A stretch of DNA of 64,000 nucleotides from Candidatus Micrarchaeota archaeon (GCA_016932815.1 JAFGCC010000017.1:3581-67580), one strand, 5' to 3'. Shown: positions 1 to 64,000, counted from the first letter of the stretch. Notes: generated by a model not told the origin, from the letters alone. Made by a program: numbers and translations.

Positions 1-367
1 GATTGAAACAAGGAAAGCTGAAGCGCAGCTAAGGCTCGCAAGGGAAAAAGACAAGAGCGACCCGGATGTGCTGAAAATGGAGAAATTCGAGAGGGAAATC
101 TCCATGTGGGATTCTCAGCTCCAGCGCCTAATCAAGGGAGTAAGGCCGATGGCGGTGCTTGCATACGCAATGACCTCCTCCCCGGGGATCTCAAAGGAAG
201 CCGCGGTCGCAACCCTGCGCGCGCAGGTGCGCGAACTAAAAGTCCTCCTGCAGAACTCGCTAAACGTGCAGGTAGACCAGCTTGCTGCAGACGAGATGAA
301 GCGCTGTTTCGAGTGGGAATACGCATTCCCCTCAGGGCCCAAGGAATTGGAGGAAGCGCTAATATGA
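1..367 (+). CDS. 5'-truncated ORF (continues upstream of window); alpha-helical/coiled-coil hypothetical protein immediately upstream of HerA-like ATPase
   Basis: Frame containing ORF 68..367 is open from nt 2 (IETRKAEAQLRLAREKDKSDPDVLKMEKF...) with no in-frame stop upstream, so the ATG at 68 is probably internal; stop TGA at 365-367. Confidence 0.5.
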   Translation, partial: IETRKAEAQLRLAREKDKSDPDVLKMEKFEREISMWDSQLQRLIKGVRPMAVLAYAMTSSPGISKEAAVATLRAQVRELKVLLQNSLNVQVDQLAADEMKRCFEWEYAFPSGPKELEEALI

Positions 368-377
368 GGCGGTAAGT

Positions 378-1952
378 GTGGGAAGGCTCGCAGTAAGCAA
401 GGTGCCCAACAAGGATATCTCCAGCAGGAACCTCCTAGTGCATCCTCCGGAGCCGCCAATAGACATCCTCTGCAAGGACCCAACAAACTCAATTTACATA
501 GGAAGGACGAAGATGCTAAACGTCCCCTTCTACTGGAGCTACCAGGACGTTACCAACCCGCACATAGCGGCGGTGGGAATTACCGGTTCGGGTAAATCGT
601 ATTTCATCAAGACCTTTCTCAGCCGCGCTTCGTTTGTGTGGGACTCCAACGCCCTAATCATAGACTGGGCGGGGGAATACCGCGAATGGGTGCGCATGGC
701 GGGAGGAAAGGTAATAGCCCTCGGAAAAGGCTCCTACCTAAACCTCCTGGACCTAGGAGGGATGAAGCCCTATGACCGCATAAAGCAGGTAATGCGCACA
801 ATAGCAATCCTAACCGACATAGACCAGTATCCGGAGCAGAAGCGCCTGACCGAGCAGGCAATAGAAAAGGCATACACGGACAACAAGTTCAAGATGGACG
901 CAAGGGAGCAGCGGGACGAACTGGGAAGGCCCCTGCAGGCTCCCACCCTAAAAGACATAGTAAAAATACTCGAAGAAAAATCCTCGATGGGAACCTACGA
1001 GTTCCCAGCCGAGCTTGAAAACTCAATCTACCGCCTAAAGCAATTCACAAAGCCCGGTGAAGACTTCTTTGCCCAGCAGAGCACAGTAAGCTTAACGGAG
1101 CTAACAGAATCCGGGCTGGTCGCACTGGACCTATCCGGGCTTCCCGATGAGCGCTTCAGGGCGCTAGGGGCATTGGCGATGCTCCAGTTCATCAAGGAGC
1201 GCATGCGCGCAGCAGGCTGGGCGAAAGCCAAGGGCCTGCGCCTCATAGTCGTGCTAGATGAAGCGTGGAAAATCGGAAAAGACGAGAACTCCGATGCGGT
1301 CATGATTGTGCGTGAAGGGCGCAAGTATAACTTCGGATTAATAGTCGCATCGCAAAACCCCACGGACATAGCAGAGGCGGTCTTCTCGAATGTGGGAACA
1401 ACGTTCATACTAAAGGTAAAATTCGAAAAGTTCCTGGACTACCTCCAGGGCTCCCTCAATTTCAGCGAATTCATGAGGGAGGAAATCTCCAAGTTCGGGG
1501 TAGGCTCATGCGCAGTAAACATGTCGTTTTCGAGCGCGGCGCCCTATCCATCAACATTCCTGCTAGACAGGGTGGAAGGGGAAGAGCCCATGCGCGAATT
1601 CTTCCTGGAACTTGGAAAAGTGCTTACAAAGGAGCAGAGAGAGGAGATGGATATGGCAAGGAGTGTTTCGTTTAAGAAGGACAACCTGAAAATAAGGCTC
1701 CGCGAGTTCGGGCTCGGCGAAGCCAGGATAGAGGAAGTGGTTCGCCTCTTCGACCAGAAGAGCAGGCACATGGACATAGTGTCCTTTATCATCCTGCTTG
1801 AGCGCTTCGGGGTGGAGCGCTCCAACATAACCATGTTCCTAAAGGAAGTGGGGATAGAAGACACCACGATAATCAACATCTTCACGATGGCCGACAAGCG
1901 CAAGGCGGATATCCTAGACCGCGACATCACCCAGGTAATATTAGAGGAGTGA
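378..1952 (+). CDS. HerA/VirB4/FtsK-like P-loop NTPase (DUF87-type ATPase)
   Basis: Walker A 'VGITGSGKSY', Walker B 'LIVVLDEAWK', N-terminal 'IGRT..VPFYW' segment typical of HerA-family ATPases; track start is GTG (first in-frame ATG at 513); stop TGA overlaps start of next ORF. Confidence 0.75.
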   Translation: MGRLAVSKVPNKDISSRNLLVHPPEPPIDILCKDPTNSIYIGRTKMLNVPFYWSYQDVTNPHIAAVGITGSGKSYFIKTFLSRASFVWDSNALIIDWAGEYREWVRMAGGKVIALGKGSYLNLLDLGGMKPYDRIKQVMRTIAILTDIDQYPEQKRLTEQAIEKAYTDNKFKMDAREQRDELGRPLQAPTLKDIVKILEEKSSMGTYEFPAELENSIYRLKQFTKPGEDFFAQQSTVSLTELTESGLVALDLSGLPDERFRALGALAMLQFIKERMRAAGWAKAKGLRLIVVLDEAWKIGKDENSDAVMIVREGRKYNFGLIVASQNPTDIAEAVFSNVGTTFILKVKFEKFLDYLQGSLNFSEFMREEISKFGVGSCAVNMSFSSAAPYPSTFLLDRVEGEEPMREFFLELGKVLTKEQREEMDMARSVSFKKDNLKIRLREFGLGEARIEEVVRLFDQKSRHMDIVSFIILLERFGVERSNITMFLKEVGIEDTTIINIFTMADKRKADILDRDITQVILEE

Positions 1953-2494
1953 TCAAGATGGCGAGGATGTGCATAGTAAGCAGGAAGGAAGTCCCCGCAG
2001 GCGAGGGAACCCCAATCCGCGAGGACGCGATAATCCGCACAATACGCGTGATAAAGGGGAAGCTTGGAATCCTCCAGAACAACGAGCTGGTAGTATCAAA
2101 CGAAGCCCTCGAAGAATACACAAAAAAGAGGGAAAAGTTCGAGAAGATGGCGGTAATCCATGCAACAGTCGGAGCAATCCTGGTCGTTGCCTTCATATTC
2201 GGGCCCCTCCTCTTAGGCGCCCCGTTCAACCCCATGGGTGTATTGTTCTCGATAATACTGGGCCTGCTGGTTGCGGCACTGGCCCTCCTAAGCTACGTTC
2301 CCGCCCTAGAAGACGGGAAGGAGAGCACTGTTCCCACTCCCGGGCAGATTGTGAGCAGGCTAATGCCCCGCTCACTCGCAAAAAAGGCGCAGGAAGCGCC
2401 CAAGGCCGAGGCTCCCAAAGAAGCAGCAGCGCCCGCAAAGAAGGCCCCCCCAAAGCCCGCCAAGAAGCCTTATAAGAGGGGAAAGAGGAAGTGA
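1949..2494 (+). CDS. small membrane protein: 2 predicted TM helices plus Lys/Pro/Ala-rich basic C-terminal tail (histone-H1-like 'AKKAPPKPAKKPYKRGKRK')
   Basis: Hydrophobic stretches 'AVIHATVGAILVVAFIFGPLLLGA' and 'VLFSIILGLLVAALALLSYV'; GTG at 1949 overlaps ATPase stop, ATG at 1958; translational coupling. Confidence 0.6.
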   Translation: MIKMARMCIVSRKEVPAGEGTPIREDAIIRTIRVIKGKLGILQNNELVVSNEALEEYTKKREKFEKMAVIHATVGAILVVAFIFGPLLLGAPFNPMGVLFSIILGLLVAALALLSYVPALEDGKESTVPTPGQIVSRLMPRSLAKKAQEAPKAEAPKEAAAPAKKAPPKPAKKPYKRGKRK

Positions 2495-2500
2495 TGGACA

Positions 2501-3229
2501 ATGGCAGAAGAATCATCTTTGGCACCAAAAGTAGACGGCTTTAGAATGAAAGTGAAGCTCAAGGGAAAAGTCTCCGAGGTTGCAGCCGCCCTCAATTCGG
2601 TCTCATTCCTAAAAATCGCGCAGGAAAAAGAGGGCGTAGATGCCGCCTACGTTGAGAGCAGGAGCATAGACAAAACCCCCTACCTTTTCTCCCTAATGAA
2701 GTTCAAGCAGGACGAAATAGAGGTCGTATACACGGTCCCCTCAAACAATTCCCCTACCAAGAGGAAGCTTGACGTCCTGCGCTACCTGCTCAACCTGCTA
2801 ACCCTCGTTGAGCCCTACTATTCGATAGACAACAAGGTGGTATACCAGCTAATAGAAGAAACGATGATGCAGTTGGAAGAATACACCACCGGCGACTACA
2901 AGAAGCTCTACAAGGAGTACGACGTCCTAAAGCGCGAGGTGGAGAACCTTAGGCGCTCTTCTCGCATATACAAGACGCAGGTAAAGAGCCTCACAAAGGA
3001 GAACTATGAACTCAAGAACGAAAACGACGAACTCAAGGTGCGCTTCGAAAAGCTCCACGGAGGCGTTTCCGACAGCGTCCTGATGTCGAAGCTCCAGGAG
3101 TGGATTGCAGAGCACTCAGGCAGCGTAAACATCGTCGAGTTCGCAAAATACAACCGGGTTCCCGAAGCAAGGGTTGAAGACGCGCTAAACACGCTGGTTC
3201 GGCAGGGGTACCTGGAGCAGGTCCAGTGA
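2501..3229 (+). CDS. coiled-coil protein with C-terminal winged-helix-like domain
   Basis: Heptad-rich segment 'LKREVENLRRSSRIYKTQVKSLTKENYELKNENDELKVRFEKL' followed by 'VNIVEFAKYNRVPEARVEDALNTLVRQGYLEQV' (wHTH-like); stop overlaps next gene start. Confidence 0.55.
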   Translation: MAEESSLAPKVDGFRMKVKLKGKVSEVAAALNSVSFLKIAQEKEGVDAAYVESRSIDKTPYLFSLMKFKQDEIEVVYTVPSNNSPTKRKLDVLRYLLNLLTLVEPYYSIDNKVVYQLIEETMMQLEEYTTGDYKKLYKEYDVLKREVENLRRSSRIYKTQVKSLTKENYELKNENDELKVRFEKLHGGVSDSVLMSKLQEWIAEHSGSVNIVEFAKYNRVPEARVEDALNTLVRQGYLEQVQ

Positions 3230-5790
3230 GCAAAATGGATGGCATAGAAGGGCTTAGGATACGCAAGCGTTCTTTCTCGTTCGGGATAAAGCACAAGTAT
3301 TCCCCCGAACTCAAATTCAGGAAGGTCGAAAAGACCGTGGGAGAGAGGCTGCTAGAATCAATAAGCGCGCTCTCAAAGCCCAAGGAGAAAGTGGTGCTAG
3401 AAGGTGCGCAGGAGGCAAAGGAAGGGCTTGAAGAGGAATCCAATAACAACAACCACAAGCCCGCCCCAAAGCCGCTGATTAGCCCCCGCAATGTCCGCAG
3501 GATAGGGGGGGCAATCTTCCTCCTCCTTCTCCTCTCCGCTTCCGGGATAATCTACTTCCAGTCCATGGTTTCCGCCGCGGAGATTGTAGTGAACCCGCCC
3601 GTAACCTCTTTCGTTTCGGCAGAGGTCACCGCGCAGGACCTCCTTACTGCGAGCAAGGAGGGATTCTGGCGCCAGCCCTACCATAGCGCATATTTAAGGC
3701 TGGATGCGGAAGCGGGAGGAATAGATGAACTCCCGGTAACCGTGAACGTCTATGACAGGGTCGTTCCCTCATCCGTTTACCTTTTGCGCAGCTACCGCTA
3801 CCAGGCGGAGAACTACCCTCAATTCATCTCAGTACTCCGCGCAAACCTCTCTAGGTGGGGAATTAGCATAAACGAAGTGGGGCTAGACGAACTAGGCTCA
3901 CTGCCCTCCCAGTCATTGGTAATTGTCCCAAGCGGCTACATCCCTTCAGAAATGCTAATTGGGAGCGACACTAAGATAAGCGCCCTCCTCCAGAGAGGCG
4001 TTACAGTAATATACATGGGCCAGCCCTTCAACCGCATGTACAGCACAGAAGGAAGCGTGGTTCCGGGGAACACCGGATACCTCTCGCCCCTTCTGCTGCG
4101 CTTTGAAGAGGGCGTGTCCCTGCCCACCACTTCGGGCTTCCACCTAAAGAGCCCGCTATACTCGGTTGGCGACATCCGCGTAATGGGCTCTGCAAGCGTG
4201 GCCTATTTCGGCACGGGTGCAATGGTGTTCCTCCCCCAGACTCTTGATGGAGGCTGGTCTTCGCCGGAGTTCGCCGCAGACGACGTGCAGAAACTAATAC
4301 TTGAACTCCCCTGGCTCTCCCCGATAAGCACGGATTCGGGCAACCTCTCTTTTGTAAACGGGAGTGCCACTTCCGAATACTTTACCACCTCCTTCCTAGG
4401 AGACGGGGTGTATGCGCACTTACAAGCATACGACAATGCCACGGGCAACGGGTTCAATGAGGTAGTCTACCTGGAAAAGAGCACCCGCGGCGAAATCTAC
4501 ACTCTCGGGCACAGCATCTCGCCTTCGGCAATCGGCTCCACCCAGATGGACGTGGTAGTAGAGCTAAAAGAGGCGGGGGGAGAAGAGAGGCTCTTCTTCT
4601 CGGTGGTGCAGGACCTGCTTGAAGTTGGCCGCGAGCCAGTATCATCTAGCAAGCTCGCCCTCAATTCCGATGCGACTTTCTCATACACGTTTTCCCTCTC
4701 CCCGGGAGATTACATCCTCAACATCGTGGACAACGATGGCCGCAGGTATGCTAGGGCATACATGAGGGCAGGGGACGTTTCCATAGTAAGCGGGTATAGC
4801 CGCTACTCAAACGACCAGTACGAATTCAAGTTCTACGCGGACGGCAAGCCCCTCTCCCTCACAGGCGACGTATTCCTTGAGGGCTATTCCACCCCCACCC
4901 ACTTTGAGAATGCGCAGTCGGTGGTAGTGGATGCGGCAACCGTTGCGGGCGGCCCCCTCGCGGTAAACGAGGACCACGAGTTCCGCTTTGAAATAAAAGA
5001 ATACGAAACGACCGTAACAATCCGGAAGAGGGGGACTACCTCCATACTAACTAGCCCGTTCCTCCTAGGCGCAGTGGGAATCGCGGTTCTGGCTTTGGGA
5101 GTCGGTTTCCTCTTTGCGAGGAAGGGAGTGGCAATGTACGGCCTTGACATACCCGACTTCCCGCCCCAGAGCACGATAAAAGTGCCGCTTTCCAAGGAGA
5201 AGCTCCTTGGAGTCTTTACCAAGATAAACGAGCGCTACCGCTGGAAGAACACGCCGCTCAAACTAAGCGAAATCAAGCTGGGCTTCAAGGACCTCCTCCA
5301 TGAGGGCAAGCCGATATTCATCAGCGATTACAACCTAGAATACCTCCTCTCGCGCCTTGTGGGAATGGACCTGGTAAAAAGGGAAATCGACTATTACGGC
5401 CTATCTTCGTGGGAAGGGGAAACCGGAAAGAGCATCCGCTATCTTGCCTCCTTTAGGAAGCTCCGCGACATCTGCATAAACAACGCGGTGCCCTTTACCG
5501 CCATGGGCAAGGGCAAGGACTACGACTCTAAGATAACAGTGCTCGGCCAGGACATATTCGTCCACCTATACGACGATGCTAGCAGGGTAATACCAAACGC
5601 ATTGTCTTCGCTGCAAAACGGGATGAACATAGTCCTCTTTGAAGAGGAAGCGGAAAAGAGCGAGTTCTACGAATACCTCTCAAGCGGCTACCGCGGCGCA
5701 ACCGCGCTGAAACTTGAGGTGCAGGCAGGCTCAATCCTGATGAAGACCTGGGAAGAATTCGCGCAGATGATAAAGGAGATGAAAGTTTAG
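3226..5790 (+). CDS. large membrane protein: cytoplasmic N-term (~95 aa), TM, ~500-aa extracytoplasmic domain, TM, ~220-aa C-terminal domain
   Basis: TM candidates 'IGGAIFLLLLLSASGIIYF' and 'ILTSPFLLGAVGIAVLALGVGFLFA'; GTG at 3226 overlapping previous stop, ATG at 3235; last gene of coupled cluster. Confidence 0.6.
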   Translation: MSKMDGIEGLRIRKRSFSFGIKHKYSPELKFRKVEKTVGERLLESISALSKPKEKVVLEGAQEAKEGLEEESNNNNHKPAPKPLISPRNVRRIGGAIFLLLLLSASGIIYFQSMVSAAEIVVNPPVTSFVSAEVTAQDLLTASKEGFWRQPYHSAYLRLDAEAGGIDELPVTVNVYDRVVPSSVYLLRSYRYQAENYPQFISVLRANLSRWGISINEVGLDELGSLPSQSLVIVPSGYIPSEMLIGSDTKISALLQRGVTVIYMGQPFNRMYSTEGSVVPGNTGYLSPLLLRFEEGVSLPTTSGFHLKSPLYSVGDIRVMGSASVAYFGTGAMVFLPQTLDGGWSSPEFAADDVQKLILELPWLSPISTDSGNLSFVNGSATSEYFTTSFLGDGVYAHLQAYDNATGNGFNEVVYLEKSTRGEIYTLGHSISPSAIGSTQMDVVVELKEAGGEERLFFSVVQDLLEVGREPVSSSKLALNSDATFSYTFSLSPGDYILNIVDNDGRRYARAYMRAGDVSIVSGYSRYSNDQYEFKFYADGKPLSLTGDVFLEGYSTPTHFENAQSVVVDAATVAGGPLAVNEDHEFRFEIKEYETTVTIRKRGTTSILTSPFLLGAVGIAVLALGVGFLFARKGVAMYGLDIPDFPPQSTIKVPLSKEKLLGVFTKINERYRWKNTPLKLSEIKLGFKDLLHEGKPIFISDYNLEYLLSRLVGMDLVKREIDYYGLSSWEGETGKSIRYLASFRKLRDICINNAVPFTAMGKGKDYDSKITVLGQDIFVHLYDDASRVIPNALSSLQNGMNIVLFEEEAEKSEFYEYLSSGYRGATALKLEVQAGSILMKTWEEFAQMIKEMKV

Positions 5791-5791
5791 T

Positions 5792-6961
5792 TCAACCCTT
5801 CCCCTTTTCCTTCTCTTTCCCTTTCTCGTTTTCCAGTATCAGGGAGTAGAATTCCAGGAGCGCTTCCACCCTCCTATCCGAGTCGTACTCTTTTGCGATT
5901 TCCTTTCCCCTCTCTCCTAGTTCATCGCGGTTTTCCAGAGCAAGGAGCAGCTTTTCGCGGAAATCAACTTCTTCGCGGAAGAGGTATCCGGATTTCCCAT
6001 CTTCCACGAAATCGCTTGAGCCTGAGCGCTCAGGCGCAACCACCGGAAGCCCCGCGGACATGGCCTCAAGCGCCACTAGCCCCTGGGTATCAAAATAGGA
6101 TGGGAACGCAAACACGTCCCCCGCAGCATAATAGTCCGGCAGCTCCTTTTTGGGCACAAAGCCCGCAAAAATGAAGTGCTCCCCCAATCCCTTGATTTTG
6201 ACCATGTTCTTGTAGTGCTCTTCTGCTGGCCCCTGCCCCACTATCAGGAATGCCACATTCGGCTTCTTGTTTATGATTGATTCGGCTTCGTTTATCAGGA
6301 GTTCCAGGTTCTTCTCCTTTACAATCCTGCCAACGTGCAGGATGATTTTCTTCTTTCCCAAACGATACCTCTTCCTAACCCACTCCCCCTCCCCCTTGCT
6401 ATAAAACTTGTAATCCATCCCGGCGGGGATTATCACGGTATTGCTTATCCCGTGCTCCTCCAAGGTTTTCCTGGTGAATTCGCTTGGCACGATTACTTTC
6501 TTGAAGAATTTGTAATACCATCTTAGGTATTTCCATGCAACGTCCTCGAAGACTTTCTGCATTCCATGGCTGCTAGTAAGGTAATGGGTAGCGCTTGGGA
6601 CCATCGTATGGAAAGATGCGATGCAGGGCTTTTTTAGCTCCTTTGCGCAGTCTATTGCCGCAAGCCCGGTAGTCGCAATCCCGTGCGAATGTATGAGGTC
6701 AACACCCATCCCCTTAAGCAGCTTTTTGGCAGAGGGGAACGGGAACAGCGCAAGCCGATAATCCGGGTACGGCTTGAAGGATGCGGAAGTAAAGTAATAG
6801 ACGTTCTCATCCCTGTTCTCCTTTTTCTGCTTCTTGGTTCCGGGCGTGAGTATGATCACCTCGTGCCCCCTTTTCTCCAGGCCCTTCCTGAAATTGAGCA
6901 GGCAGGTAACCACCCCGTCGTTGTTGGGCAGGTAAGTGTCGGTAAAGTATGCGATTTTCAT
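5792..6961 (-). CDS. GT4-family glycosyltransferase
   Basis: C-terminal GT-B motif 'FDTQGLVALEAMSAGLPVVAPERSGSSDFVEDGKSGYLF'; low-complexity EKGKEKEKGKG tail. Confidence 0.8.
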   Translation of the reverse strand: MKIAYFTDTYLPNNDGVVTCLLNFRKGLEKRGHEVIILTPGTKKQKKENRDENVYYFTSASFKPYPDYRLALFPFPSAKKLLKGMGVDLIHSHGIATTGLAAIDCAKELKKPCIASFHTMVPSATHYLTSSHGMQKVFEDVAWKYLRWYYKFFKKVIVPSEFTRKTLEEHGISNTVIIPAGMDYKFYSKGEGEWVRKRYRLGKKKIILHVGRIVKEKNLELLINEAESIINKKPNVAFLIVGQGPAEEHYKNMVKIKGLGEHFIFAGFVPKKELPDYYAAGDVFAFPSYFDTQGLVALEAMSAGLPVVAPERSGSSDFVEDGKSGYLFREEVDFREKLLLALENRDELGERGKEIAKEYDSDRRVEALLEFYSLILENEKGKEKEKGKG

Positions 6962-7839
6962 TACATCTGCTCCAGCGCCTTCTCAATTGCGGGCTTTATG
7001 GAAATCTCCGATGCTTCTGTTTCTATGCTGTCGGTTACGAACACTTTCTCGCATTCTTCTCTGAGCTTCTTTAGCGAATCCTTGAGGAAGAACCCGTGGG
7101 TTGCAGCGCAGATTACCTTCTTTGCGCCGCCCTTTTTCACGTTCTCAACCGCCTTTAGCATGGTTGAGCCTGTGGAAATCATGTCGTCGATTATCAAGAC
7201 GCATTTTCCCCCTACGTCCTTTTCCATCTCCATCTTGCCTATCCCCCTGTAGATTTCGCCTTCTTCGCCTCCAGCGGCCCCTTCTCCTTCCCCGTATCCC
7301 GCCCTCACTTTCTTCATGCTGCTTCCCCCAAACTCTTTTACCAGGTAGTTTGCGCCTTCATCCGGGCTCATGATTTCCAGCTCCCCGCCCGCAATCTCCC
7401 GCGCCCTCCCTATTATTTCCTTGTTCATAGAGAGGTTGGTTATCTTCAACCCCCCGTATTCGAATTCCCCTTCCCTCTTTAGGAAGTGGCAGTCAAAAGT
7501 GATTAGGTGGCTTACCCCCTGCTCCCGAAGGGTTTCGCAGAGGATTTCCGCGCTCTTTACCTCCCCTTCCTTGAATGTCTTGTCCTGCCTCGAATAGGGG
7601 AGATATGGAACGACCAGCGTTATGCTCCGAGCCTTGTTCTCCCGCAATGCCCTCAATACCAGGAGTGTTTGGAATATCGCGGAATCCTGGTTTGGGTACA
7701 GCCTGGTAAACAGGATGGCGTTCTTCCCCATGGCTTCTTTAGCATTTGGAACCCTCACATACGAATCCCCATCTGGGAACTGCCTTATTTCCACATTTGG
7801 CTCATATATCCCTGAGAATGAGGGGCACACGACCTTCAT
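6961..7839 (-). CDS. prs: ribose-phosphate pyrophosphokinase
   Basis: PRPP-binding loop 'VLIIDDMISTGSTM'; N-terminal 'VRVPNAKEAMGKNAILFT'. Confidence 0.85.
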   Translation of the reverse strand: MKVVCPSFSGIYEPNVEIRQFPDGDSYVRVPNAKEAMGKNAILFTRLYPNQDSAIFQTLLVLRALRENKARSITLVVPYLPYSRQDKTFKEGEVKSAEILCETLREQGVSHLITFDCHFLKREGEFEYGGLKITNLSMNKEIIGRAREIAGGELEIMSPDEGANYLVKEFGGSSMKKVRAGYGEGEGAAGGEEGEIYRGIGKMEMEKDVGGKCVLIIDDMISTGSTMLKAVENVKKGGAKKVICAATHGFFLKDSLKKLREECEKVFVTDSIETEASEISIKPAIEKALEQM

Positions 7840-7905
7840 AGGCTAGAAAAAGGACGGAAAACGTTTAAAAGGAGGCAGGCGGGCCCGAAAATCCCAGATT
7901 AAGCG

Positions 7906-8808
7906 CTACTTCCTGCCCTCTAGGATTTTCTTTATGATTGCCATCCGAACCGGCACGCCGCACCTTGCCTGTTCAAGATACCTAGCCTGCGGGCTTGCTG
8001 CAACTTCGGGTGGAATCTCGTCTCTTTTGGGAAGAGGGTGCAAGAGAATCATCCCCTCTTTTGCGGCCTCCAGGTATCCGGGCTTTATCGTGTAGCCCTT
8101 TTTCGCCTCTTCTGCTTCACTCTTGTTTGCAAACCTCTCTTCCTGCACCCTGCAAACGTAAGCCACGTCCGCAGTTGAAAAATCTATCTTCGTAGTTTCC
8201 TCTATCTCCGCCCCGTATTTCTCCTTTGCTTCCTCTATTGCCTCTTTGGGCATCCCAAGCCCCGTTGGGGAAGCAAGCTTCACTTTTGCCCCGAACATCG
8301 CCAGGCCGTACATCAGGGGGCGCATGACCCTTGCGTATTTTAGGTCCCCCACCAGGTGCACTTCCAGCCCCTCAATTTTCCCCTTCATCTTCTTTATCGC
8401 ATACAAATCCAGGAGGGTCTGGGAGGGGTGCTGGTTTGAGCCGTCCCCCGCGTTTATCACAGGGGATTCTGCGTATTTTGCCGCAAGTTCCGCAGAACCC
8501 TCCTCAGGGTGCCGAATCACCAAAACATCCGCATAATTGTCTATCATCCTTATTGTGTCCTCAAAGCTCTCGCCCTTCTTTATTGAGCTCCTCTCAGCCG
8601 AAAAGTCAATTACGTCCAGCCCCAGGCGGTGGGATGCGGACTGGAAGGAGAGTTTCGTCCGGGTTGATGGCTCAAAAAACAGGGTTGCGACTATCCCGTC
8701 ATGCTTCTTTACTTTCCCCTCTTTTAGCTGCTCCTCCATTTTCCGCGCGTCTTCTAGATAGCGCTCTATCTCTTCTTTGCCCAGGTCCATGAATGATATT
8801 AGGTCCAT
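7906..8808 (-). CDS. pyrB: aspartate carbamoyltransferase catalytic subunit
   Basis: 'STRTKLSFQSA' (STRTR motif), 'HPSQ', 'LVGDLKYARV' more ATCase-like than OTC-like. Confidence 0.8.
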   Translation of the reverse strand: MDLISFMDLGKEEIERYLEDARKMEEQLKEGKVKKHDGIVATLFFEPSTRTKLSFQSASHRLGLDVIDFSAERSSIKKGESFEDTIRMIDNYADVLVIRHPEEGSAELAAKYAESPVINAGDGSNQHPSQTLLDLYAIKKMKGKIEGLEVHLVGDLKYARVMRPLMYGLAMFGAKVKLASPTGLGMPKEAIEEAKEKYGAEIEETTKIDFSTADVAYVCRVQEERFANKSEAEEAKKGYTIKPGYLEAAKEGMILLHPLPKRDEIPPEVAASPQARYLEQARCGVPVRMAIIKKILEGRK

Positions 8809-8935
8809 CTTTCCCGCCTTCTGCGCTTATGCCTCCAAAGGCATAAATACGCCTGCTATCCCTTCATGGATAAAGTATTTATTCCTAAGAGTATCTATAT
8901 CCTCCTCGGTTTCGGTTTTTCCGGGGGTTTTTTGC

Positions 8936-9514
8936 ATGGATTCGAACAAAATTTTGCTTTTTGAGGGCGTGGATGGCTGCGGAAAGGACACCCAGATTGC
9001 CCTGCTCAAGGAAAAGATGGATTTTGCCCACTTCAAGTATCCCACGCACAACTTTCCCATACTCTGGGAATTCCTGCAGAAAAAGCGCACACTATCCGAG
9101 AAGGCGCTCTTCCACCTCTTCCTAGCAGACATTGCAGAGGAGCAGGAAAAGCTCTCCTCCACGGCAGGATTGCGCGTAATAGACCGCTATGTCCTCTCCA
9201 CTATTGCCTATGATTCCCATTATTCGTACGAGGATGCAAAAAGAATCGTTTCCGCCTCATCCTTTATTGCGCCGGACATCGTGTTCCTCCTGGATTTGCC
9301 TCCGGAAGTTGCGCAGGAGCGCAAGATGAAGCAGAAGCAGTCCGAGGAAGTTGAGCCAGACCGCTACGACTTGGACGTTGCGCGCCTCTCCAGAGTGCGC
9401 GAGCGCTTCCTAAAGCTCGCAGGGGATTCCTTTTTGTGCAAAAAATGGGTTGTTCTTGATGCCACAAAACCGATAGAAGGGCTGCACAAGGAGATACTCA
9501 GCCACCTGCAATAA
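8936..9514 (+). CDS. tmk: thymidylate kinase
   Basis: P-loop 'FEGVDGCGKDTQ' characteristic of Tmk; track ORF 8777..9514 has a long N-terminal extension overlapping pyrB start, so ATG at 8936 chosen. Confidence 0.8.
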   Translation: MDSNKILLFEGVDGCGKDTQIALLKEKMDFAHFKYPTHNFPILWEFLQKKRTLSEKALFHLFLADIAEEQEKLSSTAGLRVIDRYVLSTIAYDSHYSYEDAKRIVSASSFIAPDIVFLLDLPPEVAQERKMKQKQSEEVEPDRYDLDVARLSRVRERFLKLAGDSFLCKKWVVLDATKPIEGLHKEILSHLQ

Positions 9515-9541
9515 TGCGTTTTCAAAAAGGAAGAGGATAAT

Positions 9542-9616
9542 TGCTCCCACCGGGATTCGAACCCGGGCTACCGGAGTGAAAGTCCGGTGTCCTTGACCGG
9601 GCTAGACAATAGGAGC
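9542..9616 (-). tRNA. tRNA-Glu (anticodon UUC)
   Basis: Minus-strand sequence GCTCCTATTGTCTAGCCCGGTCAAGGACACCGGACTTTCACTCCGGTAGCCCGGGTTCGAATCCCGGTGGGAGCA folds as cloverleaf: 7-bp acceptor stem, anticodon stem CCGGA/TCCGG with loop CTTTCAC, T-arm GGTTCGAATCC. Confidence 0.85.
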
Positions 9617-9792
9617 AATAGGTAGGGATTTAGAGTGATAGCATATATAAATCTCACGCTCATAGCCGGAAGCTTTCTGGGATTTTCCGGATGGAGCCCA
9701 TCTTCCGGTTTTCGTGTTCTTCTAGCACGGCAGGCTGGCGCAGTCAGTTCGTTTTTTAACGCTAATCCGCAATATCCCTATGAGGCAGGAAA

Positions 9793-10278
9793 ATGTCGCC
9801 GGGAAAAGAAAGGTTCCAGCTCACTTCCACCGAATGGAAAAACGTAAGCGGGGAGCTAGAAGCAAGGGGCTATTCGGACGGAAAGGACTATATGCTAATT
9901 GAGAAGCCGTTTACCTTCCAGGTGGTCGTGACCACTTCAAACGACGAGATAAAAGGCCTTCTCCAAAGAGCCGGCGCGGAAAACAAGGGGCAGGTGGAAC
10001 TCAAGATTATAGTCCCGGAGAGGACAGTGGATGAAATCGTGCTCTTAGGTGGAACCACCAAGGACGAGGCAATAGCCGCAATAGAAGAGAGCGAAGGCGG
10101 CTACAAATACCGCCACGGGGTGAATTTCAACATTGAAGAGCGCGGAGGGGAATTAAGGGTTTCCCCAACCGACGATACCAAAGCGTGGGGCGACCTCTCA
10201 GACCTCCTAACGGGGGACAACAACCCGGTAATGGCCTCAAGGGCGCAAGAGGGCAAGCGGAAGAAGGCAACAGTATAA
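9793..10278 (+). CDS. hypothetical protein
   Basis: 161-aa ORF, ATG start, no recognisable motif. Confidence 0.45.
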   Translation: MSPGKERFQLTSTEWKNVSGELEARGYSDGKDYMLIEKPFTFQVVVTTSNDEIKGLLQRAGAENKGQVELKIIVPERTVDEIVLLGGTTKDEAIAAIEESEGGYKYRHGVNFNIEERGGELRVSPTDDTKAWGDLSDLLTGDNNPVMASRAQEGKRKKATV

Positions 10279-10332
10279 TGGAATTCCCGGCACCATCCGC
10301 ATATTTTTTAAACTTCAAGCGGGTAAAAATAT

Positions 10333-11034
10333 ATGATATTCATGAATGCCCACCCGTTTTCATCTTACAGCGATGCCCCAGAAGGATACAGGATACTAAA
10401 GCGAGAATGGGCCATGGTGGAAAACGTGCTAAATGCAAAAGGCAAGTTCGGCCCAGGATTAGATGAAAACGGAAACGAAACCCGCGGGGACTACCGCACA
10501 GAAGAGCGCAATGAAAAAGTGGGCATGGCAAACGAAGACGTAATCATCCTGCGCACAGACGACCCGGAAGTAAAGAAGCTCCTAGGAGAGCTCAAGAGCA
10601 AATCCGAAGAGCCGCACCTCTCAAGAGTAACCCCCGAATCCACGCTTCTCCCCAAGCTTCCCTCAAACGCAATCAAGCCCCTAGGCGAGATAGAGCATTA
10701 CGAAGAATACGAAATGGCAACGGTAGCTCCCATGAGTGCAAGGGACGTAAGAAAGGCATTCGAACACTACAACCGCGAATACAGGGAGCTAAACGGATTT
10801 AGGAAAATGGATGGGCAGCTCACAGAAATCCTAGAAAAGCGCCACTACACCCTCCAGGAGATAAGGAGGGATGGGCAAACCCACACCATGATTATCCCAA
10901 GCGAAGACGCACAGAGGAGGGAGGAACTCGACCGCGCAATGAACTCCGGGGAAGTCCCCATCGGGAAGACCTATTCAACCGAAATCCCGCAGGCCGAATC
11001 CACGGATGCGGGGAAGAAGAAGCTTCGAAGATAA
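10333..11034 (+). CDS. hypothetical protein
   Basis: 233-aa ORF, charged, no recognisable motif. Confidence 0.5.
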   Translation: MIFMNAHPFSSYSDAPEGYRILKREWAMVENVLNAKGKFGPGLDENGNETRGDYRTEERNEKVGMANEDVIILRTDDPEVKKLLGELKSKSEEPHLSRVTPESTLLPKLPSNAIKPLGEIEHYEEYEMATVAPMSARDVRKAFEHYNREYRELNGFRKMDGQLTEILEKRHYTLQEIRRDGQTHTMIIPSEDAQRREELDRAMNSGEVPIGKTYSTEIPQAESTDAGKKKLRR

Positions 11035-11110
11035 ATGCGGCACGCATCCCATTTGCGCACCCATCTCAATATAGGCAGGTTTATAAACACCTTTATACAC
11101 ATTACAACAC

Positions 11111-11893
11111 ATGAAGGAGAGAGGGCTGCATAAGAATCCACATGCTCGTAGGGCAGCCCCCGCCAAAAACCGCGGCTTCAAAAAGCCCCTCCCGCTAATT
11201 TCAAGCCTCGCAACCGGGGCGCTCCTTGCAATAATTGGCTCCCAGATGTTCTGCAAGCCCAAGGAAATCCCCCAGAACCAGCCCCCAGGGCGCCCGGTCC
11301 CCGCAATGGCGGAGAATGAGGCTCACAACAGGATAGATTACCTAAAAACCCTGATTGCGCAGAGAAAGAAAATCATGCGCTCAGGCAGCCGCAGCGCATC
11401 CGCGCAGGATGATTTCGAATCCTACAATGAAAGCCTTGCTTATATGCGTGTCCCAGAATTAAAGAGGCAGTGGAAATACTACAATATGCTAGCTAGGGCC
11501 GGAGCCTCCCCCCTCACCCCTTCGGGTAAAATTGACTGGGAAGAAGCCGGGAAGAAGGCAAGGGAAGCAGAAGAGAGGAAGAACGCTGCGGGAAGGGAAA
11601 TCGCAAGGAGAAAAGAAGCAGGGGAAAACGTCCAAACTCCGAAGGAAGAAAACACCAACCCCGACCCGGAGTGGCTAGGGGAGCTGCAAACCAAGTCCCT
11701 AGAAGAGCTCGGAGCCCTCCTAAAAGAGGAAATCGATGCAGTAACCGATGCGGCAAAATACTATTCCGATTCGGTGCGCGAAGGCGACGAAGCTGCCGCA
11801 AGCGACGCATTAACTGAATTCGAGGAAGCCTCAAGGCACATGAGGGCAATCAAGGAAGAAGGAAACAGGAAAGCCCGCAGCGATTTGCACTAA
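11111..11893 (+). CDS. membrane-anchored hypothetical protein (paralog 1 of tandem pair)
   Basis: N-terminal TM 'LPLISSLATGALLAIIGSQMF', charged low-complexity middle, helical C-term; homologous to next ORF (shared 'SxDDxQDDF' and C-terminal 'TDxxxYY...EADAL' segments); TATA-like 'gtttataaacac' about 25 nt upstream. Confidence 0.55.
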   Translation: MKERGLHKNPHARRAAPAKNRGFKKPLPLISSLATGALLAIIGSQMFCKPKEIPQNQPPGRPVPAMAENEAHNRIDYLKTLIAQRKKIMRSGSRSASAQDDFESYNESLAYMRVPELKRQWKYYNMLARAGASPLTPSGKIDWEEAGKKAREAEERKNAAGREIARRKEAGENVQTPKEENTNPDPEWLGELQTKSLEELGALLKEEIDAVTDAAKYYSDSVREGDEAAASDALTEFEEASRHMRAIKEEGNRKARSDLH

Positions 11894-11977
11894 GGCGGGG
11901 AAGAGTGCAGGCGCCGTTCCGAATAGTCCCCCTCGATACGAATTTATTGGAAATTATGTATAAACGTGGGGTTTATA

Positions 11978-12796
11978 ATGGCTATCCCACCCTATTATCA
12001 ACATATGGTGAGCCGCAGCCTGAACAAAATTCCAAGCCCCACAAGGCACAATCCCCCCGCCCAGAAGGCTAGATGGAAAAAACGGGCCGCCATGCTGGCT
12101 CCCCTCGTGGCAGCTGCGCTCGTTATCACACTTGGCAAATCCCGCTTGGGCAGCCACTCCCAGGGAATTCCCCAGGAGCCTGGGGGCAAGCGCCCCGTTC
12201 CGGGGAGTGCCGAAGGAAATCCGGATAAGGGGGAGAGGGGCAGGAAGGTGAATGCCCTGAAGTCCCTGCTAAAAACGAGGAAGCAATTGCAGGAAGCCAA
12301 AAGGCGCTTATCATCGGATGATTCCCAGGATGATTTCAAATTATGGAAGCGGGACCTGATGTTCAAGTCCCTGGAGGAACTGAACATGGAGTGGTGCCAC
12401 CAGACCTGGAGGATTCTGCACCCCCAAGAGTGCGCGCCCGGCCAATCGGATTGCGAAAATAGGGAAGAATCCGCGCAGGACCCCTGGGCAAGCAGGGAAG
12501 CAGTAGAAGAGGAGATGATAAAGAGGTGGGGCGAAGGCGAGCGGCCAGAAGAAAAGGAAAAAACAAACGAGCAGCGCAACTGGGCCGCAGCCCTAAAAGA
12601 GAGGACCGATTCCGAGATAGAATACTTCCTAGACGGAGAGCTCCGGCTGGCTTTGCGCGCAACAGACTATTACAACCTGGCAATTGAAGTGGGAAATGAA
12701 GATGCGGAAGCCGACGCACTCGGATATTCCGAAGACTCCGCATGGAGGCTAAAAGCCCTGATGCGCGAAGCAAGCGGCAGGAACCTAATCCAATAG
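11978..12796 (+). CDS. membrane-anchored hypothetical protein (paralog 2 of tandem pair)
   Basis: Track start 11966 is GTG; ATG at 11978; N-terminal TM 'MLAPLVAAALVITLG'; similar to 11111..11893. Confidence 0.55.
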   Translation: MAIPPYYQHMVSRSLNKIPSPTRHNPPAQKARWKKRAAMLAPLVAAALVITLGKSRLGSHSQGIPQEPGGKRPVPGSAEGNPDKGERGRKVNALKSLLKTRKQLQEAKRRLSSDDSQDDFKLWKRDLMFKSLEELNMEWCHQTWRILHPQECAPGQSDCENREESAQDPWASREAVEEEMIKRWGEGERPEEKEKTNEQRNWAAALKERTDSEIEYFLDGELRLALRATDYYNLAIEVGNEDAEADALGYSEDSAWRLKALMREASGRNLIQ

Positions 12797-12806
12797 CCCC
12801 CAGGTT

Positions 12807-13775
12807 CTACTCGTTCTCCATCCCAAGAAGCATGATTTGCGCAAGCAAAGCCTCAATCTGTATGTGCTCGTTTGCCCCCTCAACCAGCCTAAAATCATAC
12901 TCCCCGACCTTGTCCACGAGCAAAACCTTCTTTTTCTCAGGTATCTCAAGGTTCACGATTTCCCTATAAATCTGCAGGATTATGTCCGAGCCGGACAGGC
13001 CATAGCGGGTGCTCAAATCCAGCAGCTTCCCCCGCGCATCAAGGAAGCGCCCGGAATAAGCCGCATCAACCATCTCCCGTATTTCCTTTGGGCGGGCCCT
13101 AGAAGAAATCTTGTAAACCAATTCCTCTGTAATCTTTTTTGAGTGTATCGCGGCCCCCTGCAATGCATTGGTGGCCTTCCTCATGTCCCCTCCGGAAACG
13201 TACGCAATTGCCTCTTCCGCCTTGGAATCAAGCTCAAGCCCCTCCCCGGATGCGATGTGCTTTAGCATCTTGTGGATTTGCGCATCGGTCAAAGGAAGGA
13301 AGCGGAACACCGCGCACCTGCTCTGCACAGGCTCGATTATTTTGGAGGAATAGTTGCAGGATAGTATGAAGCGGGTAACAGAAGAATACACCTCCATCGT
13401 CCTCCTGAGGGCGTGCTGCGCATCAGGAGTAAGGGCGTCCGCTTCATCTAGGAAAATCAGCTTGAACGGAACGTTCCCAATCGCAACGCTGCGCGCAAAG
13501 TCCTTGATTTTTCCGCGCACTATGTTTATCCCGCGCTCATCGGAGGCGTTCAATTCAAGGAGGCTCCCCTCGCTATGCTTTCCACACAAGTCGCGCGCAA
13601 GGGCAAGGGTTGCGGTGGTCTTGCCGATTCCGGGCGGCCCCGCAAAGAGCATGTTCGGCATGTTCCTAGCCTCAACAAAAGCCTTCAATGAATTTACCGT
13701 TTCTTCCTGCCCCACGACTTCGGAGAGGGTCTTGGGGCGGTATTTCTCCGTCCAAGGCAAAAATTCCGATTCCAT
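12807..13775 (-). CDS. rfcS: replication factor C small subunit
   Basis: 'LPWTEKYRPKTLSEVVGQ', 'LFAGPPGIGKTTA', 'LDEADAL', 'SCN' sensor; track ORF extends 71 codons further upstream, ATG at 13775 ('MESEFLPW') chosen. Confidence 0.85.
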   Translation of the reverse strand: MESEFLPWTEKYRPKTLSEVVGQEETVNSLKAFVEARNMPNMLFAGPPGIGKTTATLALARDLCGKHSEGSLLELNASDERGINIVRGKIKDFARSVAIGNVPFKLIFLDEADALTPDAQHALRRTMEVYSSVTRFILSCNYSSKIIEPVQSRCAVFRFLPLTDAQIHKMLKHIASGEGLELDSKAEEAIAYVSGGDMRKATNALQGAAIHSKKITEELVYKISSRARPKEIREMVDAAYSGRFLDARGKLLDLSTRYGLSGSDIILQIYREIVNLEIPEKKKVLLVDKVGEYDFRLVEGANEHIQIEALLAQIMLLGMENE

Positions 13776-13860
13776 AAATATGCACCCACTTTGATAATTC
13801 CGCTTTTTCGGTAAATAAGAATATAAAGATTGTCCATGAAGTTCCCATACAGTGGTCATT

Positions 13861-14547
13861 ATGGACAGAGTGGAAACAGGAATATCAGGCCTCGATGAAG
13901 TTTTGGACGGGGGAATCCCAGTGCACAGGCACGTTGCCCTAAACGGCGGCCCCGGAGCATGCAAAACATCATTTTCATTTGAATACATATACAGGGGGGC
14001 GCAGAAAGGCGAAAACGGAATCTACATCACCCTGGAAGAAACCCCCGAAGACATAATCGAGAACATGACAGAGAGCTTCCCTGGCTTCAAGGACATGCAG
14101 CAGCTAATAGACGATGGCAAGCTGGAAATCGTGAAGCCGGACAAGCTCCTCCTAGAAGACATCGCAGAACTCCTAGAAGACCGGATTGCCAAAAACGACA
14201 TCAAGCGCGCGGTAATAGACTCTGCTACCATGATAAAGCTCGCGTTCAAGGACCCATCCGAATACCGCCAGACCATGTTCGAGTTCTTCTCGCTATTGCG
14301 CAACCTGGACATAACCGCAATCATGGTCGTAGAAGCCCCGAACCAGGACCTCGCAAGCTCCGCATTCGAAATTGAGCACTTCGTCATGGACGGAATCATA
14401 AACCTCTACAACCTCGGAAAAGCCGACCAGAGGGTAAAGGCCGTGGAAGTCTACAAGATGAGGGGAACCAACCACAGGAGGGAAAAAATACCCTTCAAGG
14501 TAACCCCCAACGGCATAAAGGTCTTCGTGGGCGAGAAGGTCTTTTGA
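13861..14547 (+). CDS. KaiC/RadA-like RecA-superfamily ATPase (single domain)
   Basis: 'GGIPVHRHVALNGGPGACKTSFSFEY' Walker A in KaiC-like context; track start is GTG 13852. Confidence 0.7.
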   Translation: MDRVETGISGLDEVLDGGIPVHRHVALNGGPGACKTSFSFEYIYRGAQKGENGIYITLEETPEDIIENMTESFPGFKDMQQLIDDGKLEIVKPDKLLLEDIAELLEDRIAKNDIKRAVIDSATMIKLAFKDPSEYRQTMFEFFSLLRNLDITAIMVVEAPNQDLASSAFEIEHFVMDGIINLYNLGKADQRVKAVEVYKMRGTNHRREKIPFKVTPNGIKVFVGEKVF

Positions 14548-14596
14548 AGAAGCCCGCCCATCAAGCCAATAACGGCCCCGGAGCATCTTTTGCAAT

Positions 14597-14792
14597 GGGA
14601 CGTCCCTTTTATTTCCTTTTCCCCGAACCGCGGAGGGGGAGCGCCCCCTCCCTCTTAGAAATCTGCGGATTTCTTCTCGTGAGCAGAGCTCACGACAGTT
14701 TGAGGGTTCGCCTCTTTGAGGCGAGTTGGAACCGAAGGTTCCCAGACTTCCTGACCCTCCCCCCATGAGACATCCCTTTTATTTCCTTTTCC
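14597..14792. repeat. 26-bp imperfect direct repeat pair flanking a 144-bp hairpin-rich GC-rich segment
   Basis: 'gggacgtcccttttatttccttttcc' at 14597-14622 and 'gagacatcccttttatttccttttcc' at 14767-14792 (2 mismatches); between them perfect stems GAGGGGG-AGCG-CCCCCTC, GTGAGC-AGA-GCTCAC, GGTTC-GCCTC-TTTG-AGGCG-AGTTG-GAACC. Confidence 0.6.
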
Positions 14793-14860
14793 GTTCTATT
14801 ATTCAGAGATACTATAGATAATCTGCATGTTTTAGCGGTATCCCAAAAGGTGCATCCAAA

Positions 14861-17707
14861 ATGTATAATCACAAGGAAGTTGAAAAAGAAGTCCTGGATT
14901 TCTGGGAGAAAAACGGGATTTACGAGAAAGTCAAAGCCTCAAGAAAAGGCGGAGAGAGCTACTATTTCTGCGACGGCCCCCCCTACGCAACGGGCCAAAT
15001 CCACCCCGGAACCGGATGGAACAAGTGCACAAAGGATGCAATCTGCCGCTTCCAGAGGGGCAGGGGAAAAAGCGTAAGAGTCCAGCCCGGATTCGACACC
15101 CACGGCCTCCCAATAGAGGTGAAAGTGGAAAAAGAGCTTGGCATAAAGAACAAGCAGGAGATAGAAACCTACGGAGTTGGAAAGTTCATCTCCAAATGCA
15201 AGGAGTTCGCAACCAAGTACGTCGGGGTAATGGGAAACCAGTTCCGCTCCTTAGGAGTCTGGATGGACTGGGACAACCCATACATAACCTACAAGGACGA
15301 TTACATAGAAGCGTCATGGGACGTGATAGCAAAAGCGAACGAGGCAGGGCTTCTCAGCCAGGGAGTCTATGTCCTCCCCTACTGCTTTAGGTGCGAAACC
15401 ACCATGGCCAATTACGAACTTGAATACGCGGACGAAACAGACCCCAGCATATTCGTTCGGTTCCGCATAAAAGAGCGCGACAACGAATTCCTAATAATCT
15501 GGACGACCACCCCCTGGACGCTGGTTGCGAACATGGCGGTAATGGTGCACCCCAACCTTCCGTATGTGAGGATAAAAGTGGGAAACGAGGTCTGGATTGT
15601 CGCAAAGGACCGCCTAGACTACATATTGGAACTAACAGGCGAAACGGGAACGGTCCTAGAAGAATTCATCGGCAAGAAGCTTGAGAAAGTAGGATACGAG
15701 CACCCCCTCTGCCACGCAATTGAGAAGGAGGCGGACCGCCAGGTTGTCCTAAGCGACGAATACGTTACCCTGGAAGAGGGAAGCGGCCTTGTGCACTGCG
15801 CGCCCGGCCACGGGCCAGAAGACTTCATAATCGGAAAAAGGTTTGGCATCGAGCCTTTCTGCCCGGTAGATGGGCAGGGCAATTACACCAAGGAGGCAGG
15901 AGCCCTGGCCGGAAAGAACGTGCGCTCCCAGAATCCCGTGATAATCAAGATGCTAGATGAGGTGGGCCTCCTCCTCAAAGAAGGCAGGATAAAGCACCGC
16001 TACCCGCACTGCTGGAGGTGCAAGACGCCGCTTATTTTCCGCACCACAAAGCAGTGGTTCATAACGATTTCAAAGCTGAAAGACAAGATGCAGCAGGAAA
16101 TATCCAACACCGCGTGGCACCCCGAATTTGCAAGGAGCCGCTTCTCCGATTTCGTGCGGGACGCGCCAGACTGGTGCATCTCCCGCCAGAGGTACTGGGG
16201 AATCCCGCTTCCAATCTGGCAGTGCGAATGCGGGGAGCGCAAGGTCGTTTCCAGCAGGAAGGAGCTTGGCGAAATAGAGGAGCTCCACCGCCCCTACATA
16301 GATGAGAAGAAATTCAAGTGCGAAAAATGCAAGAAGGAGATGCACAGGGTTCCCGACGTATTGGACGTATGGTTTGATTCGGGCAACGCGGTCTGGGCAT
16401 CCCTGGACAAAAAAGAGCGCGAACAATACTCGCAGGCGGACTGCATCCTAGAAGGCCAGGACCAGATAAGAGGGTGGTTCTATTCGCTCCTGGGCTCAGG
16501 GGTAGTAAAATACGGCAAGTGCCCATACAAGCGCGTCTTAATGCACGGATTCTTCGTGGATGAAAAGGGCGAGAAGATGAGCAAGTCCGTTGGCAATTTC
16601 ATCCCGATTGAGGAGATCCTAGAAAAATACGGCGCGGATTCGTTTAGGCTCTGGGGGCTCTCCAACACCCTGCATGAAGAGCAGAAGTTCAACTGGATTT
16701 CGCTGAAAGAGGCCCACGGAACCCTGGATGTCCTCTTCAACATGTACGTTTATCTTAGCCGCTTCTATCCGGAAAAGAAGATAATGCAGGCCAACCTGGA
16801 AAAAGAAGACAAGTGGATACTATCCCGGCTCAACAACTGCCGCAAGCAGTTCAACGCGGCATTTGAGCGCTACGAGATGAACGATGGGGTAAAGGCCCTG
16901 AGGAATTTCCTTGTGGAGGATTTGAGCAAGTTCTACATGAAAGTGGTAAAAGAGAGGATTGCAAAAGGCGAAGGCGAAGGGGCATTGTTCGCGGTTTATT
17001 CCTCGCTCCTGGGAGTCCTTAAAATGCTCTCGGTAATCTCGCCTTTCCTCCCCGAATACGTCTACCAGCAGTTCTACAAGAAGCACGAGGGAGAAGAATC
17101 AATATCCTTATATCCGCTGGCGGAAACCCGTGATGGGGAGATAAACCCGCTCCTAGAAAAGCAGTTTGAGTGCGCAAAGGAACTGGTGTCCTCCTTCCTG
17201 GAGTTGCGCCAGCAGAACAAGGTAAAGCTGCGCTGGCCGCTCGCGTGCGCCCACTTCCAGTCCGATTCGCACGAAATGGTCGATTCGGTCAACAACCTCT
17301 CTTCAATAATCTGCAGGCTGGTCAACGTGAAAGAGGTATCAGCCAGCGAGGAGCCCCTGGAATTCCCCTGCGCGGACTGCCCAGGAGGCAGGATTTACCT
17401 TGACTGCACGATGACGCAGGAGCTCTACTCCGAGGCAATATCAAACGAGATAAGCCGCAGGATACAGATGCTCCGCAAGGGCCTCGGGCTAGTGGAAAAG
17501 GACAAGGTCAAAGTGAAGCTGGATGCCACAGGAGAATTCCGCACGATAGTGGAGGAGAAAATGGAATCCATGCTCGCTTCCACCAACTCCGAATCAATAG
17601 AGTTCGCAGACCTCGCAGAGACAGGTGCGAAATCCTGGGATATAGACGGAAGGAACGTAGCCCTGGAAGTAGAGAAGGTAGAACCCAAAAAAGGCTCCAA
17701 AAAGTAG
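14861..17707 (+). CDS. ileS: isoleucyl-tRNA synthetase
   Basis: 'PPYATGQIHPGTGWNK' (HIGH-region variant), 'WCISRQRYWGIPLP', 'KMSKS', Zn-knuckles 'CWRCKTP' / 'CEKCKKEMHR'. Confidence 0.9.
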   Translation: MYNHKEVEKEVLDFWEKNGIYEKVKASRKGGESYYFCDGPPYATGQIHPGTGWNKCTKDAICRFQRGRGKSVRVQPGFDTHGLPIEVKVEKELGIKNKQEIETYGVGKFISKCKEFATKYVGVMGNQFRSLGVWMDWDNPYITYKDDYIEASWDVIAKANEAGLLSQGVYVLPYCFRCETTMANYELEYADETDPSIFVRFRIKERDNEFLIIWTTTPWTLVANMAVMVHPNLPYVRIKVGNEVWIVAKDRLDYILELTGETGTVLEEFIGKKLEKVGYEHPLCHAIEKEADRQVVLSDEYVTLEEGSGLVHCAPGHGPEDFIIGKRFGIEPFCPVDGQGNYTKEAGALAGKNVRSQNPVIIKMLDEVGLLLKEGRIKHRYPHCWRCKTPLIFRTTKQWFITISKLKDKMQQEISNTAWHPEFARSRFSDFVRDAPDWCISRQRYWGIPLPIWQCECGERKVVSSRKELGEIEELHRPYIDEKKFKCEKCKKEMHRVPDVLDVWFDSGNAVWASLDKKEREQYSQADCILEGQDQIRGWFYSLLGSGVVKYGKCPYKRVLMHGFFVDEKGEKMSKSVGNFIPIEEILEKYGADSFRLWGLSNTLHEEQKFNWISLKEAHGTLDVLFNMYVYLSRFYPEKKIMQANLEKEDKWILSRLNNCRKQFNAAFERYEMNDGVKALRNFLVEDLSKFYMKVVKERIAKGEGEGALFAVYSSLLGVLKMLSVISPFLPEYVYQQFYKKHEGEESISLYPLAETRDGEINPLLEKQFECAKELVSSFLELRQQNKVKLRWPLACAHFQSDSHEMVDSVNNLSSIICRLVNVKEVSASEEPLEFPCADCPGGRIYLDCTMTQELYSEAISNEISRRIQMLRKGLGLVEKDKVKVKLDATGEFRTIVEEKMESMLASTNSESIEFADLAETGAKSWDIDGRNVALEVEKVEPKKGSKK

Positions 17708-17740
17708 CCCCAAAAAGCGAATTGAAAAAGAGCGCTATTT

Positions 17741-17935
17741 TTATGCGCTCTTGAATTTCTTCCTTTTGTCCATTGCGGACCAGCAGTCCTTGCAGATGTA
17801 TAGCTTTCCGCCCTTTCCTGCCCTCTTTGAGCTTTTTATGCAGGAAACGCAGCACATCTTTTTGCAGTAGTCGCATTTGTCGAGTTTTGCGATTTTCCCG
17901 CCGCATCTTTCACAAACCATAATCGCCATAAACAT
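17741..17935 (-). CDS. small zinc-ribbon protein
   Basis: 64 aa with CxxC..CDYC..CCVSC..CKDC cysteine pairs and Lys-rich ends. Confidence 0.55.
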   Translation of the reverse strand: MFMAIMVCERCGGKIAKLDKCDYCKKMCCVSCIKSSKRAGKGGKLYICKDCWSAMDKRKKFKSA

Positions 17936-18004
17936 ACCTCTGGTAATGTAGGTTTCTATTCTTGCTTCAAAAGGTATTTAAAAGGTTGCAGGATATTCCA
18001 CTTC

Positions 18005-18439
18005 ATGGAGGAGATAACCAAGAGCCTCATATTCGCATTCCTGCTCCTATTAATCCTCTACTTATTCGGAACGCTCGTCTACCACAACCTGGAAGGCTGG
18101 AGCTGGGTGGACTGCCTCTACTTCATGACCGCGACGTTCACAACCGTCGGGTATGGGGACCTTGTCCCAACAAGCGACGCGGCGAAAATCTTCACCGTAT
18201 TCTTTATGTGGACCGGGATTTCAATCGGCTTCTACATGATATACACGATTTCCAAGTACCGCGAGGAGAAAATAGACCACCCGTTCCTCTCGTTCATCGG
18301 AAGGATTACCGACCGGGATCCCCGCAAGTCCCACAAGAGGATTCCCATGGACATGAAGCGCGTAGTGTATCCCGCGTATACCGGCACCACGGTCCTGGGG
18401 AAAACCCGCGCGCCTAAGAAGTATAAAAAGAAGCAGTAA
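18005..18439 (+). CDS. two-TM potassium channel
   Basis: Selectivity filter 'TTVGYGD' between two hydrophobic helices; TATA-like 'gtatttaaaagg' upstream. Confidence 0.8.
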   Translation: MEEITKSLIFAFLLLLILYLFGTLVYHNLEGWSWVDCLYFMTATFTTVGYGDLVPTSDAAKIFTVFFMWTGISIGFYMIYTISKYREEKIDHPFLSFIGRITDRDPRKSHKRIPMDMKRVVYPAYTGTTVLGKTRAPKKYKKKQ

Positions 18440-18821
18440 TCCGCGCACTCCTTATTATCGCGCTGACTCCCGTGGAGAATGCAAAAGCGAGTATGAGCCC
18501 CATCCCGCTAAGATAGTAGATTGCCAGCCACAAAACCGGAAACGCCATCCCCTTTAGGAGCTCCCCCACAATCCCCTCTTCAAGCGCTTCTTTTTGTTTT
18601 TTGGAGAGGCCCTTTAGGAATATGAGCATTTCGCCCATGCACACAGCTCCCGCCCCGATTATTGCGAGGGAGAAATCCCCTCCCCCGATTATGGAGTATG
18701 CCCCAAAGAGCAGGATTAGCCCCCCAATCCAGCTAACAACCCCTCCTGCCGCCCCGACTCCCCCCTTTAGGATTCCCCCTGCCGCTTCCCCAACCTTTCC
18801 TGTTATCCCCTCTTCCCGCAT
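18414..18821 (-). CDS. Gly-rich integral membrane protein, unknown function
   Basis: 135 aa, multiple hydrophobic helices. Confidence 0.45.
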   Translation of the reverse strand: MREEGITGKVGEAAGGILKGGVGAAGGVVSWIGGLILLFGAYSIIGGGDFSLAIIGAGAVCMGEMLIFLKGLSKKQKEALEEGIVGELLKGMAFPVLWLAIYYLSGMGLILAFAFSTGVSAIIRSARITASFYTS

Positions 18822-18863
18822 AATTTCGCCTTCCAGAGTGCCCCGGCTCCATCTCCCCGGGCT

Positions 18864-20105
18864 TCACCATACTTTTGAGTAGCGCTTCCCGACTTTTTCC
18901 TCAATGCGCAGCAACCGGTTGTATTTTGCGGTCCTCTCTCCTCTTGCGGGCGCTCCGGCTTTTATCTGGGTTGCCCCAATTCCCACGCAGAAATCCGCTA
19001 TAAACGAGTCCCCGGTTTCACCGGAGCGGTGGCTCACTACGACCTGCATTCCCGCATCCATCGCCATCTGCGCGGCTTTGCGTGCCTCGGTTACGGTTCC
19101 CACCTGGTTGACCTTGAGGAGGAGTGCATTAACCGCCTTCATTTCCACGGCTTTCTCCACTCTTGCGGGGTTGGTGACCAGCAAGTCGTCTCCCACCACC
19201 TGTATTTTTCCCCCGTATCTGGAGGTGAATTCCGCGAACCCTTCAAAGTCCTCCTCAAAGAGCGGGTCTTCTATGCTAAGAATCTTGTATTTTTCCAGAA
19301 GCCCCCCATAATAATCGACTAGTTCCCCCCTCTCAAGGTAGTTCCCGTCCATGAAATATTTCTCGTCTTTCTCCCTGTAGAATGAAGATGCCGCAGCGTC
19401 CATCCCGATTCCCATCTCTTTTGAATACCCGCATTCCCCAATGGATTCGGAAATCGCATCAAGCGCTTCGGAACTTAAGCTCATGTGCGGGGCGAATCCC
19501 CCCTCGTCCCCCACGTTCCGGGAACCCTTGCCGTACTTGCGCGTAAGCCTTCCTTTTAATTCCGCATAAACCTCGCACGATGCGCGCAGGCCTTCTGAGA
19601 AGCATTCAAAGCCAAAGGGGATAATCATGAATTCCTGTATGGAGAGCCCGTTTCCCGCATGCTGGCCCCCGTTTATTATGTTGAGCATGGGAACGGGAAG
19701 CCTGTCGCCCCCCAGGAATTCAAAGAGCTCCATCTTCCGTGAATCCGCAGCCGCCTTGAGGTTCGCCATGGAAACGCCCACAATCGCATTCCCCCCAAGC
19801 TTCTCCTTGTTCTTAGTCCCATCCAATTCAATCATCTTCGCATCCACGTCTTCCTGCGGGCTTGCTTCCATCCCGTATAGCGCGGGCCCAATCGTTTTGT
19901 TTATGTTTTCAACCGCTTTCAGTACGCCCTTGCCCTTGAACCTTTCTCCCCCATCGCGGAGCTCTATGGCCTCGTGCATTCCCCTTGATGCCCCAGAAGG
20001 GCTCGAAGCCCTCCCGAAGCCGCTCTCGGTTGCAACTTCCACCTCAACTGTGGGGTTGCCCCGCGAATCAATGACCTCCCTTGCGAATACGGATTTTATT
20101 TTCAT
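18864..20105 (-). CDS. eno: enolase
   Basis: 'SHRSGETGD', 'IKAGAPARGERTAKYNRLLRIEE', N-terminal 'REVIDSRGNPTVEVEV'. Confidence 0.9.
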   Translation of the reverse strand: MKIKSVFAREVIDSRGNPTVEVEVATESGFGRASSPSGASRGMHEAIELRDGGERFKGKGVLKAVENINKTIGPALYGMEASPQEDVDAKMIELDGTKNKEKLGGNAIVGVSMANLKAAADSRKMELFEFLGGDRLPVPMLNIINGGQHAGNGLSIQEFMIIPFGFECFSEGLRASCEVYAELKGRLTRKYGKGSRNVGDEGGFAPHMSLSSEALDAISESIGECGYSKEMGIGMDAAASSFYREKDEKYFMDGNYLERGELVDYYGGLLEKYKILSIEDPLFEEDFEGFAEFTSRYGGKIQVVGDDLLVTNPARVEKAVEMKAVNALLLKVNQVGTVTEARKAAQMAMDAGMQVVVSHRSGETGDSFIADFCVGIGATQIKAGAPARGERTAKYNRLLRIEEKVGKRYSKVW

Positions 20106-20170
20106 GCTTCTTCAATTGGAAGGAAAAAATTATAACGCCCATCTCTCACAGCCGCGACCATTGAAATACA

Positions 20171-20183
20171 CGTTTAAATATCC
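20171..20183 (+). promoter_or_regulatory. TATA-like box upstream of protease gene
   Basis: 'cgtttaaatatcc' about 25 nt upstream of ATG 20204 (leaderless-type spacing). Confidence 0.4.
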
Positions 20184-20203
20184 TTGCCCACCCGTTAAAC
20201 AGC

Positions 20204-21322
20204 ATGCAGCAAAAAGCGGAACTTCTGCGCAAGCCCAAAAAGGCATCTCCCCCTAAAGCGGGGTTTAATCCCGCAAGAAGGAGATTCCTCAAGGCAGCGG
20301 CAATTGCCGCAGCAGGGCTTGCCTCTGCTGCGGGTGGAGGCTGCACCTCGCTGCCGATAATCGGGGATGCGATTAGGCGCTCAAAGACGGAAAGGATATT
20401 CTTGAGGGACCTAGGCCGCCCCCGGATGCAGGAACCTCAGCAACTCCCGGACATAACAGAAGATTGCGAGCTGCTCAGGCAAAATTACAACATGCTAACT
20501 CCAAAGGAGGCATTCCAAATAGAAAGATGGCACGAGGAATGGGTGTCCCTCACAACCTTTTTGCGCCCCCTTCCTTCCCCTCCCCGGAACGGCTTGGATG
20601 ATTTGCAGCGCATCGTATTTCCCATCTGGAGGGATGAGGCAAGGGGAAGCGGCACGCTTATCACCCCAAGGCACGTTCTCACCGCAGAGCATGTGGTTGA
20701 TGAGGGGTTTTTTGACACAATTATCCAAGTTAGCCGCCATCCGGACACCGAGCAGGGGCATGGTGAATGCGCGATTAATACTGCAAGATGGCCGGAGATG
20801 GATTTGGCGCTGCTTACGCTGCCCCCAAACTCATTTAGGATGGATAGCAGGAGGGCGCTTGCGAGGTTGCATCCTGGTGGCTCCGAACCCGGCAGCCCGG
20901 TGTATGCCCTTGGGTACCCGGGCAGGGAGCGCAAGCTCCATGGGTATGACACGTCCCTGACTAGGGTGGATTGCACAACCCTCTCATATATTGAGGAAAC
21001 TTCAACACTACTCTTGGATACTATCGGGGAACGGGTATTTCTGGAAGAAAAAGCAATCTTTCGCAAATATCGCATAAGAGGCTTCATGGCCCAGAATGGC
21101 CTAAGCGGCGGCCCGGTTGCTTCCCCAGACGGAAGGATACTTGGAGTATGCACCAATAGCAATAGGGTGGAGGTAGCTGGCTCCGAACCTGATGAGCTGC
21201 TAATTGCATCCGGAACAAGTGCAATCCGCGCATTGGTTGTGGATTACCTGATAGAAAATGTTGCAGTGCCAATCATCGAGACTGCGCAGGCAATCCGGGA
21301 TAGGCTCTCCAAAACAGGATAA
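20204..21322 (+). CDS. secreted trypsin-like serine protease with twin-arginine signal
   Basis: 'RRRFLKAAAIAAAGLASAAGGGC' Tat motif plus possible lipobox Cys; 'TLITPRHVLTAEHVV' His region, 'GLSGGPV' Ser region. Confidence 0.7.
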   Translation: MQQKAELLRKPKKASPPKAGFNPARRRFLKAAAIAAAGLASAAGGGCTSLPIIGDAIRRSKTERIFLRDLGRPRMQEPQQLPDITEDCELLRQNYNMLTPKEAFQIERWHEEWVSLTTFLRPLPSPPRNGLDDLQRIVFPIWRDEARGSGTLITPRHVLTAEHVVDEGFFDTIIQVSRHPDTEQGHGECAINTARWPEMDLALLTLPPNSFRMDSRRALARLHPGGSEPGSPVYALGYPGRERKLHGYDTSLTRVDCTTLSYIEETSTLLLDTIGERVFLEEKAIFRKYRIRGFMAQNGLSGGPVASPDGRILGVCTNSNRVEVAGSEPDELLIASGTSAIRALVVDYLIENVAVPIIETAQAIRDRLSKTG

Positions 21323-21367
21323 TCCGGGATGTTCGGCAAGACCAAACGCTTGGGCAGCAGCCGGTTT

Positions 21368-22495
21368 CTAGCTGCGGGCACCCCAATTCCCAATTAGTTC
21401 CGCATAAACCCTCCCGCAGTTTAGGAGGCTGGACTTTTCCACGTATTCATCCGCAGAATGGTAGTTGCGCCCAATTGGTCCGTAGCTTGCAACGGGAAAC
21501 AGCTGCCCGAAAACGTTATCATCCGCAACCGATTTCCCCACGCAATAGGATGAAGTTCCCACTACTAATTCAACAGCCTGCTTCAATGCCCCAACCCCCG
21601 CATTCTCCGGAGGAGTATAGTGGGGCATATTGTAGGGAAGCCCGCGGTCAAAGATGGAAACGCTGCAATCCCGGTAGCGCGAGCGCAGGAAGGATTCAAG
21701 CCCACCTCTCATGCTCTCCGCGTTCTCCCCGGAAACAAGGTGCGCGTCAATTTGGAACCACGCATTCTCAGGAAGCGAAAGAGAGGTGTTCGCACCCGAA
21801 ATCTCGCGCACGAACATAGAGCCATCCCCCAGGGGCGTGCCCCTTTTAAGCGGGAATTCCCTCAACGCGAGAACAAGCTCGGACGCTTTTTCTATTGCGC
21901 TAATTCCCTGCTCCACGTGCGCACCGTGCGAGGAAATTCCGCGCACGTCCACGCGATATACCGCCCTGCCCCTTCTTCCAAGCATTATGCTTCCCTCTTG
22001 CTCCCCATGCTCAATTGGCTCAGCGGAAACCATGAACCTTATCCCCCCGAATAATTCCGGGCGGGATGAAAGAAGGTATGCCCCCGCAGAATCATTCTCC
22101 TCATCGGATGTGAGCACAACGCACACGGGTTCAGCAGTAGCTTCGATTGCGGAGAGGAATGCCGCAATCCCGCCTTTCATGTCCGATGCCCCAAGCCCGT
22201 AGAGCTTCCCATCCCTTTCGGTTAGTTCGTGCGGGTTGGAAGACCACTCCCCGTATGCGGGAACGGTATCCAGGTGCCCGAAGAATGCAAGCGAAGGGTT
22301 CTCCCCCCTGCGAGCCACTATATTCGGCCTTCCGCCCTCAAGCTCCACAACCGAAACCTCAAAGCCCAGCCTCCTCAAATGCCCTATGCAGTATTCACCC
22401 ATCGCAGATTCATTTGGGAATTCCGAAGGGATTGCGACCATGTTCCCCAGGTGTTCAATAGCATCCATGTGCAAATCACCTAAACTGCACGACAT
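21368..22495 (-). CDS. M20-family metallopeptidase (ArgE/DapE-like)
   Basis: 'FFGHLDTVP', 'SDMKGG', 'EENDSAG' motifs; true start may be the second Met (22468). Confidence 0.75.
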   Translation of the reverse strand: MSCSLGDLHMDAIEHLGNMVAIPSEFPNESAMGEYCIGHLRRLGFEVSVVELEGGRPNIVARRGENPSLAFFGHLDTVPAYGEWSSNPHELTERDGKLYGLGASDMKGGIAAFLSAIEATAEPVCVVLTSDEENDSAGAYLLSSRPELFGGIRFMVSAEPIEHGEQEGSIMLGRRGRAVYRVDVRGISSHGAHVEQGISAIEKASELVLALREFPLKRGTPLGDGSMFVREISGANTSLSLPENAWFQIDAHLVSGENAESMRGGLESFLRSRYRDCSVSIFDRGLPYNMPHYTPPENAGVGALKQAVELVVGTSSYCVGKSVADDNVFGQLFPVASYGPIGRNYHSADEYVEKSSLLNCGRVYAELIGNWGARS

Positions 22496-23525
22496 TCAGG
22501 TTTTCAAAATCTCCCTGCTCAGCAGACATCCGCTCGGATTCTAGCACGCAGTGCTTGTTTAAGCATCCCGCAATCTCCCCTCCCGCCTGTAAAAACGTGC
22601 GCGTGGGAGCCGGGTGCGCCGCACGCGCTTCCGCATACGCAATAACCCCAAGCCTTCCCAAATCCGCATCCACGTTTTCCAAGAATATGCGCGCCATTAT
22701 GCTGCATAGGTTCTTGCCCCGGTGCTCCGGGCTGGTTGCGGCTTCGCTCAATTCTATTAGGTGCACGGTTCCCGCACCTTCAACCTCTATTGCAACGTGC
22801 TCTGCTGCAAGTGCCGAAACCACCTTCCCGCTGGAACTGGACGTTGCAACCAGCACGGGCGTGCTCTCCACCATGCGTGCCACGTTCTCCTCATTTAGGC
22901 TGATTAAATACTGTGTAAATACCGAGTATAGCTCTACTAACGAAGGAACGTCCCCCATCTGTGCGCTGCGTATTGCGTAATCCCCGTTTTCCACAGGCGC
23001 ATGAAGCCCGGTTTCCGCAATCCTCCGCAAGCCCTGCTCGTGCAGGAGCACATCCTTTGGGCTAATGCGAGAAGGCTCGTTCATCGCAAGGTAGACCATC
23101 ATCATTTCGCCCGCTTCGCAGGCAAATGGGAGCACCCCCTCAACCACGTTCACATACCCATTGGCCGTTCCGCTGAAATTGCGGATAAAGGATGCAAGCT
23201 CCCTTCCTTCGCCGGATTGCTCAAGGCTCCCAAATGATGGGAGGAAAAATCGCAAGGTTGCCCTGTCCGCGCCGTTCTCCCTTGCCATCTCGCGCGCACT
23301 ATCTAATATGCCGACTAGTTCCCGCGTGCGGGTAATGAGCCTTGGGATTATCCCCTTAACCCTGCCATTGGCAGAATCCAGCCGGATTCCCGCCGCCCCT
23401 ATTGAAGGGGAGGAATTGCCTTCATGCTGCCTCCGAAATACCGCGGCGCGCCTCTGTGCGCTTGCAGGATTGCCCTCCCCGCGAATTCCAGTATTAATAT
23501 GCCTGAGGTTTCTCATTTGAATCAA
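22476..23525 (-). CDS. hypothetical protein (possible acyl-CoA N-acyltransferase-like C-terminus)
   Basis: 349-aa ORF; no firm motif. Confidence 0.4.
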   Translation of the reverse strand: MIQMRNLRHINTGIRGEGNPASAQRRAAVFRRQHEGNSSPSIGAAGIRLDSANGRVKGIIPRLITRTRELVGILDSAREMARENGADRATLRFFLPSFGSLEQSGEGRELASFIRNFSGTANGYVNVVEGVLPFACEAGEMMMVYLAMNEPSRISPKDVLLHEQGLRRIAETGLHAPVENGDYAIRSAQMGDVPSLVELYSVFTQYLISLNEENVARMVESTPVLVATSSSSGKVVSALAAEHVAIEVEGAGTVHLIELSEAATSPEHRGKNLCSIMARIFLENVDADLGRLGVIAYAEARAAHPAPTRTFLQAGGEIAGCLNKHCVLESERMSAEQGDFENLNVVQFR

Positions 23526-23591
23526 CGTATGGTTTAAAATCCTAATCGTATTATAAATAAACTAACAAAATCTAACAAAAACACGCAAGAG

Positions 23592-24245
23592 ATGTTAAAT
23601 ATGAGTATTTCCAAGACGGTAGAGGAGCTCGTAAACGAGCAGCCGCTGCTCCTATGGAGCATAGAAGCGGGAATAGCCAACTATTCGGCTGCCGCAGAAT
23701 ACCTCAAGCCTTCTGTGGAGAGGCGCACCGGGAAGAAGGTAAGCACCGAGAGCATCCTGATGGGCCTGCGCAGGATAAATCTAGTGCACGCAAGGGATGC
23801 GGGAGTGGAACTGCGCGAAATCCTCCAAAAATGCAAGTACAGCATAGAAAACAATTTCACGGACCTCGTGCTCGATTATGCCCTAGAAGACATCCCCCGG
23901 TTATCCGGGCTCCTAGAAGGCTTGGAGAGCGGGGAGAACGTTTCCATCATAACCGGGTTCAAGTACGCATCCGTGGTTACCGATTCCCCGGAGCTAATAA
24001 AACGCATTGAGGCTTCCGGAATACGGGTTGTGGGGAAAACCCAGGAGCTTGCAATATTCCGGATAAAGCTCCCAAGGGGCGCCCTGAAAGCTCCGGGCGT
24101 AATCTCGCTTTTTACTTCCGAATTCGCAAAGAAGGGCGTCAACATAATAGAGCTCGAATCCTCCTACCTTGAAATCGGCTACGTAATAAGCGAGAAGGAA
24201 ATAGGAAAAGCCCTTGAAGCCTTCAATTCGCTAAGGATTCGGTAA
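23592..24245 (+). CDS. hypothetical protein (possible ACT-like regulatory fold)
   Basis: 217-aa ORF with TATA-like 'tattataaataaa' upstream; weak resemblance only. Confidence 0.4.
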   Translation: MLNMSISKTVEELVNEQPLLLWSIEAGIANYSAAAEYLKPSVERRTGKKVSTESILMGLRRINLVHARDAGVELREILQKCKYSIENNFTDLVLDYALEDIPRLSGLLEGLESGENVSIITGFKYASVVTDSPELIKRIEASGIRVVGKTQELAIFRIKLPRGALKAPGVISLFTSEFAKKGVNIIELESSYLEIGYVISEKEIGKALEAFNSLRIR

Positions 24246-24338
24246 TTCCCCCTCAAAAGCGTCCAGTTCCCTAAGGGGGCAGGGAGAATGGCCGCAGTGC
24301 CCCCCTATTTTATCCTTTTAGGTTCCCCAACCTAACCA

Positions 24339-25517
24339 ATGAAGGCAGAGATTTCATCGGAAATCCAGCTTGCGCACCTATTGCACAATATGGGCATCCC
24401 AGCCGAAGCCGTATTGGTACTGCTGGATGGGAATCTGGTTCCCGAAACCGCAATTGCGAAAAAGGGGCAGGAAGCCGAAATCCTTTTCTACAAGCACGTC
24501 CCCCCGCTCCTTAGCCCGCAGGAGCCCTCCGGCCACTGGAAGAATGCGAAGCCATCTGTGCATTGCACGCACAAATCCCAATCCCCTTCCAAAACGGGAG
24601 GCAAAAAAGGCGCATCCCCCGCCTGCCCATCCGTTCCAGTAATCTACCTTCCATACGCAAAGGAGCATTTATGCAAAAAGCATTTCTGCGGACTATTCGA
24701 AAAAAGGGTAAAGCGCACAATCCGCAACTACTCCATGCTCAATGCGGGCGAAAAAGTGGGAATAGCGCTTTCGGGAGGAAAGGATTCGTTTGCCCTCCTC
24801 CACGCATTAAACGCGGTGCGAAAATCCCTCCCGTTTGAACTAACCGCACTCACAATAGACGAGGGAATCCCAGGCTACCGCGATGCGGCAATAGAGAACG
24901 CATCCAGAAGGTGCAGGGAGCTGGATATTGAGCAGCACGTTTTCTCGTTCAAGGAAGAATACGGGACCACGATTTCGGAAATAGGGAAAAAGGGAAAGGA
25001 AAACCTCTGCTCCTACTGCGGGGTTTTGCGCAGGAAAATCCTCAACATAAAAGCAAGGGAACTAGGAATAGGCAAGATTGCAACCGGCCACAATTTAGAC
25101 GATGTTGCGCAGACTGCCTTCCTAAACCTAATCCGCAACGAGCCCTTGCGCTTTGCAAGGTTCAACGAGCCAATCTCAAGCAGCGACAAGTTCGTGCAGA
25201 GGATTCGCCCCCTGCGCGAAATCCGCGAAAAGGAGGTTGCAGCATACGCCCTCCTCAACGGCCACAGCTACAATTCCGGCTGCTGCTGCCCGAATGCGAG
25301 AAACGCGCTCCGCTGGTCTGTGCGCCACAGCCTCAATTCGTTGGAGGATTCGTATCCGGGCACAAAGAGCAAGGTCGCTTCCAGCTTCAATTCCCTCCAG
25401 AAAATAGTGAGGGATTCTCTAAGGGGGAAAAGCGGGGAGCTGCTATTTTGCAAAGAATGCGGCGAGCCATCCTCAACTGAATTGTGCATGGCGTGCAGGA
25501 TGCTAGGCGGGCTCTAG
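24339..25517 (+). CDS. TtcA/NcsA/TtuA-family tRNA thiolation PP-loop ATPase with N-terminal ThiS/MoaD-like extension
   Basis: PP-loop 'ALSGGKDSFALL', N-terminal 'CKKHFC' and C-terminal 'CKECGEP...CMAC' Zn-finger cysteines; residues about 1-60 'IQLAHLLHNMGIPAEAVLVLLDGNLVPETAIAKKGQEAEILFYKHV' resemble ThiS beta-grasp. Confidence 0.7.
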   Translation: MKAEISSEIQLAHLLHNMGIPAEAVLVLLDGNLVPETAIAKKGQEAEILFYKHVPPLLSPQEPSGHWKNAKPSVHCTHKSQSPSKTGGKKGASPACPSVPVIYLPYAKEHLCKKHFCGLFEKRVKRTIRNYSMLNAGEKVGIALSGGKDSFALLHALNAVRKSLPFELTALTIDEGIPGYRDAAIENASRRCRELDIEQHVFSFKEEYGTTISEIGKKGKENLCSYCGVLRRKILNIKARELGIGKIATGHNLDDVAQTAFLNLIRNEPLRFARFNEPISSSDKFVQRIRPLREIREKEVAAYALLNGHSYNSGCCCPNARNALRWSVRHSLNSLEDSYPGTKSKVASSFNSLQKIVRDSLRGKSGELLFCKECGEPSSTELCMACRMLGGL

Positions 25518-25524
25518 CCCAGCA

Positions 25525-26775
25525 TCATTTGCCCTCAACCGCGCGGGTGCACACTTCCAGGTACCTGCTTATTACCCTGGGCCAGCTTAATTCATCCCTT
25601 ATCCTCTGGCGGACGTGCTCCGGTACGGATTCTTTATCCCTTATCGCCCGCTCCGCGCGTTCCGCAATCGCATAAGGGTCGCCGAACCCGTTAACGTATT
25701 CTCCAATCCCAAAATCAAGGAAAACCTCGCTAACTCCCATAGACGGGCTTATTAGCGCAGGGGTTCCGGAACTTACCGCTTCAAGCGGCACGTTCCCAAA
25801 AGTCTCAAAATGCGATGGGCTTATGACAATGCTGGCAGAGCGGTAGAACTCCGCCAATTCCGGCGTGCCCAATGGTTCTATAATGGCCCCGCCCCGCCCC
25901 CTAAGCTCCCTTATTAGCCCGTCTGCGGGGTCGTCAATCCGCGTTACCATGTGGATGCGGTGCCGGCTTCCCCGCTCTTTTAGGGCATCGGCCAGCTTAA
26001 GGAGGAAGTCCGGGTTCTTTACCGGGGTGTTCCTGCCCACAAACGCTATGGGCACGGTTTTCTCCGAAGGGCCCTTTGCAGCAAGGAATTCCGCAGGCAC
26101 TCCATTGTATATCACTTCGCTATCGGGGATTTCCCTCCCGAAAATGGACCGTGCAGTATCCCGGGCGAGTTTTGAGGGGAAGATATAGGATATCCCAGGG
26201 TCGTAGAAATCCTGTTCCATGAGCCTGAGGACAGACTGGATTTTTTCCGGGAGGTGCTTTATCTCCATGCTCAGGACGCCCGCATAGCTGAGCACTGTGG
26301 GCTTATTGTGCATTCGCGCCGCCTGGAGCAATGCCCAGGGAACAAAATAGGTTCCCCCCAGCATGACAACATCCGCATCTTTAACTATCTTTGCCATCTC
26401 CATTACCATGGGCTCAAAGCGGGATTTCACTTCATCTAGGCTTTCTACTTCCATGTAAATGTCATTGGGATTCCGCGTCTTGAGGGTTTCTAGGAGGGGC
26501 AAGGTATGCCTGGTCATCCTGCCATCTATGGACATTCCCCTTGCACTAGGGTGCGTATCAATTATGGTAAGGCGTTTTTCCCAGGAGAGGCACCTGGCCA
26601 TCTCCCTGGTCTGCCGGAGTATGCCCCCAACAAACTTGCCCCTGCCGGCTCTTTTTGCAAACTGGTTGGCTGAAGGATTAGTGTTTCCGACTATGTGCAG
26701 TTTCTTTGCCATGGGGCTGGCCATGTTTAACCAACTATCCTTTCTCACAGGCAGGGCATGCTTTAGTGCGGGCAT
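25525..26775 (-). CDS. GT4-family glycosyltransferase
   Basis: 'SHFETFGNVPLEAVSSGTPALI' motif. Confidence 0.75.
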   Translation of the reverse strand: MPALKHALPVRKDSWLNMASPMAKKLHIVGNTNPSANQFAKRAGRGKFVGGILRQTREMARCLSWEKRLTIIDTHPSARGMSIDGRMTRHTLPLLETLKTRNPNDIYMEVESLDEVKSRFEPMVMEMAKIVKDADVVMLGGTYFVPWALLQAARMHNKPTVLSYAGVLSMEIKHLPEKIQSVLRLMEQDFYDPGISYIFPSKLARDTARSIFGREIPDSEVIYNGVPAEFLAAKGPSEKTVPIAFVGRNTPVKNPDFLLKLADALKERGSRHRIHMVTRIDDPADGLIRELRGRGGAIIEPLGTPELAEFYRSASIVISPSHFETFGNVPLEAVSSGTPALISPSMGVSEVFLDFGIGEYVNGFGDPYAIAERAERAIRDKESVPEHVRQRIRDELSWPRVISRYLEVCTRAVEGK

Positions 26776-26924
26776 GGCCCGGGCCGTATTTGTTTTAATT
26801 GCAGAGGGTATTTAACCGTGAGGTGCCTCCCGCATGGCATCTCCCGGCAGGCAGGCGCGCTAAAAACCCTCCTTTGCGCAGGCTCCCAGATAGCATTAAT
26901 TACGTTTCCCGCCCATTTCCCCCC

Positions 26925-28508
26925 ATGGATTCCGTAGCCTACCCAAAGCTCGATTTTGCATGGAAGCAAACGTGCAAAGTGCTTTTCGGAGAAGAGCTTG
27001 GGGAACTAAGGGACTATGAAAAATGGCTCCTTTCCAACGTGGCATCGCCCAGGGAGGAACAATCCTCGCTCTCAGGCAGGAACGTGTATCTGGGAACGCA
27101 TGACTACTGCAAGGGCAGGTTCATCGGGTTGGGGGAAGCGGATTTCAACAAGAAATACGGGCCTCTCTCCATAAACGAAATCAAGGACATAGATTCAATC
27201 GTTTCCGCAATAAGCGAGCGCGCATTTTATGCAGGCAACATAGTGCTCGGAAACTCCAAGTTCATAGAAGGATGCGCAAACGTATTCGAGTGCCATTACG
27301 TATATGGCTCCAACAACGTAGACCACGCAAAAAACGTTGCGTATTCCTCGAATGTGAAGGAAGCCGAAAACCTGTTTGGGTGCAACACAATCGGGGAAAC
27401 GAAATTCGGGATAAAAAACTACGAAACATATAAGATAACCCGCTCGTTCGAACTCTGGAAATCATCCAACACAAGCGGCGCGTATTTCGTTTTCGGCCTG
27501 GATGGATGCTCGGACTGCATGTTCTCTTTCAATCTGCAGAACGCCTCCTACTGCATAGGCAACCTGCACCTTGGAAAGGAAAAATACGATTCCATAAAGA
27601 AAAAGCTTCTCTCCGAAATATCAGGAGAATTGAAAAAGAAGAAAACCTTCCCCTCGTTCCTGGATTTGGCAAAAGAGAGCATCCAGGATTCGGATTCACC
27701 AATCCCCGCATTCTCCCTTCCCCCCGCAAGGGAAGAGGAGACCGACAAGGAGGCAATAGAGGACGCATTCCGGAAAACAACGAAAATAGTGCTGGGCCGC
27801 GAACTCTCCAACATGGATTCGTATGCGGATTATTTCCTTTTGCACACCTGGAAAATGGACAAGGAGAACTCCTGCGTTTCCGGCAGGAAGCTATGGGTTA
27901 CGCACTATGCATCATTGGAGAGCGTTCCCAGAAACCGCCTCCTAAAGTGGGATGAGTCTTTTGAAATCGGCAGGAGGGTAAAGCTCGAAGAGGGCGAACT
28001 GGATTCCGTTTCCTCAATAGGGAAAAACCTCCACAAAATCGCCTTTTTCTGCCCGGAGCTGGAAGCGGGCGAGAACAAGAACAACATAGACACGCCCGTG
28101 CATGGAAAAAGCGTGAATTCGTACCGCAGCTCGCTTACCGGGCTTGGGAAGAACTACGTTTTCTCTTCATGGGCAAGAAGGTGCAACAACGTAATCGGGT
28201 GCACCCTCCCCTACCTCTCCGATTTCGCAATCAACACCTACTACTCCTCGCGCATCACGCGCGGGTTTGAGGTGGATGGCTCCAGAGACTGCATGGACCT
28301 CTACTTTTCGCACAACTGCGAAGCATTGCAGGAGGGGATGTTCTGCTTCAACGTGAAAAACCTTAGGAGGGCAATAGGGAACGCACAGTATTCTCAGAAT
28401 GAATACAAGAAGTTCAAGGGCGCAATCCTGGAGCAGGCCGCAGATGAACTAGAGAGAACCAAATCCCTAAAATGGGATATCTACAATATTGGATGCGCGG
28501 GAAAATAG
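26925..28508 (+). CDS. Cys-rich hypothetical protein with internally repetitive Cys/Asn-rich segments
   Basis: Track start 26799 is TTG; ATG at 26925; repeated motifs 'GCANVFECHYVYGSNNV', 'FGCNTIGETKFG', 'GCSDCMFSFNLQNASYCIGN', 'RRCNNVIGCTLPY', 'HNCEALQEGMFCFNVKN'. Confidence 0.5.
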   Translation: MDSVAYPKLDFAWKQTCKVLFGEELGELRDYEKWLLSNVASPREEQSSLSGRNVYLGTHDYCKGRFIGLGEADFNKKYGPLSINEIKDIDSIVSAISERAFYAGNIVLGNSKFIEGCANVFECHYVYGSNNVDHAKNVAYSSNVKEAENLFGCNTIGETKFGIKNYETYKITRSFELWKSSNTSGAYFVFGLDGCSDCMFSFNLQNASYCIGNLHLGKEKYDSIKKKLLSEISGELKKKKTFPSFLDLAKESIQDSDSPIPAFSLPPAREEETDKEAIEDAFRKTTKIVLGRELSNMDSYADYFLLHTWKMDKENSCVSGRKLWVTHYASLESVPRNRLLKWDESFEIGRRVKLEEGELDSVSSIGKNLHKIAFFCPELEAGENKNNIDTPVHGKSVNSYRSSLTGLGKNYVFSSWARRCNNVIGCTLPYLSDFAINTYYSSRITRGFEVDGSRDCMDLYFSHNCEALQEGMFCFNVKNLRRAIGNAQYSQNEYKKFKGAILEQAADELERTKSLKWDIYNIGCAGK

Positions 28509-28510
28509 AT

Positions 28511-29743
28511 TTATCTTCCCAGTTCCATCCGTATCCTCTTGTAGAGGTTGTCCTTGATAGTCTTCACAAGGAAGGAGTTCAGTTTCGAATCGTCCCTTTT
28601 GCGAGCCAGTTTGGTGAGTAAGAGGTACTCCTCTTTGGTATTCGCATAGATGTTCATCAGCGGAAAACCATTGTTCATTAGTACGTAATTCCAGATGAGC
28701 CTCGTTGTTCTGCTGTTCCCATCATCAAACGGGTGAATATGCTGGAATTCATTGTGCACGAATGTCGCAAATTCAACGATTTCTGCAATTCCATGGCCGC
28801 GCGAGTTGAAATCGTTTATCCTTTTGACCAGTACGTCCAGTTTGGGAAGAATCTCGGAGAAATGGGCCACTTTATACGCAAGGTTTCCGCGTATTGATAC
28901 ATCGGATGCCCTGATTCCTTCTTTTACCCCCAGGTTGTGGATTACATTCCTGTGAAGGTCCAGAATGAACTCAATGCTGAGGGGTTCGCTGATGTTGGAA
29001 ACCAGTTGGTTGATTGCATTGTAATAGTTCTTTACTTCGTTTGCTTCCCTGAGTTTTTTATCCTCTGGTACAATGTCCTCTAAAACCAGTTCCCTGGTTT
29101 CATCCAGCGTGAAGGTGTTGCCCTCAAGCTGGGTGGATGCGGAAGCGAATTCGATTCTCAGTTCCTCTTCAACATCTCCTAGCAGGAGATTGCGCTCAGT
29201 TTCTTCCACTTTTTTGAGCAGCTTTTTTATCTCTCCATAGTCCTCTTTTGCCATGCCGCCCTTACTTTCTTTTGTTCTGGGTTTCTCCCCAAAGAAGCTG
29301 AGGACTTCCTGCAGTATGGGGTCCCTTATGAATTTTATTTTCAATGGCTTTTTTGACGTTATCAGCGCCAGGTTTATGCGGTTGAGGTACGTTAGGTATT
29401 TCCTTGCTGTCTTGTAGCTTATGCCTTTGAAGTCCTTCAGGAACACTTCCTCTTTTGCCATGCCTTTTTTTAGTATCTTGGATAGCTCTACTGACAGAAA
29501 AATATTGTAATTTATCCCCCTGCCCCTACAGAATTTCATTATGTTAAAAACATTCCATGTTTTCGGGTTTTCCCTGTTTGGCTGGTATTCCCCTTTTTCT
29601 CTTTCTACTAGGCCTTCCCCTTCGAGTTCCTTCAAACGCTGGCGCGTTGATGATGGGCTTGAACCGATTTCCTCTGCAATGCGTTTGAGCTTGCTCTTTT
29701 TGAGGTTGAATAGGGCGAATAGGGCGTCCCATTTGCTTTTCAT
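28511..29743 (-). CDS. Fic/Doc-family protein with N-terminal winged-helix domain
   Basis: Fic motif variant 'HPFDDGNSRTTRLI' (canonical HPFx[DE]GNGRxxR with G->S); N-terminal 'SSPSSTRQRLKELEGEGLVEREKG' wHTH-like. Confidence 0.75.
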   Translation of the reverse strand: MKSKWDALFALFNLKKSKLKRIAEEIGSSPSSTRQRLKELEGEGLVEREKGEYQPNRENPKTWNVFNIMKFCRGRGINYNIFLSVELSKILKKGMAKEEVFLKDFKGISYKTARKYLTYLNRINLALITSKKPLKIKFIRDPILQEVLSFFGEKPRTKESKGGMAKEDYGEIKKLLKKVEETERNLLLGDVEEELRIEFASASTQLEGNTFTLDETRELVLEDIVPEDKKLREANEVKNYYNAINQLVSNISEPLSIEFILDLHRNVIHNLGVKEGIRASDVSIRGNLAYKVAHFSEILPKLDVLVKRINDFNSRGHGIAEIVEFATFVHNEFQHIHPFDDGNSRTTRLIWNYVLMNNGFPLMNIYANTKEEYLLLTKLARKRDDSKLNSFLVKTIKDNLYKRIRMELGR

Positions 29744-29763
29744 GTTTTTGCTTAGGCTCTAAA

Positions 29764-29803
29764 TGTTTATAAATATTCCTATATTAGCTCATTTATAAAT
29801 AAA
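29764..29803. promoter_or_regulatory. AT-rich divergent promoter region with two TATA-like elements
   Basis: 'tttataaata' at 29766-29775 and again at 29792-29801 between divergently oriented Fic gene and MBL gene. Confidence 0.4.
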
Positions 29804-29964
29804 TATTTACTTCTTTTCCTTTATTGGAGAGAAAATAAAGATTTTCCGTTATTCAGCGTGCAGAACTCATAGGTGAAACAATCGCAGGATTGCTATTGCC
29901 TAAATCTTTGGGATTCATGATGTGAGCGTATCAAACTTATTAATGTTGCCGAAGATAATAAGCC

Positions 29965-30729
29965 ATGAAACTGACCTTCTTGGGAACAGGCGGCGGCAGG
30001 ATAAACCTGATAAAGCAAATCCGCGCAACCGGCGGAATCTGCATCTCCGGGCCAAAGAACATACACATCGACCCAGGCCCCGGAGCCTTAGTTCGCATGA
30101 GGAACAAGGGAATGGACCCGCTCAAGACCGACATAATGGTCGTAACCCACTCGCACATTGACCACATAGGGGACGCAGGCGTCCTAATAGAAGGGATGAG
30201 CCACTACGCGCTCAAAAAGAAGGGCACGCTGATAGCATCCGAAGACGCCCTAGGTGGGGAGATAAAGGGGCAGAAGATAAGCGGGTTCCACCTCTCCCGC
30301 CTTGAAACTGTGGTGAGGGCGAAGCCCGGGGAAACATTTGAGTTCGAAGGGGGGAAAATCAGCTTCAAAAAGGCAGTCCACGACGATTTCCCCGCATTCG
30401 GCTTCGTATTGGAAATGGGCGGGAAAAAGATAGGATACACAGGAGATACCGAATACTTTGAGGAAATGCCCGAAGAATACGCGGGCTGCGACCTCCTAAT
30501 AATCAACGTGATGAAGCCCTTTGCAGACGAGTACAAGGGGCATTTGACAGCAGAAGACGCCTCGAAACTCATAGGGAGGGTGCAGCCCAAGCTCGCAATC
30601 CTTACCCACATGGGCCTCAAGATGCTCCGCTACCCCGCAGAAAAGCGCGCATCCGAAGTGGAAGCCGAAACAGGCGTAAGGGTAATTGCGGCAGAAGACG
30701 GGATGGAAATTGGGGAATCGGAATTCTAG
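29965..30729 (+). CDS. MBL-fold metallo-hydrolase
   Basis: 'VVTHSHIDHIGDAG' metal-binding motif. Confidence 0.75.
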   Translation: MKLTFLGTGGGRINLIKQIRATGGICISGPKNIHIDPGPGALVRMRNKGMDPLKTDIMVVTHSHIDHIGDAGVLIEGMSHYALKKKGTLIASEDALGGEIKGQKISGFHLSRLETVVRAKPGETFEFEGGKISFKKAVHDDFPAFGFVLEMGGKKIGYTGDTEYFEEMPEEYAGCDLLIINVMKPFADEYKGHLTAEDASKLIGRVQPKLAILTHMGLKMLRYPAEKRASEVEAETGVRVIAAEDGMEIGESEF

Positions 30730-30846
30730 TTTCCTTTTTTATTGAATTGTAAATCGCATACGCATCCGAGGGCATTACCGGCAATTTACAATAGCTAAAA
30801 AAGTTTGCGAACTTTTTTTATACATTTCCATCCATGAAAATACACT

Positions 30847-31674
30847 ATGAATAATCTTAAAGCCGCAAAACGCCCGCAAAAGGAGAAGGTTCCATCAGTA
30901 AGGGAAGCGAGGAATCTCTTTTCCAGCAGGAGGGCGGCATTGAGCAGGAATGCAGGCATTTTCAGGGGGGAATTCTCAGATAAGCTCTCCGCGCTTTCTG
31001 CATCCTCAACCATAATCGGGAGGAGGCTCACAGCGCACGGGACGAAAATCCCCCTGCGCGGGGAACTTGGCAGGAGTTCCGAATGCCCTTCGTTTTTGAG
31101 CAACGGCGAGTTGGGCACTCTCCTTGGAAGTTCAGCGGAACTCAGGGAGCGCATAGAATCCGCCAACGCAATCTCCCCCCTGGAAAAGGCCGAATTCCTA
31201 AGCGAAATCGCGGAATTTGCAGGATACGGGCAAATGTTCATAGAAGAAAGCAAAAGAAAGGAAGCGGAAACCTCAAGCGAGTGCGAATATCTTGATTCGC
31301 TTCCGAAGGAAGCCACTTCCCCCAGGTTCATCCAGAATCCGCGTGAGGCCCCCTTCTGGCCCCTCCTTCCCGCAGGGCTCATGATGGCATTTGGGCAGTT
31401 GTTCTACAACCTCCCCAAATCCGATTCGATTACCGTTGGCCTAATAGGTGCAGGCATAGGCGCATTTGCCCTTCTATGCGAGTCCGCCTACCTTTTCTGC
31501 TCTGGGAAAGTGAGGCTCATGAAGGAGCTTGAGCAAGTTCTCTTCCGCTCTGCGCTATTTGAGGCCATGAAGCAGGACGCCCTTTCGTTCCTGGAGAAGA
31601 TTGAGGGATTGCAGGGCAACCTCAATGCGGCTTTGGATATGCTGCGCGGGAGCCAAACTAACCAACAGGTGTGA
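30847..31674 (+). CDS. membrane protein, paralog 1 of tandem triplet (helical N-domain + 2 C-terminal TM helices)
   Basis: Shares architecture and motifs ('LP...FS.E...L', 'FWxxxxGxxFxxxG') with the next two ORFs. Confidence 0.55.
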   Translation: MNNLKAAKRPQKEKVPSVREARNLFSSRRAALSRNAGIFRGEFSDKLSALSASSTIIGRRLTAHGTKIPLRGELGRSSECPSFLSNGELGTLLGSSAELRERIESANAISPLEKAEFLSEIAEFAGYGQMFIEESKRKEAETSSECEYLDSLPKEATSPRFIQNPREAPFWPLLPAGLMMAFGQLFYNLPKSDSITVGLIGAGIGAFALLCESAYLFCSGKVRLMKELEQVLFRSALFEAMKQDALSFLEKIEGLQGNLNAALDMLRGSQTNQQV

Positions 31675-31677
31675 AAA

Positions 31678-32604
31678 ATGGCAGCGCTCATGAAAAGGGA
31701 AACCAAGAACCTCCCACTCCCTGGCAAGAAAACCCCGCCTAGGAAAGTGGCGGAGATTTTCTATGCGCGCAGGCAGGAGCTTAACGCGAAGGCGCACGCG
31801 CTTCCCAAGGCATTCTCAGAAGAGGTGGGCGCATTATACAATAACGCACGCAAAATGAGGCAGATGCTAAAAGAGCAGGGAATCAAAGTCCGCAGCCCCG
31901 AAGAAGTCCTAAGCTATTTCGGAACCGAGGCGCTTGTAAAGCTCGAACAAAGCGGCACAGAAATTTCCAATCCCGAAGAGGCCGCGAAATCTCTGGGGAG
32001 GGAAGCCCTCCTTAGCGCTTCGGCTTCCAATAAGCTCAATAGGAGCACCGTTCTCCAATTCGATAAGATAACCTCCCAAGAAAGGCTCGGTGAAGCAGAG
32101 AAGCTAGTCTACGGCCTTTTCCTTGCGGACCTGGTTTCGGCCCACAACTTCACTTTAGCGCATGCGGTTAAGTTCAAAGCGCAGAATGAAATCTCCGAAG
32201 AGTGCAGGAAACTCAATTCGCTTCCGCACCAAACGCGGCTCCCGCATTTTTGGGGGATGATGTTCGGGGCAGTTTCTGCCGCTTTCGCCGCTTTTGCGGC
32301 AACGTTCATGAACAAGTTCCAATTGGGGGCCTCCCTTCGCGAATCCCTCACTTCCGGGGCAGCCGTTTTTGGGGCGGTTTTAGGCGGAGGCGCGCTGGTT
32401 GCGGGAAAATTCTTCCGCACCGACAAAAAGCTCCTGCACGAGCGCCTGGGAAAGGTTTCCGGGAACCTCGAGGCCCTTAACCGGAAGTGCGATGAATCCT
32501 ATGGAATCCTGCAGTCGATGGCGCTCTTGCAGAGGAACCTGCTCCTAACAATCGGGGAACTAGGCAAGCGCAGCGCAAACAAAACCCCCCAAGCAAAAAA
32601 CTGA
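31678..32604 (+). CDS. membrane protein, paralog 2 of tandem triplet
   Basis: 'PPRKVAEIFYARRQELNAKAHALPKAFSEEVGALYNNARKMRQMLKEQGIKV' aligns with 32711 ORF 'PPRQIAKLFSERRKELGKQAQSLPKEFSAEVERLFSNSKGLRGKLKGLGTKV'; only 3 nt after paralog 1. Confidence 0.6.
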   Translation: MAALMKRETKNLPLPGKKTPPRKVAEIFYARRQELNAKAHALPKAFSEEVGALYNNARKMRQMLKEQGIKVRSPEEVLSYFGTEALVKLEQSGTEISNPEEAAKSLGREALLSASASNKLNRSTVLQFDKITSQERLGEAEKLVYGLFLADLVSAHNFTLAHAVKFKAQNEISEECRKLNSLPHQTRLPHFWGMMFGAVSAAFAAFAATFMNKFQLGASLRESLTSGAAVFGAVLGGGALVAGKFFRTDKKLLHERLGKVSGNLEALNRKCDESYGILQSMALLQRNLLLTIGELGKRSANKTPQAKN

Positions 32605-32710
32605 GGGCGGAACTTCCCGCGAATTCAGGGCTTCCGGCAATCTCCCTGCAATTAGGGGCAGGAACCCCTGTAGGATACCTTTTTATACATTCGTATCCAC
32701 AATTTATAAC

Positions 32711-33577
32711 ATGAGTTTAGTTCCGGGAATGAAACTCCAGTTGCGCGGCCTGCCCAACCAGGAGATGCCGCCCAGGCAGATTGCGAAGCTCTTCTCCGAA
32801 CGAAGGAAAGAGCTTGGCAAGCAGGCGCAGAGCCTGCCCAAAGAATTCTCGGCTGAGGTGGAGCGGCTATTTTCCAATTCAAAGGGCTTAAGGGGAAAAC
32901 TCAAGGGGCTTGGAACCAAGGTTCCCAATTCAACGCAAATCGCAGAAGTCTTCGGAAAGAAAGCCCTCCTTAGCGACGATGCCCTTGAGAACCTGGTGCT
33001 TGAATCCTCAACCCAGTGGTCAAAGGTGAAGCGGAAAGATGCCTTCTCTCCCACTCAAAAAGCAGCCCACTTAAGCAAGGTTGCAGAACTCCTTGCCGCC
33101 CATGACGTATTTCTCGCAAGCAGGATAAGGGCAGGCCTGCAAACCCGGATTGTGCAGGATTGCGAACACACGGAGTCCTTTCCAGATGAAATCAAGGCGC
33201 CAAGCATATGGGGAAAAATAAAGGGTGCCGCCCTCTTTACAATCGGATTTACTGGGGCCTTTTTAGGATTCATGTCCTTCTTCGATGTCCCGATGAGGAC
33301 GCGCGTCATCGCAACCGCAATAGCTTTTATTTCATCCGCAATAGCGGGCGCAAAAGCCGCGGCAGGCAGGTTCTCCTACGAGAAGGCGGAAATGCACTTC
33401 AAGCTGAAAAGGGTTTCCGGCAAGATTGCGGAGCTTGATGAGATGAGGGGTCACCTCGCGCTGGTTGTGGGAGCGATGAACGTCATCCAAGAAGACCTCG
33501 CTGCGGCAATTGATAAGCTTGCAAACGCACCGGAAACTTCCGGGCCCAAAATGAACAAAGGGGATTCCGAAGCTTAG
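32711..33577 (+). CDS. membrane protein, paralog 3 of tandem triplet
   Basis: As above; own TATA-like 'ctttttatacat' upstream. Confidence 0.6.
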   Translation: MSLVPGMKLQLRGLPNQEMPPRQIAKLFSERRKELGKQAQSLPKEFSAEVERLFSNSKGLRGKLKGLGTKVPNSTQIAEVFGKKALLSDDALENLVLESSTQWSKVKRKDAFSPTQKAAHLSKVAELLAAHDVFLASRIRAGLQTRIVQDCEHTESFPDEIKAPSIWGKIKGAALFTIGFTGAFLGFMSFFDVPMRTRVIATAIAFISSAIAGAKAAAGRFSYEKAEMHFKLKRVSGKIAELDEMRGHLALVVGAMNVIQEDLAAAIDKLANAPETSGPKMNKGDSEA

Positions 33578-33662
33578 CCCCGGCAGGAAAGCCCTCTTTT
33601 AAAATTATCCTTATACAGCTATTACTCCCTGTTATCATAAGCAGGCCCGCAGGTGGATTTTA

Positions 33663-36017
33663 ATGCTCGCAAAAAGGTTCGGAACGGAAATAGAGGAAAA
33701 ATGGCAGGAGGAATGGGATAGGAGGGGAACATACACGTTCAACGGCCTAGATGAGAGGGAGCCCTACTCAATCGACACCCCGCCTCCTTTTACAAGCGGG
33801 GAATTGCACATGGGCCACGCACTCTCATACTCCTATTTCGACTTCGTAGCCCGCTACAAGAGGATGCGTGGCTACAACGTATTCTACCCGCAAGGCTGGG
33901 ACACCCAGGGCTTCCCTACTGAAACCAAGGTGGAAAAGAAATACGGGAGGCTCCCAAGAGAGGAGTTCCGCAAAAAATGCGAAGAGTGGAGCGCCCAGAT
34001 GATAGACAAAATGAAGGAGTCCATGATTAAGCTGGGTTTCTCCCCGGACTGGAAGCACCAGTACCGCACACTCGATAAAGAATACCACCGGAAAGTCCAG
34101 CTCTCCTTACACATAATGTATGACAAGGAGATGGTGTATAGGGGCGAGCACCCGGTTTTCTGGTGCTACAAATGCAGGAGCGCCCTTGCAAAATCCGACA
34201 CCGAGGATTTGGAGCGCGAAACACTCCTAAACCACATCAAGTTTACCGGCCCGGAGGGGGAAGAGCTAATAATCGCAACCACCCGCCCCGAACTAATGTA
34301 TGCATGCGTGGCGGTGATGTTCCACCCCGAAGATGAGCGCTACAAGCACCTGGAGGGAAAAGAGATTACAACTGCCCTCGGAAAGAAGGTAAAAGCAATC
34401 GCCGATAAAGACGTGGACAAGGAATACGGGAGCGGCCTGCTCATGGTCTGCACTTTCGGGGACAAGCAGGACATAGTCTGGGCATACCGCCACAAGCTCC
34501 CAATCCTCTCGATTCTCGATGAGAACGGCAAGCTCAAAGGGACCGGGGAGTTCGACGGCCTAAAGCCCAAGGACGCAAAGGAGAAAATCATAGAAAAGTT
34601 CAAAGAAGAAGGGAAACTAGTGAAGCAGGAGAAACTTCCCCAGGTCGTAAAAGTCCACGATAGGTGCAAAACCCCGGTAGAATACGCGCTATCACGGCAG
34701 TGGTTTGCCGACATCACAAAGCACAAAGAAGAAATCAAGCAGATGGCGCGCAAGGTAAAGTGGTTTCCGGAATTCGGCATAAGCTACCTTGACAACTGGG
34801 CGGATTCCGTTGAATGGGACTGGGTAATTTCGCGCCAGAGGCACTTTGGGACTCCAATCCCCTTCTACTACTGCGAAAAATGCAATGCAACAGAAAAAGC
34901 CGATTCGCTTCCTTTCTACCTGGAATCCGCACCGGAAAAAGAGTGCAGGTGCGGAGGGAAGATGAAGCCCGAGGAATCCGTATTGGACTGCTGGGTGGAT
35001 TCTTCAATTACCCCGCTCATAATTGCAGGATGGCCGGACAGGAAAGGCTGGGAGAAGCTCTACCCCGCTTCGCTTCGCCCCCAGGGAGTCGAAATTGTGC
35101 GCACCTGGGCATTCTACACCATCTACCGCTCAGGGCTTGGAGTAACTGGGGAGAAGCCCTGGGACTCAATTTTGCTCAACGGGAACGTCCTTGCGCCGGA
35201 CGGGAGGAAGATGAGCAAGTCGTTAGGGAACGTGATTTCGCCCATGGAGCTCCTAAAAGAATACCCCGCAGATGCATTGCGGCAGTGGGCGGCACTAAGC
35301 GGCGCAATGGCAAAGGACCGCCCGTTTTCCTATGAGGATATAAAGTTCGCAAAATCATTCCTGAATAAAGTGTGGAACGCATCCAGGTTCGTGCAGGGGA
35401 ACTTAGAGGGGTATGATGGCTCAAAGCCGCAAAAGCTTGGAACCGTGGACAAATGGATGATGGAATCGCTGAATCTCGCAATAGAAGAATGCACGGATGC
35501 CATGGAAGGCTTTGAATTCAACCGCTCAATGAGGAAGCTCCACGATTTCTTCTGGCATGATTTCTGCGACGATTACCTAGAATACGTGAAATACCGCATG
35601 TACGGTTCGGACGCAGAATCCAAGAAGGCCGCGCAATACGTATTGCACGAAGCCCTCTTTTCGTTCCTCAAGCTCCTAACGCCAATCTCGCCCCACATCT
35701 GCGAGGAAATCTACCACGAACTCTTTGGGGGCAAGGAAGGGAACACGATTACGTTTGCCCCCTGGCCCAAGGCGGGAGAAAGGTTCAGGGAAGAATACGA
35801 AAAGGTTGAGCCCATGCGCACCCTTATCTCCAAAATACGGCAGGAGAAATCATCCTCCCAGCTTTCGCAGGGAGCAGAAATCGTGCTCACTTCCCCCAGG
35901 ATTGAATTGGAACCAGAACTCCTAGATGAAGTGAAAAACATCGCCCGCATAAAGGAAATAAACGAAGGCGAATTCGGGATAAAAGCCGTTGAAGATAAAA
36001 AGGAAGAATCAAAGTGA
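33663..36017 (+). CDS. valS: class I aminoacyl-tRNA synthetase, most likely valyl-tRNA synthetase
   Basis: 'PPPFTSGELHMGHALSY', 'KMSKSLGN', 'WVISRQRHFGTPIP'; length 784 aa is short for ValRS, LeuRS not fully excluded. Confidence 0.7.
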   Translation: MLAKRFGTEIEEKWQEEWDRRGTYTFNGLDEREPYSIDTPPPFTSGELHMGHALSYSYFDFVARYKRMRGYNVFYPQGWDTQGFPTETKVEKKYGRLPREEFRKKCEEWSAQMIDKMKESMIKLGFSPDWKHQYRTLDKEYHRKVQLSLHIMYDKEMVYRGEHPVFWCYKCRSALAKSDTEDLERETLLNHIKFTGPEGEELIIATTRPELMYACVAVMFHPEDERYKHLEGKEITTALGKKVKAIADKDVDKEYGSGLLMVCTFGDKQDIVWAYRHKLPILSILDENGKLKGTGEFDGLKPKDAKEKIIEKFKEEGKLVKQEKLPQVVKVHDRCKTPVEYALSRQWFADITKHKEEIKQMARKVKWFPEFGISYLDNWADSVEWDWVISRQRHFGTPIPFYYCEKCNATEKADSLPFYLESAPEKECRCGGKMKPEESVLDCWVDSSITPLIIAGWPDRKGWEKLYPASLRPQGVEIVRTWAFYTIYRSGLGVTGEKPWDSILLNGNVLAPDGRKMSKSLGNVISPMELLKEYPADALRQWAALSGAMAKDRPFSYEDIKFAKSFLNKVWNASRFVQGNLEGYDGSKPQKLGTVDKWMMESLNLAIEECTDAMEGFEFNRSMRKLHDFFWHDFCDDYLEYVKYRMYGSDAESKKAAQYVLHEALFSFLKLLTPISPHICEEIYHELFGGKEGNTITFAPWPKAGERFREEYEKVEPMRTLISKIRQEKSSSQLSQGAEIVLTSPRIELEPELLDEVKNIARIKEINEGEFGIKAVEDKKEESK

Positions 36018-36070
36018 CCGAAGAGTCCCCACTGCAAGCAGTAGGGTATGCCTCGTTCGGTCACTACTTT

Positions 36071-36118
36071 ACAAATTGTGGGCGCTGCAAGCAACGGGGT
36101 ATCAAACCCACAATTTGT
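36071..36118. terminator. perfect 12-bp inverted repeat (hairpin) between convergent genes
   Basis: ACAAATTGTGGG ...24 nt... CCCACAATTTGT, located between valS stop (36017) and minus-strand ORF stop (36127). Confidence 0.45.
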
Positions 36119-36126
36119 GAATGAAG

Positions 36127-36894
36127 CTAGCGCTTCATTTTCTGCGGGCCAGCATTCTTTGCCCCATCCATCTTCTGGGTTTTTGGTTTTGGGAATTTGC
36201 CCCTCAGATTGGTAGCCCTGTCCATAACCATCCTTATAGCCGCTTTGATATTGAGTTTTGTGGCCTCGGAGGTTCCGGGGTTGGATGCGGCCTTTTCCAT
36301 AGCCGCAAAGTCTTCTGCCCCCCAGTTATCCCCGGTTAATTCGGCAGTTAAGAGTTTCCCCTGCTCCTTCTGTTTCCTCTCCGCCGCATATTCCCTGGTT
36401 TCCACTTCCGTTAGTATCTCACTACTATTCTTCCCCATGAGCTTAAGTGAGGAAATGATCACGCATATCTTGCTCTGGCCCTTATTCCTCTTATCAGGCG
36501 GAGGCATTCGTTCGAGTGCCCGCTGCACATTCCCAGCCTCCAAATCGTCGTAAACCTCCCAGGCGGCATCTATAACCTCCTGAAATTCGCAGATTTTCCT
36601 AAGGAGCGCTACGCTCTTGTATCCGGGCATTCCGCTTTTGTCCCAGAGTGATGATAGCATCCCCTCTTCCTCTGCATTCCCATTAATCATTGCAAAGGGC
36701 AGGAATCCAGTAAGGTTCGTTGCATCCATCTCCAGGAACAAGCGCTCTTCAATCGCATCTGCTGAGGCTTCCCTCACTTCTTTGCCGTATCCGGGATTGC
36801 ACGCATTCTCAATCAATGCGCCAATCCTCTTGTCTGCGGGAATTTGCGTGTTCCTGGCGAATGCCTTAATCTCCTCAATAGTAATATCGTCCAT
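36127..36894 (-). CDS. hypothetical protein
   Basis: 255-aa ORF, no motif. Confidence 0.5.
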   Translation of the reverse strand: MDDITIEEIKAFARNTQIPADKRIGALIENACNPGYGKEVREASADAIEERLFLEMDATNLTGFLPFAMINGNAEEEGMLSSLWDKSGMPGYKSVALLRKICEFQEVIDAAWEVYDDLEAGNVQRALERMPPPDKRNKGQSKICVIISSLKLMGKNSSEILTEVETREYAAERKQKEQGKLLTAELTGDNWGAEDFAAMEKAASNPGTSEATKLNIKAAIRMVMDRATNLRGKFPKPKTQKMDGAKNAGPQKMKR

Positions 36895-36974
36895 GTATTA
36901 ATTGGGCATGGAACACTTTATAAATATGTGTTAATTAGCGTATTCCTGTGGAGAGAGCCTCCCAAGGGAAAAAC

Positions 36975-37502
36975 TCAGTCTTTTTTCTCAACGCGCGCCA
37001 CAATCCGCCCGCTTATTGTGTGGACAGGCTCATCATCGATGCATCCGGGATTGACTTCCGGAGCGCAGCTAATATACTCCAGGGAAACGGTAATCCTCTC
37101 GGTGTCCCCCACCGAGCCAACCATGTTGTTAAGTTCCACTTCAACTACCGTAGTGTTACCCTGCCCCAGCACTCCGTCTTCAAGGTCGAAGTCGGAAGCT
37201 TCCAGGGAATAAACCTCCTGGTCTGAAGTTGTCACGTTAAGGCTCTCAGGCATTATGTCGTAGCCCAGCCCGTTGCTAATGCGGAATTTGAGCACGAAAT
37301 CCCCGTCATTGTCCACCGAGAGCACGTGCCCGGTGCAGCTTAGGTCCGGCTGCAACGTGCATTCTTCTGAAACGAGATAAGATGGGTTGAAGGCGCCAGT
37401 TGCCAGCAGTGCCCCGATTACAAGTATCAGGGCAACGAGTGCCCACCCGTAAGTCATCAGGTATTCCATTACCGCCTGGCCCTTCATCGTCTTCATGGGC
37501 AT
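36975..37502 (-). CDS. type IV pilin-like protein with archaeal class III signal peptide
   Basis: 'MPMKTMKG|QAVMEYLMTYGWALVALILVIGALLA': basic N-region, Gly at -1, Glu at +5, then hydrophobic helix. Confidence 0.6.
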   Translation of the reverse strand: MPMKTMKGQAVMEYLMTYGWALVALILVIGALLATGAFNPSYLVSEECTLQPDLSCTGHVLSVDNDGDFVLKFRISNGLGYDIMPESLNVTTSDQEVYSLEASDFDLEDGVLGQGNTTVVEVELNNMVGSVGDTERITVSLEYISCAPEVNPGCIDDEPVHTISGRIVARVEKKD

Positions 37503-37566
37503 CCTTTCGGGGAAAATACTTTAAAAGGCTTTATGTTAAATAGCTCACTACAAGGGCAGGGATGAG

Positions 37567-39207
37567 ATGGCTGACAAGAAACCTCAATTGGTAGATGCCG
37601 GAAGCTACTACAAAATCGCCAACGACTACTACGAGAAAGGCGATTACGAGAAGGCGATTGAGAACTACAACATGGCCATACTCCTAAATCCCCTCTTCTC
37701 GGAAGCCTACTTCAACCGCGCACTAAGCTATTACCAGCTAAAAAACTACGAAAAAGCGGTAGCAGACTACACAGAAGCTTCGGAGCTAGACCCCAAGAAC
37801 CCCATTATATTCAACAACAAGGGGGACGCGTATTACAGGAGGCAGGATTACCACGGAGCAATAAAGGATTATGACAAGGCAATCATGCTAAACCCCAATT
37901 ACCTAAAAGCGTACTACAACCGCGCCCTCTCCTATGCATCCCTGGAAGACTACGAGAAGGCGGTTGAGGATTTTAGCAAGGTAGTCCAATTGAAGCCCGA
38001 CTTTTCCGAAGCCTACCACCTGCGCGGATTAGCATACGAATACGCGGGGGACGTGGATTCGGCGATTTCCGATTACGAAAAAGCCCTTGAATTAAACCCT
38101 TCATTGGCGGAAGCAAAAAGCCACCTAGAATCCGCAAAGAGCAAGAAGCAGAGCGGGGGAAGCGGAGGCGAAGGCGGAAAAGAAGGCGGAACTTCCGAAA
38201 TCAAGGTCCTAAGAAAGCCCCAGATGAACTTCAAGGACGTTGCGGGAATGGAGAAGATGAAAGAGGAAATCCGCGAGGCCGTAATCTACCCCATGGCAAA
38301 GCCGGAACTTGCAAGGAGGTACGGGAAGCTTGGGGGAGGCGGCATAATCATGTACGGCCCCCCCGGCTGCGGGAAAACCTACATAGTAAAAGCCGCGGCA
38401 GGAGAGTGCGATGCCGCATTCATAAACGCAAAGCTCTCAGACTTACTGGACATGTACGTGGGAAACACCGAAAAGAACATCCACAAGGTCTTTGAGACTG
38501 CGCGCAAGAACACCCCCTGCATCCTCTTCTTCGATGAAATAGACGCAATCGGCGGAAGGAGGGACCAGCAGGAGGGAGCGCAGTATATGCGCATGGCCGT
38601 AAACCAGATGCTCTATGAGATGGACGGGGTTGAAGCAAACAACCAGAACGTGCTCGTAATTGCCGCAACCAACGCGCCCTGGGACGTTGACCCCGCACTA
38701 AGGAGGTCCGGGCGTTTTAGCAAAACCCTCTACGTCCCGGAGCCGGATTTCGGCTCCCGCTCGGCAATAATCAGGATTCACGCCAAAAAGCGCCCCTTAG
38801 CAAGGGGGATTCCCTACTGGAGGCTTGCCCTTGCAACCTCCGGATATGCTTCTGCCGACCTCAAGGCGGTAGTGGATGAGGCTGCTGCAATCCCCTGGAG
38901 GGAGGCATTCAAGTCCGGAAAAGAGAGGAAAGTTAAAAGCAGCGACTTCATAAAGGCGATAAGGAAGAAGAAGAGCTCGCTTCCCCCCTGGTATGAGCAG
39001 GCCAAAAAGCAAATCGGCAAGCAGGAGGAAGTCACAATCGTAGACGGCAAAGAGCACAAGAAAGTGAGTGACAGCAAGATGGGCCCCGGTGAAAAGGAGG
39101 CCTTCAAGGACCTGCTCAACGTAATTAACAGCCGCAACAAGTGGTACAGCAAGGCATGGTTTTCCTTCCTAAAGCACACCGCGCTGCTAATCCCAATTCC
39201 AATCTAG
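37567..39207 (+). CDS. TPR-repeat / AAA+ ATPase fusion protein
   Basis: N-terminal about 180 aa of TPR repeats ('AYYNRALSY', 'AYFNRALSYYQLKNYEKA'), then AAA module 'IIMYGPPGCGKTY', 'ILFFDEIDA', second region of homology 'ATNAPWDVDPALRRSGRF'. Confidence 0.8.
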   Translation: MADKKPQLVDAGSYYKIANDYYEKGDYEKAIENYNMAILLNPLFSEAYFNRALSYYQLKNYEKAVADYTEASELDPKNPIIFNNKGDAYYRRQDYHGAIKDYDKAIMLNPNYLKAYYNRALSYASLEDYEKAVEDFSKVVQLKPDFSEAYHLRGLAYEYAGDVDSAISDYEKALELNPSLAEAKSHLESAKSKKQSGGSGGEGGKEGGTSEIKVLRKPQMNFKDVAGMEKMKEEIREAVIYPMAKPELARRYGKLGGGGIIMYGPPGCGKTYIVKAAAGECDAAFINAKLSDLLDMYVGNTEKNIHKVFETARKNTPCILFFDEIDAIGGRRDQQEGAQYMRMAVNQMLYEMDGVEANNQNVLVIAATNAPWDVDPALRRSGRFSKTLYVPEPDFGSRSAIIRIHAKKRPLARGIPYWRLALATSGYASADLKAVVDEAAAIPWREAFKSGKERKVKSSDFIKAIRKKKSSLPPWYEQAKKQIGKQEEVTIVDGKEHKKVSDSKMGPGEKEAFKDLLNVINSRNKWYSKAWFSFLKHTALLIPIPI

Positions 39208-39263
39208 GCGCACCCGGTTCCGGCTAAGGTTTATATATACCAATCGCATTTTTCCTAATTAGC

Positions 39264-40493
39264 ATGATAATAAAGAACGCCCGCTTCTACCAAAACGGGA
39301 AGCTGGCAAACAAGGACATACAAATCGAGGGGGGCTCAATTAGCGCAATAGGGAGCTTCAAGGGAAAAGGGATAGATGCCTCAGGCTTGTTCGTTTTCCC
39401 GGGGCTAATAGACCCGCACGTGCACCTTAGGGACCCCGGGCTCACGCAAAAAGAGGATTTCCACAGCGGAACCCGCGCAGCGCTCAGGGGCGGATTTACC
39501 ACAGTATTGGATATGCCCAACACGATTCCCCCAACCACTACAAAGAAAGCATTGCTAGAAAAAAGGAAAATCGCAGGCAAAAAAGCAGTTTGCGATTACG
39601 GGCTGCATTTTGGGGCAACAAAAGACAACTTTTCCGAAGTGGAAGCCGCAAAGCCCCCTTCCCTCAAGCTGTATATGGGCGAATCAACGGGCTCCTTGCA
39701 GGTAGGAAGCTATGCGGCAATGGAGAAGCATTTTTCCACCTTCCCAAAAGACAAGCCAATCATCCTGCACGCAGAAGATGCGGACACCATAAAATCCATG
39801 GAGGCAGCAGGCCTTGGGAGGGGGCCTATGGCAGAGCGCATCGCGGTACTCAAGGCAAACGAGGCCGCGCAGAAAGCAAAAAGGGTAATCTACTTTGCGC
39901 ACACTACGACCGCGGAAGCGGCCTCCCTTGCAAAATCCCGCAGGGATTCCCTTGTGGAGGTTTCGCCCCACCACTTATTCCTCTCAACGGACAAGGATTT
40001 GAGATACCTTAGGAGGCGCTCCAATGTGTATCCCCCTTTGCGCACCGAAGCGCAGAGGACCGCCCTCTGGAAGATGCTTCCAAGAGTGGATACCGTTGGA
40101 AGCGACCATGCGCCCCACACCCTAGAGGACAAGGCCGCAGGCGCGGCGGGATTCCCAGGCCTTGAAACTTCCTTATCCCTATTCCTCGATGCCTACAACA
40201 AGAGCATCCTGCCCCTTCCCTGGATAGTAGAAAGAATGGCGCAGAATCCCGCCAGGATTTTCAATCTTAAGAAAAAAGGGCAGATTGCAAAAGGCTTCGA
40301 TGCGGATTTCACTTTAGTTGATTTGCGCGAGGAATGGACTGTGCGCGGAAGGGATTTGGAATCCAGGTGCGGCTGGACTCCCTTTGAGGGATTCAGGCTC
40401 AAAGGAAGGGTGAAAAAGGTAATCCTGCGCGGCAATCTGGTTGTGGATGATTCGAAGATAGTAGATGAAGTTAAGGGTGAGGAAGTCCTCTGA
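39264..40493 (+). CDS. pyrC: dihydroorotase
   Basis: 'GLIDPHVHLRDPG', 'GSDHAPH'. Confidence 0.85.
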   Translation: MIIKNARFYQNGKLANKDIQIEGGSISAIGSFKGKGIDASGLFVFPGLIDPHVHLRDPGLTQKEDFHSGTRAALRGGFTTVLDMPNTIPPTTTKKALLEKRKIAGKKAVCDYGLHFGATKDNFSEVEAAKPPSLKLYMGESTGSLQVGSYAAMEKHFSTFPKDKPIILHAEDADTIKSMEAAGLGRGPMAERIAVLKANEAAQKAKRVIYFAHTTTAEAASLAKSRRDSLVEVSPHHLFLSTDKDLRYLRRRSNVYPPLRTEAQRTALWKMLPRVDTVGSDHAPHTLEDKAAGAAGFPGLETSLSLFLDAYNKSILPLPWIVERMAQNPARIFNLKKKGQIAKGFDADFTLVDLREEWTVRGRDLESRCGWTPFEGFRLKGRVKKVILRGNLVVDDSKIVDEVKGEEVL

Positions 40494-40502
40494 TTTCCCG
40501 AT

Positions 40503-41132
40503 TCAGGGATTGATTGTTTTTAGGGGCAGGGACAACACCCCCCGGTTGTCATAGGGAATAAGGGAAAATCCGCAGGACATGTAATAATCCTCCAGCTCAT
40601 CATTTGCGCCCATTATGATTAGCTTGTTTATCCCGTGCTTTTTGGCGATATGCGAGCCAAGCAAAACCGCAATTTGCAGGAATCCGTATCCGCGCATTTT
40701 TGGATTCGGCACAGTATACTCCCCCAGCTCAGACGGTTTCAAGCCCGCTAGCGAGAGAAACGAATGCAACTGCGCTATTTCGAGTGTGTCCCCTTCCGCA
40801 TATGCTACAAACCTCATGAATGCCCCCCTTCCCGGCATCGGAGCCTTCATTATGGCATATGCATCCTGGAACACATAATTGCCCAAGCCGGAATCCTCCT
40901 CCAGGGAAACAGGATAGGCCTTCTTAAGGTGCAGCCGGAATGTTTCCCCCCTGCGGTTTTCTAGGAGGTGTGCCGACTTAAAATAAAGCCTTTTATTGGT
41001 TGGGGCATTGGCTTTCGAAGATAGCTCCGAGCGTATCCTAAAGAGCACCCGTGAAATGAATGCCGGCTTTGGGGCAGGAGGCTGCATAATCAATTTGCGT
41101 GTTAAATAGTTTATAAATGAGTATGGTGGCAT
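40503..41132 (-). CDS. possible GNAT-family acetyltransferase
   Basis: Weak acyl-CoA N-acyltransferase-like pattern; start uncertain. Confidence 0.35.
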   Translation of the reverse strand: MPPYSFINYLTRKLIMQPPAPKPAFISRVLFRIRSELSSKANAPTNKRLYFKSAHLLENRRGETFRLHLKKAYPVSLEEDSGLGNYVFQDAYAIMKAPMPGRGAFMRFVAYAEGDTLEIAQLHSFLSLAGLKPSELGEYTVPNPKMRGYGFLQIAVLLGSHIAKKHGINKLIIMGANDELEDYYMSCGFSLIPYDNRGVLSLPLKTINP

Positions 41133-41172
41133 TGCACAAAAAGAACCAGGAATGCGACTGCCCCCAGGAGGG

Positions 41173-41625
41173 TTATGTCTGGCTGGGATTAGGCTGCGGA
41201 GAAAGAACGATTAGCCCGCCCTGATTGAACATCTCAATGCGGTACTTTTTCCCGCCTGCACCCGGGCCTTCATGCAAAATCGGCTCGGAATCCGGGTCGA
41301 ACTCCATGGCAAATACCGTAGGATTGACGATTTCGTTTTCTATGCCCGCTTCCCGCAGCCTAAAGACCACTTCATTCCCATCAAGTGTTATGCTGTCCAC
41401 GTTCTCCGGCACGTATATCTCGGTAATCATCGCGGAGCCGTCTCCCATGTAGCCTACGGCATTAACTAAAAACGCAAGCCGCGCAACGGAAAAATGCACC
41501 TGCAAAACCGAAAGGTCCGCCTTGATAGTGTCCATCCGAAAGTACATCATGTACAATAGGGGAATTAGCAGGAGGAGTATGAATCCCACGACCATCAGCA
41601 GTTCGTTGCTTACTTGCCCTCTCAT
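41173..41625 (-). CDS. small pilin-like/membrane protein with class III-type signal
   Basis: 'MRG|QVSNELLMVVGFILLLLIPLL' with Glu at +5; overlaps next gene by 4 nt (operon with CBS protein). Confidence 0.45.
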   Translation of the reverse strand: MRGQVSNELLMVVGFILLLLIPLLYMMYFRMDTIKADLSVLQVHFSVARLAFLVNAVGYMGDGSAMITEIYVPENVDSITLDGNEVVFRLREAGIENEIVNPTVFAMEFDPDSEPILHEGPGAGGKKYRIEMFNQGGLIVLSPQPNPSQT

Positions 41626-42752
41626 AGCAGGTTACCCGTTGTATTGTGTATCTTCTTGTCGCGCTTATAGTTCTTCTTTTTCTCCAGAAGCCTTTTTATC
41701 TCCGCCACATTCTTGTTGACAACTTCCTTTAGGGCGTATCCTTCGGAATGCACCACGTTCATCCCGTGCTCAATCTCGAGCTTCGTGCTCATCTGGTATG
41801 TGGATTTGCCCTTCTTAAAATGCACGTGCACGTCCCCCAGCTCGAAAGTGCCAAGGAATTTTTTCAGCACGCCCTTGATGGATGCCTTCACGTCCGCATA
41901 ATAGAACATGTCGTCTTCGGGAAGCCCGCTAACAAACACGCTTGGGCCCTTGGAAACGAGGCTCAGGACGAACTTCATGACATCTATTGCGGTAAGCAGG
42001 CCCTTTGCCTCCTTCCCGTCCATAACCGTGAGCTTGGAGAGGTTCTGCTTTGCCATTATCCCTACCGCCTTCTCCAGCGGGTCCGAGGGGCGCACGGTGG
42101 CGACCTTTTCCCTCATGAATTCGCGGACCAGCCTGTCCTCTGGCTTTTCTATCTCGGAGGTAAGCATGAACCTCGGGTGGTTTTCCCTGTTTACCCTCAT
42201 CATGGACAAATCGAACGTGGAAAGGTTGCCGACTAGCTTGCTCCCCTTTGTCACGCCCAGATGGTGGACGCCGAGCTTCCTCATTATTCCCTTGGCAACC
42301 CCGACGGTTTCGCAATCCTCGATAGTGTATAGCGGAGCCGCCATCATCGCGGATACGGTGGTTTTTGGGACCATGCGCCTCTTTACCATCTCGTTCATGA
42401 CGTCTGCGCGGCTCACTACCCCTTTTATCCTGTTCTTGCTTATGACCGGGACCGCCTTGAAGTGGCCTGCCAGGAATGCGCGCATGGCATCTTCCACGGT
42501 GGATTCCTCGGAAAGCGAAGGCGCTCTTACCGCGGCATTCAGGGCCTTGGCCTTGCTCGCGTCGCTTACGCTCCTTACTGTGCGGTCATCTATCAAGCCG
42601 TAGTACTTCCCTTTCTGGGTAACCACGACCACCGTGCCGGTTTTTAGTATGCAGTTTAAGGCTTTTGAGAGCGGTTCCCCGCCATCTAATACGTCCGCTT
42701 TGAGTTCCCTCATAATCTCACCATTGCTTGACAGATAGAATACAGAAAACAT
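41622..42752 (-). CDS. CBS-domain protein (four CBS motifs) with C-terminal domain of unknown function
   Basis: Repeated 'V..im...v.tv.p' CBS-like segments. Confidence 0.65.
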   Translation of the reverse strand: MFSVFYLSSNGEIMRELKADVLDGGEPLSKALNCILKTGTVVVVTQKGKYYGLIDDRTVRSVSDASKAKALNAAVRAPSLSEESTVEDAMRAFLAGHFKAVPVISKNRIKGVVSRADVMNEMVKRRMVPKTTVSAMMAAPLYTIEDCETVGVAKGIMRKLGVHHLGVTKGSKLVGNLSTFDLSMMRVNRENHPRFMLTSEIEKPEDRLVREFMREKVATVRPSDPLEKAVGIMAKQNLSKLTVMDGKEAKGLLTAIDVMKFVLSLVSKGPSVFVSGLPEDDMFYYADVKASIKGVLKKFLGTFELGDVHVHFKKGKSTYQMSTKLEIEHGMNVVHSEGYALKEVVNKNVAEIKRLLEKKKNYKRDKKIHNTTGNLL

Positions 42753-42780
42753 TTATAAGTCTTGCAAGCTAATTTTGCAT

Positions 42781-43458
42781 ATGGACCTCCCCTCCATAGT
42801 CCGCAAGCCCAGCTGGAGGCAGCTCTTATGCGAATTGGTGGCCTCTGAACAGCTCGACCCATGGGACATAGACATAACCAAGGTTGCAGACGGGTTTTTC
42901 AAGATGGTCAAGGAAATGGAGAAGACGGATTTCCACATACCAGCCAACATAATCCTCGCCTGCGCAATCCTCCTAAAATACAAGAGCAACGCGCTTCGGG
43001 TTTTCGAGGAGCCGGCCGAGGTTTTTGAAGAGCCGGAACCCCTTGTTCTCGAGGATGAGGGCGAGATTCCCGCACTCAGGATAAAAGCGAGGATTCCCCC
43101 GAAAGCGCACATCACCCTCAACGAGCTAATAGATGAGATGGAGCGGGCGATGAAGTATGATGACTTTGAGAGGGCGCCCAAGGTGCGCCCAAAGCACCGG
43201 GAAACGGTGGAGATAACGCTTCCCGATTACGATATCGAAAAGGAAATGGAGCAGCTCTATTCGAGGATGAAAGGGGAGGCGGACTCAGAAGGCCTCGTGC
43301 TCTTTTCCACCCTGGTCTCCGAGAGAACCCCCACAGAAACCGTGCTTACCCTCGCACCGCTCTTGCATCTTGCGCAGGAGAAGGCAGTCGGGCTCAAGCA
43401 GGACATGATGTGGGGAGAGATTTTCATAAAGGTGAACGGATGGAACCCAGGCGCCTGA
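42781..43458 (+). CDS. scpA: segregation and condensation protein A
   Basis: 'SEQLDPWDIDITKVADGF' motif; track start is TTG 42775. Confidence 0.75.
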   Translation: MDLPSIVRKPSWRQLLCELVASEQLDPWDIDITKVADGFFKMVKEMEKTDFHIPANIILACAILLKYKSNALRVFEEPAEVFEEPEPLVLEDEGEIPALRIKARIPPKAHITLNELIDEMERAMKYDDFERAPKVRPKHRETVEITLPDYDIEKEMEQLYSRMKGEADSEGLVLFSTLVSERTPTETVLTLAPLLHLAQEKAVGLKQDMMWGEIFIKVNGWNPGA

Positions 43459-43592
43459 ACCGCAGGGGGGTTGCATCCCCCTCTCTGAGAAACCTTCGGT
43501 TTCTTCTCTTGGGCACAGCCCAAGGCAGTTCCGGTTCCTCCGGACTCCCCCTGCGCGCAGGCACGTGCCTGGAATTCTTTGAGGTGGGCTAA

Positions 43593-44276
43593 ATGGAACC
43601 CAAAAGATTGATAGAAGCCGCGCTCTTTATGAGCGGCAGGGAGATGTCCGTTCCGGAATTGAAGAAACTAACCGGAATCGCTTCTGCGGGGCACGTGAAG
43701 GAAATCGTGGAGGAATTGGCGGGGGATTATGATTCGATGGGCAGCTCAATTGAGGTTTTCGAAGGCGACAACGCCTACATACTTCGCGTCCGCGACGAAT
43801 ATTCCGGAAGCGTGAGGCAGTTTGCCCAGGACGTTGCGATAAGCAAGTCGGCTCTCCGCACCCTCTCTTATATCGCAAAGCACAACGGAATCCTGAAATC
43901 CGAAGTGGTCAGGAGAATCGGGAGCGTGATTTACGACGACGTTAAAGAGCTGGTTGAAAACGGGTTTGTCTTCCAGCGCAAATACGGGAGGAGTTCCAAG
44001 CTGTTTTTGACCGACAAGTTCCGCGCGTATTTTGAAAAAGGCGCGGGAACGGTTTCCACTTCACCTAAGAAGGCGGTTGCAGGAAAAGAATCCTCAGGGG
44101 ATTCAGAGGCGGCTCCCCCGGAAGCCGCTCCCGCTTCCAAAGATTCAGCAGAAGGCGCCGCACCTTCGGAAGACTCCGGGGAAACAACTGATGAAGATTC
44201 CCCTGCAAAGGAAGGGGATTTCTCGTTTTCCGACATGGACGAGTCGGCGGAAGAAGATGAAAAATTCGAGGATTGA
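43593..44276 (+). CDS. scpB: segregation and condensation protein B with acidic C-terminal tail
   Basis: 'LIEAALFMSGREMSVPELKKLTG' and second wH 'LRTLSYIAKHNGILKSEV'; D/E-rich tail. Confidence 0.75.
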   Translation: MEPKRLIEAALFMSGREMSVPELKKLTGIASAGHVKEIVEELAGDYDSMGSSIEVFEGDNAYILRVRDEYSGSVRQFAQDVAISKSALRTLSYIAKHNGILKSEVVRRIGSVIYDDVKELVENGFVFQRKYGRSSKLFLTDKFRAYFEKGAGTVSTSPKKAVAGKESSGDSEAAPPEAAPASKDSAEGAAPSEDSGETTDEDSPAKEGDFSFSDMDESAEEDEKFED

Positions 44277-44349
44277 GCCCCAATCCGGGTTGCCCTCCTT
44301 TCTGGAAAATGCCCCCCCCTTTGCTTACGGGTTTTCCCCGCTTGAGGCG

Positions 44350-45354
44350 TCAAACCTTCATTTTCCGTATTTTTATTCCCGCCTGCCTGAATAAATTCTC
44401 AGGGGCTTCGGTAATAGGGTAATCCGCGTTGTAGATTACTTCGGTTATTCCCGCGTTTATTATCATTCTCGTGCAGTATAGGCAGGGGACGAAAGTGCAG
44501 TACATGACTCCCCCCTTGAGGCTTATCCCGTGGTAGGCTGCCTGCACTATTGCGTTTTCTTCTCCGTGTGCGCAGTAGCACTCATCGAGCTTGGAGCCGG
44601 ATTTCGCAAAGGAGTTGCATCTTGGGCACCCGCCTTCGTTGCAGTTTTTGGTGCCTCTCGGAGTCCCGTTGTATCCGGTGGAGATTATCCTCTTATCCTT
44701 TACGATTATTGCGGCAACCTTCCTTTTCATGCAGTTGCTCCTTGAGGCGACCTCCCTTGCGATGTTCATGAAGTATTCGTCCCAGCTAGGGCGCTCGTCC
44801 TTGAACTCAGTTGAGAATTCGGATAGGAGGTGGCCGATTTTTTCTTCTAAGCTCTCCATAGAGGAGTCGTTTATGAGCTTCCTATCTGCAACCTCGAATG
44901 CGTCTTTTAGGCTCTGTTTCGTTTTTTCCTCGTTTTTCAATTCCAGTTCCTCTATTTTCGTGAATGCTTCGAGGGTTTTGGGGTCGCTCTCCCTGCCCCG
45001 CTCCTTCATCCTCTCAAAGCGGGTTTCCGCAGGCGCGGTAACGTAAATTATGAATGAGTTATTGAGGCTCTTTATTTTCTTTGCCTCCGCCTCGTTCCTA
45101 ATTGAGTCTATTGCGTAGTTTCTGTCTTTTCCCAATTTTTCTATCGTTTTTTCTGCAAGTGCGCTTGGGCCGAGCTTTTCCCTCAACTCGTTTCCCTTTT
45201 CAATGAGGTTTGCGCGGGTTACCTCTTTTCCTTCTGCTGCAAGCTCTTCCCTTATTACATCCGATAATGAGAGGCATTCAAATCCCTTTGCCTTGAGGCA
45301 TTCTGCAACGGTTCCTTTCCCAGCGCAATTTTCACCCGTAAGCCCTATGATCAT
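44350..45354 (-). CDS. fusion protein: N-terminal P-loop nucleotide kinase-like domain + C-terminal dCMP/cytidine deaminase domain
   Basis: N-term 'MIIGLTGENCAGKGTV' P-loop; C-term deaminase zinc motifs 'CAHGEENAI' and 'PCLYCTRMI'. Confidence 0.7.
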   Translation of the reverse strand: MIIGLTGENCAGKGTVAECLKAKGFECLSLSDVIREELAAEGKEVTRANLIEKGNELREKLGPSALAEKTIEKLGKDRNYAIDSIRNEAEAKKIKSLNNSFIIYVTAPAETRFERMKERGRESDPKTLEAFTKIEELELKNEEKTKQSLKDAFEVADRKLINDSSMESLEEKIGHLLSEFSTEFKDERPSWDEYFMNIAREVASRSNCMKRKVAAIIVKDKRIISTGYNGTPRGTKNCNEGGCPRCNSFAKSGSKLDECYCAHGEENAIVQAAYHGISLKGGVMYCTFVPCLYCTRMIINAGITEVIYNADYPITEAPENLFRQAGIKIRKMKV

Positions 45355-45445
45355 GCTTCCACCCAGCCACAGGGCAGGATATATCTGCCAACATTTTAAT
45401 CTTTGTTGCCTTTCCTCCGGATTTTCTCTTTAATCGGGCAAAATC

Positions 45446-46207
45446 ATGCAAAACAATAAAAAAACCCATAATCATATGTTTATCCATTGGTGGATTGGCA
45501 TGGAAGGAAAGCGAAGGTCCCGCGGTGGCGGTCAACGGAATTCCGGCTCGGTTCCGGTGAAGGTGGAAGAGGGAATCGCCTCTAAAATTCCGGAACCGGT
45601 GGAACGTTCTGAGAATGGGAAAATGGATGCCGTTCCGCAGGTTGAAACTCCTACTTATAGCATGGGCGAATTAGGTCAATATCTCGATAATGCTAAGCCT
45701 TACATCGTTACTCCTTCATATACGAATCCTCCAAGGGAGGACCTCGGTGGAGTTTCGGACTACCTAACCAAGAACTACAAAGTGCGTGTAAATCTTACCA
45801 AAGATGACATCAGCTCCGTGGAAATTCTAGACAAAACTGGGTTGATGATTACAGGTATTGGAGTTCTTGGGAAACCTGAAGAACTGACTATAATGGCTAT
45901 TGATTTCGGAGAGAACAATCCGCTAATCAAGGGGGAGGCTTTATTCTTTGCTACGCCAGAGGGGGTAAGCATGTATTTCTTCGACAAATCTACTGGTGAG
46001 TTCTCCCATGGATTAGCTAATCTATATGGGGAGGGCCTGTCCCGCGGACCCACGAAGGTAGGATTGGACATCACTAAGGAAAGCATCGCACTGCTTGTTA
46101 TCCCCGATGCTGGCAATACTGCTGCTCAAGTGGAGATAGGGTTGGTCAATAACTCTGAATATAAGATGGGATATTCATATACTGGAATCTTTGGAGTAAA
46201 TAGGTAA
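45446..46207 (+). CDS. hypothetical protein A (cassette copy 1); compositionally atypical
   Basis: 253 aa; core homologous to 49565..50428 ('AIDFGENNPLIKGEALFFATPEG' vs 'AIDLGKDNPVVQGELLVFATPQS'; '...TGIFGVNR' vs '...TAIFGLTRPP'); N-terminal 'SVPVKVEEG'. Confidence 0.6.
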   Translation: MQNNKKTHNHMFIHWWIGMEGKRRSRGGGQRNSGSVPVKVEEGIASKIPEPVERSENGKMDAVPQVETPTYSMGELGQYLDNAKPYIVTPSYTNPPREDLGGVSDYLTKNYKVRVNLTKDDISSVEILDKTGLMITGIGVLGKPEELTIMAIDFGENNPLIKGEALFFATPEGVSMYFFDKSTGEFSHGLANLYGEGLSRGPTKVGLDITKESIALLVIPDAGNTAAQVEIGLVNNSEYKMGYSYTGIFGVNR

Positions 46208-46230
46208 TATCTCTTCATGGTGTTGTTTTC

Positions 46231-47883
46231 ATGGCGCTCTCAGCAAGAAAAAAGCAAGGTGGGGTGGGGGAACAAACTAAGACCTCCGACAATCCGGTTA
46301 GATTGCTTGAGAATGTAAAAGCAGCAACCGGAGAGGACCTAAACGAAGCACAAATCCTAAATGATGCACAGCTTTGGGAACAATACCTCAATCCCTCACA
46401 AGAACGCATCGAGGAAGAAAAGAGCAAATTATATTCCAACCTTGCGGATGCAGGATTTTCCACCGAAGATGCGAGTAGGATATCAGAACAATATGGGCGC
46501 CTGCGCGCAAAAGCGGCAAAAGGGTCTCTGAGCAATGAAGAGCTGAGCGCTCTCTCACAGATTGCAGGTGTCGCAAAGGAGGCAAAAGAATCTGCTGCAA
46601 ACACCTCCGAAGAACGAGCAACAGCACTAGTTTCCCTATGGTCCCAAGCACAGTCAAAAACGGCGGACACAAGCTACTACGATTCAGAAGCAATAAAGAT
46701 GCGGGACATCTTCTATGCGATGCTAACTGAAAGCAACCCGAACCAGCAGAAAATAAACGAGCTGGCAAAGAACGACGAAAGCGTCCGCAGCGTGTTCATG
46801 ATGGACGCTTCCTTTGCAAGGGAATTATACTCCAAGGGGACCTCCGCAGACAAGGTGTGGCAAGCCCTAATACAAAGGCAACAGGAAACCACAACCGCAT
46901 TCATGAAAGATGGCGCGAACAGTAAGCTCCTGCATGACGCGGAAATTGAAGACCTTCGCGCAGTCCTGGGAGAACAGCGCAACGATGCAAACCAGAGGAT
47001 TGGTTATATTGAAGCGGGAGATTACGCCTCCCTTGGCAAGATGGACGAAATTAACCGGATGTATTCAAACGACGTAGTGCTGCGCATGCAGAACAAGCTC
47101 GGCCTAGCAAGCGAGTCGGGGAATTTCACCGACTTCCAGATGGCGCAGATGCAGTCCGTATTGGCAGATGTCGCACTTATAATGTCAAATGCCAGCCCGC
47201 TTGGGGCGGTTGAAGAAGACTCCTCTGCGGAAGTGGGAATAGCAACATTGGATTCATTCATAAACGAGCAGCAGAGGGCAATGGACGAAACGCAGACCCT
47301 GCAGTCGCTAGACGAGCAAGTCTCAGAACTAATGGCATTGGCAAGGGAAACTGTGTCCGGTGGAGTGCTAACCGAAGAAGCGCAGGAGAAGCTGGGAGAG
47401 CTTGGGCTTCCAATGGGTGCCAATAGCGCGGATGCCGAGAAATTCGTAAGGGGGGCAAGGGAACGCGCGAACGAAGAGATATCGCGGGTGCAGGAATTAA
47501 GGAGCGTCCAGAATGGCGGCGCATACGAGGTTTCCGCATTCTACTCCGAAGAGCGCGCCCTAGAAACAATTGATTCGGTAAAGAGCATAATCCGCGAAGC
47601 GCCCACAGAATTCTCGATTCTTGCCGCAGAGGAATTCAAGGGGGATGAACTAATAAACATCGGGACGGTTGAAGAGGTTCTTGGGCAAGCGGATTTCGGG
47701 AATGCCAAATCCCCCGAAACAGTCGTCTTAACTGCCCTTAGCAATCCCAACGACTCTGGGATGCGCGAGAAAATGGAGCAGGTGCTCTCAAACCCATTCA
47801 ACGTGGGGATACGGGAAGCGCTGCTCGAAGCTTATGCGCGCGCAGCTTCAGAACTCTCGCAGAAGCGCATCTCCGCAGGGTAG
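46231..47883 (+). CDS. hypothetical acidic alpha-helical protein B (cassette copy 1)
   Basis: 550 aa; homologous along its length to 50480..52186 (e.g. C-termini 'NPFNVGIREALLEAYARAASEL' vs 'NPLNVGIRAALLEAYARAVTEL', 'RVQELR' in both). Confidence 0.6.
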   Translation: MALSARKKQGGVGEQTKTSDNPVRLLENVKAATGEDLNEAQILNDAQLWEQYLNPSQERIEEEKSKLYSNLADAGFSTEDASRISEQYGRLRAKAAKGSLSNEELSALSQIAGVAKEAKESAANTSEERATALVSLWSQAQSKTADTSYYDSEAIKMRDIFYAMLTESNPNQQKINELAKNDESVRSVFMMDASFARELYSKGTSADKVWQALIQRQQETTTAFMKDGANSKLLHDAEIEDLRAVLGEQRNDANQRIGYIEAGDYASLGKMDEINRMYSNDVVLRMQNKLGLASESGNFTDFQMAQMQSVLADVALIMSNASPLGAVEEDSSAEVGIATLDSFINEQQRAMDETQTLQSLDEQVSELMALARETVSGGVLTEEAQEKLGELGLPMGANSADAEKFVRGARERANEEISRVQELRSVQNGGAYEVSAFYSEERALETIDSVKSIIREAPTEFSILAAEEFKGDELINIGTVEEVLGQADFGNAKSPETVVLTALSNPNDSGMREKMEQVLSNPFNVGIREALLEAYARAASELSQKRISAG

Positions 47884-47968
47884 CCGTGACCTAAGTAACC
47901 CTTATTGTTACCCTCTTGGGCAAACAAATAAAAAACAGAAGAATGATATTGCTCATCGAGTGGATTAG

Positions 47969-49468
47969 ATGGCAGGAAAGCTCAAGGACCGCCCTCAGGA
48001 TGAGAATAAAGCTACTGCTGTTCCGGTTAAACTTGAATCCGAGGGAGCGTTAGGCCAGACACCGGAGCCTTCAGTTCCGGTAAAAGTCGAGAACGAGGAT
48101 ATAGAAAACCTGGTCCGCGCCCGTGTAAATAGTGTCCTCTCGGAAAATCCTGGGATGCGCTGGGAATCCGCTGTGCGTATGGCTACAGTTGAATGTAAAA
48201 TTAAGCTTGCGCAGATAAAGAACCTTCAGGTTACTGATAAGTTTAGCGAGGCTGAGAAGAGTTCCCAGATGGAGCATCTCACTAAGATGATTGATGCCCT
48301 CAATTCCGTGCCAGAATTTGCCCATACAAAATCACCAGTTCCCAAAAAGGCTTCTTTAGGACATCACTTTGAATACGTGACTTTCGCAGATCCTTCTCTC
48401 CTAGAACAGGATATTGCGACTGCAGAACGGCTTAGAATATCCCGCCAACCCTTTGTAGGGGTGCAATCTCCAGATGCGCTTGGCAGATTCATTTCAAAGC
48501 CCATTGAATGGCGCTATCCAAGATTTGGCAATTTTCAGCTTGATATTGTTGAATCAAAACCTGACAAAACGCATTTCCGCATTGGTTTTCCGGGTGGAGA
48601 GAAGGATGTTGCCTTCTCTGTTCCTCTTGAGCAGGTGGACGTGCTTGCGTTTAACTCAACGAAAGACACGCCTTTTAGAGTTACCGGGTGTGTGCTCAGG
48701 GGGAAGGACACACTATTCATCGCGCTGGAAACCCCTTCTGGCATTGTGGTGAAATCCTTGGTAATAGACCACGTGCGCAACGGAGCCAGAAGCATCGGGT
48801 TTGGAGTTACCAAGAAAGAAGGAACCCTCCTAGTTACAATTTCTCCGAAAAAATTATACGAGGGAAATTTCGTATACAGGTTGTCTTTTGGGCCTAATGG
48901 CGCCTCAACAGAGTATTACCGCTACACGAAGGATGTCCCTTCCGACACCAGAGTTAAAGAAGTGGGGTCTGGGGGCAAGCGGGAATTCGGTTTGTTCCGT
49001 CAAGAATTTGATTGCCTTTCCGAGTTGAGCCAATTTCAGATTTCAGATTTGGCAAAGACACTAGACTTGGCAGGTTACCAGTATGCTGATGCTATGAGCA
49101 TTATGGATTCAATTGTTGAGGAAGGGCGCGCATCTTACACAATAGCAAGAGCAGGAGGCGATAATCCAATGAATGCCAGAAATGTTGCGAGAGAAGCACA
49201 AACGAAACTTCTCATAAGCGTCTATAATTCATTAGAGCCTTCTTACCAAAAAAGATTCGAATCCGAAGCTATGCTTTTTCTGAGACAGAACGAAATCGCC
49301 GCGCGCATAACCCGGTTGGATGAAACATATTCCGCGCTTTTGGGATTGGATACCCTGTATCTCTCGAGTGAAGAGGACCAGAGGGAAGCGGTGTCCAAAT
49401 ACAATTTAATGGCCCCTCATGAAGCGGACGAATTTTTTTCCAGATTTAGTGGTTTTGGCACAAAATGA
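47969..49468 (+). CDS. hypothetical protein C (unique, between cassette copies); compositionally atypical
   Basis: 499 aa; N-terminal tandem 'AVPVKLESE' and 'SVPVKVENE' motifs matching N-terminus of protein A. Confidence 0.6.
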   Translation: MAGKLKDRPQDENKATAVPVKLESEGALGQTPEPSVPVKVENEDIENLVRARVNSVLSENPGMRWESAVRMATVECKIKLAQIKNLQVTDKFSEAEKSSQMEHLTKMIDALNSVPEFAHTKSPVPKKASLGHHFEYVTFADPSLLEQDIATAERLRISRQPFVGVQSPDALGRFISKPIEWRYPRFGNFQLDIVESKPDKTHFRIGFPGGEKDVAFSVPLEQVDVLAFNSTKDTPFRVTGCVLRGKDTLFIALETPSGIVVKSLVIDHVRNGARSIGFGVTKKEGTLLVTISPKKLYEGNFVYRLSFGPNGASTEYYRYTKDVPSDTRVKEVGSGGKREFGLFRQEFDCLSELSQFQISDLAKTLDLAGYQYADAMSIMDSIVEEGRASYTIARAGGDNPMNARNVAREAQTKLLISVYNSLEPSYQKRFESEAMLFLRQNEIAARITRLDETYSALLGLDTLYLSSEEDQREAVSKYNLMAPHEADEFFSRFSGFGTK

Positions 49469-49564
49469 CCTGCGAACAGGAATATGCCCTAAAAACCACT
49501 TTTTCGGGCTAAAGCATAAGTTTATATATAAAGTTTCCCCTAATCTTAGCATACAGGTGTCCAT

Positions 49565-50428
49565 ATGGCGAGGGTTTCAAAACTAGAATCCAAGGGCGAA
49601 GCGCCCCAGGTTTCCCAGGGCAAAAGAGCACCATTCAAACTTGCAAGCAGGCTCTTAGAGAAGCTTACCAAGCGTTCCGTAGAGAAAGGGACCTCGCTGA
49701 GGGAAGAAGCCAGATTGCCATCCGGGCCTACGGAGAGGCGAAAATTCCTGAAAATACTCGGGGGTGCCGCCGGGGCAGCCGTTTTACTAGGCCCTTCAGT
49801 GCTCAAGGCGAATGAGAAGGCCGCCAAAGCATCTTCCAACCAAGCTGAGGTGGACTCGGTAATTGATATCCGGGATATTATGCCCTATATCGACAATGCC
49901 AAGAAGTATGAAGTTCCCCTTAGCTCAGGCCAGAAGGTAAACGCTTTCCAAACGCTCTACAAGACTAAAGAGCACCAGTTCATCGTGACGCGTGGGGAGA
50001 CTAGGGGAATCGACATCAAAGTGATAAAAGGAGATGGGGTCGTTGGAGGCGCTGCTTTTCTCGGAGATCATCTAGACGAGTTGAACATCCTCGCTATCGA
50101 TCTTGGGAAAGACAATCCCGTAGTCCAGGGAGAACTTCTGGTTTTTGCGACTCCCCAGAGCGTAGGGTTGGTATATTGCAAGAAGCAGGATAACACTTAT
50201 CTATCCGGAGCCGTCAACTTGTACGGGAAAGGTTTGTCCAGGGGCAGTGCAAAACTAGGCGTTGATTTTGATGAAGAAACAATTGCGATAATGGTTGTGC
50301 CGGACAAGGGGGACAGGATAGCGCAGGTGCAATTGCCATTTGTAGATGGCGGGGAATACAAGGTCGGTAACTTCTATACTGCGATATTCGGTTTGACGCG
50401 GCCCCCTACCAGTCTTGCAAGTCTTTGA
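49565..50428 (+). CDS. hypothetical protein A' (cassette copy 2) with twin-arginine signal peptide
   Basis: 'ERRKFLKILGGAAGAAVLLGPSVLKANEKAAKA' Tat-type signal; core homologous to protein A. Confidence 0.6.
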   Translation: MARVSKLESKGEAPQVSQGKRAPFKLASRLLEKLTKRSVEKGTSLREEARLPSGPTERRKFLKILGGAAGAAVLLGPSVLKANEKAAKASSNQAEVDSVIDIRDIMPYIDNAKKYEVPLSSGQKVNAFQTLYKTKEHQFIVTRGETRGIDIKVIKGDGVVGGAAFLGDHLDELNILAIDLGKDNPVVQGELLVFATPQSVGLVYCKKQDNTYLSGAVNLYGKGLSRGSAKLGVDFDEETIAIMVVPDKGDRIAQVQLPFVDGGEYKVGNFYTAIFGLTRPPTSLASL

Positions 50429-50479
50429 CATTGCGGGTTGTTTTTAAATTTTGATTGAGAAAGTCTTTCGGGTGCATTC

Positions 50480-52186
50480 ATGGCGGGAATTAAAACAAAA
50501 AAGAAGCATGGCGCGAGTGATGAAGGAACAGTTTCGTCTGGATATTCCGAAAGCCTGGTGCTTAACAGTGTAGATCAGTTTACGAGAGGAGAGATGGACC
50601 TCCAGGCAATCCAGCAGGATGAAGGGAAGCGCCAGGAAATCCTAAAGCCCTCAGAAGAGCAACTGGAGAAAGAAGCAGAACAGGGAAAAGAACTCCTAAA
50701 AGATGCGGATTTCTCAAACTCGGAAGCTAGAAAGCTCGCAGATTCGTATGTTAAGCTGAGAATGGGAATGGCGCAGGGCCAGCCCACACAGGAAGAGGCA
50801 GCATCATTGTCCAAAATCTCCGCCGCCCGCGTTTTGTTGGCGCCCAAAGAGGGCGAAACGGATGAAGTGCGCGAGGAAGCCCGCAAGCAATGGGTGCAAA
50901 TGCAGGCTGAGGCAGTTGAAAACGGGCATTCGGATGTGCGCACTGTCCGCAACATGGATATTTTTTATGCAATAGCTACCTCGGAGGAAGTCTCTCCGAA
51001 GGCACTGCATAAACTTGCAAGGAAACATCATGGACTGAAGAACCTCTTTAGGAGGAGTGCTCGGCTCGCAAGGCACCTGCACGAAGATGGGGAGAACTAT
51101 CATGCGATGAGGGTGCGCCTCAACGAAGAGAGGCGCAACAGGTTCAGGGAACTCTGGAAAGACAGGGAAGTGCAGAAGGACCTAATGGCCGCAGGCTACA
51201 CCGAAAAGCGGGTGGAGGCAAGCATCCGCGCCCGCGAGGGGGCCGAGGAAGCAACCGAGATTGCATTGAGGAATGGGGACACCGAAAGGACCCAGGAACT
51301 TAACGAAAACCTGAAAGCCAACTCGGACAGCCCCGAGGGAATAATCCAGGGCACAGTGGAAATAATGGGGAGCGCAACTTACCTCAAAGACAACGAGCGC
51401 GCCAGCCTCCTAACCGCCCTGGAAGACGTTACCTCCCTGATGGCGGCGGCCAGCACCAGGCTGAGCGGGCTTGGGGAAGCCGAATCCCCGGCGGAAGCGG
51501 GAATGGAAGCATTGGACTCGTTTATAACAGAAGAGCAGAGGGCGCAGGACGAAACGAAGAACTGGGAGGAGCTAGACGAGCAGATAGACGAGCTCCTAAG
51601 CAAGAAGGCAAAGGAACTGGACGAGCAAACCCGGGAGGATTTGGGGGCATACCTGGTCCCGGAAGGCGCAAGCGCAAAAGAGGCGGCAGAATACTTAAAA
51701 GAGGCAAAAGAGCGCGCACAGGAGGAAACCGGGAGGGTGCAGGAACTAAGGACCCCGGAGAACTTCGTGCAGGACAAGGAGGGCAACTGGACGCTGGAGG
51801 AAGACACGCGCGAAGGCGCACAGTACCAGAAAATGCCCGCGTTCTACCCAGCAGAAAAGGCAGTAGAGATGATAAACGCCGCAAAGCCCATGATTGAGCA
51901 GTCCAAGGCGGAATTCTCCATACTAGCGGCAAGGGAGTTCGCAGGAGACGGCATAAGGCACCTTGGAACCGCAAGGGAGGTGCTCGAAATTGCCGATTTC
52001 GAAGATGAAGCCGCGCCCGAAACCGTGGTAATGCAGGCACTAGGCAACCCAGGAAACGAGGAGTTGAACAGGAAAATGGAGGAAGTGCTCGCAAACCCCC
52101 TGAATGTGGGAATACGGGCCGCACTCCTGGAAGCATACGCGAGGGCCGTCACCGAACTAGCTGAAAAGCGCGAGATGGCGGGATAG
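50480..52186 (+). CDS. hypothetical acidic alpha-helical protein B' (cassette copy 2)
   Basis: 568 aa; homolog of 46231..47883. Confidence 0.6.
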   Translation: MAGIKTKKKHGASDEGTVSSGYSESLVLNSVDQFTRGEMDLQAIQQDEGKRQEILKPSEEQLEKEAEQGKELLKDADFSNSEARKLADSYVKLRMGMAQGQPTQEEAASLSKISAARVLLAPKEGETDEVREEARKQWVQMQAEAVENGHSDVRTVRNMDIFYAIATSEEVSPKALHKLARKHHGLKNLFRRSARLARHLHEDGENYHAMRVRLNEERRNRFRELWKDREVQKDLMAAGYTEKRVEASIRAREGAEEATEIALRNGDTERTQELNENLKANSDSPEGIIQGTVEIMGSATYLKDNERASLLTALEDVTSLMAAASTRLSGLGEAESPAEAGMEALDSFITEEQRAQDETKNWEELDEQIDELLSKKAKELDEQTREDLGAYLVPEGASAKEAAEYLKEAKERAQEETGRVQELRTPENFVQDKEGNWTLEEDTREGAQYQKMPAFYPAEKAVEMINAAKPMIEQSKAEFSILAAREFAGDGIRHLGTAREVLEIADFEDEAAPETVVMQALGNPGNEELNRKMEEVLANPLNVGIRAALLEAYARAVTELAEKREMAG

Positions 52187-52292
52187 GGGGCTTCCGGGCA
52201 AAAGCCCCAGGATGGGGGCATTGCGCCCAATTAGGATAAAGGCGGAATTACGGGGGTGGGAGTGTTTGTAACCATGGTTACAATACCCCTAA

Positions 52293-52303
52293 TATATAAA
52301 TAT
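52293..52303 (+). promoter_or_regulatory. TATA-like box upstream of hisS
   Basis: 'atatataaata' about 60 nt upstream of ATG 52363. Confidence 0.35.
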
Positions 52304-52362
52304 TGTCTTTGTCTTAATTCATGCTCTAACAGCTTCAAATATCACAAAACCGAGGTAAATAC

Positions 52363-53580
52363 ATGAACAGGGCCAAAGGAATGAGGGATTTCCTCCCTCC
52401 GCAGATGATCCAGAGGGAGAAAATCTTCTCCATAATATCAGAAACATACAGGGAATTCGGCTTCCAGCCCCTGGAAACCCCCGCGCTGGAAACGCTGGAC
52501 ACGCTAAAAGCCAAGAGCGGAGACGAAATCGCAGGCCAGCTATTCGAAATCAAGGACTCGGAACTGGCAATGCGCTTCGACCTCACAGTCCCATTATCCA
52601 GGGTGGCGGCAAACAGCTCCTTCCCAAAGCCGTTTAAAAGATACCAAATCGGCCCGGTGTGGAGGAGGGAGGAGCCCCAGAAGGGAAGGTTCCGCGAATT
52701 CTGGCAGGCGGATGCCGACATAGTGGGGACAGCGTCCATGCGCGCGGAAGCGGAAATCCTCGAGATGGCATCAATAGCCCTAAACCGCCTAAAACTCAAG
52801 GATTTTGAGATACTCTTCAACAACCGCAAAATCCTCAACTCCCTATTAGATTACTTTGGAATAGCAGAAAAGAGGAACGAGGTTTTCCGCACACTTGACA
52901 AAATAGACAAAATAGGCTACAGGTCGGTTTACGAAACACTAGAGCCAATCCTGGGCGAGCACGCAGGCCAGATGCTCCCCCTCTTCAACCTCAAGGGAAG
53001 CAACGACGAAAAACTAGAAGAACTAGAAAAGTACGCCCCAGAGGGCGTAGGGGAAATCCGGGAATTACAGGAATTATTCCCCAATTTCACCTTCGAGCCC
53101 TCGCTGGTAAGGGGCCTGGGCTACTATTCGGGCTCGGTCTATGAATTCAAGGGGACCGGAAGCTACAAGGGAAGCTTCGCAGCGGGAGGAAGATACGACG
53201 GCCTCCTTGAGCTATACGGCCAGGGCGCACCCGCAGTCGGCGTGAGCCTGGGAGTAGAGAGGATACTCCTCCTCCTAGGAGAAGACGACGTGATGAAAAC
53301 ATACACGCAAGCGTTCGTCGCAACCCTCCCCGAAGCCTACAACGAGGGCCTAAAGGCGGTAAAGGCGCTAAGGAAAGAGGGAATCCCCGCAGAAACCGAC
53401 CTAATAGGCAGGAGCCTCGGAAAGCAGATGGATTACGCAAGGGCCCTCCGCATCCCATGGGTAATAATAATCGGGAGCAAGGAGATGGAATCAGGCAGGC
53501 TCACGCTAAAGGACATGAAAAGCGGGGAGGAAAAACCCGCGAAAATAGAGGAAGCGGTAAAGCTAATAGGTGCAAAATAG
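52363..53580 (+). CDS. hisS: histidyl-tRNA synthetase
   Basis: 'KGMRDFLP' start, class II motifs 'FRYERPQKGRFREF'-like ('VWRREEPQKGRFREFWQAD'), 'GGRYD'. Confidence 0.9.
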   Translation: MNRAKGMRDFLPPQMIQREKIFSIISETYREFGFQPLETPALETLDTLKAKSGDEIAGQLFEIKDSELAMRFDLTVPLSRVAANSSFPKPFKRYQIGPVWRREEPQKGRFREFWQADADIVGTASMRAEAEILEMASIALNRLKLKDFEILFNNRKILNSLLDYFGIAEKRNEVFRTLDKIDKIGYRSVYETLEPILGEHAGQMLPLFNLKGSNDEKLEELEKYAPEGVGEIRELQELFPNFTFEPSLVRGLGYYSGSVYEFKGTGSYKGSFAAGGRYDGLLELYGQGAPAVGVSLGVERILLLLGEDDVMKTYTQAFVATLPEAYNEGLKAVKALRKEGIPAETDLIGRSLGKQMDYARALRIPWVIIIGSKEMESGRLTLKDMKSGEEKPAKIEEAVKLIGAK

Positions 53581-54942
53581 ATGCCACAAAGACTCCTTAG
53601 CAAGCTAGAGAGGATGAGGATACAGGAGGCAATAGTGGCACCCCTGTTCTTCACTTCCCTCCCCCTCCTATTCATAATCCTCTTCCTATCTATTATGCGC
53701 ACAAGCCTCTTTCCCGAAGGAACGGGCGAAGAGCACATGATTTTTGAGATGGTATTCCTCTTCCTCCTGGCAATCCTGGCAAGGAGCGTGGTTACCTACC
53801 TCAAGCAGCCAACGGTATTGGTCCTAATGCTCTTAGGAGTGATAATGGGGCCATCCTTCCTGGAGATGGCGTGGGCGCCCTTATCGGAAGCGCTCCCCTT
53901 CCTGCCGACTGCGCACCCGGACGTTTTCCTTCACGAGGAACTAATAGACATATTCGCCAAGTTCGGAGCCATAATCCTGATGTTCAAAGTGGGCCTGCAT
54001 TCTAGCATCTCAAAAATATTCACAAAGGAGAATTTCCTAGTCGCAATCCTGGGCATAATCTTCCCCTTCGTTGCAGGCTACCTCTTTGCAATAAGTTCCG
54101 GAGGCTCCTTCTCATACGCGCTTTTCCTGGGGGCAGCCCTTACCGCAACGAGCGTTGGCATAACAGTTGCAATCCTAAAGGAGATGGGGCTCCTGGAAGA
54201 AAAATTCTCCCAGATGATAATGGGGGCCGCGATAATAGACGACATACTCTCGCTCTTAGTCCTATCATTGGTTACCAACATGCCCTCAAGCCTGGATGCT
54301 GCTGCGCTTGAGCCATTCCTATCGGTAATAGCCTACGCCGTAATCTTCCTTGTGGGAGGCTCGCTTGCAGGCCGCTATTTTGTGAAGAAGAAAGTGGACA
54401 TAATGAAGATAACAGACAAGACGCTCCTCTACGTGTTCGCCTTCGTTTTCTTATACGCATACATAGCCGAATTCATAGGATTATCAAGCATAGTCGGCGC
54501 CTTCCTAGCAGGAGTCCTCCTAAACTACAGCCGCAACGCAGAGCACATCTCCGAGCAGTCCAAATCCCTGGAGCTCCTGTTCACCCCGGTATTTTTCATC
54601 TCCCTTGGAATGCTAGTGGATGTCGGCTCGGTCATCTCTTTCATCTGGCCCATACTAATCCTATCCGCCGTGGCAATCGCCACAAAGGTCGCAGCCTGCG
54701 GGCTTGGGGCGATATTCTCCGGCCTTGGAAAAGCGGAATCCCTCCTAGTCGGCTTCGGCATGGCCCCAAGAGGGGAAATCGCACTAATCATAGCGATGTT
54801 CGGCCTCTCAAGCGGGGCACTTAGCGTATCCGAATATTCGGTAATATCCGCCATGGCCTTCCTTACCACAATCGCAGTCCCATTCGTGTTCTCATCGATG
54901 ATACAAAAGCCGTGCGAGCTTCAGAGGGGTGTTCCCGCTTGA
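53581..54942 (+). CDS. cation:proton antiporter (CPA family)
   Basis: 453 aa, about 12 hydrophobic helices; ATG immediately follows hisS stop. Confidence 0.75.
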   Translation: MPQRLLSKLERMRIQEAIVAPLFFTSLPLLFIILFLSIMRTSLFPEGTGEEHMIFEMVFLFLLAILARSVVTYLKQPTVLVLMLLGVIMGPSFLEMAWAPLSEALPFLPTAHPDVFLHEELIDIFAKFGAIILMFKVGLHSSISKIFTKENFLVAILGIIFPFVAGYLFAISSGGSFSYALFLGAALTATSVGITVAILKEMGLLEEKFSQMIMGAAIIDDILSLLVLSLVTNMPSSLDAAALEPFLSVIAYAVIFLVGGSLAGRYFVKKKVDIMKITDKTLLYVFAFVFLYAYIAEFIGLSSIVGAFLAGVLLNYSRNAEHISEQSKSLELLFTPVFFISLGMLVDVGSVISFIWPILILSAVAIATKVAACGLGAIFSGLGKAESLLVGFGMAPRGEIALIIAMFGLSSGALSVSEYSVISAMAFLTTIAVPFVFSSMIQKPCELQRGVPA

Positions 54943-55460
54943 CTCTTAGCACCCCAAGAATCTACATACAGGGGAAAAAGGCCTACCGCAAGGACCTTGG
55001 CACCCTCCGCCCGATGGGAAGCGCAATAAAGGTGGCAAAGAAGCTGCGCGAGCGCCTTGGAACAGAACTCCTCCACATAATAGACCTGGACGCAATGAAG
55101 GGGAACAAGTCCAACTACGACATCTACGACCACCTCACTTTCATAATGTACATCCAGGTGGAGGTGCGCCCAGACCCCAGGATGATAAACCCCCTTCTGG
55201 AGATGGGCGCACGCGTGGTAATAGAGCTCCCAACCGAGCTCGACCTCAAGCAGTTCGCAGAAAAAAAGCGCCTCCTAATAGGCAAGATAGCGCCCAATTA
55301 CAAAGGCTCCCTTGACGACGTTTTCGACGTGTATCTGGATGGGGAATCCGAGCCGAAGGTAAAAGAGCTCCAGAAAAAGAACAAGCGCGTTCTTGTCAAT
55401 AAAAGGCAGAACGCCAAAAACAAGAAAGTTTTCGCGAGAATCGGCTCCCCGGAAATATGA
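54912..55460 (+). CDS. HisA/HisF-like (beta-alpha) half-barrel-like protein, unknown function
   Basis: 'RIYIQGKKAYRKDLG...AIKVAKKLRERLGTELLHIIDLDAMKG' resembles the N-terminal half of HisA ('RIIPAIDL..G..VR....DPVE.A.....GA..LHLVDLDGA'); start uncertain (GTG 54912 / TTG 54939 overlapping antiporter end, ATG 55014). Confidence 0.35.
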   Translation: MRASEGCSRLTLSTPRIYIQGKKAYRKDLGTLRPMGSAIKVAKKLRERLGTELLHIIDLDAMKGNKSNYDIYDHLTFIMYIQVEVRPDPRMINPLLEMGARVVIELPTELDLKQFAEKKRLLIGKIAPNYKGSLDDVFDVYLDGESEPKVKELQKKNKRVLVNKRQNAKNKKVFARIGSPEI

Positions 55461-55490
55461 GCCTCCCCCCTTCGCTGGAACATACAATAC

Positions 55491-55503
55491 CTTTATAAAC
55501 AAA
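55491..55503 (+). promoter_or_regulatory. TATA-like box upstream of rpl10e
   Basis: 'ctttataaacaaa'. Confidence 0.35.
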
Positions 55504-55551
55504 CCCTCTCATAAATTCCTAACGAATTAACATTTAAGCAGAGTGATTTAC

Positions 55552-56073
55552 ATGGCATTAAGACCGGCAAAATGCGTCCGCGACGGCAATAAAGTTGCAT
55601 GGACGCGCCATTCGAAGAGGAGGCCCAGGCGCTCGTACATCAAGACGATGCCCCACAAGGAACTAAACCAGCACAGGATGGGAACCGAAAGCGCGGAATA
55701 CGGCGCAGTCTACCACCTGGCACCCAAGGACCAGCTAATCCTCCGAGACAACGCAATCGAGGCCGCAAGGCAGTCCGCGAACAAGGTGCTTGAGAGCAAG
55801 CTCCCCGGAGCATACTACTTCATCGTAAGGGTTTACCCGCACCACATAATCCGCGAAAACAAGATGGTCTCAGGAGCGGGAGCAGACCGTATCCAGAAGG
55901 GGATGAGGAGGGCATTCGGAAAGCCCACCGACCGCGCAGCAAGGCTCAAGAAGGACCAGCCGCTCTTTACCGTGTACGTGCACGAGGGGAAGGCACAGGA
56001 ATCCGCAGTAAGGGAGGCCTTCAGGCGCGCTAGGATGAAGCTTTCCGGCAGCTATTCCATGATTGCCGGATGA
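55552..56073 (+). CDS. rpl10e: ribosomal protein L10e (uL16)
   Basis: 'MALRPAKCVRDGNKVAWTRHSKRRPRRSYIKTMP', 'SGAGADRIQKGMRRAFGKP'. Confidence 0.85.
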   Translation: MALRPAKCVRDGNKVAWTRHSKRRPRRSYIKTMPHKELNQHRMGTESAEYGAVYHLAPKDQLILRDNAIEAARQSANKVLESKLPGAYYFIVRVYPHHIIRENKMVSGAGADRIQKGMRRAFGKPTDRAARLKKDQPLFTVYVHEGKAQESAVREAFRRARMKLSGSYSMIAG

Positions 56074-58066
56074 GGTGGCCCTTTTGATAAACGTCGGGGA
56101 AGATGACTTTCTCATTGCAACCGACATAGACCGCCTAATAGACATCCTCTCTACCCGCAAGGACGTGGAAGTCGGGAACCTCTCGCGCGAATTGAAGATG
56201 AACCGCAAGGAGGTGGAGAAATGGCTCCACGTCCTAGAAGAAGAGGGTTTAGTGGATTTGGTAAACCGCGTGGGCTCGCTCCACGTGGTCTGGATAATGG
56301 GCTCTCCGCACCCACAGGAGCATTCCCGCAGGAAAAAAGCGCCCCAGGCCCGCCCGCGGGAACCTGCCCCCGCGCGCAGGGAAACCCCCGTGCGCGAGGA
56401 AACGCCCGCCGCAATAGAGCTTGCAACAGAGATAGGCGCAATGCGCTCAGTCGCCCCCCCGCTCCCTTCAGGGGGAAGCGGAAAATCATTATTTTCGGGA
56501 ATCTTCCGCGGCAGAAGGCTCAGGAAGAAATCATCCGCAAAGGCTCCGCCTAGGATAAGCATTGAGGATGAGGAATCTGGGGCGGAACCGGAGGCGGAAG
56601 AGCCCGCACCGATAGCCCGCGAGTACGTTCCTACGCACAGGATTGCGAAAGTGGAAATCCAGAGGACCGAACCAGCCGGGCTTGAAGACGACATCCTAGA
56701 AGACGAACTACTGCAGGATGAAGAAGAGAAACTCCTTCCCCTGCGCAAAAGCCATGCCCCAAGCCGGGCGGAGCCCATCCCCACTATCATGGCACACGAA
56801 ATTGCGCCAGAACCGGAAGCGAGGATGAAAAAGAAACTAGAAAAAAGCGAATTCCTAAAACTCCCGCGCAGCCAGACTGGCAAGCTAAGGGCGCGCTTGG
56901 AAGATTACCTCCAATTAATCCGCGAAGGCAAAAGGGAACTCAATTCCCTGGAAACCGAAAAAGAGAAAATACACCGTGAAGGCTTCCTGTCCCTTGAAAA
57001 GGATTTTGAGGCAAGCCTGGACAACATAGAATACGCACTTCTTGAAAAGGAAAAAAGAATCCTTGAAGCAAAGGAGCGCTTCTCATCAATCCCGGAAAAA
57101 ATAGGCACGCTAAACGAGATACAGGAGTCCCTTAGCGGATTCGATTCCGATGCAAGGGAGCTCCTCTCAAAAACCAGGGAAGACCTGGACTCGCGCTGGA
57201 GCAGGCTCCAGGAAGTGGGGGAAGAACTCTCAGAAGAACTCGCAAAAGGCGAAGACGAAGCGATGCACGAGCGCAGCAGGATGATGCAATTGCGCGATAT
57301 GCTCCAGTCTATTGACCACGCAGAATCCCAGCTTAGGGAAACCCTCGTTTCAAGCAGGAGCGTAATAGAGGAGATGGAGGAGAAAGTGCGCGATGTTGAG
57401 GATTCGCTTGAAACGCTTTCCGATTCCCGCGCGCTCCTAGAAGAGAGGATTGAGGGAATCCGCTCAGCCCTTGAGCGCAAGATGAGGGGCCTAGACGAAT
57501 TGCGCACCCAGATGGAACAAATCGAGGAAGTGGAATCCTGGTTCCGCGAATACTCAGAAGACTACGAATCCAAGATGGACGAGCTCCAGCAATACGTGCA
57601 GGAGAGCGAGGAAGAGCTCTCCCACATAAAGAAGGCAGCGGAGCTTGAATACGTAAAGCGCTACCTTGGGGAGCTAGAAGGAACAGAGCAGAAATACCGC
57701 GACAACCTTGGCGCACTGGAGATGGAGGAAGCGAGCATAGACGAGAAAATCTCCGAAGTCCGCTCCCGCATAAAGCAGCTAATGCGCGAGAGTTCCGAAC
57801 TAATGTCCAAGTACCGCCAGATGACAGAGGGCGGAGCAGGGTTTGAGGAGATGGTCGCAACCGCGAAATCCAAATCACGCGTACAGCTTAGGACGATTGA
57901 GGAAAAAGCCAGGCAGCGCGGAAAGCTCCCAAGTTCCATAGCGCCCAGCCTGAAAAAGGCTGCGCCCAAAACCGCGAAATCCGCGCCCAGGCCAAAGGCC
58001 CGCACAAAGAAGCGTGCAAGTGCCAAAAAACCTTCGGGCAGGAGCGGAAGGAAATCCCGCAAATAG
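56063..58066 (+). CDS. long coiled-coil protein with N-terminal wHTH-like domain, Pro/Arg-rich linker and Lys/Arg-rich C-terminal tail
   Basis: N-term 'LSRELKMNRKEVEKWLHVLEEEGLVDLV' wHTH-like; >350 aa of heptad-rich E/K/R/L sequence; tail 'KARTKKRASAKKPSGRSGRKSRK'; start probably non-ATG (TTG 56063) overlapping rpl10e stop. Confidence 0.5.
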   Translation: MPDEVALLINVGEDDFLIATDIDRLIDILSTRKDVEVGNLSRELKMNRKEVEKWLHVLEEEGLVDLVNRVGSLHVVWIMGSPHPQEHSRRKKAPQARPREPAPARRETPVREETPAAIELATEIGAMRSVAPPLPSGGSGKSLFSGIFRGRRLRKKSSAKAPPRISIEDEESGAEPEAEEPAPIAREYVPTHRIAKVEIQRTEPAGLEDDILEDELLQDEEEKLLPLRKSHAPSRAEPIPTIMAHEIAPEPEARMKKKLEKSEFLKLPRSQTGKLRARLEDYLQLIREGKRELNSLETEKEKIHREGFLSLEKDFEASLDNIEYALLEKEKRILEAKERFSSIPEKIGTLNEIQESLSGFDSDARELLSKTREDLDSRWSRLQEVGEELSEELAKGEDEAMHERSRMMQLRDMLQSIDHAESQLRETLVSSRSVIEEMEEKVRDVEDSLETLSDSRALLEERIEGIRSALERKMRGLDELRTQMEQIEEVESWFREYSEDYESKMDELQQYVQESEEELSHIKKAAELEYVKRYLGELEGTEQKYRDNLGALEMEEASIDEKISEVRSRIKQLMRESSELMSKYRQMTEGGAGFEEMVATAKSKSRVQLRTIEEKARQRGKLPSSIAPSLKKAAPKTAKSAPRPKARTKKRASAKKPSGRSGRKSRK

Positions 58067-58145
58067 CGGCACTCCCCGCCATTCAAATTTTTTGCACTCC
58101 ACCCTACGTCGTAGCACTCAACGCGCGCGCGTTATTTATTTTAAA

Positions 58146-58159
58146 AAGATATATAAATG
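58146..58159 (+). promoter_or_regulatory. TATA-like box about 28 nt upstream of giant ORF start
   Basis: 'aagatatataaatg'; in-frame TAG at 58184-58186 then ATG 58187. Confidence 0.45.
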
Positions 58160-58186
58160 CTATTTCCGTTGTTTTTTTGTGGGTAG

Positions 58187-61100
58187 ATGAGTGAAGGTTG
58201 TGCAAAATCAGGATTACTTAGTTCCATTGCCATAATCCTACTACTCTTCCTATCCGGCAGCGCAGGCGTTTTCTGCCCCATAGAAAACGTGGACGCAAAC
58301 GGCACTTCCTGCAACTACCAGGTAATCCCGATACTAGTCCCAATTGAGGAAACCCTGCTTACTACCGACGACTTCGTGCAGGGCCCAGCTGAAATCGGCC
58401 AGCCTGTTAGGTGGCGGAGGATCTTCACCCCATCTCGCACCTCCAACTCCATGGAGATTGAGCTGCACGCAAACGCATTCGACATCGCACTCAACGCCCC
58501 GGTCAACGGCACCCACTTCTGGCTCTCCCCATCTTCCTGGTCGATTGAGCGCTATGCGTCTTCCCCCAGGGGCGACAAGGGAATTTTCAGGATGATTTTC
58601 AATGCGGGCCTCCCTTCCGGGAGCACAGGCGAAGTGGAAGCCGAATACTACACCGAAGCCCCCGCAATAAACGTGACGCCCCTCTCCCACGACAAAATCG
58701 CAGTGAGGGTTTCTTCCCAGACCCACTACCAGAACATCCTAGCATACGCGGACGTCCCGGACACCCAATACCGCGAGGGCGGCATCTCGCTATACCTCAC
58801 GACCAACGGCACCTTTGAGCAGGCGCAAATAACGAACTATTCTGACACCAACGGGAACGGGTTCATAGACCGCATATACTGGATAGTCCCCCACCTTAGC
58901 GAGCAGACCTACGAGATAGTCCTAATAAGCGGCGCAGAGCACCTGGATGAAAACCGCACGTTCGTAGAAGACGCCTACGAGTACGTGCGCACCAGGGGCG
59001 ACAACCTCTCAATCCAAATCCCGGATGGCCACTACCTGCGCGCGGCATTCGAGCGCCCCCTCAATTCTTCTGCCGACATAACGATTTACGCTTCAAGCAA
59101 TTCCTCCAACGCCTCTGTTGCGGTCTATGAAAGAAACGAGTCCACCCTGCTTGCCGATTTCGGAACCATAAGCCAATACGGCAAATACCAGGTGTTCCTC
59201 ACCCTCCTAAATGGGACGCAGGACACTTTCGACTTGCGGGTGTCCGGAGGGGAAGTCGTTTTCGATTACGTCACCGACCCGCCCTACAACGACACGATGA
59301 TGTCGCTCAACCCCAACTTCCGCTGGGTGCTGGATGGGGATTTCACAGACGAGATGGGCAATCTGGACGGAACTCCGGGGCAGGCACCCGATTACGTTGC
59401 CACGATAATCCCCCACAGCGAGCATCCCCAGTGCGGAGATTTCACGCCCAACGACGAGATGCACGTAGCCGACGACCCCCTCATAAACACGGGAAGCGGC
59501 TACGTGGGGGAAGTGCGCTCAATCTCGGTATGGTTCATAGCCGACACAATCCCCACCAACGACGGGAACGTAATCTGGGGGGAGGGAGGGGGAAGCAACT
59601 CCCTCTCAGTCTATACTTATGATGATGGCGGAACCACGAAAGTCTACTGTGCCGCAGTAGAAGGCGGAAACGAAGACTGGGTGGAATACCCAATAACCGC
59701 CGGAGAACTCTACCACCTAGGCTGTACCTACGACTTCCCCAATGATGAAATAAACATGTACCTAAACGGAACGCTCGTTGACACCGACAACTCGCTCTCA
59801 ATAGGGGCTTCTCTTAATTCCCACGGAGCCAACAACGCCCTGGGCGGCCAGGACGGGAACACCGACAACCACCTGGGAACCCAGATGAGCGACAACTTCG
59901 ATGGGAGGATTGCGGATTTCGCCTACTGGAGCGGAGGAACCGTCCTGAGCGCGGAGAACATGAGCGCCATCTTCAATTCCGGAATGTACGGCTCGCCCAG
60001 CGGGGAAGTGGAATGGAACGTGTCCTCGCTCGACCTTGGCACGGCTTACACTTCCGAACCCCCCACGGGAGCGGCGAGCATAACCTCAAATGGCACAAAC
60101 AGCAACGCCACAGTCTCATGCGTGTATGGGAACTGCACCAAGATTGCGGACAGCTGGATAGACGGCACGAACATGTCCGATTCCCAGTCATTCGATGTAA
60201 ACTTCACCTGCAACTCCACAACCGCAGGCAGTTTCTCCGCATTGTTCAACGCAACCTCCGATGAAGACGCAACGCCCAGCCAGATAAACGTTTCATGCAC
60301 GCTGATGCAGCCTTCAGTTGAATGGAACATGTCGGAGCTGGAGATTGGAACCGCAGAGCCGGATGAGGGTTCGCTCCATGGCTCAGCCAACATAACCTCC
60401 AACGGCACAAACAGCAACGTCGCACTATCCTGCGTGTATGGAAACTGCACAGAAATCACCGAAGACTGGCTTGACACTACCGACATGCACGATGGCGAAA
60501 CCTTCATGGTGAATTTCACCTGCTCCAATTCCTCTATCGGGAATTTCTCGGCAATCTTCAACCTCACTTCCGATTGGGATGCCTCCCCGGAGCAGGTAAA
60601 CGTGACCTGCACTATTGACTATTATCCCTCAATCCACATAATATCCGCAGTCCACCTAGATGAAAACAGGCTATTCATAGAAGACGTTTACGAGAAGGTA
60701 AAAACGATAGATTCCCTGAGGGCGAGAATCCCGCCCACACACTACCTAAGAGTCGTTTTCGACAGGGAGCTTGACGCTTCCAAGGACATAACGATTTACG
60801 CGGCGCACCCCCCGGGCCCCGGCACCCCATACGTTGACGTTTATGAGGAAGGGGGTTCCACGGCCATCGCCTCTTTCGGGGAAATCTCGCAGTATGGGAA
60901 ATACCAGACGTTCCTAACCCTGCTAAATGGCACCCAGGACACTTTTGATTTGCGGGTAATAGGCGCGCAAGTCGGTTTCGATTACGTCACCGACCCCCCA
61001 CAGTGGGATTATAATTTCAGCAAATGCAAAAACATCACCCTCACAAACGTGGGCACCACCAACCTTACCGATTTCACCATTTACGTGAACGTGAGCTACG

Positions 61101-64000
61101 ATTCGGACATGCGCTCGGACTACGGGGACATCCGCTTCGTGGATTCTCCCTGCGACAGCGGAGGCAACCCCTTCAACTACGAAATAGAATACACCGATGC
61201 AAACCACGCAGACACCTGGGTGCGCCTCGATTACCTCCCTCCCGAAGGCAGGATAATTTCCATGTATTATGGAAACGACAGCACGGCCTCAAGCCAGAAC
61301 CCCGCAACCGCCTGGAACTACACCTACACGAGCATCTACCACCTAAACCACACAAGCGGAAATGCAATAGACACAATGGGGAACCATTCCGCCACGGAGG
61401 TGGTGGACCCGGACTCCAACATGGACGTCCTTGGAATGTTCGGGCGGGCGGATTATTTTGATGGCAGCGACTACCTTGACAACAACCCCAAGTGGTCGGT
61501 AACCGCCCCGTTTGCCTACGAAGCGTGGATACGCGCCGATACTTCCTCCTCCGACATGATAATCCTAGAAGACGGAGCGCAGGTGCAGGGTGCGGGAATC
61601 GGGGTAAGCTCTTCTGGCTACTTCGTTTTCGGAGGCTACTATTCATCCTCCTACCGCTCTGCCAATTCCACTGCCGCAGTAGACGACAACCAATGGCACT
61701 ACGTAGTGGGGGTAAACGAGCCTGGCTACAATATGCTAGCATACGTGGACGGAGTTCTCGTGGCGAACACCTCAGGCATTGCAGGCGGCCTCAACCCCGG
61801 CTCCAACGGGGCCGCAATAGCGTTTGTCAACAACATAGACTCCACGTTCCCTTCCGGAGGAACCTATTTCACCGGATACCTAGATGAAATCCGCGTCTCC
61901 ACAAACGTGCTGCGCACATCCGACTGGATAAACCAGACCTACCTGGCAGTCGTAAACCAGAGCGGCATCGTGGCTTTCGGGGCCGAGCAGGCCCGCGACG
62001 GCTCTGGGGCCTCGGTTTCCTGGAACGTGTCTTCGCTTGATTTGGGAGTTGGCGCGCAATCAGGCGGCCCAATTGCGGGTTCTGCGAACATAACCTCAAG
62101 CGGGACCAACAGCAACATCACAGTATCCTGCGATTCCGGCAACTGCTCAACTATCAGCGAAGACTGGATAGACAGCACCAACATGACTGATGGCCAGTCA
62201 TTCATTGCAAACTTTAGCTGCTCCAACTCAACAGCAGGGAATTTCTCGGCAACCTTCAACCTGAGTTCCGCGCAGGACACCTCAATTGAGCAGATAGTGG
62301 TAAACTGCACAATCGTCACTCCCCCCGGGATAACGATAAACTCGCCTTCGGGAATTCTCGCGGACGTTACCCCCGCCCTCAACATTACCCTTGACCAGGC
62401 TGCCGACACGCTCTGGTACAACGTGGATGGCGGGGCAAACTCCACAATCTGCACTTCCTGCGGCGGGGAGCAGGCAACGTTCCTCCACCTTGCAGAAGGC
62501 AGCTACACAATCCACGTGTATGCAAACAACACCGTAGGCCAGAATTACGAAAACTCTTCATTTACAGTAGACATGAATGGCAACTACTTTGACAGCTTCG
62601 AAGACAATTCGAGTGTGGAAACCTACGAAGGGGTAACCTACAACCCCGGGAACATAAGTTTCGAAGGCTCCGGCTCTTCCCCCCCGGATTCCTGGTGGGA
62701 TCCAAGCTTTTCGCGGTGCCGCAACATCACCGTAACAAACGTAGGCTCAAGCACCCTCACGAACTTCCCCCTGTATGTGAATGTGACCTACGATTCCGAC
62801 ATGAAAGCGGATTATTCGGACTTGCGCTTTGTGAATACTTCCTGCAACAACAACGGAAGCGCGCTTGATTTTGAAATAGAATACTCAAATGCCAGCCACG
62901 CGGCAACATGGGTGGAAATCCCCAGCCTCCCCGCGGGGGGCACCACGATTTCAGTCTACTACGGCAATTCCAGCGCATCCCCGGCCCACAACCCCTCAGG
63001 AGTCTGGGATTCCAACTACGCTGCAATCTACCACTTCAACCACACAACCGGGGCCCTTGCCGACACCAAGGGGGCATTCAACGTTCCGGATGGGATGTCC
63101 CCGGATTCCAACAAGGACGTAATGGGCGTAACCGGAAGGGCGGATTATTTTGATGGCGGGGATTATTTCGGCCCGCAGAGCTGGGACCTAGACGATACCG
63201 GAACGGGCTTTGCCTACTGCGCCTGGGTGCGCTTTAGCAGCACCAGCCTGATGGTGGTGGCTGAAGACGGGGCCTACGTAAGCGGGGCAGGGATAGGGAT
63301 GACCGGGGGCAACCTCCGCTTCGGGGTAAGCATATCCTCCACCCACTACCCAATAGACAGCACGAGCACTTACAACGACGATTCATGGCACTATATGTGC
63401 GGAGTTTCCACAGGGACCCAGACCCAGCTTTATGTGGACGGCGAACTGGATGGGCAGGAAACCCGCACCGCTGCAATAGGAACCGATGCTGGAGGAGTCG
63501 GCTACGGCCTAGGCGGGAGCGCCGGAAATGCGGTATCCGGAGATGGCAGCAGCAACTACTACTACACAGGCTACATGGACGAACTCTGGATGTCCTACAC
63601 CTCAAGGAGCGCCGACTGGATAAACCAGACCTACCAGGCAATAGCCAGCCAGGCTTCGATAGTAAGCATAGGGGGCGAGGAATCCTCCGCAGGCTCCTCT
63701 GGAGGCTCCGGCAATTTCACCTCATACTCGATAAACACGACCGGCCTAATAGGCAGCTTCTTGGATATAACCTGGAACGAAGTAGGAACGGATTCGACCA
63801 ACAACATCTCAGTGAAAATCAGCGTGGACAACGGCAACAACTATTATGCGGCAACCAACGGCTCAAGCTTATCCGGCTTCACGCCCGGAAGCGCCATAAT
63901 CTACCGCGCCATCTTCACAACCGACAGCGCGGCAACGATTGCATTAACCGACATGAACATCACATGGGCAAGCGAGGCGGTCTCATGGAACCAGTCCTCA
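58187..64000 (+). CDS. giant secreted/surface protein, 3'-truncated by window end (>1938 aa), with signal-peptide-like N-terminus, DUF2341-like and LamG/ConA-like lectin modules and internal repeats
   Basis: No stop in frame from 58187 to 64000 (ORF absent from track because unterminated); N-term 'LLSSIAIILLLFLSGSAGVF'; >60 N-x-S/T sequons; LamG-type signature 'YLDEIRVSTNVLRTSDWINQTY' / 'YMDELWMSYTSRSADWINQTY'; DUF2341-like 'CKNITLTNVG..NFTIYVNVSYDSDMRSDYGDIRFVD...YEIEY...WVRLDYLPPEGRIISMYYGN'. Confidence 0.75.
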   Translation, partial: MSEGCAKSGLLSSIAIILLLFLSGSAGVFCPIENVDANGTSCNYQVIPILVPIEETLLTTDDFVQGPAEIGQPVRWRRIFTPSRTSNSMEIELHANAFDIALNAPVNGTHFWLSPSSWSIERYASSPRGDKGIFRMIFNAGLPSGSTGEVEAEYYTEAPAINVTPLSHDKIAVRVSSQTHYQNILAYADVPDTQYREGGISLYLTTNGTFEQAQITNYSDTNGNGFIDRIYWIVPHLSEQTYEIVLISGAEHLDENRTFVEDAYEYVRTRGDNLSIQIPDGHYLRAAFERPLNSSADITIYASSNSSNASVAVYERNESTLLADFGTISQYGKYQVFLTLLNGTQDTFDLRVSGGEVVFDYVTDPPYNDTMMSLNPNFRWVLDGDFTDEMGNLDGTPGQAPDYVATIIPHSEHPQCGDFTPNDEMHVADDPLINTGSGYVGEVRSISVWFIADTIPTNDGNVIWGEGGGSNSLSVYTYDDGGTTKVYCAAVEGGNEDWVEYPITAGELYHLGCTYDFPNDEINMYLNGTLVDTDNSLSIGASLNSHGANNALGGQDGNTDNHLGTQMSDNFDGRIADFAYWSGGTVLSAENMSAIFNSGMYGSPSGEVEWNVSSLDLGTAYTSEPPTGAASITSNGTNSNATVSCVYGNCTKIADSWIDGTNMSDSQSFDVNFTCNSTTAGSFSALFNATSDEDATPSQINVSCTLMQPSVEWNMSELEIGTAEPDEGSLHGSANITSNGTNSNVALSCVYGNCTEITEDWLDTTDMHDGETFMVNFTCSNSSIGNFSAIFNLTSDWDASPEQVNVTCTIDYYPSIHIISAVHLDENRLFIEDVYEKVKTIDSLRARIPPTHYLRVVFDRELDASKDITIYAAHPPGPGTPYVDVYEEGGSTAIASFGEISQYGKYQTFLTLLNGTQDTFDLRVIGAQVGFDYVTDPPQWDYNFSKCKNITLTNVGTTNLTDFTIYVNVSYDSDMRSDYGDIRFVDSPCDSGGNPFNYEIEYTDANHADTWVRLDYLPPEGRIISMYYGNDSTASSQNPATAWNYTYTSIYHLNHTSGNAIDTMGNHSATEVVDPDSNMDVLGMFGRADYFDGSDYLDNNPKWSVTAPFAYEAWIRADTSSSDMIILEDGAQVQGAGIGVSSSGYFVFGGYYSSSYRSANSTAAVDDNQWHYVVGVNEPGYNMLAYVDGVLVANTSGIAGGLNPGSNGAAIAFVNNIDSTFPSGGTYFTGYLDEIRVSTNVLRTSDWINQTYLAVVNQSGIVAFGAEQARDGSGASVSWNVSSLDLGVGAQSGGPIAGSANITSSGTNSNITVSCDSGNCSTISEDWIDSTNMTDGQSFIANFSCSNSTAGNFSATFNLSSAQDTSIEQIVVNCTIVTPPGITINSPSGILADVTPALNITLDQAADTLWYNVDGGANSTICTSCGGEQATFLHLAEGSYTIHVYANNTVGQNYENSSFTVDMNGNYFDSFEDNSSVETYEGVTYNPGNISFEGSGSSPPDSWWDPSFSRCRNITVTNVGSSTLTNFPLYVNVTYDSDMKADYSDLRFVNTSCNNNGSALDFEIEYSNASHAATWVEIPSLPAGGTTISVYYGNSSASPAHNPSGVWDSNYAAIYHFNHTTGALADTKGAFNVPDGMSPDSNKDVMGVTGRADYFDGGDYFGPQSWDLDDTGTGFAYCAWVRFSSTSLMVVAEDGAYVSGAGIGMTGGNLRFGVSISSTHYPIDSTSTYNDDSWHYMCGVSTGTQTQLYVDGELDGQETRTAAIGTDAGGVGYGLGGSAGNAVSGDGSSNYYYTGYMDELWMSYTSRSADWINQTYQAIASQASIVSIGGEESSAGSSGGSGNFTSYSINTTGLIGSFLDITWNEVGTDSTNNISVKISVDNGNNYYAATNGSSLSGFTPGSAIIYRAIFTTDSAATIALTDMNITWASEAVSWNQSS
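58938..59283 (+). repeat. intragenic repeat R1 copy a (about 115 aa 'HLDENRTFVEDAYE...TFDLRVSGGEVVFDYVTDPP')
   Basis: Same module recurs at 60652-61000 with high nucleotide identity at its 3' end ('caggacacttt(c/t)ga(c/t)ttgcgggt...ttcgattacgtcaccgacc'). Confidence 0.7.
60005..60303 (+). repeat. intragenic Cys-rich repeat R2 copy a (about 100 aa)
   Basis: 'EWNVSSLDLG...NITSNGTNSNATVSCVYGNCTKIADSWIDGTNMSD..FDVNFTCNSTTAGSFSALFN..INVSCTL'. Confidence 0.7.
60316..60614 (+). repeat. intragenic Cys-rich repeat R2 copy b
   Basis: 'EWNMSELEIG...NITSNGTNSNVALSCVYGNCTEITEDWLDTTDMHD..FMVNFTCSNSSIGNFSAIFN..VNVTCTI'. Confidence 0.7.
60652..61000 (+). repeat. intragenic repeat R1 copy b
   Basis: 'HLDENRLFIEDVYEKV...TFDLRVIGAQVGFDYVTDPP'. 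Confidence 0.7.
61000..61960 (+). repeat. intragenic module R3 copy a: DUF2341-like + LamG-like
   Basis: 'WDYNFSKCKNITLTNVGTTNLTDFTIYVNV...' through '...DEIRVSTNVLRTSDWINQTYLAV'. Confidence 0.65.
62035..62320 (+). repeat. intragenic Cys-rich repeat R2 copy c
   Basis: 'SWNVSSLDLG...NITSSGTNSNITVSCDSGNCSTISEDWIDSTNMTD..FIANFSCSNSTAGNFSATFN..IVVNCTI'. Confidence 0.7.
62695..63650 (+). repeat. intragenic module R3 copy b: DUF2341-like + LamG-like
   Basis: 'WWDPSFSRCRNITVTNVGSSTLTNFPLYVNV...' through '...DELWMSYTSRSADWINQTYQAI'. Confidence 0.65.

Follow-up and report, generated by a model that had tools for sequence, protein, structure and literature searches.

What a short peptide shared by two proteins of one locus means depends on how the proteins are related to each other. 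In a 64-kb stretch of archaeal DNA (the whole of which was analysed and is here called the window), two genes, A and C, encode proteins with the same motif, VPVK[VL]E, near their N-termini. The sequence-only reading regarded the two proteins as otherwise unrelated and took the motif as a signal of a dedicated secretion or sorting route. We consider it likely, on the combined evidence, that the tag belongs to a 5' module shared by descent, that C is a mosaic produced by recombination between paralogues and that the tag is a motif read by a partner protein. All features described below lie on the + strand.

Translating the window in six frames gives three VPVK[VL]E sites, each of them N-terminal in A or C, which bears out the threefold occurrence reported earlier. 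The wider pattern VP[VM]K[VLA]E has exactly 3 matches among ~128,000 six-frame residues, solely the sites in A and C. The conserved stretch can also be seen in the DNA, as had been stated: the form GTTCCGGTNAARSTNGA has 3 exact matches, compared with 0.33 expected allowing <=2 mismatches. In A the tag (SGSVPVKVEEGIASKIPEPVE / SVPVKVEEGIASKIPEPV; 45548..45601) occupies codons 17-34 of a 235-aa protein. The first copy in C (AVPVKLESEGALGQTPEP; 48017..48070) also spans codons 17-34, collinear with the tag of A, and is followed at a spacing of 54 nt by a partial tandem copy (SVPVKVENEDIENL / SVPVKVENEDIENLVRAR; 48071..48124), in which the repeat is limited to the first 8-10 residues; at the DNA level 48015-48044 and 48069-48098 are 73% identical. 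Both known orthologues of A, P0003 and P0004, have kept the tag (AVPMKAEDDIASKVPAPV and SVPVKVEEDISSKVPEPV), and the consensus of the signal-less A-type arm reads VP[VM]K[VAL]E...P[EA]P. The motif is not common background in these regions, being found in no further protein, related or unrelated, of the window or of five related loci (~40 kb), and pattern scans of public collections returned chance matches only.

The likeness of A and C extends beyond the tag. It is collinear from ~52 nt before the ATG to codon 34; the two N-termini align from Met1 across 34 residues, and the tags themselves are 41% identical. Gene A is preceded by a promoter and 5' UTR module (45448..45499) consisting of the GCAAAACAATAAAAAAAC box, AATCATAT and the Shine-Dalgarno-like GGTGGATTGG. 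This module is kept in the A orthologues of two related loci (L001 and L002) and recurs upstream of C as a paralogous module (47920..47968; GCAAACAAATAAAAAAC, AATGATAT and GAGTGGATTAG). Its 16-nt box (GCAAA..AATAAAAAA) has exact matches in the window only upstream of A and C, and local DNA alignment of the two upstream regions gave a score of 39, compared with 17.2+-2.3 for shuffled sequences (0/500); control alignments with the upstream regions of A' and B', the cassette downstream of C, were not significant. The tag is therefore common to A and C by descent, as part of a duplicated 5' module comprising the promoter box, the Shine-Dalgarno region and ~34 codons.

The module also bears on the start of gene A. 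A start at 45446, as given in the earlier reading, is probably wrong: the NCBI annotation (JW721_03760) and all orthologues begin at MEGK (45500), and the upstream start is improbable because the conserved promoter box would fall inside the longer ORF. Gene A (45500..46207) encodes a 235-aa A-type protein with a disordered arm and an all-beta core (aa ~55-235), the fold of which has no match in the PDB. It has no signal, since its maximal hydrophobicity is just 0.31 (Kyte-Doolittle, 15-residue window, KD15). Gene B (46231..47883; 550 aa, all-alpha and acidic, with a B-type N-half and a conserved C-half) begins 23 nt downstream, and the two genes are probably co-transcribed; the AF2 model of B is all-helical and of low confidence.

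Gene C (JW721_03770; 47969..49468; 499 aa) proved to be a mosaic in-frame fusion, with, in order, the A-type promoter and first ~34 codons, a unique stretch of 80 aa, an A'-type beta core and a B'-type N-half. The unique stretch (aa 46-125; 48104..48343) has no detectable relative, giving no match in blastp or to A'-type N-terminal profiles; comparison of the A'-type extension profile with C aa 1-133 gave an hhalign E of 0.71. The core that follows (aa 126-335; 48344..48973) is strongly diverged (24-27% identity) and matches A'-type cores (blastp E 8e-15 to 6e-11 for those from L002, L003, L005 and the sister genome), compared with E >0.4 for A-type cores; the A-family profile aligns with C over 165 columns (hhalign probability 84%, E 8e-6). 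In trees this core, which has a long branch, joins the A'-type members, and in ~20% of bootstrap trees it stands beside the A clade. Further downstream, a B'-type N-terminal half is fused in frame (aa 353-491; 49025..49441), matching P0007 (aa 86-220; blastp E 9e-18) and P0006 (E 3e-13). The fusion lacks ~55 codons of B', along with the spacer between the two genes and the stop codon of A'. Like A, C has no hydrophobic segment (maximum 0.61 on the same scale). A and C are thus wrongly described as otherwise unrelated, and the argument for a secretion signal fails because it rested on unrelated carriers, whereas A and C are paralogous mosaics. A full-length homologue of C was found nowhere among 5.8 billion sequences, and the gene is known from this organism alone.

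The adjoining A'-B' cassette shows the converse combination. Gene A' (49565..50428; 287 aa) joins an A'-type N-terminus (aa 1-95) to an A-type core (aa 96-287). The N-terminal part, with a 56-aa basic extension, ERRKFLK and a Gly/Ala-rich hydrophobic stretch, is 51% identical to that of the sister A', and over its first 91 aa it shares 73% identity with P0022. The core is 39% identical to A-type cores (E 4e-41), compared with E 1e-10 for A'-type cores, and a neighbour-joining tree gave 100% bootstrap support to its grouping with the A clade and likewise to its exclusion from the set of three A orthologues. Gene B' (50480..52186; 568 aa) has a B-type half (aa 1-330), which shares 24% identity (E 8e-26) with B-type N-halves but has no match to the sister B' N-half, followed by a B'-type half (aa 331-568; 74% identical to the sister B', P0006). 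A twin-arginine signal in A' at the place of the tag, as previously reported, stands in part. ERRKFLK and the hydrophobic stretch are present in a twin-arginine-like signal or anchor (aa 57-85, ERRKFLKILGGAAGAAVLLGPSVLKANE; 49733..49819), where the twin-arginine consensus is exact by eye and KD15 reaches 1.92. The correspondence in place is approximate, however, as the signal starts at residue 57 behind the 56-aa extension, and it scores just below curated cut-offs (TIGR01409, 16.4 bits against 16.7; PF10518, 16 against 22.7). The arm bearing the tag and the A'-type pre-signal extension showed no homology when their profiles were compared (hhalign E 0.62); MAFFT alone set SVPVKVENEDIENLVRAR over KRAPFKLASRLLEKLTKR.

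The locus holds tandem cassettes, in each of which an A-family gene (all-beta core of ~180 aa) precedes a B-family gene with an acidic, all-alpha product. Such cassettes are known in few related sequences, all of uncultured archaea, among which this MAG, Candidatus Micrarchaeota, carries the sole organism label. An exhaustive profile search of 1.8 billion proteins retrieved 16 clusters, of which about 14 are genuine. The sister genome (L001 and L004, overlapping contigs) has the order A-B-A'-B', L002 has A-B-A' as far as the contig end and L003 has A'-B' alone; C is absent from all of them. Every member outside the A clade carries a hydrophobic stretch at its N-terminus (KD15 1.66-2.15), with the exception of one 188-aa entry that begins at the core, whereas A, P0003, P0004 and C have none (KD15 0.08-0.61). 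Homologues thus carry either the tag, in the A orthologues, or, in the other full-length members, a hydrophobic signal instead, and the signal-less proteins with the tag make up a small, derived clade. The type of the core and that of the B N-half co-segregate in 7/7 pairs. As the two always travel together and C unites them in one protein, the N-half of B is most likely the binding partner of the A core.

Since C and A' show converse combinations, N-terminal modules appear to have been exchanged between two adjoining paralogous cassettes. The ancestral form of A would have been A'-type, with a hydrophobic signal of twin-arginine or lipobox type behind a long basic extension; in the A-type clade that signal would have been replaced by the disordered arm bearing the tag. 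A third, diverged A-type cassette may formerly have lain between A-B and A'-B' and, through recombination between paralogues, have traded with A'-B' its central segment or, what amounts to the same, its N-terminal module; subsequent loss of the intergenic spacer and the C-half of its B gene would have given C. The present A'-B' would then hold the complementary pieces, namely a 5' module of A' type, a core of A type and, in the B' gene, a B-type N-half ahead of a B'-type C-half. The order of these events is one that we infer, and the diverged A-type donor was seen intact in no genome. Tandem gene copies are known to form mosaic paralogues by recombination or gene conversion, and Rosetta-stone fusions are likewise known. 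The present locus resembles such cases in that the phylogenies of N-terminal module, core and B-half disagree, complementary chimeras lie side by side and two adjoining, co-segregating partners are fused into one ORF. It differs in that the exchanged pieces are just 25-40% identical to their nearest relatives and in the absence of an observed donor.

A patchwork of modules known from one organism only could also point to an assembly chimera, in which mixed-strain paralogous cassettes were joined and C, with the second and third copies of the tag, is an artefact. We regard this as extremely improbable: an independent Logan assembly of SRR13394437 has an identical C protein in the same gene order (A-B-C-A'-B'-HisRS), paralogous modules that are 25-40% identical as proteins are too divergent to mislead an assembler, and C is an uninterrupted frame of 499 codons with its own promoter and Shine-Dalgarno-like sequence. 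It is unlikely that the tag is functionless, a neutral relic left by duplication of a 5' end or by decay of a signal region. Common descent fully accounts for its presence in both proteins, it lies in a region predicted to be disordered (AF2 pLDDT <50 for residues 1-50 of A, ~85 for the core), and its 41% identity between A and C is close to the 39% obtained when the A core is compared with the diverged A-type core in A'. Disordered relics, however, usually decay faster than cores, whereas dN/dS for tag codons 17-36 was 0.08-0.16 (an estimate over 20 codons and three sequences, with dS near saturation), as low as in the folded core (0.07-0.11) and below the flanking codons 1-16 (0.33-0.64). 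Moreover, VPVK[VL]E is intact in 3/3 copies in the window although 4/6 codons have changed synonymously. By these comparisons the tag is under purifying selection at the protein level and is probably a functional short linear motif. The same synonymous substitutions, as expected under protein-level selection, weigh against a nucleic-acid element, whereby the VP codons (GGTTCCGG) and PEP codons (CCGGAACC) would form an inverted repeat acting as an mRNA hairpin or DNA site. At minimum free energy the A 5' region does fold with an 8-bp stem (45550-45557 with 45590-45597), C retains by inspection a 7-bp version with one G-U pair, and GTTCCGG is identical in 4/5 tag copies. The z-score of the fold is only -1.35, however, and inspection of the alignment shows the stem disrupted in L001 (GTGCCGATG ... 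CCCGCTCC) and weaker in L002 while the peptide is retained, which makes this explanation very unlikely.

There remains the proposal closest to the original one, that the tag is a portable address, alternative to Tat, which would guide its carriers into a particular complex or compartment or into export by a non-canonical route. The motif on which this proposal builds proved real, specific, conserved and under purifying selection, but its carriers are paralogous, their promoter is shared and no secretion gene turned up among the ORFs scanned. A signal-less member with a conserved motif, in a family that otherwise bears signals, invites such a reading, as do the purifying selection on the motif, its tandem duplication in C and the swapping of tag and Tat modules between core types with both products still open reading frames. 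A tag constrained like the folded core, and placed on another core type than in A, is also what a portable address module would show. Against this, the tag is limited to paralogues that have a common promoter as well, no unrelated tagged protein occurs in the window or related loci, public scans gave nothing above chance and the tag is without hydrophobic or amphipathic signal character. A Pfam scan of 50 ORFs of the window (including all of >=200 aa) detected no secretion, sorting, shell, Tat, translocon, sortase or chaperone gene, and no finding spoke for a dedicated route of secretion or sorting. We therefore think a portable address quite improbable, and hold to the same degree doubtful that a single A/B complex specific to Micrarchaeota uses tag and Tat-type signal as interchangeable addresses, with the tag leading to a non-canonical destination. 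If this were true, the module swap would amount to a functional re-addressing of two core types, with destinations such as co-export after docking onto the A'/Tat route, an episymbiont host-contact site or lysine modification at psi-K-x-E. Because the two proteins are rearranged copies from one gene-pair family and inherited the same promoter and first 34 codons, the shared tag is no evidence for a new secretion signal. Some recognition motif is nevertheless plausible, since the tag is conserved, under purifying selection and N-terminal in an otherwise signal-bearing family; in the disordered arm of signal-less proteins it would be read by a protein partner and would not be a membrane-targeting peptide.

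In PEP-CTERM and PGF-CTERM sortase-type signals the motif lies at the C-terminus, ahead of a transmembrane helix and a basic tail, whereas the PEP of the tag is N-terminal and without an adjacent hydrophobic helix. Encapsulin cargo-loading and microcompartment encapsulation peptides are found on unrelated cargo, together with a shell gene. The tag resembles them as a short conserved terminal peptide with a disordered linker in several proteins of one locus, but its carriers are paralogues with a common promoter, and no shell family (encapsulin, BMC-H/P) turned up in the Pfam scans of the 64 kb. The lysine-modification consensus psi-K-x-E is that of eukaryotic SUMO acceptor sites, and 5/5 known tag copies read VKVE, VKLE or MKAE (hydrophobic residue, Lys, any residue, Glu) in a disordered segment; a four-residue match has nearly zero specificity, the window showed neither a ubiquitin-like modifier nor a ligase and DPANN archaea are not known to have a SUMO system. 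With respect to Tat, A' and its close relatives have (S/T/E)RRxFL[KQR] and a Gly/Ala-rich hydrophobic stretch on the same core domain, at roughly the place of the tag in A and C. In contrast, the tag regions of A and C have neither a twin-arginine motif (consensus (S/T)-R-R-x-F-L-K; no Tat HMM match at E<=0.1) nor an h-region, and the basic extension before the A' signal is unusually long (35-60 aa). As signal-less B' is encoded beside A', the pair may leave the cell together through the A' signal, by analogy with the 'hitchhiker' co-export of E. coli PaoABC (PMC4273604); this co-export is something that we infer, and the window holds no Tat genes.

Together, these analyses remove a false lead, in that the apparent new sorting signal is mainly a promoter-plus-leader module duplicated among paralogues. 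They also document an orphan, narrowly distributed two-gene cassette in DPANN archaea, the members of which change between a signal-less version and one that is exported or anchored, and the modules of which (N-terminal address, beta core and two partner halves) have been reshuffled within a single genome. The Rosetta-stone fusion in C predicts which parts interact. If the disordered motif has a partner, it would offer a handle on a protein pair that is possibly involved in the cell-surface biology of episymbiotic archaea.

The region investigated lies in a housekeeping stretch of the archaeal chromosome (NCBI locus tags JW721), flanked by genes for ScpA, ScpB, a dCMP-deaminase fusion, HisRS, a Na/H exchanger and ribosomal protein L10e, with tRNA synthetases, RFC, enolase and similar genes farther away. 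The interval from the deaminase (minus strand, 44350-45354) to HisRS (52363) contains five orphan genes, A (45500-46207), B (46231-47883), C (47969-49468), A' (49565-50428) and B' (50480-52186), none of which matched Pfam, NCBIfam or PHROGs except that A' gave a borderline match to a Tat signal. Searching PDB sequences with the profiles of the A family (all-beta core) and the B family (its all-alpha, acidic partner) gave no match, and no relatives were retrieved when the B-family alignment was scanned against the genome-contig and metagenome-contig collections. Elsewhere in the window, a plus-strand segment (378-5790) encodes a HerA/DUF87-type ATPase (378-1952) and, after it, three ORFs without a family match, one of 854 aa. 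GC content falls to 0.448 at 28000-30000, compared with ~0.52-0.54 elsewhere, where a Fic/DOC-domain gene lies on the minus strand (28511-29743); this may be an acquired segment. A 667-aa protein (56063-58066, plus strand) could not be assigned to a family; its weak winged-helix match (aa 26-65) precedes an extended acidic coiled-coil region, and its tail is rich in Lys and Arg. The ORF at 58187-64000 (plus strand), of at least 1938 aa and continuing beyond the window end, has an N-terminal hydrophobic segment and many N-x-S/T sites and resembles a giant surface protein, a class common in DPANN archaea.

The peptides quoted in the sequence-only reading are indeed present, once in A (codons 17-34) and as two tandem copies in C. 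The motif VP[VM]K[VLA]E occurred three times in ~128,000 six-frame residues, in A and C only, and the DNA form of this tag gave three exact matches, where 0.33 would be expected with up to two mismatches. In C, only the first 8-10 residues are repeated in the second unit, at a spacing of 54 nt. We take the ATG at 45500 (MEGK...) as the true start of A, since it is the one annotated by NCBI and used in both orthologues and since a longer ORF would enclose a conserved promoter box. From Met1, the alignment of A and C spans 34 residues (MEGKRRSRGGGQRNSGSVPVKVE-EGIASKIPEP and MAGKLKDRPQDENKATAVPVKLESEGALGQTPEP).

The similarity is not confined to the peptide. Upstream of A and C the same elements are found at equal distances, namely a promoter element (GCAAA[AC][CA]AATAAAAAA), an AAT[CG]ATAT element and a Shine-Dalgarno-like box (GTGGATT), all also conserved in the A orthologues; exact matches to the 16-nt promoter box occur in the window only upstream of these two genes. 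Local alignment of the upstream and start regions scored 39, against 17.2+-2.3 for shuffled sequences (0/500); control alignments with the regions upstream of A' and B' remained at background level. As the alignment is significant and extends upstream of the ATG, the shared unit is a 5' gene module of ~150 nt rather than a peptide alone. Upstream of A' (49500-49564) there is a canonical archaeal TATA box (AAGTTTATATATAAA), nearly identical in a sister genome (L001 7340-7400) and very unlike the A-rich element preceding A and C; each kind of N-terminal module thus has its own kind of promoter.

A and C had been regarded as otherwise unrelated proteins, which proved wrong, as C contains an A'-type core and a B'-type N-terminal half (A-type denotes the tagged, signal-less clade, A'-type the proteins with a basic extension and a hydrophobic signal, and B-type and B'-type their respective partners). 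The A-family profile aligned to C 125-308 (probability 84%, E 8e-6), and aa 126-335 matched A'-type cores at E 8e-15 to 6e-11 compared with E >0.4 for A-type cores. Residues 353-491 resemble the N-terminal half of B'-type proteins of related genomes (P0007, E 9e-18; P0006, the sister B', E 3e-13), and no match was found for aa 46-125. Within C, the end of an A'-type protein is still visible (YRYTKDVPSDTRVKEV, compared with FKYTKEVPAGTKLASL-stop in the sister A') and leads directly into the B'-like sequence; the stop codon, the spacer and ~55 B' codons have therefore been lost. The neighbouring A' and B' hold the complementary pieces. The first 95 residues of the window A' are A'-type (51% identity to the sister A'; 73% to P0022 over the first 91), whereas its core (aa 96-287) is closest to A-type cores (39% identity, E 4e-41) and matches A'-type cores only at E 1e-10. 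Likewise, the window B' combines a B-type N-terminal half (E 8e-26) with a B'-type C-terminal half (74% identity to the sister B'). Neighbour-joining placed the A' core with the A clade, outside the three A orthologues (both nodes 100% bootstrap), and grouped the long-branched C core with the A'-type clade.

Related genomes place this mosaic in context. Two overlapping loci, L001 and L004, form one sister genome with the order deaminase, A, B, A', B', HisRS; in L002 the genes are A, B and A', and L003 has only A' and B' inside the same flanking genes. C is absent from all of these, and their A' and B' genes are not mosaic. In L003, two ORFs absent from the window were also observed, one of 66 aa lying between the deaminase and A' (3757-3957) and an orphan of 227 aa separating ScpB from the deaminase (1927-2610). 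A Logan assembly built independently from a different run reproduced the order A-B-C-A'-B', and the modules, only 25-40% identical as proteins, are too different for mis-assembly. We infer a history with a diverged donor: an A-type cassette would formerly have lain between A-B and A'-B', would have swapped its central segment with A'-B' (equivalently, the two cassettes would have swapped N-terminal modules) and would then have shed its spacer and the B C-terminal half to become C; the intact donor was seen in no genome.

An exhaustive profile search over 1.84 billion cluster representatives returned 16 matches, two of which (P0010 and P0018) were rejected as repeat-protein artefacts. Outside the A clade, every family member carries a basic extension followed by a hydrophobic segment, except for one 188-aa entry starting at the core. 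The extension, partly amphipathic and unusually long (35-60 residues in full-length signal-bearing members; window 49565-49732; L003 4076-4270; P0011-P0023), is real in A', as no alternative in-frame start exists there. Many signal-bearing members have RR immediately before the hydrophobic segment, and many a lipobox-like L-A-[AS]-C after this signal. Searches of the literature on Micrarchaeota with Tat and on extended Tat leaders yielded nothing specific to the A/B family. A MAFFT hint that the tag might be homologous to the A'-type extension was unsupported (hhalign E 0.62 and 0.71). Hydrophobicity maxima were 1.66-2.15 in signal-bearing members and 0.08-0.61 in A, its two orthologues (P0003 and P0004) and C, the only members without a hydrophobic segment. 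The tag is present in both A orthologues. Tagged, signal-less proteins thus form a small derived branch of a family otherwise predicted to be exported or anchored.

Is the tag itself functional? In an AF2 model of A, residues 1-50 are predicted to be disordered (pLDDT <50) and precede a confident all-beta core, which had no convincing match among PDB folds; the model of B was all-helical, and its low confidence (pLDDT 55) precluded a fold search. Across the three A orthologues, dN/dS was 0.08-0.16 for tag codons 17-36 (20 codons, dS near saturation), compared with 0.07-0.11 for the core and 0.33-0.64 for codons 1-16. VPVK[VL]E is kept in all three window copies, with four of its six codons varying, mainly at synonymous third positions. 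Thin as they are (20 codons, three sequences), these data favour constraint at the protein level, as on a short linear motif, and the motif is probably functional. The VP codons (GGTTCCGG) and PEP codons (CCGGAACC) are reverse complements, forming an inverted repeat within the tag (45550-45557 and 45590-45597; 48020-48026, 48062-48068 and 48074-48080). An RNA hairpin was rejected (fold z-score -1.35), its stem being broken in the L001 orthologue, where the peptide is kept; as it is not conserved there, the repeat probably arose as a by-product of the encoded peptide.

The tag had been proposed to direct A and C into a dedicated, perhaps non-canonical, secretion or sorting route, as its presence at the N-termini of two proteins of one locus might suggest. 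We consider this improbable, since no other tagged protein was found across the window and five related loci, Pfam scans of the window ORFs showed no such machinery nearby and the peptide lacks signal-like physico-chemistry. Scans of the genome and metagenome contig collections with the tag-DNA pattern gave 14 and 10 matches, respectively, all due to chance, including an NtrC-type 'VPVKVDVRIIAAT' and random frames. A cargo tag of the encapsulin or microcompartment type was likewise rejected, Pfam scans showing no shell gene in the window. Duplication and recombination of a 5' module among the paralogues of a mosaic family instead account for the shared tag.

In all seven observed pairs a given core type goes with the corresponding type of B N-terminal half, and the two are fused in C; on this basis, binding of the A core to the B N-terminal half is most likely. 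The N-terminal module is independent of this pairing. In the signal-bearing form, A' would be exported or anchored and the signal-less B' possibly carried along; co-export on the Tat hitchhiker principle (PMC4273604) is a conjecture by analogy. In the signal-less paralogues, the tag is probably an interaction motif in a disordered arm.
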